DNA from: Deltaproteobacteria bacterium
GTDB taxonomy: Bacteria; Myxococcota_A; UBA9160; SMWR01
Direction of reading: 5' to 3'
Assembly (NCBI GenBank): GCA_032128375.1
Contig: JAQBGU010000187.1
Coordinates: forward strand, 1 to 26,139
DNA length: 26,139 nt
In this document: piece by piece, positions 1-26,139 of the stretch
Layout: every line of letters starts with the position of its first letter
How positions within the stretch are numbered: the stretch's first letter is position 1
The notes under the pieces: generated by a model
The model's database searches: none
The model's input: only the letters and a program-made list of their open reading frames with translations
Told to the model about the DNA's origin: nothing
Position numbers and translations under genes: made by a program

Positions 1-1
1 A

Positions 2-928
2 CGGGGGGTCACCGAGAAGGACATTCGCGATCTGAAATTCGGATTGCGCCAGTCGGTCGACTACGTCGCGATCTCGTTCGTTCGTTCGGCGGACGATATC
101 CGACAGGTGAAACGGCTGATCGAGGGTGCCGGATGCAACACACCCGTGATCGCCAAGTTGGAAAAAACGGAGGCGATTGAAGCCTTGGGAGCGATCGTCG
201 ACGCAGCTGACGGATTGATGGTTGCGCGCGGCGACCTGGGCGTGGAGCTCGCGCCTGAAAAAGTCCCGTTGGTGCAAAAGCGCATCATCGACCTCGCCAA
301 TCGGGCCGCCAAGCCCGTGATCACTGCGACGCAAATGCTGGAATCGATGATCCACAATCCTCGGCCCACCCGCGCCGAAGCAAGCGATGTCGCCAACGCG
401 ATCCTGGATGGGACAGACGCCATCATGTTGAGCGGCGAGACCGCGGTGGGTCGCTATCCCATCGAGGCCGTCGAAACGATGGTGCGGGTTGCGGTCGATA
501 TTCGTCAGAACGCTCCTGACCGCGAAACGCGGCCGACGCTTGCCACCAGCCTGACCGACTCCCGATCCGAAGCGATCGGCGCCGCTGTAGCAGCCGTCGT
601 CACATCACTGAGGGATATTCAGGCGGTTTGGGTGTTTACCCAGACCGGTGCGACCGCCCGACTCATCGTGCAGCACCGACCGGCCGTTCCGATCATCGCG
701 TTCACTCCGAACGAAGCCTGTTATCGGCAAATGGCGCTCGTGTGGGGCGTGACGCCCGTGCTCACGCCGATGGTCAGCAACTTTCGAGAGTTGGCAGCCA
801 AGGTGTTTCCACTCGCACAAAGCCGGGGGCTGGCCGAACCCGGTGATACGGTCGTGATGACGGGCACCCACCCGTTCGACGCGATGGCAGAAACAAACTT
901 TTTGAAGGTCCATACAGTCGGGGGTTAG
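2..928 (+). CDS. pyk: Pyruvate kinase, C-terminal part (5'-truncated by the window edge)
   Basis: The frame is open from position 2 (..VTEKDIRDLKFGL..). Motifs: ISFVRSADD, IAKLE, DGLMVARGDLGVE, ATQMLESMIHNPRPTRAEASDVANAILDGTDAIMLSGETAVGRYP; C-terminal alpha/beta domain (VFTQTGATAR, LVWGV). Confidence 0.97.
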   Translation, partial: RGVTEKDIRDLKFGLRQSVDYVAISFVRSADDIRQVKRLIEGAGCNTPVIAKLEKTEAIEALGAIVDAADGLMVARGDLGVELAPEKVPLVQKRIIDLANRAAKPVITATQMLESMIHNPRPTRAEASDVANAILDGTDAIMLSGETAVGRYPIEAVETMVRVAVDIRQNAPDRETRPTLATSLTDSRSEAIGAAVAAVVTSLRDIQAVWVFTQTGATARLIVQHRPAVPIIAFTPNEACYRQMALVWGVTPVLTPMVSNFRELAAKVFPLAQSRGLAEPGDTVVMTGTHPFDAMAETNFLKVHTVGG

Positions 929-955
929 CGATAGCGGCTGGGCGTAGGCTGCGCG

Positions 956-3160
956 CTATCCGTGGGGCGGGTCGCGCAGTGGCTGATCTGCCTCGAATAC
1001 GGCCAGGTGCGCGTTCAATTCGTCGAGTCGAGTGTTCTCGCCGGGTAGCCGATTCCCAGTCCGCCTGGTCTCGACTTCGATCGATTTTCTGGAAGCGGCT
1101 GCGGCTGCCGCGAAATCTCCGATTTCCGCGTGAGCAGCCGCGAGCGTGTCGAGGTGTCCAGGATTGTCGCCACCATCCATTTCACGGACCGCGAGCGCCA
1201 GGCGCAAGGCCTCGTTGCCGTCGCGCTGCGATGCGTCGGGACAAGTCGCGAGTGCCCATGCATAGTTGTTCCAGAGTTCTTCGGATTCCGGACACTCTTC
1301 GGAACCGATCCGAAGAGTCTCATGTTGAACGTGATAGTTCCGTTCGAGAAACGACAGGTTCGCGAGCAGAATGCGGGCCTCCGGATCGCAGTGGGACATC
1401 GCGAGCGCGGCGAGCAGGCGCTGCCGGGCGTCATCGCGCCGTTCGGTCTTCATCAGTACGTCGCCCAGCGCGACGAGGTATTGTGGATCATCAGGAAACA
1501 CAGCGACGATCTCCTCGAGCTGTTCGACTGCCTGCTCGTAGTGTCCCATCTTCATCAGTGCTTCGACACGAGATAGTCCGAAGCTCCCCGCCTGGAATTT
1601 CTGCCACAGCGATTCGAACCTCTTGGCGGCCTTCTCGTACCGCCTGCGGCTTTTCGCGCCCAATGCCTGGTTGAGGGTTCGAATATCATCGACAAGTTCC
1701 GACGGATTCGTGCCCGTTAGTTTCAAACTCGATAGGGAGTCCTTGAGTTCCGCAGAAGGTTTCGCCGCGGCGTATCCCAGCGATTGAAGACGCGCACGCA
1801 TCTCGGCGTCGATTGAAACCTCGGCGCCCGTGGGTCCGGTTGGCCCATCGTTGATGAGTTCAGCCATTCGAACTCGCAGGCGTTCGACGATATCGGGTCG
1901 GCTGGAGGCCAGGTTCGACTCCTCTCGGGAATCGGCCACCACGTCGTACAGTTCTGGCTCGAGTTTGTGGATGTACTTCCAAGGGCCTTCGCGAACGGAT
2001 CGGATCATCGAGGAACCGAATGCGAGAACCTCCGCCGACTCTCCGTATCCCGTCAGCTCGAGGTCCTTCGACGTCCCTGTGATCAACGGCAAGAGTGATT
2101 GTCCCTGGATTCCCTCGAGGGGAGACAATCCCAGCAGGTCCACGATGGTCGGTGCGATGTCGGCGGTGCGGACCAGCGAACTGACCAGGGATCCGCGGCG
2201 AATGATCGGAGTCCCCCACATCACCAGCGGTACCCGCATGGTCGTGTCGTAGACGAAAAACGCATGGGTCATCTCACCGTGCTGACCACGACCTTCGCCG
2301 TGGTCGGCCGTCAACACGACGAGCGTACTGGCCTCGAGTGCGAGGCCTCGAATGGTGTCGAGAAGCCGTCCGATTTCCGAATCGACGTAGCTGACTTCTG
2401 CGAGATACGGGCTGGTGGGAAAGCGATCGCGAAACTGCGGTGGCGGCGCATGGAAAATGTGCGGGTCGTAGTAGTGCAGCCAGAGAAAAGACTTGTCGGA
2501 CCTGTGGGCCCGAATGAATTCGATACCCCGATCCGAAATGTCAGCGGCCATCCTCTCTTCGAGTTGAAGCTCGTTCGATCGGTCGGGCGCAGCTGCTGGG
2601 TCGCCGTCTTTGCCGACCATCGCGACGACTTTCAATTCAACGTTGGCGGAAAGTGTATCCCGATAGACTGCGAACCCCTGGTTGAGCTGGGTCTGCCTGC
2701 CGATCACCGGCGCAGCGATCTCGGCGGCTGTCGCGAAACCGTGGCTGCTGAGAACCTCGGCCAAAGTCTGATTCGCCTGCGGCAGCTCGTAGCCGGAATT
2801 CGACCGCACGCCGTGCGCGTAGGGGAACTTGCCGGTCAAGATCGTCGCGTGTGATGGGAGGGTATTGGGTGCGCTAGTCATCGCGTGCTCGAAGCGAAGT
2901 CCCTCACCGCTCATTCGGTCGATATGGGGCGTCGTGGGCAAAGCCTGCCCGTAGACACCCAACGCATCGGCGCGGGTGGTATCGAGCGTGATCAACACCA
3001 CGTGGATCGGGGGCACCACCACGGGGTCGAGCTCGGGGGCGGGCGGGTCCTCGCCGCCGCAATTGATGAGTAGCCCCGCGACCGCTATCCAAAGCATCGG
3101 ATTGTGGCCGCCGCAGTATCGGATGCGCTTTTGGGGGGGTTTTTGAGAGAGTCGAGTCAC
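956..3160 (-). CDS. Sulfatase-like hydrolase/transferase (alkaline phosphatase superfamily) with C-terminal TPR repeats; probable lipoprotein, start may be 3097
   Basis: VVLITLDTTRAD, TLPSHATILTG..HGVR, FLWLHYYDPH, ADHGEG..HGE.TH, ELYD..D..E..NL and LQSLGY; helical TPR-like C-terminus (WNNYAWALAT, HLDTLAAAHAEIG). An alternative ATG at 3097 gives MLWIAVAGLLINC, a lipobox-like signal. Confidence 0.85.
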   Translation of the reverse strand: MTRLSQKPPQKRIRYCGGHNPMLWIAVAGLLINCGGEDPPAPELDPVVVPPIHVVLITLDTTRADALGVYGQALPTTPHIDRMSGEGLRFEHAMTSAPNTLPSHATILTGKFPYAHGVRSNSGYELPQANQTLAEVLSSHGFATAAEIAAPVIGRQTQLNQGFAVYRDTLSANVELKVVAMVGKDGDPAAAPDRSNELQLEERMAADISDRGIEFIRAHRSDKSFLWLHYYDPHIFHAPPPQFRDRFPTSPYLAEVSYVDSEIGRLLDTIRGLALEASTLVVLTADHGEGRGQHGEMTHAFFVYDTTMRVPLVMWGTPIIRRGSLVSSLVRTADIAPTIVDLLGLSPLEGIQGQSLLPLITGTSKDLELTGYGESAEVLAFGSSMIRSVREGPWKYIHKLEPELYDVVADSREESNLASSRPDIVERLRVRMAELINDGPTGPTGAEVSIDAEMRARLQSLGYAAAKPSAELKDSLSSLKLTGTNPSELVDDIRTLNQALGAKSRRRYEKAAKRFESLWQKFQAGSFGLSRVEALMKMGHYEQAVEQLEEIVAVFPDDPQYLVALGDVLMKTERRDDARQRLLAALAMSHCDPEARILLANLSFLERNYHVQHETLRIGSEECPESEELWNNYAWALATCPDASQRDGNEALRLALAVREMDGGDNPGHLDTLAAAHAEIGDFAAAAAASRKSIEVETRRTGNRLPGENTRLDELNAHLAVFEADQPLRDPPHG

Positions 3161-3336
3161 ATGCTGTTCGGAGGCTCGCCGCGGGGTTCGCGAAGTTCAA
3201 CGAAGTTCAAAAGGGTCGCTGAAACGTATCACAGCTGCCGGCGGCGAACTTCGGGACGACCTGATATCCCCTCGGGGATAGATCTCTCGGGAAAAACAGT
3301 CCGTTTTACCGGAGTTTCACATAGAAATATTGGTCT

Positions 3337-3364
3337 TTGACAGTACATGACTTACAGTCATAAT
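3337..3364 (+). promoter_or_regulatory. Putative sigma70 promoter of the fatty-acid operon
   Basis: TTGACA (3337-3342), 16-bp spacer, CATAAT (3359-3364), about 185 bp upstream of the first gene. Confidence 0.7.
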
Positions 3365-3444
3365 CGTGGCCAGTCACCCTGTGACGGCTGTGACTGGAAC
3401 GGAACGGAAAGTGACTGGAAAGTCTAGAAAGTGACTGAAAGTCA
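3347..3444. promoter_or_regulatory. Array of putative TetR operators
   Basis: Perfect palindrome ATGACT-TAC-AGTCAT (3347-3361) overlapping the promoter spacer and -10. Second TGACT-GAA-AGTCA (3432-3444), variant TGACT-GGAA-AGTCT (3412-3425), and inverted repeat CCAGTCAC (3370-3377)/GTGACTGG (3390-3397). Confidence 0.65.
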
Positions 3445-3549
3445 GAAATTTTGCCACAGCGGGCCCGAAAGTCCTGCCCTACGCTGAATCGCCCCCTACT
3501 TGATCGATTGAAGCGGGGCCCCGCGGGGCTCGGCTAGCGGAGACGCGAC

Positions 3550-4506
3550 GTGAATCAGGATTTCAGTCCCGGAAGCTGGGCCATCATCCTCGGGGGCTCG
3601 AGCGGTTTCGGCCTCGCCACGGCGCAGAAGTTGGCCGAGAGCGGTATGAGCGTTTGCATCGTACACCGCGACCGGCGAGGAGCCATGTCTCGAATCGAAC
3701 CCGACTTCGAGAAAATCCGGGGCAGCGGAACCACGCTGTTGACGTTCAACACCGATGCGTTGAACCCGCAAAAGCGCGACGAGATCCTCGACGAATTGAC
3801 CGCTGCGATGGGGGCTGAAGGGCGGGTCCGGGTACTGCTTCATTCTATTGCGTTCGGAAACCTGAAGTTGATCGTCCCCGAACCGTCCGCCGCCGGCACC
3901 CTCGCCGGCACCGCGGCAGGCTCGCTCGCAGATCGTCTCGGTATCGACCCAGAACAACTCTCCCGGGCGGCCGATGATTTGTTCGACAGCGGCAGCGACG
4001 CGTTGCACACGCTGGCCAGCCGGCCCGAGTACCCGAACCGCTACCTCGACGACGACGACCTTGGGCGCACGATCTACAGCATGGGGACGAGCATCCTGGG
4101 CTGGGCACAGGCACTGCTCGATCGCGCGATGTTCGCGGACGACGCGCGGATCTTCGGCTTGACGAGCGAAGGCAACGAAGTGGCTTGGAAGGGCTATGCG
4201 GCCGTCGCAGCAGCCAAGGTCGCCATGGAGTCGATTGCGCGATCCATGGCCGTGGAGCTGGCCCCTTATGGTATCCGTACCAACGTGATTCAGGCAGGAG
4301 TCACGGATACGGCGGCGATGCGTGCAATCCCGGGCAGCGCACAACTCAAGGCCCAAGCGCGCAGCCGCAATCCGTTCGGGCGGCTGACCACACCGCGAGA
4401 CGTCGCCAATGTGATCGATCTTCTTTCGCGACCGGAGGCCAACTGGATCAACGGCGAGGTCATTCGAGTGGATGGGGGCGAACACATCTCGGGGGTTTTG
4501 CGGTGA
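3550..4506 (+). CDS. SDR-family enoyl-ACP reductase (FabL/FabI-like)
   Basis: Rossmann motif ILGGSSGFG, the enoyl-reductase-type Y-x6-K motif (YAAVAAAK), IQAGVTDT, and C-terminal NPFGRLTTPRDVANV..WINGEVIRVDGG. Confidence 0.85.
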   Translation: MNQDFSPGSWAIILGGSSGFGLATAQKLAESGMSVCIVHRDRRGAMSRIEPDFEKIRGSGTTLLTFNTDALNPQKRDEILDELTAAMGAEGRVRVLLHSIAFGNLKLIVPEPSAAGTLAGTAAGSLADRLGIDPEQLSRAADDLFDSGSDALHTLASRPEYPNRYLDDDDLGRTIYSMGTSILGWAQALLDRAMFADDARIFGLTSEGNEVAWKGYAAVAAAKVAMESIARSMAVELAPYGIRTNVIQAGVTDTAAMRAIPGSAQLKAQARSRNPFGRLTTPRDVANVIDLLSRPEANWINGEVIRVDGGEHISGVLR

Positions 4507-5498
4507 CGGTGTTCTTGCACGGCCTGGGCCACTTCCATCCCAACAACGAGATCACCAACCAGTTTCTCGAAGATCTCGACATCGGCACCGACGATCAATG
4601 GATCATGGAGCGCGTGGGGATCCGCTCGCGGCGCACCGTGATGCCGCTGGACTACATTCGTGAGACCCAAAACGTGGAACCTCGGGCCGCAATGGACGCC
4701 GCCGAGTACACGAACGCGCAGATGGGTGCACGAGCGGCAGAACTTGCCATTTCGCGAGCCGGCATCGACAAGGGCCAGATCGGCATGGTCATCGGCGGCA
4801 CCTCCGCCGCCGACACCGCCACACCGGCCGAGGGCTGCAATGTCAGCCGCATACTCGAACTAGAGGTCCCGAGCTTCGATGTCATCTCGGCGTGCACCAG
4901 CTTCTACGTGCAGCTCTATCTGCTCTCGTTGATGCAGCCCGAGAAACTGCCGGACTACGTACTGCTCGTCGCGACGGACGGGCTCACCAAGACCGTCGAC
5001 TACAGAGATCGGGCAGCGGCCGTGCTGTGGGGTGACGGCGCCGCCGCCGCGGTGATCTCCACGCGCCACGAAAGCCGTGCCCGAATCCTCGGCAACACGC
5101 TCGACGGGAGCCCAGCAGGAAACGAAAAGGTTGTCGTCCCGCGCTTGGGTCACTTCCGTCAGGATGGCCGAACCATCCAGGTTTTCGGAATCAAACGCAT
5201 GACCCGAATACTCGCGAACCTGCAGGCCGAATTCGAGCAACCCGACCGCCACTTCAACTTTGTCGGACATCAAGCCAACAGACGGATGCTGGAGTCGGTT
5301 GTCAAGAGCCGCAACATCCCGAACGACAGGCACCACAGCAACGTCGAATGGTTTGGAAACACGGGATCTGCGAGTTCCGCTTCCGTGATCTCGATGCTGT
5401 GGGAGAAGTGGACCGATTCTGACGACGTGGCCGTCGTCGGCGTCGGCGCAGGCTTGGCGTGGTCGGGCTACCTGCTGCGGATTGGAGAGGATTCGTGA
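4503..5498 (+). CDS. fabH: Beta-ketoacyl-ACP synthase III (FabH-like)
   Basis: GTG at 4503 overlaps the upstream TGA (GTGA). Motifs TDDQWIMERVGIRSRR, catalytic Cys (SACTSF), LWGDGAAA, His (GHQAN), Asn (FGNTGSAS), GAGLAW. Confidence 0.9.
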   Translation: MTVFLHGLGHFHPNNEITNQFLEDLDIGTDDQWIMERVGIRSRRTVMPLDYIRETQNVEPRAAMDAAEYTNAQMGARAAELAISRAGIDKGQIGMVIGGTSAADTATPAEGCNVSRILELEVPSFDVISACTSFYVQLYLLSLMQPEKLPDYVLLVATDGLTKTVDYRDRAAAVLWGDGAAAAVISTRHESRARILGNTLDGSPAGNEKVVVPRLGHFRQDGRTIQVFGIKRMTRILANLQAEFEQPDRHFNFVGHQANRRMLESVVKSRNIPNDRHHSNVEWFGNTGSASSASVISMLWEKWTDSDDVAVVGVGAGLAWSGYLLRIGEDS

Positions 5499-6085
5499 AT
5501 TACCAGGAGTTCCAGCAGCAGAAGGCCTTCGACAAGGGCGAACTGCTCGCCTTTGCACATGGCAACCTGTTCGACGGCGCGCCGCCGGAATTCAAAGTGG
5601 AACTCCCGGCCCCTCCGATGCTGATGATCGACCGGATCGTCGACATCAGCCGCGACGGCGCTCGCGGCCGCATCGTTGCGGAACGCAATGTCTCCGTGGA
5701 CGACTGGTTCTTCGAGTGCCACTTCAGGGACGACCCGGTCCAGCCGGGCTGCCTCGGGGTAGACGGCGTCTGGCAGCTGTTGGGCTTCTATTGTGCGTGG
5801 CGCGGCGGTCTCGGTTCAGGACGGGCGCTCGGGTGTGGGGAGGTGGAATTCTCCGGGCAGATCCGGCCCCATGATCGCCTGGTTCGTTACGAGGTCGACA
5901 TACGTCGGTTCACGAAGATCGCCCATGCAGGCGCGTCGCTGGTGATCGGAGATGCACTGCTCTTCGTCGATGACGAGCTCATCTACGAAATCAAACGCGC
6001 GAAGGTGGGGACGTTTCAGGGAATCGATTATCCCGACTATCCGAAGGCTTCTGCGCGGTCGCGCGGTGGAAAAATGGAGCGATGA
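5495..6085 (+). CDS. fabA: 3-hydroxyacyl-ACP dehydratase/isomerase (FabA-type)
   Basis: GTG at 5495 (GTGA overlap). LPAPPMLMIDRI, WFFECHFRDDPVQPGCLGVDGVWQLLGFY (His/Asp dyad), GRALGCGEVEFSGQI. Confidence 0.92.
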   Translation: MNYQEFQQQKAFDKGELLAFAHGNLFDGAPPEFKVELPAPPMLMIDRIVDISRDGARGRIVAERNVSVDDWFFECHFRDDPVQPGCLGVDGVWQLLGFYCAWRGGLGSGRALGCGEVEFSGQIRPHDRLVRYEVDIRRFTKIAHAGASLVIGDALLFVDDELIYEIKRAKVGTFQGIDYPDYPKASARSRGGKMER

Positions 6086-6540
6086 GCGGAAGGCGCCTGA
6101 CACCCGATGAAGTCCTGGCGGCGCTGCCGCAGCAGGAGCCGTTTCGCTTCGTCGACGAAATCCTCGAGATCGATGAAGAACACATCATCGGCTCGTACCG
6201 GTTCCGGCCCGATGCCGATTTCTATCGCGGTCACTTCCCCGGAAATCCGGTCACACCGGGTGTGATCTTGATCGAGTCGATGGCGCAAGTAGGCATCGTG
6301 GCGCTCGGGCTCTACCTGTTGACGCTCGAGAGCGAGGCCGACATCGACACGATCACGACCCTGTTCACCGACACCAGCGTCGACTTCAATGGGATCGTCA
6401 AGCCGGGGGATCGGGTGACAATCTCTGCTAGAAAGACATTTTTCCGGCGTCGAAAGCTGCGAAGCGAAGCCGAGATGGCTCTCGACGATGGCACCGTCGT
6501 ATGCTCGGGAAGTGTTTCTGGCATGGGAGTATTCAGATGA
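6082..6540 (+). CDS. fabZ: 3-hydroxyacyl-ACP dehydratase (FabZ-like)
   Basis: LPQQEPFRFVD, FYRGHFPGNPVTPGVILIESMAQ (His/Glu dyad), VKPGD; ATGA overlap with fabA. Confidence 0.85.
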   Translation: MSGRRLTPDEVLAALPQQEPFRFVDEILEIDEEHIIGSYRFRPDADFYRGHFPGNPVTPGVILIESMAQVGIVALGLYLLTLESEADIDTITTLFTDTSVDFNGIVKPGDRVTISARKTFFRRRKLRSEAEMALDDGTVVCSGSVSGMGVFR

Positions 6541-7814
6541 GCAACCGCGTGGTGGTCACGGGCCTCGGGGTATTGGCAGCCAATGGCAACGGCATCCATG
6601 CCTTCGAGCTCGCACTCCGAAAGGGACACTCGGGTATTCGCCAGAACGAAAAGATGATCGAATGCGGCTTTGGCTCGCACGTCGCCGGCGTGCCTCAGGG
6701 AATCGACGAGATCGCCGAGTCCTATTTCGACGAAGACATGTTGCGAGCGATGAATTCGGGGCACCGATTTGCATCGATCGCGTCCGTCGACGCGTGGACC
6801 GACGCCGGCCTCGAGCGACCGGACCCGGCAGACGACACGGTCGATTGGGACACCGGAGCCATTCTCGGAACCGGGATCGGAGGCATGGACACGATCGCAG
6901 CCAAGGTCGTTCCACTGACGGACTCGAAGATGATTCGACGTCTTGGCAGCACCGCAGTCGAGCAGGTCATGGCCAGCGGCGTGTCAGCACGGCTGTCGGG
7001 GTTGTTTGCACTGGGCAACCAGGTGACGACCAACTCGAGCGCCTGCAGCACTGGAAGTGAAGCAATCTCGATGGGCTTCGAGCGGATTCGCAACGGTCTG
7101 GCGAAACGAATGCTCTGTGGTGGTGCCGAAGGCGCGAGCCACTACATCTGGGCGGGTTTCGACGCGATGCGTGTGTTGTGCCGCAAGTTCAACGATGAAC
7201 CCGAGCGGGCATCCCGACCGATGTCCGCATCAGCGGCAGGTTTCGTCCCGAGCGCGGGAGCCGGCGTGCTGATGCTGGAGAGTCTCGATAGCGCGCGAGA
7301 ACGCGGCGCGCGGATCTACTGTGAGATCGCCGGTTCCGCGGTCAACTGCGGTGGACATAGGGGGGGCGGAAGCATGACCGCACCCAATCCCGAGAGCGTG
7401 AAGCGGTGTATCAAGGCAGCATTGGCCGACGCGCAAACGCAACCGGAGGAAGTCGGCGCGATCAACGCGCATCTGACCGCGACCGGTGCAGACCCGAACG
7501 AAGTGCGCTCCTGGTCGGCGGCACTCGATTGCCGTCCACAGGATCTCCCCCCGATCACGTCGACGAAGTCGATGATCGGCCATGCACTTGGAGCCGCAGG
7601 CGGAATCGAATCGGTGGCCAGCGTTTTGATGCTCCGCGGCGGCTTCATCCATGCATCGATCAATTGCGGTGACGTGCATCCAGAAATCGAGCCCTACGCG
7701 GCGTCCATTCCGCACACGGCACGCGAACTTCCCGACCTCCAGGTGGTCATGAAGGCCGGCTTCGGTTTTGGGGACGTAAACGCGTGCGTCGTGTTCCGGA
7801 AGTGGAACGAGTAG
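6537..7814 (+). CDS. Beta-ketoacyl-ACP synthase I/II (FabB/FabF family)
   Basis: ATG at 6537 (ATGA overlap). RVVVTGLG, catalytic Cys (SSACSTG), His (INAHLTAT), His (TKSMIGHALGAAG), C-terminal GFGFGDVNA. Confidence 0.92.
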   Translation: MSNRVVVTGLGVLAANGNGIHAFELALRKGHSGIRQNEKMIECGFGSHVAGVPQGIDEIAESYFDEDMLRAMNSGHRFASIASVDAWTDAGLERPDPADDTVDWDTGAILGTGIGGMDTIAAKVVPLTDSKMIRRLGSTAVEQVMASGVSARLSGLFALGNQVTTNSSACSTGSEAISMGFERIRNGLAKRMLCGGAEGASHYIWAGFDAMRVLCRKFNDEPERASRPMSASAAGFVPSAGAGVLMLESLDSARERGARIYCEIAGSAVNCGGHRGGGSMTAPNPESVKRCIKAALADAQTQPEEVGAINAHLTATGADPNEVRSWSAALDCRPQDLPPITSTKSMIGHALGAAGGIESVASVLMLRGGFIHASINCGDVHPEIEPYAASIPHTARELPDLQVVMKAGFGFGDVNACVVFRKWNE

Positions 7815-7878
7815 CTCGACCAGCCCAATCGCCACCGGTAAATCAGACATCACACCAGATCACCAAAGGAGAAGTACA

Positions 7879-8127
7879 GTGGACCAGACGGAGATCTTCG
7901 AGAAAGTCATCAAGATTCTCACCCCTTACGTCAAGAACCAGGAAGCACTCGCCAAAGTCACGCCCGCTACGCACATCCTCGACGACCTGAAGGTGAATTC
8001 CGCTCGCCTCGTCGACGTTGTTCTCGAATTCGAAGACATCTTCGAGATCGAAATCGACGATGACGATGTCGACTCGGTAGAGACGGTGGGCAACGCAGTC
8101 GCGTTGATCGAGTCGAAGCTAGGCTAG
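7879..8127 (+). CDS. Acyl carrier protein
   Basis: 82 aa and highly acidic. DDLKVNSARLVDVVLEFEDIFEIEIDDDD matches ACP helix II with the Ser attachment site. RBS AAGGAG upstream. Confidence 0.92.
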   Translation: MDQTEIFEKVIKILTPYVKNQEALAKVTPATHILDDLKVNSARLVDVVLEFEDIFEIEIDDDDVDSVETVGNAVALIESKLG

Positions 8128-8891
8128 TGGCTTCGCGACCTTTCGCCCCCGTTCCGCCGCAGATGCGACGGAAACTGAAGGTTCAACGCGAGACAACGCG
8201 TCTGCTCTCGCCACTCACGCTCCCGCTGGTCGCACTCACCCTCCGATACGGGTTCGGATACCGAATCGAGGGGCTGACCGAGCTTCGCGCGGACTATCGC
8301 AGAGCCTCTCTCGAAAACGACGCCCCTATGATCATATGCGCAAATCATCTCACGCTGATCGATTCCTTCATCATCGCATGGGCACTGGGATCGCCATGGT
8401 GGTACATCCGGCAGTTTCGAACCCTTCCGTGGAACGTCCCCGAGCAATCGATCTTCGCCGCCACGCCCTGGCTTCGGAGCGCGATCTACATCATGAAGTG
8501 TCTTCCCATTCAGCGGGGCGGCGAGCGTCGGGGCGTCACTGAGGTGCTAGCGAAAATCGCCCACCTGATCTCGCAGGGCGAAACCGCGTTGATCTTCCCC
8601 GAAGCCGGCCGCAGCCGGTCCGGACGAATCGAGGTGGAATCGGCGGCAACTGGAGTGGGGCGAATTTTCAAGTCGGTGCCGAACTGTCGAGTGATTTGTG
8701 TGTACCTGCGTGCAGAGAGCCAAGAGTCGTATTCCAGCGCGCCACGCCGCGGGGATCGATTTCGGGGCTCGCTCGAAGTGATCGAGCCGAAGACTGACCA
8801 CCCAGGTGTCCGTGGATCGCGTGACATCGCGCATCAGATTCTCGTACGACTCGCAGACATGGAGCGTAGCTACTTCGATGCTCGGAAATGA
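8127..8891 (+). CDS. Lysophospholipid acyltransferase (PlsC family)
   Basis: HX4D motif NHLTLID, LPIQRG, IFPEAGRS; hydrophobic N-terminal segment; GTG shares one base with the ACP stop. Confidence 0.88.
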   Translation: MASRPFAPVPPQMRRKLKVQRETTRLLSPLTLPLVALTLRYGFGYRIEGLTELRADYRRASLENDAPMIICANHLTLIDSFIIAWALGSPWWYIRQFRTLPWNVPEQSIFAATPWLRSAIYIMKCLPIQRGGERRGVTEVLAKIAHLISQGETALIFPEAGRSRSGRIEVESAATGVGRIFKSVPNCRVICVYLRAESQESYSSAPRRGDRFRGSLEVIEPKTDHPGVRGSRDIAHQILVRLADMERSYFDARK

Positions 8892-9522
8892 CATCGTAGA
8901 CCTCGCAGACCCCGAGACGTCCCGTGGGGGCCAGCATCCGCGCTTCGACGAGCGGGTCTTTGCGAGCTGTGAACGTGCGGCGCTTGCCCGAAGTTCCGAC
9001 CCGACGCGTTTGCGCTGGATGCTGTGGGCAGTGAAGGAAAGCGCCTTCAAGGGGTTGCGCAGAACGCAGCCGGCGACGGTCCTATCGCCAGTTCAGTTCG
9101 TGGTCGACCTCGATTCCCAGCTACACGGGACAGTCAGCTGCCGAGACCAACACTACTGTGCAACCGTCGAATTGGATCGAGATTGCGTTCACGCGATCGT
9201 CTCCGATGATCTCGCGCGGGACGGCACGCTGTGGGGATCGCGACGGGTCGCGGACGGCACCGTCGCTGACATTGCAGCCAGTCAGCAGGCGCGCTCGCTG
9301 GCTCTGGACCGAATTTCCGCTCGGCTCGGAATCGATCGATCCGAGCTCGGTATCGAGCGCGTCGGGCGAATTCCGCAGCTGGTTCACCGCGGTGCATGCA
9401 CACCGTCGACACTCTCGCTTTCGCACCACGGATCGTACGTGAGTTTTGCCTGTCAGCTCGAGCCGTGGTGCGTGACAGCTGTCGATCGGCTGCCTCCCCG
9501 ATTGCAAACGGTCACTCGATAG
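8878..9522 (+). CDS. 4'-phosphopantetheinyl transferase
   Basis: ATG at 8878 gives MLGNDIVDL (GxD motif), WAVKESAFK (WxxKEA-like motif) and LSLSHHG. Confidence 0.88.
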   Translation: MLGNDIVDLADPETSRGGQHPRFDERVFASCERAALARSSDPTRLRWMLWAVKESAFKGLRRTQPATVLSPVQFVVDLDSQLHGTVSCRDQHYCATVELDRDCVHAIVSDDLARDGTLWGSRRVADGTVADIAASQQARSLALDRISARLGIDRSELGIERVGRIPQLVHRGACTPSTLSLSHHGSYVSFACQLEPWCVTAVDRLPPRLQTVTR

Positions 9523-9531
9523 GGAGACACA

Positions 9532-12500
9532 TTGAAAGAACAACTGATTCGTCGACTGGTGATCATCAATCGGGGCGAAGCCGCGATGCGCGCGATCCGC
9601 GCCGTCAAAGCGCTGCGAGCCTTGGAAGGCTCAAATCTCGAGAGTGTGGTCCTATACACCGACGTCGATCGAGAAGCTCCGTTTGTCCGCCATGCGGACC
9701 GCGCGATTCGGCTCGACTCCAGTCGGGGCCCTGTCGCAGCCTACCTCGACCGCGACCGATTGATGCAAGCATTGGTCGAGGCCGAGGCCGATGCGGTGTG
9801 GCCGGGATGGGGATTCGTCGCGGAAGACCCCGAATTTGCGGACCTGGTGGTCGCGAGCGGACTTCGTTTCCTGGGTCCATCCGGCGACGTGATGCGTGCA
9901 CTGGGCGACAAGATCGATGCGAAGCGCGTGGCCGAAAAAAGTGGCGTTCCAGTTCTCGCCTGGAGTGGTGCTGTCGTAACCGACCCTGCCGAAGCCGCAG
10001 CCGTCGCGGCGCGCATCGGCTACCCGGTGGTCATCAAGGCCGCTGCCGGCGGAGGTGGCCGCGGGATTCGGATGGTGGAATCAGAAGCAGATATCGAGAC
10101 CTCGTTCCGTTCCGCTGCTGCGGAGGCACGATCGGCGTTCGGCGACGACCGACTCTTTGTCGAACGCAGGCTACCCCGCGGCCGACACATCGAAGTCCAG
10201 TTTGCCGCCGACTCGCACGGAAACTCGATGTCGCTTGGGTGCCGCGATTGCTCGATCCAGCGCCGACACCAGAAAGTAGTCGAAGAGGCTCCACCACCCG
10301 GGCTACCCGGCGCGTTTCTGGCGCAGCTCGAAAGCGCGGCGATCGGACTGGTGACACAGGTGGGCTATGTCGGCGTGGGAACCGTCGAGTTCCTGGTATC
10401 AGCCGGAGAATTCTTCTTCCTCGAGGTCAATCCCCGCTTACAGGTCGAACACGGGATCACAGAGGAATTGACCGGGATCGATCTGGTACAGCTACAGATC
10501 CGGATCGCTCGCGGCGAGTCGCTGCCCCCTGCCCCGCAGCCAAGGGCACTGGTCGCGATCGAGGCGCGTGTGTGCGCCGAGGATCCGCAGGCCGACTTTC
10601 TTCCGACGCCGGGTCGGATCGCACTGTTCGATCCTGCGCTCGGACCTCGGATGCGAATCGACTCGGGTGTGGCGGCGGGTTCCCAGGTTCCGGCGGAGTT
10701 CGACTCCCTGATCGCCAAGTTGATTGCAGTAGGCGATTCCCGCGAGGACGCCCGCGCGCGACTCACCTGCGCGCTTACCGACTTCGAGTTGGTCGTCGCC
10801 GGCGGCGCCACCAACAAGGGCTACCTGATCGACATCCTGGAAGCGGATGAGTACCGGTCGGGCGATTACGACACGGAATGGCTCGATCGCTCGCCCGGTC
10901 TGCGCAGCGGCTCCGACGAGTTCGCCGTCGAAGCGCTGATCGTCGCATCGATCCTGTGTTATCAGCGATACCGCGACGGTGCACGCCAGAAATTCTACGC
11001 GGACCCGGCAACGCTCTCGCCGACATCCATCCCCGCATCCACGGGCCAACGTGTCGACCTGACTGCAGGATCAGAAAGCTACAGGCTGCAGGTCTTCGGA
11101 GTCGGAGCCTGGCGATATCGGGTACACATGGACGGGCACGTCGCGGTCGCGACGTTGCGCGACGAAAGGGCGAACTCCGCAATCCTCGAGCTTTCCGGTC
11201 GCAGCCTGCGAGTCGTCCACGACATCACGGAACAGGGTTTGCGCATCGAAGTCGAGTCGCGTCCGTACCGCTTCAGCAGCGAACTCGCTGGCCAGGTTCG
11301 TTCGAGCACTCCAGCCGTCGTGCTTTCGCTCCAGGTCAAGCCCAGAGATGTCGTATCCACTGGGCAATCACTCGGATTGCTGGAAGCGATGAAGACCGAG
11401 ATCGACTTCCGATCTCCCGTCAGCGGCGTCGTCAAGGAAATCCTGGTGCGAGCTGGTCAGCAGGTGGTCGCTGGCGAGTTGCTGCTGGTGATCGAGGCAG
11501 AGGCCAAAGGAACAGAGGAGGCGCCCCGCGAGCATCTCGAACTGCCGTCCTATAGCGACCCATTGGACATCTTCTTCAGACCTGCCGATGAATCTACCGA
11601 ACCGCCCGGGACCGAAAAGTTGACTGTCGTCGACTTGCTGGCGGCCGAACGAGCCGACACAGAATCAAGACGTCGCGCGATGGATGCTGCACGCGACGAA
11701 ATTCGTCGCGTACTGATGGGCTACGATGTCAACCCCCTGCGCGGCGAACGTCTGGTTTCGCTGTTGGAAGTTCCGCTTCCCGAGGGCCTGAGTGAGTCGT
11801 TCCGATGGGAACTGGCCGAGATTCGGCACGACCTGACGCTGTTTGCCGACATCGAAGAACTGTTCGTTCGCGCCCAGCACGCCTCGGTTTCGGGTGATCT
11901 CGGCCCGTCGAATCACGCACGGTTACGCGCCTATATGCGACGCATGGCGACCGGTGGTGCTGGAATCTCAGAGGAGTTCCTGACCATCCTACGCCATGCA
12001 CTATCCCACTACGGTGTCGACTTGCAACCCTGCGAGGCGTTGGAACGGGCCGTGCTGCGATTGGTCGCTACCCAGCTGGCCCCAAAATTGCGGCGACGTT
12101 TGGTGGCCGAAATCCTGCGGCGCATCCACGCGCTCGCCGTATCCGGACTCCATCTCGGCCACGACAGCGCACTAGCAGATGCTCTTTCGTCCATCGCCGG
12201 GCTGCGCGGTTTGGTTCCCGACGCGCTCGCCGACCACGCGATCGAAGCGAGCTACGCGATCTTCGAGCGCCCCGAACTCGAGCGGCAAGCCGAGCGCACC
12301 AGCAAAGAGGTGGAGAGCTGGCTGTCGCAAGCCGAGTCGGAACCTACACCGCCGCCCAATGCCGTATTGGTGCACCTCGCCAACGCGCCGCGTATCGTCT
12401 TCGATCGGGTCGGACACTGGATCGGTGACGCGAACCCGCTGCGTAGTGCGGTTGCCGTCGCAGCGCACGTGTGCCGCCTGTACGCGCCTGGCAGTGCCCC

Positions 12501-15150
12501 CACCCATACATCAGACATCATCGGTGCGGCGCACGTCGAGCGCCTCGATTTGAAGGACGGTCGAACCGTTTTGGGAAGCGTGGCACGTTCGGACCGCATC
12601 AGTCACGCCCTGGCGTTACTGGTGCGCGCCGCCGCAGCCGTGGGGGGTGTCGACGCGATCGAACTTCTGGTTCCCTCGGAACCGGACGAGGACCTGAGTC
12701 ACCTGCACAAAGTCCTGACTCCGGTTCTGACCTCTCTCGGCCGTTCGCTGTCGGCTGATCGGTTGACAGTCACGCGGTTGTGTAAGGAGGACCCGCCGGA
12801 ACACCTGAGCCTGATCGTGGCAGATTCGGGTTGGAAGGAAGCGACGGGATTGCATGGGCTGCATCCTGAAACCGCGGCGCGAATCGACCTCGAACGGTTG
12901 CAGGCGTTCCATCTCGAGAGGTTGGAATCGCCCGACGACATCTACTGTTTCCACCTGCGATCGAAGCAGATCCCTGGCGACGAGCGAATCTTCGTGCTGG
13001 CTGACTTCCGCGGACGCGCTCCCGATGATGGCCTCGAAGCGACGCTCCATATCCCGTCGTTCGAACGCGCGTTCTTCGAGGCGGCCCGAACGCTCCGAAG
13101 TCATCTCGGGATGCGGGATCCGAGTCGCCGGTTGCAGTGGAACCGGATCGCGGTATTCGCGTCGCCGACGATCTTCCTCGATGACGAAGTTGCCGAGCGT
13201 CTCGCAAGGCGTCTCGCGCCCGACACGCGACACCTCGGACTCGAGAAGGTCATCGTCCGGCTGAATGTCCTCGATCGTGCGAGCCCCGACGAGCGCGCTA
13301 GGCCCATCGAGGTCGTCATCGCTGACCCCACCGGGAGCAACATGGAGCTCTCGTGGCGCGGACCGCATCACGATGCTCTGGAGCCTGCCCGCGACTACGA
13401 ACGCAAGGTCGTCGACGCGAAGAGACGCAGACTGGTCTACCCCTATGAAATTATCAAACTCCTGACGGGCGGCTCCGGCGAAAACGGCGTAGCTCGCGGA
13501 GAAACCGATCCGGACCTCCCGCCCGGAAACTTCGAAGAGTTCGACCTGTGCCCGAAGAGCGAAGCCGGTCCTGTGGCGGTCAGCGTGGCGGGCCGAGCCT
13601 ACGGACTCAACGACTCATCGGTTGTCTTCGGCGTCATCGACACGCCGACCGAGAAGATCAGTGAGGGAATGAAACGAGTCTTGATCCTGTCCGATCCGAC
13701 CGTCGGTATGGGCGCACTCGCGGCACCGGAGTGCGATCGCATCGTCGCGGCGATCGATCTCGCACAAAGTCTCGGGGTTCCGCTCGAGTGGGTACCCGTA
13801 TCCAGCGGTGCACGAATCGCAATGGACAGCGGAACCGAGAACCTGGATGCGACCGCACGCGTCGTCCGCCGCATCGTCACATTCACCCAGGGTGATGGCA
13901 CGATTCACGTCATCGTCGCGGGTGTCAACATTGGCGCGCAGAGCTATTTCAATGCGCTTAGCACGATGCTGCCGCATACACATGGCGCTCTGATCATGAC
14001 ATCGGGTGCATCGATGCTATTGACCGGCCGCGCAGCGCTGGATGCATCCGGTTCGGTTTCCGCCGAAGATGAAGCGGCGATCGGGGGCTTCGAACGCATC
14101 ATGGGTCCCAACGGCGAAGCCCAGTACTTCGCGCGAAACATCGCCGACGCGTATCGGATCCTGTACGAACACTACCGCTACACGTATGTGACGCCCGGCG
14201 AATCGACGCCACGGCCGTTCCAGACCACTGACCCCGAGACACGCGCGATCACCGGTTTCGTCTGCGAGCCAGAAGAGGGACATGACTTCCACACGCTGGG
14301 GGAGATATTCGACCCGGCGACCAATCTCGATCGGAAACGCCCGTTCTCGATGCGCCTCGTGATGGAATCGCTCGTCGATCAAGACGGCGGTCACCTGGAG
14401 CGCTGGCGATCTTGGCAGGGTGCCGAGACCGCGATCGTGTGGGACGCGCACCTCGGTGGACACGCCATCTGTCTGATCGGCATCGAGAGCCGCAACCTCG
14501 ACCGCGAGGGTTACAGCCCAACCGATGGACCCGCAGTATGGACGGGTGGGACGTTGTTTCCGCTCTCCTCGAAGAAGCTCGCCCGCGCGCTGACTGCGGC
14601 TAGCGGGAACCGGCCGGTCGTGTTGCTTGCAAACTTATCCGGTTTCGACGGGTCGCCGGAATCCATGCGAAAGCTCCAGCTGGAATACGGAGCCCAGATC
14701 GCGCGAGCTGTCGTCAATTTCGAGGGGCCGCTGTTGTTCATGGTGGTATCGCGATACCACGGCGGCGCCTACGTGGTGTTTTCGGGTGCTCTCAATGATG
14801 GCTTGCGGCCCGCTGCACTGGCCGGATCGTTCGCATCGGTGATTGGTGGAACCCCCGCAGCCACGGTCGTGTTCGCGCGAGAGGTCCGTGCACGCGTCGG
14901 CTTCGATCCCCGCATCACCGCGCTTCGCCGCGCTACGGACTTCGAATCGCGCGAAAAATTCGACCGGGCCTGGCAGGAAGTCACATTGGAAAAACAGGTC
15001 GAGCTCGCCGCTCAGTTCGACAGCGTTCACACGGTAGAGCGTGCGCGAGAAGTCGGGTCGCTCAAAGCGATTGTTGATCCCGCGGATATGCGTCGTTATC
15101 TGATCGATGAACTGCGCGGGAGTCCGAGAAGCGGGAGATCCAGCGGATGA
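9532..15150 (+). CDS. Single-chain multidomain acyl-CoA carboxylase (BC-BCCP-central region-CT), eukaryotic ACC-like architecture
   Basis: BC domain: INRGEAAMR, PGWGFVAE, IKAAAGGGGRGIR, RDCSIQRRHQKVVEEAP, FLEVNPRLQVEH. Biotinyl domain: LLEAMKTE. Long central region. CT domain: SSGARI, LLANLSGFDG, HGGAYVV. TTG start with RBS AGGGAG. Confidence 0.93.
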   Translation: MKEQLIRRLVIINRGEAAMRAIRAVKALRALEGSNLESVVLYTDVDREAPFVRHADRAIRLDSSRGPVAAYLDRDRLMQALVEAEADAVWPGWGFVAEDPEFADLVVASGLRFLGPSGDVMRALGDKIDAKRVAEKSGVPVLAWSGAVVTDPAEAAAVAARIGYPVVIKAAAGGGGRGIRMVESEADIETSFRSAAAEARSAFGDDRLFVERRLPRGRHIEVQFAADSHGNSMSLGCRDCSIQRRHQKVVEEAPPPGLPGAFLAQLESAAIGLVTQVGYVGVGTVEFLVSAGEFFFLEVNPRLQVEHGITEELTGIDLVQLQIRIARGESLPPAPQPRALVAIEARVCAEDPQADFLPTPGRIALFDPALGPRMRIDSGVAAGSQVPAEFDSLIAKLIAVGDSREDARARLTCALTDFELVVAGGATNKGYLIDILEADEYRSGDYDTEWLDRSPGLRSGSDEFAVEALIVASILCYQRYRDGARQKFYADPATLSPTSIPASTGQRVDLTAGSESYRLQVFGVGAWRYRVHMDGHVAVATLRDERANSAILELSGRSLRVVHDITEQGLRIEVESRPYRFSSELAGQVRSSTPAVVLSLQVKPRDVVSTGQSLGLLEAMKTEIDFRSPVSGVVKEILVRAGQQVVAGELLLVIEAEAKGTEEAPREHLELPSYSDPLDIFFRPADESTEPPGTEKLTVVDLLAAERADTESRRRAMDAARDEIRRVLMGYDVNPLRGERLVSLLEVPLPEGLSESFRWELAEIRHDLTLFADIEELFVRAQHASVSGDLGPSNHARLRAYMRRMATGGAGISEEFLTILRHALSHYGVDLQPCEALERAVLRLVATQLAPKLRRRLVAEILRRIHALAVSGLHLGHDSALADALSSIAGLRGLVPDALADHAIEASYAIFERPELERQAERTSKEVESWLSQAESEPTPPPNAVLVHLANAPRIVFDRVGHWIGDANPLRSAVAVAAHVCRLYAPGSAPTHTSDIIGAAHVERLDLKDGRTVLGSVARSDRISHALALLVRAAAAVGGVDAIELLVPSEPDEDLSHLHKVLTPVLTSLGRSLSADRLTVTRLCKEDPPEHLSLIVADSGWKEATGLHGLHPETAARIDLERLQAFHLERLESPDDIYCFHLRSKQIPGDERIFVLADFRGRAPDDGLEATLHIPSFERAFFEAARTLRSHLGMRDPSRRLQWNRIAVFASPTIFLDDEVAERLARRLAPDTRHLGLEKVIVRLNVLDRASPDERARPIEVVIADPTGSNMELSWRGPHHDALEPARDYERKVVDAKRRRLVYPYEIIKLLTGGSGENGVARGETDPDLPPGNFEEFDLCPKSEAGPVAVSVAGRAYGLNDSSVVFGVIDTPTEKISEGMKRVLILSDPTVGMGALAAPECDRIVAAIDLAQSLGVPLEWVPVSSGARIAMDSGTENLDATARVVRRIVTFTQGDGTIHVIVAGVNIGAQSYFNALSTMLPHTHGALIMTSGASMLLTGRAALDASGSVSAEDEAAIGGFERIMGPNGEAQYFARNIADAYRILYEHYRYTYVTPGESTPRPFQTTDPETRAITGFVCEPEEGHDFHTLGEIFDPATNLDRKRPFSMRLVMESLVDQDGGHLERWRSWQGAETAIVWDAHLGGHAICLIGIESRNLDREGYSPTDGPAVWTGGTLFPLSSKKLARALTAASGNRPVVLLANLSGFDGSPESMRKLQLEYGAQIARAVVNFEGPLLFMVVSRYHGGAYVVFSGALNDGLRPAALAGSFASVIGGTPAATVVFAREVRARVGFDPRITALRRATDFESREKFDRAWQEVTLEKQVELAAQFDSVHTVERAREVGSLKAIVDPADMRRYLIDELRGSPRSGRSSG

Positions 15151-15818
15151 GCTCGCGAACGACAGAGCCAGGGTACGCGACTTCTCGGCCCCCTGGGCGC
15201 GCCAAGAAAAAGGCCGCCGTTCGCCGACGAATTCTGGAGAGCGCCAAAGGAGTCTTCTTCCGAGATGGCTTCATGGAAGCGAACCTCGATGAGGTCGCCG
15301 AACGAGCCGGCGTGGCGAAAGGAACCCTCTACCGATACTTCGAAAACAAAGCTCAGCTCTACGTCGCGGTGCTTTCGCACCGAGGTAAGGTGTTCGAGGA
15401 GAAACTCAAAGGGGCGCTGGATCCCGAGGCACCTCCGATCGAGGCGCTGTGGGACGCGAGCCGCTTCTACCTCCAGCACTATGTGACCAACCGCGAATAT
15501 TTCCAGATCTTCTGGGCCATCGAGAATCAGTCGGTGATTGGCGAGCTTCCATCGCAAGTTGTCGATGAAGTGACGCGACTGTGGGAGCAGAGTCTCGGTA
15601 CTTTGGCTGGGATCATCGACCGGGGCGTCGAAGAAGGAGTGTTCGCGCCCTGTGACGCCTGGGAAGTGGCCAGCATCCTATGGACGTTGGCGAACGCAGT
15701 CATCCGAACCGAGTCTTCTCCCGCACACCGCGGCTTGCGTCTACACAGCCTCGAATCGTTTTTCGAAGATGCAATCGGCTTGATGATCCGGGGAATGGCG
15801 GTACAGCGGCTGCCATAA
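15147..15818 (+). CDS. TetR/AcrR family transcriptional regulator
   Basis: HTH ILESAKGVFFRDGFMEANLDEVAERAGVAKGTLYRYFENKAQL; ATGA overlap with the carboxylase stop. Confidence 0.95.
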   Translation: MSSRTTEPGYATSRPPGRAKKKAAVRRRILESAKGVFFRDGFMEANLDEVAERAGVAKGTLYRYFENKAQLYVAVLSHRGKVFEEKLKGALDPEAPPIEALWDASRFYLQHYVTNREYFQIFWAIENQSVIGELPSQVVDEVTRLWEQSLGTLAGIIDRGVEEGVFAPCDAWEVASILWTLANAVIRTESSPAHRGLRLHSLESFFEDAIGLMIRGMAVQRLP

Positions 15819-15891
15819 CTGGCGCTGGCCTGATCGTTTCCCTTCGCTGGGTTGTCTTTAGGGTTATCGAGCGGTTGTCGCGGGCTGCTGG

Positions 15892-16599
15892 TCAGTCTGC
15901 GGGCTTCGCTGCCTCGGCTTCCAGAACGGCTATGGCGTCAGTCACCGCCTGCAACACCCGCGGCGGCGGGTTGGAATCTAACAACCGGCGAAGCGGTTCG
16001 ATTGCGACGGGATCCTCTTCGCTCGCGAGCGCCCGGACAATCTTGATCAGCAGTACAGTATCGGTGTGATTCAACAACCCGACGAAAGCAGGAACGGCGT
16101 CCTTTGCTGGGAATGAAGCGATCTGCTGGATGGCCCAGCCGCGCAGTTCTGGCGGATTGCCTTTCCGAACGATTCTGGTCAGCACACTGAGGTCCTCAGG
16201 CAGACTCGCGACGTCGATGCCCTGGAGCCTCGCGATTTCGGCCACCAGTTCTTTCAGGGCTTCCGGGTCTATTTTGGGCCTTCGGCCATAGCCGCGTTTG
16301 CGGGATCTGGCAGCACCGGAATCCTTCGCGAAGATGACCTCGTCATTGAGACGAACCCAGGGCCCGTCCGCTTCGAGCCCGCGCTTCCAGATCGCACCAC
16401 TCGACGAGTCGACCTTGAGCAGCAGCGGCTCGCGAATGTCTGTCAGAATTCGAAAATCGAAGCGTCCCAATTCGGCGGTCATCTCGCTGCCTCGTCGATT
16501 CAACCCTTCGAAAGGGAAGACCAGGCGCTGAATCAACAGCAGCAAGGTCAGTAGAAGCACGAGGCCAAGCAGCAGACGGTCCATGGAATCGAGTTTCAC
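15892..16599 (-). CDS. Membrane-anchored protein with a small beta domain and C-terminal HEAT repeats
   Basis: N-terminal hydrophobic helix (LLLGLVLLLTLLLLIQ). HEAT-like repeats ELRGWAIQQIASFPAKDAVPAFVGLL and IVRALASEEDPVAIEPLRRLL. The N-terminal domain resembles ORF 17770-18090. Confidence 0.75.
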   Translation of the reverse strand: MKLDSMDRLLLGLVLLLTLLLLIQRLVFPFEGLNRRGSEMTAELGRFDFRILTDIREPLLLKVDSSSGAIWKRGLEADGPWVRLNDEVIFAKDSGAARSRKRGYGRRPKIDPEALKELVAEIARLQGIDVASLPEDLSVLTRIVRKGNPPELRGWAIQQIASFPAKDAVPAFVGLLNHTDTVLLIKIVRALASEEDPVAIEPLRRLLDSNPPPRVLQAVTDAIAVLEAEAAKPAD

Positions 16600-16632
16600 A
16601 TTCTCTCAATGGGAAAGTTGCAGTTCCACTCG

Positions 16633-16663
16633 CAACAAACGCCTCGGACGAACGTCCGAGGCG
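16633..16663 (-). terminator. Intrinsic terminator after PEP-CTERM gene 2
   Basis: Perfect inverted repeat CGCCTCGGACG (16640-16650)/CGTCCGAGGCG (16653-16663), followed on the minus strand by TTTGTTG. Confidence 0.8.
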
Positions 16664-16694
16664 CTCAACGCTACTGCAAATTTGCCAGAGCCGC

Positions 16695-17315
16695 TCAGCT
16701 GCGTCGGCGAGCCAGGATCGATAGGCCCACGAGTCCGAGGCCGAGAAGGGCAACGGTACCTGGCTCCGGAACGATATTCACGACCGCCGACTGGAACGTC
16801 GTGCTGCCAGAAATCGAGCTGCCCGCAAGGTCGAGAATATCATCGATTCCCGTCATCGTGGATGAGAGCGTGAACTGGCCTGCGTCGCCGGCAGTCGTCA
16901 CGAACGTCACAGTCCCAATCAACCAACTCTGGCCACTCGTCAGCCCCGTTCTGACAAACGGTGGAAATACCTCGGCGGTGAGATTCTGGACGCGCCTACC
17001 GGTGTCGATCGTGTTGCCAAGAACCAGCGGCAACATCGCACTCGGCGATGGCATGTTCGGGTTGTTCGTGATTCCCACCACCGATAGCGCGGACCGTGCG
17101 ACGCCGTAGTCGACCGTAATGCCTGCCCTCCGCGCCCCCTCAGGGCCGGCGGTCAGGACGATATTCAGCGTAACGCTGCTCGAAGCGGCTACGGTCGTGT
17201 GGGATGTTCCGCTGTTTGCCCAGAGCAAGCCGACCGTTGCACTTGCGTGCGAACTACCCGCGATTCCGAGAGTCACGGCAAGGCTCGCGAGGATACCCAT
17301 CAACGAACCGCGCAT
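16695..17315 (-). CDS. PEP-CTERM exosortase substrate with a cohesin-like beta-sandwich domain (paralog 2)
   Basis: Signal peptide MRGSLMGILASLAVTLGIAGSSHA; C-terminal VPEPGTVALLGLGLVGLSILARRRS. Start at 17315 chosen from the GGAG RBS spacing and alignment with the paralog. The cohesin-like call is inference. Confidence 0.9.
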   Translation of the reverse strand: MRGSLMGILASLAVTLGIAGSSHASATVGLLWANSGTSHTTVAASSSVTLNIVLTAGPEGARRAGITVDYGVARSALSVVGITNNPNMPSPSAMLPLVLGNTIDTGRRVQNLTAEVFPPFVRTGLTSGQSWLIGTVTFVTTAGDAGQFTLSSTMTGIDDILDLAGSSISGSTTFQSAVVNIVPEPGTVALLGLGLVGLSILARRRS

Positions 17316-17769
17316 CCTCGACATCTCCAAAAGCGTCTCGAGGGCAGCTCGCTCCAGAAGGGGAGCGAAAACCCAATCGCTGTTAGAGATGTGGTTCGCC
17401 GGGGCCTAAAGTCTCAATGTAGTCGGATTTTGAGGGAAAATTGCTGCGTGCAAGTGCCCACGGACGGAGGATTGGACCCGGAAGCCTGCTCTTCTCGACA
17501 GGCTCCCCGCGCGACCCGGGATTCTTTCTCGGATCATCGCGGAAGAGTCCTTAGAGGGAACTTCCCATCTCAACTGGGTGTTTTCAGAGACCGAAAGCTG
17601 TAACGGGAGTGTCCAGTGGGTCGCCGGCTGGAAACTGGCAGCGGTCGAAGGCTTGATTGGGAATGGATGGTTGGGATGGGTGGCGCTGAATCAGACCCGC
17701 AGAGAGGCAAGGAAGGAGAGCCGAGAAGGAGCTAGCGCGATCGTGCCCGGTGGGGACGTTCCGCTGTGA

Positions 17770-18090
17770 TCAGAGATCGGACTGCGAGGGAGATTCCTCG
17801 GACTCCGGGGGCGACTCCTCGGACTCCGAGCGGGACTCCTCGTCGACCACTACCCAGGGCCCATCTCCCGTCAGAGACTTGCGCCACACCTTGCCCGTAA
17901 CGCTATCCGTCTTCACCAATAGGGAGCCACCCTTCAAACCTTGGACGACGACCTGGAAGCGGCCCTCGGCCGAGGAAGTTGCTTCGCTGGCTGCCGTCCC
18001 GCCCATCAATCCCGCGCCCTGAACGAGCAACAGCAACATGCAGACCGCGATGAAGCCAAGCAGAACGCGCGTAACGGAATCGGATTGCAT
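17770..18090 (-). CDS. Small membrane-anchored or exported hypothetical protein, paralog of the N-terminus of 15892-16599
   Basis: RBS AGGAG; N-terminal hydrophobic helix; GRF..LLVKTDSVTGKVWRKSLTGDGPWV; acidic tail with ESEES repeats. Confidence 0.75.
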   Translation of the reverse strand: MQSDSVTRVLLGFIAVCMLLLLVQGAGLMGGTAASEATSSAEGRFQVVVQGLKGGSLLVKTDSVTGKVWRKSLTGDGPWVVVDEESRSESEESPPESEESPSQSDL

Positions 18091-18139
18091 CAGGTCTCCT
18101 GCCGCATTGTTCCGGCCTCTAGCCGTTTCTTGGCGGCTT

Positions 18140-18244
18140 CTACCGACTATCGGCTATCGGCTATCGGCTATCGGCTATCGGCTATCGGCTATCGGCTATC
18201 GGCTATCGGCTATCGGCTATCGGCTATCGGCTATCGGCTACCGG
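18140..18244. repeat. Heptamer tandem repeat (CTATCGG)n
   Basis: 13 perfect CTATCGG copies (18147-18237) flanked by degenerate units CTACCGA and CTACCGG; intergenic. Confidence 0.97.
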
Positions 18245-18310
18245 CCTCTGCCGACTTCCGCATTGATTCGGTGAGGTATGGAAGTCGTCTTGACTCGCGT
18301 TCTGGAACTT

Positions 18311-18346
18311 AAGAGAAACGCCCCGAGCTCTCAAGAGCTCGGGGCG
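18311..18346 (-). terminator. Intrinsic terminator after PEP-CTERM gene 1
   Basis: CGCCCCGAGCTC-TCAA-GAGCTCGGGGCG (18319-18346), followed on the minus strand by TTTCTCTT. Confidence 0.85.
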
Positions 18347-18407
18347 AATCATTTCTGACGATCTTTTCAGCACACGGTTAGCCGTGCTGAAGTTTTTCGG
18401 TTCGTAC

Positions 18408-19019
18408 TTAGTTCTTGCGGCGGGCTGCGAAGGCCAGACCACCCAGGCCGAGTGCCAACAACGAAACCGTTCCGGGCTCCGGAACGTTGGTCAGCGAAGC
18501 CCCATTGAGAATGGGTACACTGGTCCCTCCGGACGCTACAACTAGCCCATCGGTTGCGGTAATGGCCGATGTGATGTTGAACGTGCCAAACGGTCCCGGT
18601 CCTTCCTTGTGGAACGTAACCGTACCGAGCAGGTAAGTGGCGCCGATGCCGAGACCGGTACCAACGAACGGAATCAATGCCCCGGCATTGATGTTTCGAA
18701 TCTGCGTGCCCGTATCGGTTACCACACCGAGTGCGAGACCCAATGCATTCCCAGTACCCACGATGTTCTTGAAGGTGACGACAGTCAGCTTGCCTATGGC
18801 ATCGCTGTAGTCGACCGTTACGCCGCCGCCCAACGACAGCTCGTTTTCGCCGTTCCTGAGTCTGACGTGCAGTACGAGGTTAGACGACGTCGATACCGAG
18901 GTGAGGGACGTCGAAACGCCGCCCCACAACAGGTCGATCGTTTGTGCTGCATTTGCGGTAGCCGCAAAGCCGACCAAGGCTACGAGACTACCCAGAGTTC
19001 CTACCAACAAAGTCCGCAT
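18408..19019 (-). CDS. PEP-CTERM exosortase substrate with a cohesin-like beta-sandwich domain (paralog 1)
   Basis: ATG at 19019 with RBS GAGGAG; signal peptide MRTLLVGTLGSLVALVGFAATANA; C-terminal VPEPGTVSLLALGLGGLAFAARRKN. The cohesin-like call is inference. Confidence 0.92.
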   Translation of the reverse strand: MRTLLVGTLGSLVALVGFAATANAAQTIDLLWGGVSTSLTSVSTSSNLVLHVRLRNGENELSLGGGVTVDYSDAIGKLTVVTFKNIVGTGNALGLALGVVTDTGTQIRNINAGALIPFVGTGLGIGATYLLGTVTFHKEGPGPFGTFNITSAITATDGLVVASGGTSVPILNGASLTNVPEPGTVSLLALGLGGLAFAARRKN

Positions 19020-19118
19020 TTTTTGCTTCTCCTCGATTGCGCTGAGTTCTTCAGTGCAAAATTTTCCATTCAGCTGATTTACAGTGGTACAACTTTCATG
19101 ATTCATGATGTGAAACAA

Positions 19119-19511
19119 CTACGGGCAGGCCGTGGTCCCAACCGTCGTCCCGGAAGGACCAGGAGTGCCACCGAAGGAGGCAACGAAGACGCCGAAGTCG
19201 GGGAATCCCGGCGGACCCGTGACGGGCTCTGTGTGATCACACAGAATATTCGCAGGGTTGCCGAACGCCGCGACGAACTGACCGAAGTCGGGGAATCCGA
19301 TGATACCGTCTTGGGTATAGTCTGCGTCACAAACGTTTCCGCAATGGTCGCCGTCCGTGTCGACTTGGCCCGGGTTTGCTTTATCACTGCAGTTGTCGCT
19401 GCAGTCATCAATTGTGTCGGAGTCAGAGTCGCCACAAATTGTTCCGGCGAATGCCGGCGATACTCCAAAAATCAGCAACGCCAGGGTCGCTGTAAGTGCC
19501 ATCAACTTCAT
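19119..19511 (-). CDS. Small secreted protein with thrombospondin type-3-like Ca-binding repeats and a dockerin-like duplicated motif
   Basis: RBS GAGGAG; signal peptide ending in AFA. DSDSDTIDDCSDNC..NPGQVDTDGDHCGNVCD is TSP3-like. Duplicated GFPDFGxFVAxFG, the first copy preceded by the Ca-loop-like DYTQDGII. Confidence 0.85.
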   Translation of the reverse strand: MKLMALTATLALLIFGVSPAFAGTICGDSDSDTIDDCSDNCSDKANPGQVDTDGDHCGNVCDADYTQDGIIGFPDFGQFVAAFGNPANILCDHTEPVTGPPGFPDFGVFVASFGGTPGPSGTTVGTTACP

Positions 19512-19940
19512 TTTGCTCTCCTCTATCTCAGAAACTCAGAAACTCAGAAACTCTCACAATCTCAATTTATCTCTAGATCTCTCGTGGGTCGCGCCTATTA
19601 GCTCAGTTCGTAGCTCAGTTCTTACGCTGCGATCGGTGCATGCCGATTAGGCCAGAGTTTCATACCAAATGTCCAGACTTTTCTGGGGCACCAGCCCCAC
19701 AAATTTTCCGGCACCGGCTCCAGCTTTCCCTTTGGCCCCTTCTGCAGACACTCTTTCAACAGACGACAACTACAACGGACTACAACGGACTCTAAACCGG
19801 GTCCTTCGTGAAACTGCCACACACCCTCTCTCTATCCTATCCTCTATCCTCTATCCTCGGTCCCTCTGTCGCACAGTGACGGTTGCTCATCCGGCCACCG
19901 GATGAAAATGGCCTGAGCGCGTCCATGTACGAGTACGGAT

Positions 19941-19956
19941 TGCAATCCTTATGCCA
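19941..19956 (-). promoter_or_regulatory. Sigma54 (RpoN) -24/-12 promoter
   Basis: Minus strand TGGCATAAGGATTGCA has exact GG-N10-GC spacing and is near consensus TGGCAC-N5-TTGCA. It lies upstream of the dockerin-like/PEP-CTERM genes, and PEP-CTERM genes are commonly sigma54-driven. Confidence 0.8.
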
Positions 19957-19972
19957 CACGCGAGCTATGACG

Positions 19973-19985
19973 TAAGTACTGGATT
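19973..19985 (-). promoter_or_regulatory. IHF-like binding site
   Basis: Minus strand AATCCAGTACTTA versus consensus WATCAANNNNTTR (one mismatch), located between the sigma54 promoter and a candidate enhancer. Confidence 0.5.
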
Positions 19986-20036
19986 TTGTTGAATTGCAAG
20001 TTTTCGATGGGTTCGATGTGGAAAGAACTCGGCTTC

Positions 20037-21647
20037 CTACATAGGGAAAAGATTTTCCTTTGGTAATGCTATTTCCCGTGGGGTTCCCAGTTGGTCCAGG
20101 TGGTGACGAAAGGTCTTATAGAATCCGCGAAGTCGGGCCAGAGCTGCGGCCCTTTCGGCGCCCGAGAGATCGCCGAGCACCGAACTGATTCGAAACGAAA
20201 CCCCTTCGCGCGACCGAGCCCAGGCACTCCTGTCGAGTGCCGTAGCGGCACGCACGACCTCATCGACGAACCCGTTGGTTCCCTCAGCCCAGTCCATTAC
20301 GAGCTTTCGCCGAGTGCCGTTGCCATATCGGAGCACTCGGAGGCGGACCGACCGCTGGTCGGGCGCTAGAACGACCGACTCGCTGCTTTCGATCCACCAG
20401 CCGCTACCCGGGAATGCCGTTTTCGGTGAGAACGGGCTCGACCTGGGCAATTCGTGGCCGCCCACGCCGGCGAATAGCCTCACAGCATCGTCGCCGCGCT
20501 CGTAGCGGCGATCGACATAAGCCCGAAATCCCACGATGCCCATGAACTGACGATCCAACTTCACGGAGGAGGAAGTCCAGCCGTCGAATTCGACCGGGAT
20601 CTGGCTCGATGGAAACGGGCGCGCCAGTTTCCCCGGAGGTTCCCAGCGCGGTGTCAGTTCCGATATCGCGACCAACCCCGCAGAAGCGACCAGCGCGATG
20701 ATCGGCACGCCCAAGCGCCTGCTCCCGCCCGAGGGGCGTGCGGGTCGGGCTGATTGGGTGGCGGGATGCATTTCGCGCCGGGTAGGTGCGGGCACTCGCG
20801 TCGGTAACAGACGCTCGACCCAACCATCGACGACATACAGCGACAACAATCCGACCATCAACACGGCGATCCCCTGCAGGGTATGAATCTCGACGATTTC
20901 CGAATGTGGATTCAAGATGATCGTGACCGCGCGAAGGCCGTTGACGCAGAACGCAGTGCAAGGGGCCAGCAACAGCAGAATGGCCGCGTGAACGCCGCGT
21001 CGCCGGAACAGGTCGACCATCAACACCGCCAGCATCGTCAGCGATTCGACCGACCGCAGCCCGCTACAGGTTTCGATGATCGCAAAATTCTGGTCCGGGC
21101 GGACGATCTGGTCGCCAGTCACGAACGCCGACAACCCCATCGTGTTGAGCAACCAGCCCGTGTACTCGGCGGTCCAGATCTGGAACGTCCACAAGAACTC
21201 GTTGATCAGCGGCGCCGGCGCATGGATCGCAAACGCGAGGAACGTCACCGGCAACCACATCACGCGCAATCCCGGCGTCCCCCAGACCAGGACCACAGCC
21301 GCGGCCAGGTTCGACATCAGCGCGATGACGAGCAGATCGGCAGACCCGGTGTGAGTCGCCCACGCGAAGATCGGCGGGCAAGGAAAAAAGCAGAGCGCCG
21401 CCAGCAGCGGTGACGCCCCATCGCCCGGAAGTGCGCGCAGCCGCGGCCACCTCCGATAGCCGAGCCACGCGGCCAGGACCAACACCACGGGGGGGCCACT
21501 CGAGGTGTTGTTGAACATCAGGGCCTCGACTTCGACCTCCAGCGACGGGGCCGGCGCGAAGTCGACCAGCAGCCTGTAGGCAAGACCAGCGAGAATGACC
21601 GCTACGCATCCCGGCGCCGCAACGCGCAGATCGATCGAGCCAATCAT
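20037..21647 (-). CDS. Exosortase (EpsH family) fused to a C-terminal EpsI-like domain
   Basis: Multi-TM protein with catalytic Cys (IIETCSGLRS), Arg (VNGLRAV) and His (EIHTLQG). C-terminal soluble region IPVEFDGW..RRYERG..SPKTAFPGSGW is EpsI-like. Adjacent to PEP-CTERM genes. Confidence 0.92.
   Translation of the reverse strand: MIGSIDLRVAAPGCVAVILAGLAYRLLVDFAPAPSLEVEVEALMFNNTSSGPPVVLVLAAWLGYRRWPRLRALPGDGASPLLAALCFFPCPPIFAWATHTGSADLLVIALMSNLAAAVVLVWGTPGLRVMWLPVTFLAFAIHAPAPLINEFLWTFQIWTAEYTGWLLNTMGLSAFVTGDQIVRPDQNFAIIETCSGLRSVESLTMLAVLMVDLFRRRGVHAAILLLLAPCTAFCVNGLRAVTIILNPHSEIVEIHTLQGIAVLMVGLLSLYVVDGWVERLLPTRVPAPTRREMHPATQSARPARPSGGSRRLGVPIIALVASAGLVAISELTPRWEPPGKLARPFPSSQIPVEFDGWTSSSVKLDRQFMGIVGFRAYVDRRYERGDDAVRLFAGVGGHELPRSSPFSPKTAFPGSGWWIESSESVVLAPDQRSVRLRVLRYGNGTRRKLVMDWAEGTNGFVDEVVRAATALDRSAWARSREGVSFRISSVLGDLSGAERAAALARLRGFYKTFRHHLDQLGTPREIALPKENLFPM
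20045..20058. promoter_or_regulatory. Candidate upstream activator (bEBP enhancer) palindrome
   Basis: GGAAAA-GA-TTTTCC, about 90 bp upstream of the -24 element and inside the last codons of the exosortase gene. Confidence 0.45.
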
Positions 21648-21758
21648 GCTGACGACGAACCCCCGAACCGGCTAGGTGACCCACTGTCGGACAACCGCAA
21701 CGGGCAAATCGTTTCGAGCCGATGCGATACGTCTACCAGCCCGGCCCCCGATCCGGGG

Positions 21759-22544
21759 TTATGGCCAGGGCTCGAATCCGAAAAACAGGTCGTCATAGTA
21801 GATGTCCGCCGACAGCGCGGCGCCGGCTTCCTTGTTGTCCCAGCGCGCCTCGAAGAAGACCCTCAGATAGTCGTAGTCGGCAGGAACCCTGCCCCACAGG
21901 CTCTCAAAGTCGTCGCGAACCGGCATTTCGAAATACACCCATTCACGGATCGGAGGAGGGCCGGGCCGGACGTTCTGAAGGCGCGCGTTGGTGAGTTCGA
22001 ATGGAGGCTCGGTGACGCCGCCCAGGTAATAGCGAATCTGGTAGTTGTCCAGATGGGTCGCATCGGGGCTACCCGGACTGATCAGCTCGCGCGCCTGTGG
22101 GTCGCCGCTGACGATCACAACGGCTTGGAGATACATGTCCGTCTGTTGCGAGGCGTTCTGCCAGGACTCCACCCAGAACCAGCCCCCGACCCGGGTCGGA
22201 AACCGCGTCGGTGACAATTCCTGGACGGCTCCCGCGACGTGGACGGGGCGCTCGCGGTCTTCTGGCTTCCACGATAGTTGAACGCGGGCCGACCGGTCTC
22301 CGGCGTGGATCGGCGACTCGACCGTTTCAAACCCGACCCACCTCTCGCTGTCGGCGATGTAGCCCCAACCGTCGCTGTGTTGCTCGAAGCCCGGGTTTTC
22401 CAGCTGGTTACCAGCGAGAAGCGGGGTAAGCCGGTTGACTCGTGCGGGCAACTCCGGGACTGAAGCGTTGCGCGCCGGCAACGCACCTCCGCAAGCAGTC
22501 CACAAGCTGCCCGCCGCGAACACCGCGGCCAAGCCGCTACGCAC
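21759..22544 (-). CDS. Hypothetical exported protein or lipoprotein with a possible galactose-binding-like (CBM4/9-like) fold; start uncertain
   Basis: GTG at 22544 gives VRSGLAAVFAAGSLWTAC (lipobox-like). NQLENPGFE..GW at the start and IYYDDLFF at the end are typical of CBM-like jelly-rolls. Confidence 0.6.
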   Translation of the reverse strand: MRSGLAAVFAAGSLWTACGGALPARNASVPELPARVNRLTPLLAGNQLENPGFEQHSDGWGYIADSERWVGFETVESPIHAGDRSARVQLSWKPEDRERPVHVAGAVQELSPTRFPTRVGGWFWVESWQNASQQTDMYLQAVVIVSGDPQARELISPGSPDATHLDNYQIRYYLGGVTEPPFELTNARLQNVRPGPPPIREWVYFEMPVRDDFESLWGRVPADYDYLRVFFEARWDNKEAGAALSADIYYDDLFFGFEPWP

Positions 22545-22787
22545 CCTTGTGGTGTGGCTCAAATGAATCGCCAACCGGTCGGTTGGGTGCCGTGCTCGAC
22601 CTCTAAATTCATGCTGCTCCTTGGCGAGCCTGAGTGCGCGCAACACGCGGGCACGAATTATAGCCGGCTGCGCTCGACCCGCGAACGTCGCAAGCGCTGT
22701 ACCCTCGATCAATCCTGTCGTCGTACGCCATTCGAAACAGTTGAGTCGAACAGTCGAGTCGAAATGAAGCGGGAGGTTCCACTCGAG

Positions 22788-23465
22788 GTGGCGGTATACC
22801 GCTTGACCGACGAACTGCTGTTTCCCGCACCCGAGCAGGCCGACCCGAGTGGCTTGTTGGCGGTCGGCGCCGATCTGCGGGCAGAGCGGTTGCTGCTCGC
22901 GTATTCGCTCGGCATCTTTCCCTGGTACGAACAGGGGCTACCGATTCTCTGGCACAGTCCCGACCCCCGGATGTGCGTCGTTCCGGCGGAGCTTCACGTA
23001 TCGCGCAGTCTGCGCAAAGCGTTGCGCCGCGGTGTGTACGAGGTCCGCTTCGATTCCGCTTTCGATCGCGTGATCCGACATTGCGCGCAGATCCCACGCT
23101 CGCAAGGCGATGGAACCTGGATTACCCCGGAGATGATCGACGCCTACGATCGGCTGTTCGCTCTCGGCTACGCGCATAGCGCGGAGAGCTGGGCGAACGG
23201 TGAACTGGTCGGAGGCTTGTATGGCGTTTCTCTCGGCGGGTGCTTTTTCGGGGAGTCGATGTTTGCATTGCAAAAGAGCGCTTCGAAGATCGCGTTCGCG
23301 ACGCTCGCAGAACGTCTCGTCGATTGGGAGTTCGACCTGATCGACTGCCAGGTGTACACGGAACACTTGTCGCGTTTCGGAGCAAGCCTGTGGCCGCGCG
23401 ACCGCTTCCTCGATGCACTCGCGAAGTCTCTCCAGAAACCAACGCGCAGAGGAACCTGGGCGTAG
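22788..23465 (+). CDS. aat: Leucyl/phenylalanyl-tRNA--protein transferase
   Basis: FPAPEQADPSGLLAVGADL, LLAYSLGIFPW, ILWHSPDPR, TWITPEM, AHSAESW..GELVGGLYGVSLG..FFGESMF, ASKIA, LIDCQV.TEHLSRFGA. Start is either GTG 22788 or ATG 22764. Confidence 0.96.
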   Translation: MAVYRLTDELLFPAPEQADPSGLLAVGADLRAERLLLAYSLGIFPWYEQGLPILWHSPDPRMCVVPAELHVSRSLRKALRRGVYEVRFDSAFDRVIRHCAQIPRSQGDGTWITPEMIDAYDRLFALGYAHSAESWANGELVGGLYGVSLGGCFFGESMFALQKSASKIAFATLAERLVDWEFDLIDCQVYTEHLSRFGASLWPRDRFLDALAKSLQKPTRRGTWA

Positions 23466-23573
23466 CTGCTGCTGCGGTCGCACATCTCCGCGCTCTGGAA
23501 CCCCGAGCACGCACCTGCACGACATGGCTACGCACCAGCGGGGGCTGTCTGCATCCAGCCGGTAGCCGGAGGC

Positions 23574-24725
23574 TCAGTCTTCGAGTTCGGCCAAGATGGT
23601 GGCCCGATCCGCGTCGAGGGCGGGTGCGGCTGGGCGGGTTGCCGGGTCGGCGTAGCCGGACAGTTTGATGGGGTTGCCCGCCATCTGCATGTGTCCACCC
23701 AGACCATCGGGTGCGGACACCACCATGTTTCGGGCTTGCACCTGCGGGTCTGCGAGAACTTGTGCGACGTCATTGAGGGGGCCGCACGGCACGCCAGCCT
23801 GGCCCAATGCGTCGAGCCAGGCGCTGCTGCCGCGGCTGGCGAGTTTCGCCTCGATTCGTTGCTTTAGAGGTTGCGCGTTCTCGGTACGCGCTGCATTGCT
23901 CGAAAAGCGCGGGTCCGATGCGAGTTGTGGCTCTCCGAGGACATCGCACAGGCGGGCAAATAGGCCGTCGTTGCCGGCTGCAATCACCACGTATCCATCT
24001 CGGGTCGCAAACGCGTCGAATGGCGTGATCGAGGGATGGCGCGCACCGATCGGCCCTGGGACTTCTCCTGTCGCTGCGTAGCGGGCGATCGCGTTCTCGA
24101 GGATCGCGACCTGGCAATCGAGCAGCGCCACATCGATGCGGCTCCCTACGCCACTGCGAAAGCGATCGACGAGCGCCGCCTGGATGCCGATCGCCGTGAA
24201 CAAACCCGCAGTGATGTCGCCCAGCGAAGTCCCGACACGCGTCGGTGGAGAACCGGGGTGCCCCGTCAGGCTCATGACACCCCCCATCGCCTGAACCACC
24301 ACATCGTATGCGGGACGCCCAGCGTACGGGCCGGTTTGCCCGAAACCCGAAGTACTGGCGACGACGAGTCGGGGGAAGCGGTCGTGGAGTGTGTCCCAGC
24401 CGTACCCCAGCCGCTGCATCACGCCGGGCCTGAAATTTTCGACCAGCACATCGGCCTTGGCGAGCAGCCTATCGAAGATTCTGCGGTCAGCGTCGTCCTT
24501 CAGATCGAGGGCAATGCTCTGCTTACCGCGGTTCAGTGACGAAAAGTACGCCGAGCGATCCCCAACGAAAGGACCGATCGCGCGCGCGTCATCGCCGCGT
24601 ACGGGGTTCTCTACCTTGATCACGCGCGCGCCGAGATCGGCGAGAACCATCGTGCAATAGGGCCCCGCCAGCACCCGGGTCAGGTCGAGCACCAGCGTGC
24701 CGGAAAGCGGCCCAGGGCCAGTCAC
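23574..24725 (-). CDS. Family III CoA-transferase (CaiB/BaiF)
   Basis: VLDLTRVLAGPYCTMVLADLGARVIKVE, NRGKQSIALDLK, ADVLVENFRPG, catalytic Asp in GTSLGDITAG. Confidence 0.95.
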   Translation of the reverse strand: MTGPGPLSGTLVLDLTRVLAGPYCTMVLADLGARVIKVENPVRGDDARAIGPFVGDRSAYFSSLNRGKQSIALDLKDDADRRIFDRLLAKADVLVENFRPGVMQRLGYGWDTLHDRFPRLVVASTSGFGQTGPYAGRPAYDVVVQAMGGVMSLTGHPGSPPTRVGTSLGDITAGLFTAIGIQAALVDRFRSGVGSRIDVALLDCQVAILENAIARYAATGEVPGPIGARHPSITPFDAFATRDGYVVIAAGNDGLFARLCDVLGEPQLASDPRFSSNAARTENAQPLKQRIEAKLASRGSSAWLDALGQAGVPCGPLNDVAQVLADPQVQARNMVVSAPDGLGGHMQMAGNPIKLSGYADPATRPAAPALDADRATILAELED

Positions 24726-24735
24726 GCGAAACGCG

Positions 24736-26139
24736 TCAGTGACTGGCGGCTTCGAGTCGAGACTTCATCGCGGCGAGTTCCTCGCTCATCGGTGCGGGCA
24801 GGCGATCGCCGAACTGCGCGTAGTACTCCTCGATCAGTGGCAATTCCGCCAACCACCCGTCGATGTCGACGCGCAACAGCGCAGCCAGGTCGTCGCGCGA
24901 CATGTCGTCGAGCCCGTCCACGTCCAGCGCATTTTTGGCGGGCAAGTTACCGATCGGCGTTTCGATCGCCTTCGCGGTTCCTTCGCAGCGCTCGAAGACC
25001 CACTTCAACACGCGGCTGTTCTCACCAAAACCGGGCCACAGGAAGTCTCCACCATCGCTCTTGCGGAACCAGTTGACGTAGTAGATCCTGGGCAGCTTGG
25101 CACCCAGGCGCTGCCCGATCGACAGCCAGTGTCCCCAGTAATCGGCCATGTTGTAGCCGCAGAACGGCAGCATGGCCATCGGATCGCGTCGCAGTTCGCC
25201 CACCTTCCCTGCCGCGGCTGCCGTCTTCTCGCTGCTGATAATCGAGCCGAGAAACGTGCCGTGCTGCCAATCGCGGGCCTCATTGACCAACGGCACGACG
25301 GTGGCGCGGCGTCCACCGAACAGAATCGCGCTGATCGGGACTCCTTTAGGGTCTTCCCACTCTTCTGCGATCACAGGACACTGGCTGGCAGGTGCGGTGA
25401 AGCGCGCATTCGGGTGCGCGGCCGGGGTTCGTCTGTCGGGCGTCCACGGATTGCCGTGCCAATCGGTCAGCTCAGGCGGCTGCTCGTCTGTCATCTCTTC
25501 CCACCACACGTCACCGTCAGGTGTCAGCGCGCAGTTGGTGAAGAAGGCATTCTCCCTGAGACTCAGCATCGCATTGGGGTTCGATTTCATGCTGGTGCCC
25601 GGTGCGACACCGAAGAATCCCGCCTCGGGGTTGATCGCGTAGAGCTGCCCATCATCGCCGAATTTCATCCATGCGATGTCATCGCCGATCGTTTCGACCT
25701 TCCAACCGTCGATGGTCGGATTCATCATCGCGAGATTGGTCTTCCCGCAGGCGCTCGGAAACGCCGCACACACATAGCGTCTGGCACCCTCGGGCGACGT
25801 GAGCTTCAGAATCAGCATGTGCTCGGCCATCCAACCCTCATCGCGCGCCATCGCCGACGCGATGCGCAGTGCGAAGCACTTCTTGCCCAGTAACGCGTTG
25901 CCGCCGTAGCCGGAGCCGAACGACCAGATTTCGCGGGTTTCGGGGAAGTGCACGATGTACTTGTTGTCAGGGTTGCACGGCCATGCCACATCGGCTTGAC
26001 CCGGTGCGAGCGGTGCGCCAACGGAGTGCAGACACGGCACCCAGTCGCTGTCGCCCAACACATCGAGGGCGCCTTGGCCCATGCGGGTCATGATGCGCAT
26101 GTTGGTCGCGACGTAGGCACTGTCGGTTAGTTGCACACC
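24736..26139 (-). CDS. pckG: Phosphoenolpyruvate carboxykinase (GTP), 5'-truncated by the window edge
   Basis: [94 protein letters not shown]. Confidence 0.98.

Follow-up and report, generated by a model that had tools for sequence, protein, structure and literature searches.

An uncultured marine-sediment myxobacterium carries a ten-gene, co-oriented operon (positions 3550-15818, + strand) whose products, with a probability of about one half in our estimate, constitute a private-carrier type II fatty-acid synthase (FAS) line that is interlocked with, and not independent of, the canonical FAS genes of the same genome. The operon belongs to a widespread, undescribed gene-cluster family; the same gene order was found in 100 loci (90 distinct contigs) of related and unrelated MAGs with protein identities between 45 and 95%, and no description of the family was found in the literature searched. 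A gene order that recurs in this many loci is more than chance; cluster conservation had been proposed as a check in the original prediction. Given the high GC content of the window, the 26,139-nt stretch of DNA analyzed here, open reading frames were picked in a GC3-aware manner; gene identities were assigned through Pfam and NCBIfam profile scores, and active-site motifs were read from the translations (Table 1).

Table 1. Genes and upstream elements of the operon, with positions in the window
Feature	Position	Strand	Basis or remark
Sigma-70-like promoter, TTGACA-16-CATAAT	3337..3364	+	11/12 positions matched
Palindrome TGACTTACAGTCA, candidate TetR operator	3348..3360	.	Inside promoter spacer/-10
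Tandem ~20-bp units (GAAAGTGACTGGAAAGTCA), 5' leader	3390..3448	.	Include second palindrome TGACTGAAAGTCA, 3432-3444
Enoyl-ACP reductase (ER), FabL/FabI type (SDR)	3550..4506	+	Y-x6-K, YAAVAAAK
KASIII (FabH-like), initiating condensing enzyme, divergent	4503..5498	+	Pfam ACP_syn_III + ACP_syn_III_C
FabA, predicted 3-hydroxyacyl-ACP dehydratase/isomerase	5495..6085	+	NF003509, active-site motif
FabZ-like dehydratase, divergent	6082..6540	+	PF07977
Elongating KAS (FabB/FabF-like), divergent	6537..7814	+	TIGR03150 below cut-off; motifs
Private ACP, divergent	7879..8127	+	PF00550, 24 bits
PlsC-family (LPLAT) acyltransferase (AT)	8127..8891	+	PF01553; HX4D, FPEAGR
4'-phosphopantetheinyl transferase (PPTase)	8806 (GTG) or 8878 (ATG)..9522	+	PF01648, 35.7 bits
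Single-chain acyl-CoA carboxylase (ACC), BC-BCCP-central-CT, 1872 aa	9532..15150	+	Pfam domains
TetR-family regulator, operon's last gene	15147..15818	+	PF00440, 52.3 bits

The genes, their motifs and their order are directly observed. All ten genes that had been predicted for this segment are present on the + strand, and the five four-nucleotide stop/start overlaps sit where they had been placed (GTGA at 4503 and 5495; ATGA at 6082, 6537 and 15147). The ACP and AT genes overlap by 1 nt, and the AT and PPTase genes by either 86 nt (start at GTG 8806) or 14 nt (start at ATG 8878); gaps of 9 nt and 64 nt separate the PPTase from the ACC gene and the KAS from the ACP gene, respectively. The operon contains no FabG- or FabD-like gene, in line with the earlier statement that a ketoreductase (KR) and a malonyl transacylase (MAT) are missing from it; neither occurs in the window. 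No Rfam match was obtained across the window at the gathering threshold, and no RNA record was found for 3200-9700.

In the private ACP, DLKVNSARLVDV replaces DLGADSLD (KVNSARL versus GADSLD), and the phosphopantetheine site reads NSA, not DSL, with the serine kept in 88/88 orthologs; against the AcpP model TIGR00517, the protein scores 42.2 (cut-off 70.45). The PPTase gene is one of three PF01648 genes in the genome, and the AT gene is one of 12 PF01553 genes. The AT itself lies above the PF01553 cut-off (50.3 versus 23) and below that of TIGR00530 (36.1 versus 102.95), gave no match to the LpxL-family model PF03279, and possesses NHLTxxD and FPExGRSR blocks that are invariant among 16 orthologs. 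In the ESM Atlas, it retrieved generic 'acyltransferase' clusters only, which are commonest in Myxococcota.

Catalytic motifs are seen in both condensing enzymes. The KASIII translation contains the Cys/His/Asn motifs ACTS, GHQAN and GNTGSAS, scores below the cut-offs of NF006829 (187.9 versus 249) and TIGR00747 (155 versus 292.1), and shares 25% identity with the canonical FabH encoded on contig C148. In the KAS, the Cys-His-His triad and the Lys are present (SACSTG, AHLTATG as a variant of HGTGT, STKS, GHALGAAG); its scores also fall below the respective cut-offs (TIGR03150, 294.9 versus 493.75; PRK07967, 270.8 versus 630), and it aligns over its full length to KAS I/II structures. Its top PDB matches include the Brucella and E. 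coli KAS I enzymes, with a lower score for E. coli KAS II, so that by PDB score the window KAS is slightly closer to FabB than to FabF. The FabZ-like protein exceeds the PF07977 cut-off (65.4 versus 23), falls below those of NF000582 (80.4 versus 113) and TIGR01750 (77.7 versus 155.15), and contains the GHFPGNPVTPGV...E motif. FabA passes NF003509 (210 versus 124) and stays under TIGR01749 (174.8 versus 238.15); it matches E. coli FabA (1mka) with an E-value of 2e-41 and conserves the His/Asp motif CHF...GCLGxD. On this alignment and motif, it is probably a true FabA. Since a probable true FabA is accompanied by a KAS that is slightly nearer to FabB, an unsaturated product is plausible, as had been predicted; the FabA/FabB route is not confined to the alpha- and gamma-proteobacteria, of which it had been called characteristic.

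Within the short-chain dehydrogenases, Y-x3-K is the spacing of ketoreductases and Y-x6-K that of enoyl reductases. The operon-encoded ER has Y216-x6-K223, invariant across 39 orthologs, and a conserved two-helix insertion of ~60 residues. By sequence, FabL (3oic) and FabI (1ulu) are its closest PDB entries, and its structural model (pLDDT 88.9) has FabI (2wyw) and FabL (3oid) as top Foldseek hits, with FabG chains interleaved; against the NCBIfam FabL model it reaches 120 bits (cut-off 328). The invariant Y-x6-K and the FabL/FabI matches led us to reject this protein as the missing ketoreductase.

The source assembly is 91% complete, and its complement of fatty-acid genes was directly surveyed. 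A canonical fabD-acpP-fabF set lies on contig C14, fabH on C148 and a pdxJ-acpS pair on C136. The first four genes exceed the curated NCBIfam cut-offs (fabD, 333 versus 260.9 bits; acpP, 109.3 versus 70.45; fabF, 595.6 versus 493.75; fabH, 346.8 versus 292.1, with the C148 FabH above both TIGR00747 and NF006829), whereas the divergent copies in the window stay below them; all cluster enzymes except FabA lie under their curated family cut-offs, as specialized paralogs do. Because this canonical set is encoded elsewhere in the genome, the operon is best viewed as an additional line that has a carrier of its own. The remaining steps present a different picture. Only two PF07977 matches occur genome-wide, both in the window, and these are hence the only FabA/FabZ-family genes found in the genome. 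No AccA or AccD above the cut-off was found in this genome or in 30 relatives (best scores, 37.5 and 52.3 bits), and no canonical-scoring FabG was found in this genome. FabV (PF12242) gave no match in the genome, but the control genomes gave none either, which makes this search uninformative. Searches for MaoC-type and NMO/FabK-like proteins returned many candidate dehydratases and reductases and no decisive one; among them are 14 MaoC-type hotdog matches and a FabK-like NMO protein on C232 (273.9 bits versus a cut-off of 453). Seven further carboxyltransferase genes, two of which form part of the picture as a CT-BC pair on C181 would suggest, and a separate aryl-polyene-like gene set on C203/C77 were also recorded.

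The best KR candidate lies at 5352-6050 of contig C128; it is 74% identical to a KR that is encoded between the ER and ACC genes in the relative G019. Orthologs of the C128 KR (65-78% identity) are placed between FabA and FabZ in 36/100 loci (34/90 distinct contigs), and a FabD-like (MAT) gene precedes the ER within the cluster in 2/100 loci. As judged from these gene neighborhoods, the 'missing' FabG of the operon is a relocated cluster gene. These data modify the original prediction in several respects. Its FabD, supposed to be borrowed, is indeed available on C14, where a canonical-scoring fabD and acpP were found as had been proposed for a check, but the best FabG candidate is an ortholog of a cluster gene and not part of a housekeeping set. 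The operon is not self-contained, and in this genome it is more than a simple extra. That it represents a secondary FAS agrees with its duplicate condensing enzymes, ACP and PPTase, and disagrees with its harboring the sole FabA/FabZ genes found and with the lack of any AccA/AccD find. Likewise, these are not the only FAS genes of the genome with respect to fabD, acpP, fabF and fabH, yet they are so for FabA/FabZ.

Upstream of the first gene, the site at 3337..3364 is the sole promoter-like element between positions 3100 and 16700. Taken by itself the match is not significant (2.5 are expected in shuffled sequences), but the call gains weight because the site is located upstream of the first gene and overlaps a palindrome. 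The TGACYNNNRGTCA pattern has only two matches in the window (0.06 expected), one of them at 3348-3360, and a like palindrome (at most one mismatch) is found at -99 to -225 in the upstream regions of 9/9 closest relatives, with a match in 3-13 of 1000 shuffles as the control. Genome-wide, the operator search gave 13 matches versus an order-0 expectation of 18.6, and therefore no wider regulon is apparent. Five of these matches are intergenic; three of the five lie at two TetR-linked ACP loci, and the remaining two adjoin unrelated genes. The second such locus is found on C232, where a TetR paralog (55% identical) adjoins a second ACP gene and the same palindrome sits between the two. While the candidate operator is directly observed, its conservation and position over the promoter fit TetR repression of the operon, an arrangement also compatible with the inducibility that had been predicted. 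FabR, DesT and FasR are TetR-family regulators of fatty-acid synthesis; as in those systems, fab genes are accompanied by a TetR gene and the promoter is overlapped by a palindrome, here a candidate operator, but the window TetR is not a member of these equivalogs (FasR model, 48.7 bits versus a cut-off of 330).

The conservation of the cluster is likewise a matter of direct observation. The AT is encoded on more than 534 genome contigs. In a phylum sample, AT orthologs were found in 61/401 genomes, including all sampled members of four families of the host's order (f1, 11/11; f9, 2/2; f10, 25/25; f12, 11/11), and the cluster is present in 49/49 sampled genomes of these four families. The fullest relatives (L099 and L131) combine MAT, KASIII, KAS, KR, two dehydratases, ER, ACP, PPTase, AT and ACC in one place. 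The ER ortholog occurs in 26/31 genomes, often far from the cluster. Among 30 relatives, PF07977 matches are all in-cluster save in six places: PfaC-like tandem domains (G026:C475), a 727-aa frame (G010:C141), a canonical FabZ (G020), another cluster (G007:C3) and two sub-threshold rows; four relatives (G024, G025, G028, G030) have zero PF07977 matches over the cut-off. Canonical FabF, AcpP, FabH and FabD are kept in nearly all relatives, including those without the cluster. In family f7 of the same order, the AT was found in 1/8 genomes and a canonical-scoring FabZ in 0/8. Because the cluster and a canonical-scoring FabZ are thus both missing from some families, the order must possess another, unrecognized dehydratase, which could serve housekeeping in the present genome, too. 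Canonical FabZ (E <= 1e-28) also scores zero elsewhere in the phylum sample (f19, 0/34; f21, 0/29; f26, 0/23; f28, 0/19), and this threshold is for that reason an unclean control. Of the cluster carriers labeled Gemmatimonadota or Binatia, 6/7 possess a separate canonical-scoring FabZ, and in these MAGs the gene complement marks the cluster as an add-on.

For the interlocked line that we favor, we infer each enzymatic step and the use of the same enzymes by both carriers, as well as the lipid acceptor and the ligand. The 1872-aa single-chain carboxylase would provide malonyl-CoA, which the canonical FabD (C14) would load onto the private ACP, activated beforehand by the PPTase of the operon. 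KASIII would start the chains and KAS extend them; the cluster-type ketoreductase, now on C128, would reduce the keto group, FabZ would dehydrate, and FabA would dehydrate and isomerize, giving cis-unsaturated chains, before the FabL/FabI-type reductase with its insertion reduces the enoyl group. The PlsC-family AT may then take the completed acyl chain off the private ACP and pass it to an acceptor among the membrane lipids, in the simplest case a lysophospholipid. TetR would repress the operon via the palindromes over the promoter and in the leader until a ligand releases it. Because no other FabA/FabZ, canonical-scoring FabG or heteromeric ACC was found in the genome or, for the dehydratases and the ACC and apart from the places listed above, in the 30 relatives, the cluster-type KR, dehydratases, ER and ACC are probably used by the canonical AcpP/FabF line as well. 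A bolder version, which we consider rather doubtful, holds that in this order a horizontally spread private-ACP FAS module displaced canonical FabG/FabZ/FabI and the heteromeric ACC, so that one reductive cycle serves two carriers, with AcpP supplying lipid A and cofactors and the KVNSARL-type ACP supplying glycerolipids via the PlsC-like AT.

A real possibility, if not a probable one, is a fully separate accessory FAS, in which the operon and the C128 KR make one special acyl chain for one lipid while bulk fatty acids are formed by canonical AcpP/FabF/FabH/FabD with an unrecognized dehydratase and reductase (MaoC-type, FabK-like) and a PccB-type carboxylase. The divergence of ACP, KAS, KASIII and FabZ below curated cut-offs would suit such a system, as would a dedicated PPTase and AT in a genome with two further PPTases and 11 further PF01553 genes, the canonical-scoring FabZ retained by 6/7 carriers from other phyla, and the implied extra dehydratase of cluster-less order members; the 14 MaoC proteins, the FabK-like protein and the seven other carboxyltransferases, with the C181 CT-BC pair, provide candidates, and the rhizobial AcpXL/LpxXL cluster offers a precedent in the part of its description available to us (PMC5613085). 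However, none of the canonical fab genes inspected has a candidate housekeeping dehydratase or reductase as its neighbor; nearly all members of the family possess the ER and ACC orthologs, including members in which the remainder of the cluster was not found; and presence in 49/49 sampled genomes of four families is core-genome behavior. This last count would also suit a housekeeping role, in which the private ACP is the main acyl carrier for phospholipids and the canonical set provides precursors of lipid A, lipoate and biotin. Such a role, which we regard as distinctly unlikely, would be in keeping with the sole FabA/FabZ, with an ACC embedded in the operon where AccA/AccD were not found, and with the near-complete sets, MAT and KR included, of L099 and L131. 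It is at odds with canonical FabF, AcpP, FabH and FabD far above their cut-offs and kept in nearly all relatives, cluster-less ones included, and with the separate canonical-scoring FabZ of carriers from other phyla; moreover, a sole essential FAS is less usually governed by a repressor that has its own operator, even if FabR and FasR exemplify repressor control of essential FAS systems.

Aryl-polyene clusters comprise a private ACP, a dedicated PPTase, two hotdog dehydratases and an LPLAT. The same combination within one operon, together with weak matches of KAS and FabZ to the AmcF and AmcE models of cispentacin, might point to a polyketide-like or aryl-polyene-like secondary-metabolite pathway in place of fatty-acid synthesis, but we judge this very improbable and have set it aside. 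The operon includes an ER with an invariant Y-x6-K, a probable true FabA and a single KAS whose Cys/His/His residues are intact and which lacks a chain-length-factor partner; a thioesterase, cyclase, ammonia-lyase, AMP-ligase or methyltransferase was not found among its genes, and the aryl-polyene-like set on C203/C77 is separate.

Several known systems resemble the interlocked line in part. Type II FAS can include an unsaturated branch through FabA/FabB, and clusters with fab and acc genes all in one place are known, for instance, from Streptococcus pneumoniae. The operon shares with them the families and motifs of KASIII, KAS, FabA, FabZ, SDR-type ER and ACP, and with the S. pneumoniae type of cluster also an ACC encoded among fab genes and translational coupling. 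It differs in that all parts except FabA fall below equivalog cut-offs, in the KVNSARL-type ACP and the one-chain 1872-aa ACC, in the PPTase and PlsC-type AT inside the operon with KR and MAT not in cis, and in the coexistence of a canonical fabD-acpP-fabF/fabH/acpS set elsewhere. The mycobacterial FAS-II operon fabD-acpM-kasA-kasB-accD6 represents an additional FAS line, with an ACP and condensing enzymes to itself and one component of a carboxylase; it elongates FAS-I products, contributes the CT subunit only, and is not known to include an acyltransferase or a PPTase, with the MaoC-type dehydratases HadABC encoded elsewhere. The window operon is likewise a second line with its own ACP, condensing enzymes and carboxylase in the same operon, but has in addition an AT, a PPTase and a whole single-chain ACC. 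In the rhizobial cluster for VLCFAs (fatty acids with very long chains), acpXL-fabZXL-fabF1XL-fabF2XL-(adhA2XL)-lpxXL, as far as the accessible part of the source describes it, a special acyl chain is built on a private carrier for one lipid, with other FAS steps borrowed (PMC5613085). In both cases, the ACP and the acyltransferase are dedicated ones and cluster with a dehydratase and condensing enzymes; however, LpxXL is a lipid A acyltransferase of the LpxL family (PF03279) and the window AT belongs to PF01553, and the rhizobial cluster is alpha-proteobacterial and, in that part of the source, without FabA, ER, KASIII, PPTase or ACC (PMC5613085). By analogy, our operon may work like the AcpXL/LpxXL system, though it is not a member of it.

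The cluster family is common among uncultured bacteria of sediments and soils, and it assembles a near-complete FAS about a distinct carrier protein that has an activating enzyme and a lipid acyltransferase to itself, to which the Myxococcota add a eukaryote-style single-chain ACC. If the cluster provides the sole dehydratase, reductase and carboxylase that these cells have, genome-based reconstructions of lipids and metabolism that search for canonical fabZ/fabI/accABCD would wrongly score fatty-acid synthesis as absent from these lineages; its product could then be a lineage-specific membrane lipid usable as a biomarker, and the insertion-bearing ER subfamily and the private ACP/PPTase pair would be ready targets for biochemistry.

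BC, BCCP and CT domains of the ACC were identified by Pfam, and EAMKTE is present in the sequence. Its N-terminal half resembles MCC/PCC alpha subunits, and the central and CT parts have fungal ACC (5i6f/5i6g; CD-CT, E 9e-16) as the best PDB match; the central region scores 18.7 bits against PF08326, under the 23.2 cut-off, and many close homologs carry PF08326. The ACC is found in 27/30 relatives, in a single frame in 20 and in pieces in 7. A comparable protein is SACE_4237 of Saccharopolyspora erythraea, a single-chain multidomain acyl-CoA carboxylase and essential source of malonyl-CoA (PMC6491548). Both are ~200 kDa single chains with BC, BCCP and CT domains, a likeness of domain organization, and the window protein probably shares with SACE_4237 a central region and a CT part related to eukaryotic ACC; SACE_4237 is, however, actinobacterial and, in the part of the paper available to us, not reported within a fab operon (PMC6491548). 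Among the best 150 representatives of the ACC homologs, nearly all are bacterial-sized, and those named include Holophaga and Oligoflexia records and one EukProt entry.

The operon at positions 3550-15818 comprises ten genes on the + strand, and its layout confirms the original observation. All five of the reported four-nucleotide overlaps between consecutive reading frames are present (GTGA at 4503 and 5495; ATGA at 6082, 6537 and 15147), and neither FabG nor FabD is encoded. At the further junctions, the ACP and acyltransferase genes overlap by 1 nt, the acyltransferase and PPTase (4'-phosphopantetheinyl transferase) genes overlap as well, and 9 nt separate the PPTase gene from that of the carboxylase. 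The overlap of the acyltransferase and PPTase frames possibly amounts to 86 nt (8806-8891) if the PPTase starts at the GTG codon at 8806; in several relatives, the tblastn alignments of the PPTase likewise start within the acyltransferase gene. All fab-type proteins of the operon except FabA score under the curated equivalog cut-offs of NCBIfam.

Genes of the operon, as assigned from Pfam, NCBIfam and the translations
Gene	Position	Strand
SDR / enoyl reductase	3550-4506	+
KASIII	4503-5498	+
FabA	5495-6085	+
FabZ	6082-6540	+
Elongating KAS	6537-7814	+
ACP	7879-8127	+
PlsC-family acyltransferase	8127-8891	+
PPTase	8806 or 8878 to 9522	+
BC-BCCP-central-CT carboxylase, 1872 aa	9532-15150	+
TetR regulator	15147-15818	+

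The SDR protein is, judged from its sequence and its structural model, an enoyl reductase. Its motif Y-x6-K (YAAVAAAK) is invariant in 39 ortholog sequences, the solved structures closest to it by sequence are those of Bacillus subtilis FabL (3oic) and Thermus thermophilus FabI (1ulu), and the model (pLDDT 88.9) retrieves FabI and FabL as the top Foldseek matches, with FabG chains interleaved in the list. The Y-x6-K motif and the FabL/FabI sequence matches rule this protein out as the missing ketoreductase. An insertion of about 60 residues (105-165), which is conserved in the orthologs, forms two helices in the model (122-146) and is absent from the solved FabI and FabL structures, marks the window enzyme and its 38 orthologs as a distinct subfamily. 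The FabA protein aligns with E. coli FabA (E 2e-41) including the active-site motif and, of the two FabA cut-offs in NCBIfam, exceeds one. For the elongating KAS, matches to KAS I (FabB) structures score slightly better than the match to E. coli KAS II, which hints at a FabA/FabB-type unsaturated branch. In the private ACP, the operon's own divergent carrier, DLKVNSARLVDV replaces the DLGADSLD of canonical AcpP, with the serine retained in 88/88 orthologs; the HX4D and FPExGRSR blocks of the acyltransferase are invariant among its orthologs. The products are probably saturated chains, together with cis-monounsaturated ones where FabA is present; some cluster variants among the fetched loci lack it.

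The genome's second-best FabG-like match (C128:5352-6050, on a different contig) is 74% identical to a ketoreductase that is located between the enoyl reductase and carboxylase genes in a related genome (G019). Of the 100 loci fetched, 36 have an ortholog of it (65-78% identity) placed between FabA and FabZ; counted by distinct contigs, the figure is 34 of 90. The commonest architecture is ER-KASIII-FabA-KR-FabZ-KAS-ACP-AT-PPT-ACC; a FabD-like gene precedes the enoyl reductase in two of the 100 loci. Since these orthologs are part of the cluster elsewhere, the absence of FabG from the window is a derived, local state, and the cluster's own ketoreductase has, by its sequence relationships, moved to C128. 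The proposal that the operon borrows both FabG and FabD from elsewhere is thus borne out for FabD, which is canonical and encoded on contig C14, but not for FabG, whose counterpart on C128 is of the cluster type.

The N-terminal half of the carboxylase resembles the alpha subunits of MCC and PCC, and its central and CT parts match best to fungal ACC (5i6f/5i6g, E about 1e-15). S. erythraea has an essential single-chain ACC, SACE_4237, for which the same BC-BCCP-central-CT architecture has been described (PMC6491548). The family numbers 595 representatives at E <= 1e-30, mostly unnamed, some being labelled Holophaga or Oligoflexia. Among 30 related genomes, 27 encode it (20 in a single frame, seven in pieces), and only BC-level paralogs were found in the other three (G011, G024, G025). 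One relative, G028, carries two single-chain ACC genes (loci L053 and L054), the second of which is only 44% identical to that of the window.

The operon is not the genome's only set of FAS genes, since canonical genes are found elsewhere: fabD-acpP-fabF on C14 and fabH on C148, all four over the NCBIfam cut-offs, as well as a pdxJ-acpS pair on C136. The PPTase of the private ACP hence exists alongside AcpS. In this assembly (6.2 Mb, 249 contigs, 91% complete, the window being the whole of C187), PF07977, the Pfam family covering both enzymes, is represented solely by the window's FabA and FabZ genes. AccA and AccD were not found in the genome, which holds seven carboxyltransferase genes besides the operon's ACC, and none of its 93 SDR matches exceeds the FabG cut-off (TIGR01830). 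The picture of a self-contained secondary FAS therefore agrees with the canonical condensing and carrier set elsewhere, but not with the confinement of PF07977 to the window or with the missing AccA and AccD.

Several further observations concern other contigs of the genome. The genes fabZ-lpxA-lpxB usually lie between lpxD and rnhB; on C232 (L014:2788-4667), rnhB follows lpxD directly, a junction consistent with the order-wide lack of canonical FabZ. Directly after fabF on C14 (L015:9561-11276), a 571-aa frame fuses a ribose-5-phosphate isomerase B domain to serine hydroxymethyltransferase; an ORF of about 150-160 aa occupies this position in three relatives, followed in only one of them by an ORF of 380 aa. 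Separately, a gene set of lipid or aryl-polyene-like character lies on C203:1-17000 and C77 (L142, L144); it includes the genome's best FabG-like match, an LpxL-like acyltransferase, GT2, an AMP-ligase, LPLAT, halogenase-like flavoproteins and a KS.

The acyltransferase is encoded on more than 534 contigs of species-representative genomes, and the gene order of the window recurs in the best 80 of these, which attests the conservation of the cluster; they are mostly labelled Myxococcota or Deltaproteobacteria, others Binatia or Gemmatimonadota/Longimicrobiales. Even sampling of the phylum (401 genomes) gave 61 with an ortholog (f1 11/11, f9 2/2, f10 25/25, f12 11/11, f4 1/1, f7 1/8, f13 2/14 and a few in other families). 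In this Myxococcota order the cluster belongs to the core genome, being present in 49/49 sampled genomes of four families. A canonical-scoring FabZ (E <= 1e-28) occurs within the order's own families in f3 only, and in the sister family f13 in 14/14 genomes; several distant families lack canonical FabZ at this threshold as well, which makes it an imperfect control. Among the 30 relatives plus the window's genome, the enoyl reductase is found in 26/31, frequently distant from the cluster, and KASIII in 22/31. PF07977 matches in the 30 relatives are nearly all cluster-encoded (G020 has a canonical FabZ and G007 another cluster; PfaC-like tandem domains and two sub-threshold rows are the remaining exceptions), and eight of these genomes have none. 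High-quality genomes of the same order (G024, G025, G028, G030 and members of f7) possess neither the cluster nor a PF07977 match over the cut-off; most have a canonical FabF, while the only KS of G025 lies within a 2173-aa frame.

The genes of this cluster family make up an almost complete FAS with a private carrier at its centre. Gemmatimonadota and Binatia carry it in addition to a canonical FAS, and here the predicted secondary role holds: six of the seven non-Myxococcota carriers encode a separate canonical-scoring FabZ (119-136 bits) elsewhere, as compared with none of three Myxococcota carriers. The Gemmatimonadota/Longimicrobiales loci lack ACC; the cluster of the Myxococcota order has gained the single-chain ACC, and TetR was acquired too, but solely in the closest relatives (10/100 loci). 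Because no ketoreductase (searched for in the window's genome), dehydratase, enoyl reductase or ACC other than those of the cluster type can be recognised in this order, we suggest as the most likely reading, with a probability of about 0.5, that the private-carrier and canonical lines are interlocked. The canonical set would provide FabD, cluster-type enzymes would provide the ketoreductase, dehydratase, enoyl reductase and ACC, condensing enzymes and a PPTase would be dedicated to each of the two carriers, and acyl chains would pass from the private ACP to the PlsC-like enzyme. The main rival is a truly separate accessory line, with bulk synthesis running through an unrecognised housekeeping dehydratase and reductase. 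We consider this arrangement less probable, but it deserves serious consideration: the cluster-less members of the order likewise lack FabZ, and the window's genome holds 14 MaoC-type hotdog matches and one FabK-like protein (C232:64607-65620) as conceivable substitutes.

The sole sigma-70-like site within 3100-16700 is TTGACA-16-CATAAT at 3337-3364. A perfect palindrome, TGACTTACAGTCA, occupies 3348-3360 within the promoter spacer and -10 region, and a second, TGACTGAAAGTCA, lies at 3432-3444 inside a tandemly repeated leader; these two are the only matches to TGACYNNNRGTCA in the window (0.06 expected). A similar site is found at -99 to -225 upstream in 9/9 closest relatives, and shuffled regions match in 0.3-1.3% of trials. 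Genome-wide, 13 matches were obtained, five of them intergenic: two at the operon, one at a TetR/ACP locus on C232 and two beside unrelated genes. We read the operon as repressed by its TetR protein via these putative operators, a reading that would fit the predicted inducibility. At C232:35295-36342 (L014:7296-8343), a TetR paralog (55% identical to that of the operon) is followed by a second ACP, which is canonical-scoring (TIGR00517, 89 bits vs. a cut-off of 70.45); the palindrome between them (TGACCGTCAGTCA, C232:35970) is the same as the operon's, and the pair looks like a small sister regulon.

The operon works like a type II FAS and like the mycobacterial acpM-kasA-kasB-accD6 operon, but falls outside the equivalog families that define either. 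It also resembles the rhizobial AcpXL/LpxXL private-carrier cluster (PMC5613085), but differs from it in the defining feature. No description of the cluster was found in the main texts of the literature searched. On the - strand of the window, 16695-21647 encodes two or three PEP-CTERM proteins, at 16695-17330, at 18408-19118 and perhaps at 19119-19511. The exosortase gene of this region, whose product includes DUF3485, occupies 20037-21647; the intergenic DNA of this region has a lower GC content (0.52) and short tandem repeats, namely CTATCGG x14 at 18147-18245 and CTCAGAAA x3.4 at 19527-19553.

Follow-up and report, generated by a model that had tools for sequence, protein, structure and literature searches.

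Genes and candidate regulatory sites at the locus

The window (the whole 26,139-nt stretch of DNA that was analysed) contains a ten-gene operon on the forward strand, between 3550 and 15818 bp, which encodes a FabL-like reductase, FabH, FabA, FabZ, a ketoacyl-ACP synthase (KAS) I/II, an acyl carrier protein (ACP), a PlsC-type acyltransferase, a 4'-phosphopantetheinyl transferase (PPTase), a single-chain acetyl/acyl-CoA carboxylase (ACC), and a TetR-family regulator (Table 1). The ACC gene is the last enzyme gene of this accessory FAS II operon. An earlier note had already placed the carboxylase in a FAS II setting, and the Pfam and NCBIfam matches of its same-strand neighbours agree.

Table 1. 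Predicted features of the operon, its upstream region and the ACC chain (positions in the window)
Feature	Position	Strand	Basis or remark
Sigma-70-like promoter TTGACA-16 nt-CATAAT, upstream of first operon gene	3337..3364	+	11 of 12 positions match
Palindrome TGACTTACAGTCA, candidate operator, overlapping the -10 hexamer	3348..3360		
Second palindrome TGACTGAAAGTCA	3432..3444		
FabL/FabI-like SDR, probable enoyl-ACP reductase, with insertion of ~90 residues	3550..4506	+	adh_short_C2 in two stretches
FabH-like ketoacyl-ACP synthase III	4503..5498	+	Pfam ACP_syn_III and its C-terminal domain
FabA, 3-hydroxydecanoyl-ACP dehydratase/isomerase type	5495..6085	+	NF003509 209.8 bits, over cut-off 124
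FabZ-like dehydratase	6082..6540	+	Pfam FabA-like domain; FabZ models 78-80 bits, under cut-offs
Ketoacyl-ACP synthase I/II, divergent	6537..7814	+	TIGR03150 294.8 bits, under cut-off 493.75
Second, divergent acyl carrier protein	7879..8127	+	TIGR00517 41-42 bits, under cut-off 70.45
PlsC-type (lysophospholipid) acyltransferase	8127..8891	+	Pfam Acyltransferase PF01553; weak TIGR00530 match
4'-Phosphopantetheinyl transferase	8878..9522	+	Pfam ACPS; ATG 8878 candidate start
Single-chain acetyl/acyl-CoA carboxylase, 1872 aa	9532..15150	+	BC-BT-BCCP-central domain-CT
Biotin carboxylase (BC) domain, residues 6-452	9547..10887	+	Pfam Biotin_carb_N, CPSase_L_D2, Biotin_carb_C
Biotinyl (BCCP) domain, residues 594-654	11311..11493	+	Pfam Biotin_lipoyl
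Predicted biotin lysine K621 in EAMKT	11392-11394	+	Motif, family alignment
Predicted central domain, residues 656-1289	11497..13398	+	Family profile vs PDB; PF08326 in relatives
Carboxyltransferase (CT) domain, residues 1290-1872, predicted multidomain-ACC class	13399..15147	+	Pfam, PDB searches
TetR-family regulator	15147..15818	+	Pfam TetR_N; ATG overlaps ACC stop (ATGA)

For the first gene the best NCBIfam match is FabL (120 bits against a cut-off of 328), and its closest PDB chains, 3oic and 1ulu, are both enoyl-ACP reductases; the FabH-like gene matches NF006829 with 186 bits, under the cut-off of 249; and the TetR gene has weak matches to FasR and FadR-type NCBIfam models, all below cut-offs. 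The operon KAS I/II shares 32% identity with the housekeeping FabF on contig C14, where the housekeeping acpP (TIGR00517, 109 bits) is also found. These comparisons establish the operon as a second, divergent set of predicted FAS II genes beside the housekeeping fabD-acpP-fabF on contig C14.

The genes are closely packed. The reductase gene starts with GTG and has GGAG upstream; the GTG start of the FabH-like gene (4503) overlaps the previous stop; fabA starts at GTG 5495, with GGAGAGG upstream, and is overlapped by the FabZ-like gene through an ATGA; and the TTG start of the ACC gene (9532) lies 10 nt past the stop of the gene before, with a Shine-Dalgarno-like GGGAGA 5 nt ahead of it. The overlaps and Shine-Dalgarno motifs fit translational coupling of the operon.

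The sigma-70-like match is the only one between 3100 and 16700; since shuffled sequences contain 2.5 on average, the count alone is not significant, but the position fits a promoter. The two palindromes are the only exact TGACT-N3-AGTCA sites in the 26-kb window. If up to one mismatch is allowed, 11 of 15 operon-bearing sequences have the motif in the 450 nt ahead of their first operon gene, and elsewhere in these sequences it occurs twice. In relatives, the TetR gene was found downstream of ACC (L024), after an ACC fragment in a truncated locus (L025), and divergently upstream (L028); it was not found in the remaining related loci. A general pairing of TetR with the palindrome is therefore not favored: the gene was found only in the window and these three loci, whereas the palindrome is present in 11 of 15.

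Domain structure of the carboxylase

The ACC gene is a single uninterrupted frame, running from TTG 9532 to the stop codon at 15148-15150. The domain order of the encoded chain is BC, BT, BCCP (with EAMKT), a central region of about 640 aa, and CT. The BT domain is placed between BC and BCCP because MCC-alpha and PCC-alpha chains align with residues 5-653 in one unbroken stretch, and the length of the central region is measured from BCCP to the start of CT homology (LVYPYE, around residue 1301); Pfam Carboxyl_trans (PF01039) covers residues 1378-1861 (E 2.7e-32). Pfam and the alignments thus agree with the earlier reading of BC, biotinyl, central (then put at about 650 aa) and CT parts in one 1872-aa chain.

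That reading had also singled out EAMKT as a departure from the usual EAMKM, which holds within the family: among 57 full-length members 48 have EAMKM, four have EAMKT (the window ACC, L028, L037, and L089), and five have other motifs. The biotin lysine itself is invariant in alignments of 17 and of 57 family sequences. Neither K621 nor the BC catalytic block nor the CT motifs vary in the sets of 17 and 31 homologues, and in the BC domain NPRLQVEH and other residues are fixed throughout the family. Many homologues of equal length, encoded on independent contigs, are 58-75% identical to the protein from end to end. In three DNA runs of one study we found 91-94% of the sampled words of the stretch, but that study is possibly the source of the window, so these runs are not independent; there is no RNA among the 10 listed sequencing runs that hold the stretch, which says nothing on expression. 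We take the ORF to be real, and to encode what appears to be an intact bacterial ACC of eukaryotic build, including the central domain.

The central domain was recognized at the level of the family. When a family profile of the central region was searched against PDB, 11 of the 12 matches were ACC central-domain chains (E 2.1e-16 to 5.7e-07), and PF08326, the model that the earlier note had proposed for a check, was found in 24 of 31 family members (best E 5.7e-26). The window protein itself falls short of that model (21.8 bits against a cut-off of 23.2), and its central region, searched as a single sequence, had no PDB match at E ≤ 10, so the case for central-domain homology is built on the family profile. 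Eukaryotic chains align only to positions 170-607 of the 696-position profile. In the ESM Atlas, the top match of residues 660-1370 is a cluster labelled 'ACC central region', of which 64% is Eukaryota; its score of 0.76 is below 0.9, which makes it a lead only. PF08326 scores range from 0 to 29.5 bits in the window's clade versus 46 to 85 bits for six of seven tested members across the CT tree, the exception being L056 (25.1 bits); by this measure, the central domain departs furthest from the eukaryote-based Pfam model in the clade of the window ACC. Taken together, the profile comparisons support homology of the central region to the eukaryotic ACC central domain.

The CT domain is more readily placed. 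The first 20 of 44 matches of its profile in PDB are CTs of multidomain ACCs (7.6e-27 to 1.2e-19), with the best other chain at 4.7e-12 and PccB-type chains far behind; as a single sequence, CT matches a multidomain ACC CT at 8.4e-14 and the first named PCC-beta chain at 1.7e-08. HMMER alignment to 5i6g pairs SSGARI, LANLSGFDGS, and YHGGAYVV with NSGARLG, LANWRGFSGG, and RGGSWVV (we take PDB 5csl, 6g2d, and 5i6e-5i6i to be the eukaryotic ACCs of yeast Acc1, human ACC1/2, and Chaetomium thermophilum ACC). All of the CT motifs quoted earlier for this protein occur in its translation, and these three are aligned with eukaryotic counterparts, but one eukaryotic motif named for that comparison, TYVYDF, was absent from all search output. 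NCBIfam models of pyruvate and urea carboxylases match only the BC part (residues 4-459), far under their cut-offs, and the C-terminus is instead Carboxyl_trans PF01039, which sets the protein apart from both; CT is one fused domain, which sets it apart from AccABCD. The searches support a multidomain-ACC class for CT, rather than a PccB, AccA/AccD or urea-carboxylase class, in line with the earlier expectation that it would not prove to be of the PccB or urea-carboxylase type.

The BC profile retrieved bacterial and mitochondrial-type BC chains from PDB (E 1e-145 to 1e-117), and no multidomain ACC chain was among its 60 best matches; as far as these matches tell, BC is not specially eukaryote-like.

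Conservation of the locus and breadth of the family

The order hosting the window ACC is described as one of uncultured marine-sediment Myxococcota. Of 56 full-length related loci, 16 retain the FAS II set together with ACC. The operon ketosynthase is present in 23 genomes of the order, and in 18 of them it shares a contig with ACC and lies some 5 kb upstream of it. The operon-linked ACCs fall in one clade of 19 rows in the CT tree (SH-aLRT 95). The association is not obligatory: 13 of the 36 ACC-bearing genomes of the order have no operon ketosynthase, and in locus L030 ACC is kept in the same helicase-to-M24-peptidase context with the genes from FabH to PPTase missing. A large ORF upstream of the operon in relatives was dismissed as an operon part; where Pfam matched it (10 loci) it is an unrelated DinG-like exonuclease-helicase.

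The family comprises at least 611 species-genome matches and 725 clusters (50% identity), and, according to record titles and source names, extends over Myxococcota, Acidobacteriota, Chloroflexota, Planctomycetota, and Binatia. In BLASTP, an Acidimicrobiia member (P0286) is 41% identical to the window ACC from residue 6 to about 660 and 48% identical from 1098 to 1854, with the N-terminal half of the central region unaligned. In a mostly acidobacterial clade, the homologue is flanked by a PfaA-like synthase and a PPTase (27 of 56 loci), and AccA is also present in all six genomes tested; the central domain was found in 3 of 101 sampled Acidobacteriota genomes. When we searched for longer proteins with a central plus CT profile, one among 3043 candidates was a 2318-aa bacterial variant. 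An apparent ACC fusion in G135 (a frame of 4539 aa) was discarded: its 2140 upstream in-frame residues have no Pfam domain and the genome is GC-rich, so the frame is taken to be open by chance. Our literature search found no description of a Myxococcota form of multidomain ACC. The central domain, long held to be a hallmark of eukaryotic ACC, is common in bacteria well beyond the Actinobacteria, where it has been described.

Malonyl-CoA supply in the genome and phylum

The earlier note had proposed checking whether the genome also encodes AccABCD, and neither AccA nor AccD was found in it (91% complete): the best match in the TIGR00513/TIGR00515 search for AccA had 37.5 bits against a cut-off of 319, and the best for AccD 52 bits against 317. 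Among 121 sampled genomes of the phylum, 46 have a eukaryote-type ACC, 38 have AccA, three have both, and 40 have neither, counts in which related genomes are not independent and absences from MAGs are no proof; AccA is thus missing from 43 of the 46 with the eukaryote-type ACC. The two alternate even within families: in f28 five genomes have only AccA and two only the eukaryote-type ACC, and in f10 seven have only AccA, one only the eukaryote-type ACC, and one both.

The same genome also encodes, on contig C181, a pair made up of a PccB-like beta and a BC-bearing alpha subunit, and the alpha subunit scores 625.6 with the 'ACC biotin carboxylase' subfamily model, above the cut-off of 597. This pair could be the housekeeping ACC, since the 40 sampled genomes with neither AccA nor a eukaryote-type ACC must use something else. 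Orthologues of its beta subunit were not found (E ≤ 1e-100) in nine ACC-bearing genomes of the order. AccA was not found in eight of these (G008, G057, G068, G078, G088, G093, G098, and G113), and the ninth (G133) belongs to family f1, in no sampled genome of which AccA was found. Contig C173 of the same genome encodes a further chain, of 1145 aa, with BC, BCCP, and CT and no central domain.

Proposed role and alternatives

We consider it probable that the gene encodes a biotin-dependent single-chain ACC of eukaryotic type, of the kind of SACE_4237 from Saccharopolyspora erythraea, and that this enzyme would be the cell's main source of malonyl-CoA. Judging from its distribution, it most likely takes the place of the absent AccABCD in this Myxococcota order and supplies the housekeeping as well as the accessory FAS II line; propionyl-CoA may be a further substrate. 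The domain plan, together with what is established for this enzyme class, leads us to infer that BC would carboxylate the biotin on K621 with ATP and bicarbonate, that the BCCP arm would then swing to the CT site, where CO2 is passed to acetyl-CoA to give malonyl-CoA, and that the central domain would be a non-catalytic scaffold positioning BC and CT. The domain plan, the homology, the operon, and the distribution are observed here, while all statements on activity, on the range of substrates, on a dimeric state, and on regulation are predictions.

The main competitor of this reading is a supply dedicated to the operon, as the earlier note had proposed, with ACC making malonyl-CoA only for the accessory FAS II product and the two-subunit carboxylase on C181 serving the housekeeping line. 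The translational coupling of ACC into the operon and their retained linkage across the related loci and the ketosynthase-bearing genomes favor it, as do the presence of the C181 pair and the behavior of the family in the PfaA-linked, mostly acidobacterial clade, where it looks like a dedicated enzyme. Nevertheless we judge it unlikely, because ACC and AccA are nearly exclusive in the phylum sample (also within f10 and f28), because ACC occurs in genomes without the operon ketosynthase, and because L030 has kept ACC without the FAS II genes; beta orthologues of the C181 type, moreover, were not found at E ≤ 1e-100 in the nine ACC-bearing genomes. Another possibility is a different substrate, mainly propionyl-, butyryl- or longer acyl-CoA, yielding alkylmalonyl extenders for a branched lipid. 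SACE_4237 uses propionyl-CoA about as well as acetyl-CoA (Livieri 2019, PMC6491548), and the BC-BT-BCCP part of the window ACC aligns best with MCC-alpha and PCC-alpha chains. CT, however, which sets specificity in this enzyme class according to the same paper (PMC6491548), is closest to the CTs of acetyl-CoA carboxylases; the operon KAS, FabA, and FabZ are of the ordinary malonyl-ACP-extending type; and some enzyme must make malonyl-CoA where AccA and AccD were not found. We therefore hold a different main substrate to be improbable. That the assembly produced a chimeric frame, or that the gene is decaying and devoid of function, is scarcely credible: the window does come from a MAG contig, but we found no evidence for either, and the 1872 uninterrupted codons, the end-to-end identity to same-length homologues on independent contigs, and the invariant catalytic and biotin residues all speak against it.

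The reading of ACC as the main malonyl-CoA source can be extended, tentatively and with more doubt than belief. In the extended form, ACC would be the sole source in the order and would have replaced AccABCD fully; it would share one transcript with a FabA/FabB-type FAS II set under the conserved TGACT-N3-AGTCA operator, and an unsaturated acyl chain built on the operon ACP would be passed by the PlsC-type acyltransferase directly to lysophospholipid. If this were true, the cell's entire production of malonyl-CoA would be co-regulated with a specialised membrane lipid. Members of the family are also on offer as compact one-gene malonyl-CoA modules for metabolic engineering.

Comparison with known systems

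SACE_4237, which has actinobacterial orthologues, is an essential homodimeric ACC of about 200 kDa with a central region, active on acetyl- and propionyl-CoA, and the CT class of multidomain ACCs, including the eukaryotic ones, is there named 'group V' (Livieri 2019, PMC6491548). The premise of the earlier note, that characterised bacterial single-chain carboxylases have no large central domain, is out of date in view of that description. Like the SACE_4237 type, the window ACC is a single chain of about 200 kDa in which BC is followed by BCCP, a central region, and CT, its CT groups with eukaryotic ACC CTs, and it probably replaces a missing multi-subunit ACC. Unlike SACE_4237, it comes from a Myxococcota MAG and lies inside an accessory FAS II operon. 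Its central domain also diverges more from PF08326, and the CT tree puts the window clade and the Acidimicrobiia representative on opposite sides.

Eukaryotic multidomain ACCs have the same BC-BT-BCCP-CD-CT order, a central domain and CT that are detectably homologous to those of the window, and CT motifs in common with it. They are longer, however (about 2200-2400 aa versus 1872 aa), the window BC is no closer to their BC than to bacterial BCs, and we saw no sign of eukaryotic regulatory features in the window ACC. Given the breadth of the family, the bacterial relative of the eukaryotic enzyme might lie outside the actinobacteria, as it looks from these sequences, and the pool of candidate relatives is broadened; the relevance to the origin of eukaryotic ACC that was claimed for this lineage would apply to the family as a whole, and less to the window clade, which looks more divergent and whose central domain is the least similar to PF08326.

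Other bacterial enzymes are more distant. LCC likewise carries all catalytic parts in one polypeptide, but by its description it is a hexamer of about 120 kDa with no central domain, a different domain order, and a different CT group; the window ACC falls outside it, as a chain of 1872 aa whose CT is of the ACC class and whose central domain spans about 640 aa. AccABCD catalyzes the same overall reaction with four subunits, a CT split between AccA and AccD, and no central domain.

A parallel for the gene neighborhood is in 'Koribacter versatilis', for which Shulse and Allen (2011, PMC3098273) place an ACC gene between pfaA and pfaE homologues, in a Type R secondary lipid cluster; there too, a member of the same protein family stands beside a dedicated lipid synthase and a PPTase. 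Loci of the Koribacter type have a type I PfaA-like synthase of about 3000 aa, the PPTase downstream, and AccA also in the genome, whereas the window has a type II synthase set, the PPTase upstream, and a genome in which AccA was not found. The family is thus apparently used in two ways, in the Myxococcota sample mostly where AccABCD was not found, and in a PfaA-linked, mostly acidobacterial clade where it coexists with AccA. Eukaryote-type ACC in bacteria has been on record since 2019, and many uncultured bacteria carry it; the window protein is an ordinary member of this family.

Operon and carboxylase architecture

Ten plus-strand genes, with ends that overlap or almost abut, occupy positions 3550-15818, and one of them encodes the single-chain acetyl-CoA carboxylase (ACC; see the table). 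FabD and FabG are absent from this operon. Since a housekeeping fabD-acpP-fabF set is found on contig C14 of the same genome (three out of three over curated cut-offs), and no close paralogues of the operon genes were found elsewhere in the genome, the operon is an accessory, divergent FAS II set. In its FabL/FabI-like reductase, ~90 inserted residues separate the N-terminal Rossmann part from the catalytic part, and Pfam and PDB matches both fall in two stretches. A further ordinary SDR is present in the operon of some related loci (L035:2833-3645; between fabA and fabZ in L027, L029, and L047). Divergent from the operon is a gene for a 734-aa protein that joins a sulfatase to TPR repeats (956-3160, reverse strand), and L028 likewise has a sulfatase 5′ of the operon. 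At 18408-21647 a PEP-CTERM protein gene adjoins a gene for exosortase (EpsH) fused to DUF3485; the G+C content of 19001-20000 is 0.52, versus ~0.61 elsewhere in the window.

Features of the operon, its promoter region, the ACC protein, and other carboxylases of the genome
Feature	Location	Strand	Evidence or remark
FabL/FabI-like SDR	3550-4506	+	best PDB chains are enoyl-ACP reductases 3oic, 1ulu
FabH-like KAS III	4503-5498	+	Pfam ACP_syn_III
FabA	5495-6085	+	NF003509, 209.8 bits (cut-off 124)
FabZ-like	6082-6540	+	Pfam FabA-like domain
KAS I/II	6537-7814	+	294.8 bits, below FabF cut-off 493.75
ACP	7879-8127	+	42 bits, below cut-off 70.45
PlsC-type acyltransferase	8127-8891	+	Pfam PF01553
PPTase	8878-9522	+	Pfam ACPS
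ACC	9532-15150	+	BC-BT-BCCP, central domain, and CT evidence
TetR regulator	15147-15818	+	ATGA overlap with ACC stop
Three biotin-carboxylase domains	residues 6-452		Pfam
Biotinyl domain	residues 594-654		Pfam
Carboxyl_trans, one domain	residues 1378-1861		Pfam, E 2.7e-32
Near-consensus promoter	3337-3364		TTGACA-16-CATAAT
TGACT-N3-AGTCA palindrome	3348-3360		over -10 hexamer
Second TGACT-N3-AGTCA palindrome	3432-3444
TGACT-N3-AGTCA palindrome in related loci	L024:3887, L031:3784, L039:3809, L041:3804, L043:2607, L045:2369, L047:3821
PccB-like beta + BC-bearing alpha pair	contig C181
Pyruvate-carboxylase-size frame	contig C111		1178 aa, only BC matched
MCC/GCC-type alpha	contig C102		beside AtuA
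Second single-chain carboxylase	contig C173 (L102:1010-4447)	-	1145 aa, BC-BCCP-CT without central domain

The ACC frame is unbroken from its TTG to the stop at 15148-15150 and translates into 1872 aa; a GGGAGA motif lies 5 nt 5′ of the TTG, and the gap from the end of the preceding gene is 10 nt. Residues 5-653 match MCC-alpha (3u9s_A, 7-649) and PCC-alpha chains in one unbroken PDB alignment, so the N-terminal third is BC-BT-BCCP. The window has the biotin motif EAMKT; among the window and 56 full-length relatives, the motif is EAMKT in four, EAMKM in 48, and another sequence in five, with the biotin lysine invariant. The CT motifs that the earlier note had likened to those of eukaryotic ACC are all found in the translation, and in the HMMER alignment they fall opposite their counterparts in the multidomain ACC chain 5i6g. 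Translation, Pfam, and HMMER thus confirm the frame, domains, EAMKT, and CT motifs of that note: the single-chain ACC is real, and the architectural reading was right.

Central, CT, and BC regions

The earlier note proposed an HMM search for ACC_central (PF08326). The window protein itself scores below the cut-off of 23.2 bits (18.7 bits for the whole protein, 21.8 for the excised region), and its central region alone (677 aa) gave no PDB match at a threshold as loose as E ≤ 10. Relatives were taken from species genomes, and the central region was excised from 56 full-length loci via a full-length MAFFT alignment. Alignment A2 combines the window with 30 central regions picked for diversity; among those left out are L040 (11960-13573) and L052 (11948-13384), which have shortened central regions of only 538 and 479 aa. 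At E ≤ 1 the A2 profile matched 12 PDB sequences, 11 of which are acetyl-CoA carboxylase-named chains spanning the central domain (best 5i6e, 2.1e-16; 5i6h, 3.6e-16; 5csa, 4.6e-16; weakest 5i6f, 5.7e-07), with positions 170-607 of the 696-position profile aligned; the remaining match, at E 0.33, is to an unrelated chain. Scanned singly, 24 of the 31 A2 members match PF08326 at E ≤ 0.01 (best E 5.7e-26), and about 40 of 120 listed relatives, counted by eye, have a precomputed match. Because of these A2-profile and PF08326 results, we regard the central region, as judged by sequence profile, as homologous to the ACC central domain.

Searched alone, the window CT had its top matches among CT chains of multidomain ACC (5i6g, 8.4e-14; yeast-type constructs, ~1e-10), with the first PCC-beta-named chain at 1.7e-08. 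A profile of 31 CTs (A3) gave 44 PDB matches: the first 20 are all acetyl-CoA carboxylase (1 or 2) chains of 737-2407 residues (7.6e-27 to 1.2e-19), the best non-ACC chain is an acyl-CoA carboxylase beta (4.7e-12), and PccB, MCC-beta, and 12S chains appear only at 1e-08 and weaker. Multidomain ACC CTs therefore lead in both searches, rather than the PccB or urea carboxylase types that would have spoken against the earlier note. The profile of 30 BC sequences (A4; L067, with a short BC segment, was dropped) matched bacterial and mitochondrial-type BCs (1e-145 to 1e-117). The 60 best PDB matches of this profile include no multidomain ACC chain, so the BC is not specially eukaryote-like.

Gene neighborhoods and the CT tree

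Among the 56 full-length related loci, 16 carry the accessory FAS II set 5′ of the ACC gene, and in 15 of these the PPTase adjoins the ACC gene on its 5′ side. In 27 others a PfaA-like KS precedes the ACC gene and a PPTase follows it immediately. Twelve have neither arrangement, and the upstream DNA of L078 is too short to tell. In a midpoint-rooted CT tree of 64 rows, built by an IQ-TREE quick search under LG+G4 with SH-aLRT as the only support measure, the window belongs to a 19-row clade (support 95) that contains all 17 operon-linked rows together with L030 and L052; rows from Acidimicrobiia, Ktedonobacteraceae, Planctomycetota, and acidobacteria are on the opposite side of the tree. Since related genomes share genes by descent, the operon-ACC linkage counts as a single arrangement passed on by inheritance rather than as a series of independent cases. 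Four MAGs labeled Spirochaetales/Spirochaetaceae (L030, L036, L037, and L039) have ACC genes nested among Myxococcota in this tree, and the same operon is present in three of the four. Their labels seem doubtful.

The exact TGACT-N3-AGTCA palindrome occurs only twice in the window (two or more sites arose anywhere in 7 of 100 shuffles). All seven occurrences in 1.4 Mb of related loci lie just 5′ of the first operon gene; with at most one mismatch, it is found upstream of that gene in 11 of 15 operon sequences, which hold two matches elsewhere. This conserved palindrome is a candidate operator at the promoter of the accessory FAS II operon. A TetR gene was found with the operon in the window, L024, L025, and L028 alone; most loci do not keep one.

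PF08326, presumably built largely from eukaryotic ACCs, served as an indirect gauge of likeness to eukaryotic ACC for 15 central regions. Eight regions from the window's side of the CT tree scored 0-29.5 bits, versus 46-85 bits in six of seven from the other side (L056, 25.1); the window's clade thus has the more divergent central domain. These scores, which unequal rates could make misleading, do not favor this clade as the bacterial group nearest to eukaryotic ACC; with its central domain the more divergent from PF08326, the suggested relevance to the origin of eukaryotic ACC is not specifically supported for the window gene.

Dedicated supply or housekeeping enzyme

The earlier note took the ACC for a dedicated malonyl-CoA or alkylmalonyl-CoA supply of the operon, and proposed looking for accABCD. 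In the window's genome (6.2 Mb, 249 contigs, 91% complete) neither AccA (best 37.5 bits, cut-off 319) nor AccD (best 52 bits, cut-off 317) comes near its cut-off; several lone beta subunits are present besides the carboxylases in the table. Among 121 genomes of the phylum (central domain at E ≤ 1e-10, AccA at E ≤ 1e-30), 46 have the central domain, 38 have AccA, three have both (G044, G110, and G120), and 40 have neither. ACC and AccA are complementary within the mixed families: five genomes of f28 have AccA only and two ACC only; in f10 the numbers are seven and one, with one genome having both. In G044, accA precedes the gene for the single-chain ACC by just a few hundred bases and shares its strand (contig C29:2213-7659).

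Within the window's order, 36 of 41 genomes have the ACC. The operon ketosynthase is found in 23, all of which also have the ACC; in 18 of them one contig carries both, with the ACC ~5 kb downstream. Thirteen have the ACC without this ketosynthase, and nine have the ACC without a C181-type beta at E ≤ 1e-100. L030 (3244-14154) has the ACC in the helicase-to-M24-peptidase context common to its nearest relatives L035 and L041, with two SDR genes alone upstream and the FabH-to-PPTase genes missing; the ACC is kept there without the accessory FAS II set, and AccA was not found in that genome (G145). A dedicated supply is thus not specifically supported for the window gene, given an ACC that rarely occurs with AccA in the phylum sample and is kept without the FAS II set in L030. 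We infer that in this Myxococcota order it is most likely the cell's ACC, as in Saccharopolyspora erythraea, while co-transcribed with a second FAS II line. This housekeeping reading is an inferred one because the C181 enzyme could itself serve as the housekeeping ACC, absences from a MAG are not proof, and related genomes are not independent.

The PfaA-linked loci (L057-L093, e.g., L061:850-16305), a mostly acidobacterial clade, have the ACC between a ~3000-aa PfaA-like protein (KS-AT-ACPn-KR-DH) and a PPTase; Shulse and Allen (2011; PMC3098273) had already noted in Koribacter an ACC gene flanked by pfaA and pfaE homologues. AccA is over the cut-off in all six genomes of this clade tested, the majority of them acidobacterial by record title, and we read its ACC as an extra enzyme linked to the synthase.

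Comparison with known multidomain ACCs

The window ACC belongs to an already known, very widespread bacterial family; species-representative genomes contain at least 611 stretches that match it. The central region is matched by 725 clusters (50% identity) at E ≤ 1e-3, of which 445 also reach E ≤ 1e-10; the longest among the best 150 of the 725 does not exceed 1905 aa. Names on family members include Myxococcota, Acidobacteriota (Terriglobales, Holophaga, Blastocatellia), Ktedonobacteraceae, Acidimicrobiia, Planctomycetota, Binatia, and Verrucomicrobiia. There are also BC-less forms of ~1240-1370 aa, with BCCP-CD-CT or CD-CT (CD, central domain; proteins P0048, P0017, and P0026); since P0048 sits on a 102-kb contig, a split-gene form may exist.

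Livieri et al. (2019; PMC6491548) characterized SACE_4237 of S. erythraea as an essential, homodimeric multidomain ACC of ~200 kDa that acts on acetyl- and propionyl-CoA and has end-to-end homology to eukaryotic ACC, central region included; the orthologues they give are from actinobacterial families only. We take the window protein to be of the same family as SACE_4237, judging from the Acidimicrobiia member P0286 rather than from SACE_4237 itself: the window protein and P0286 share 41% identity over residues 6 to ~660 and 48% over residues 1098-1854.
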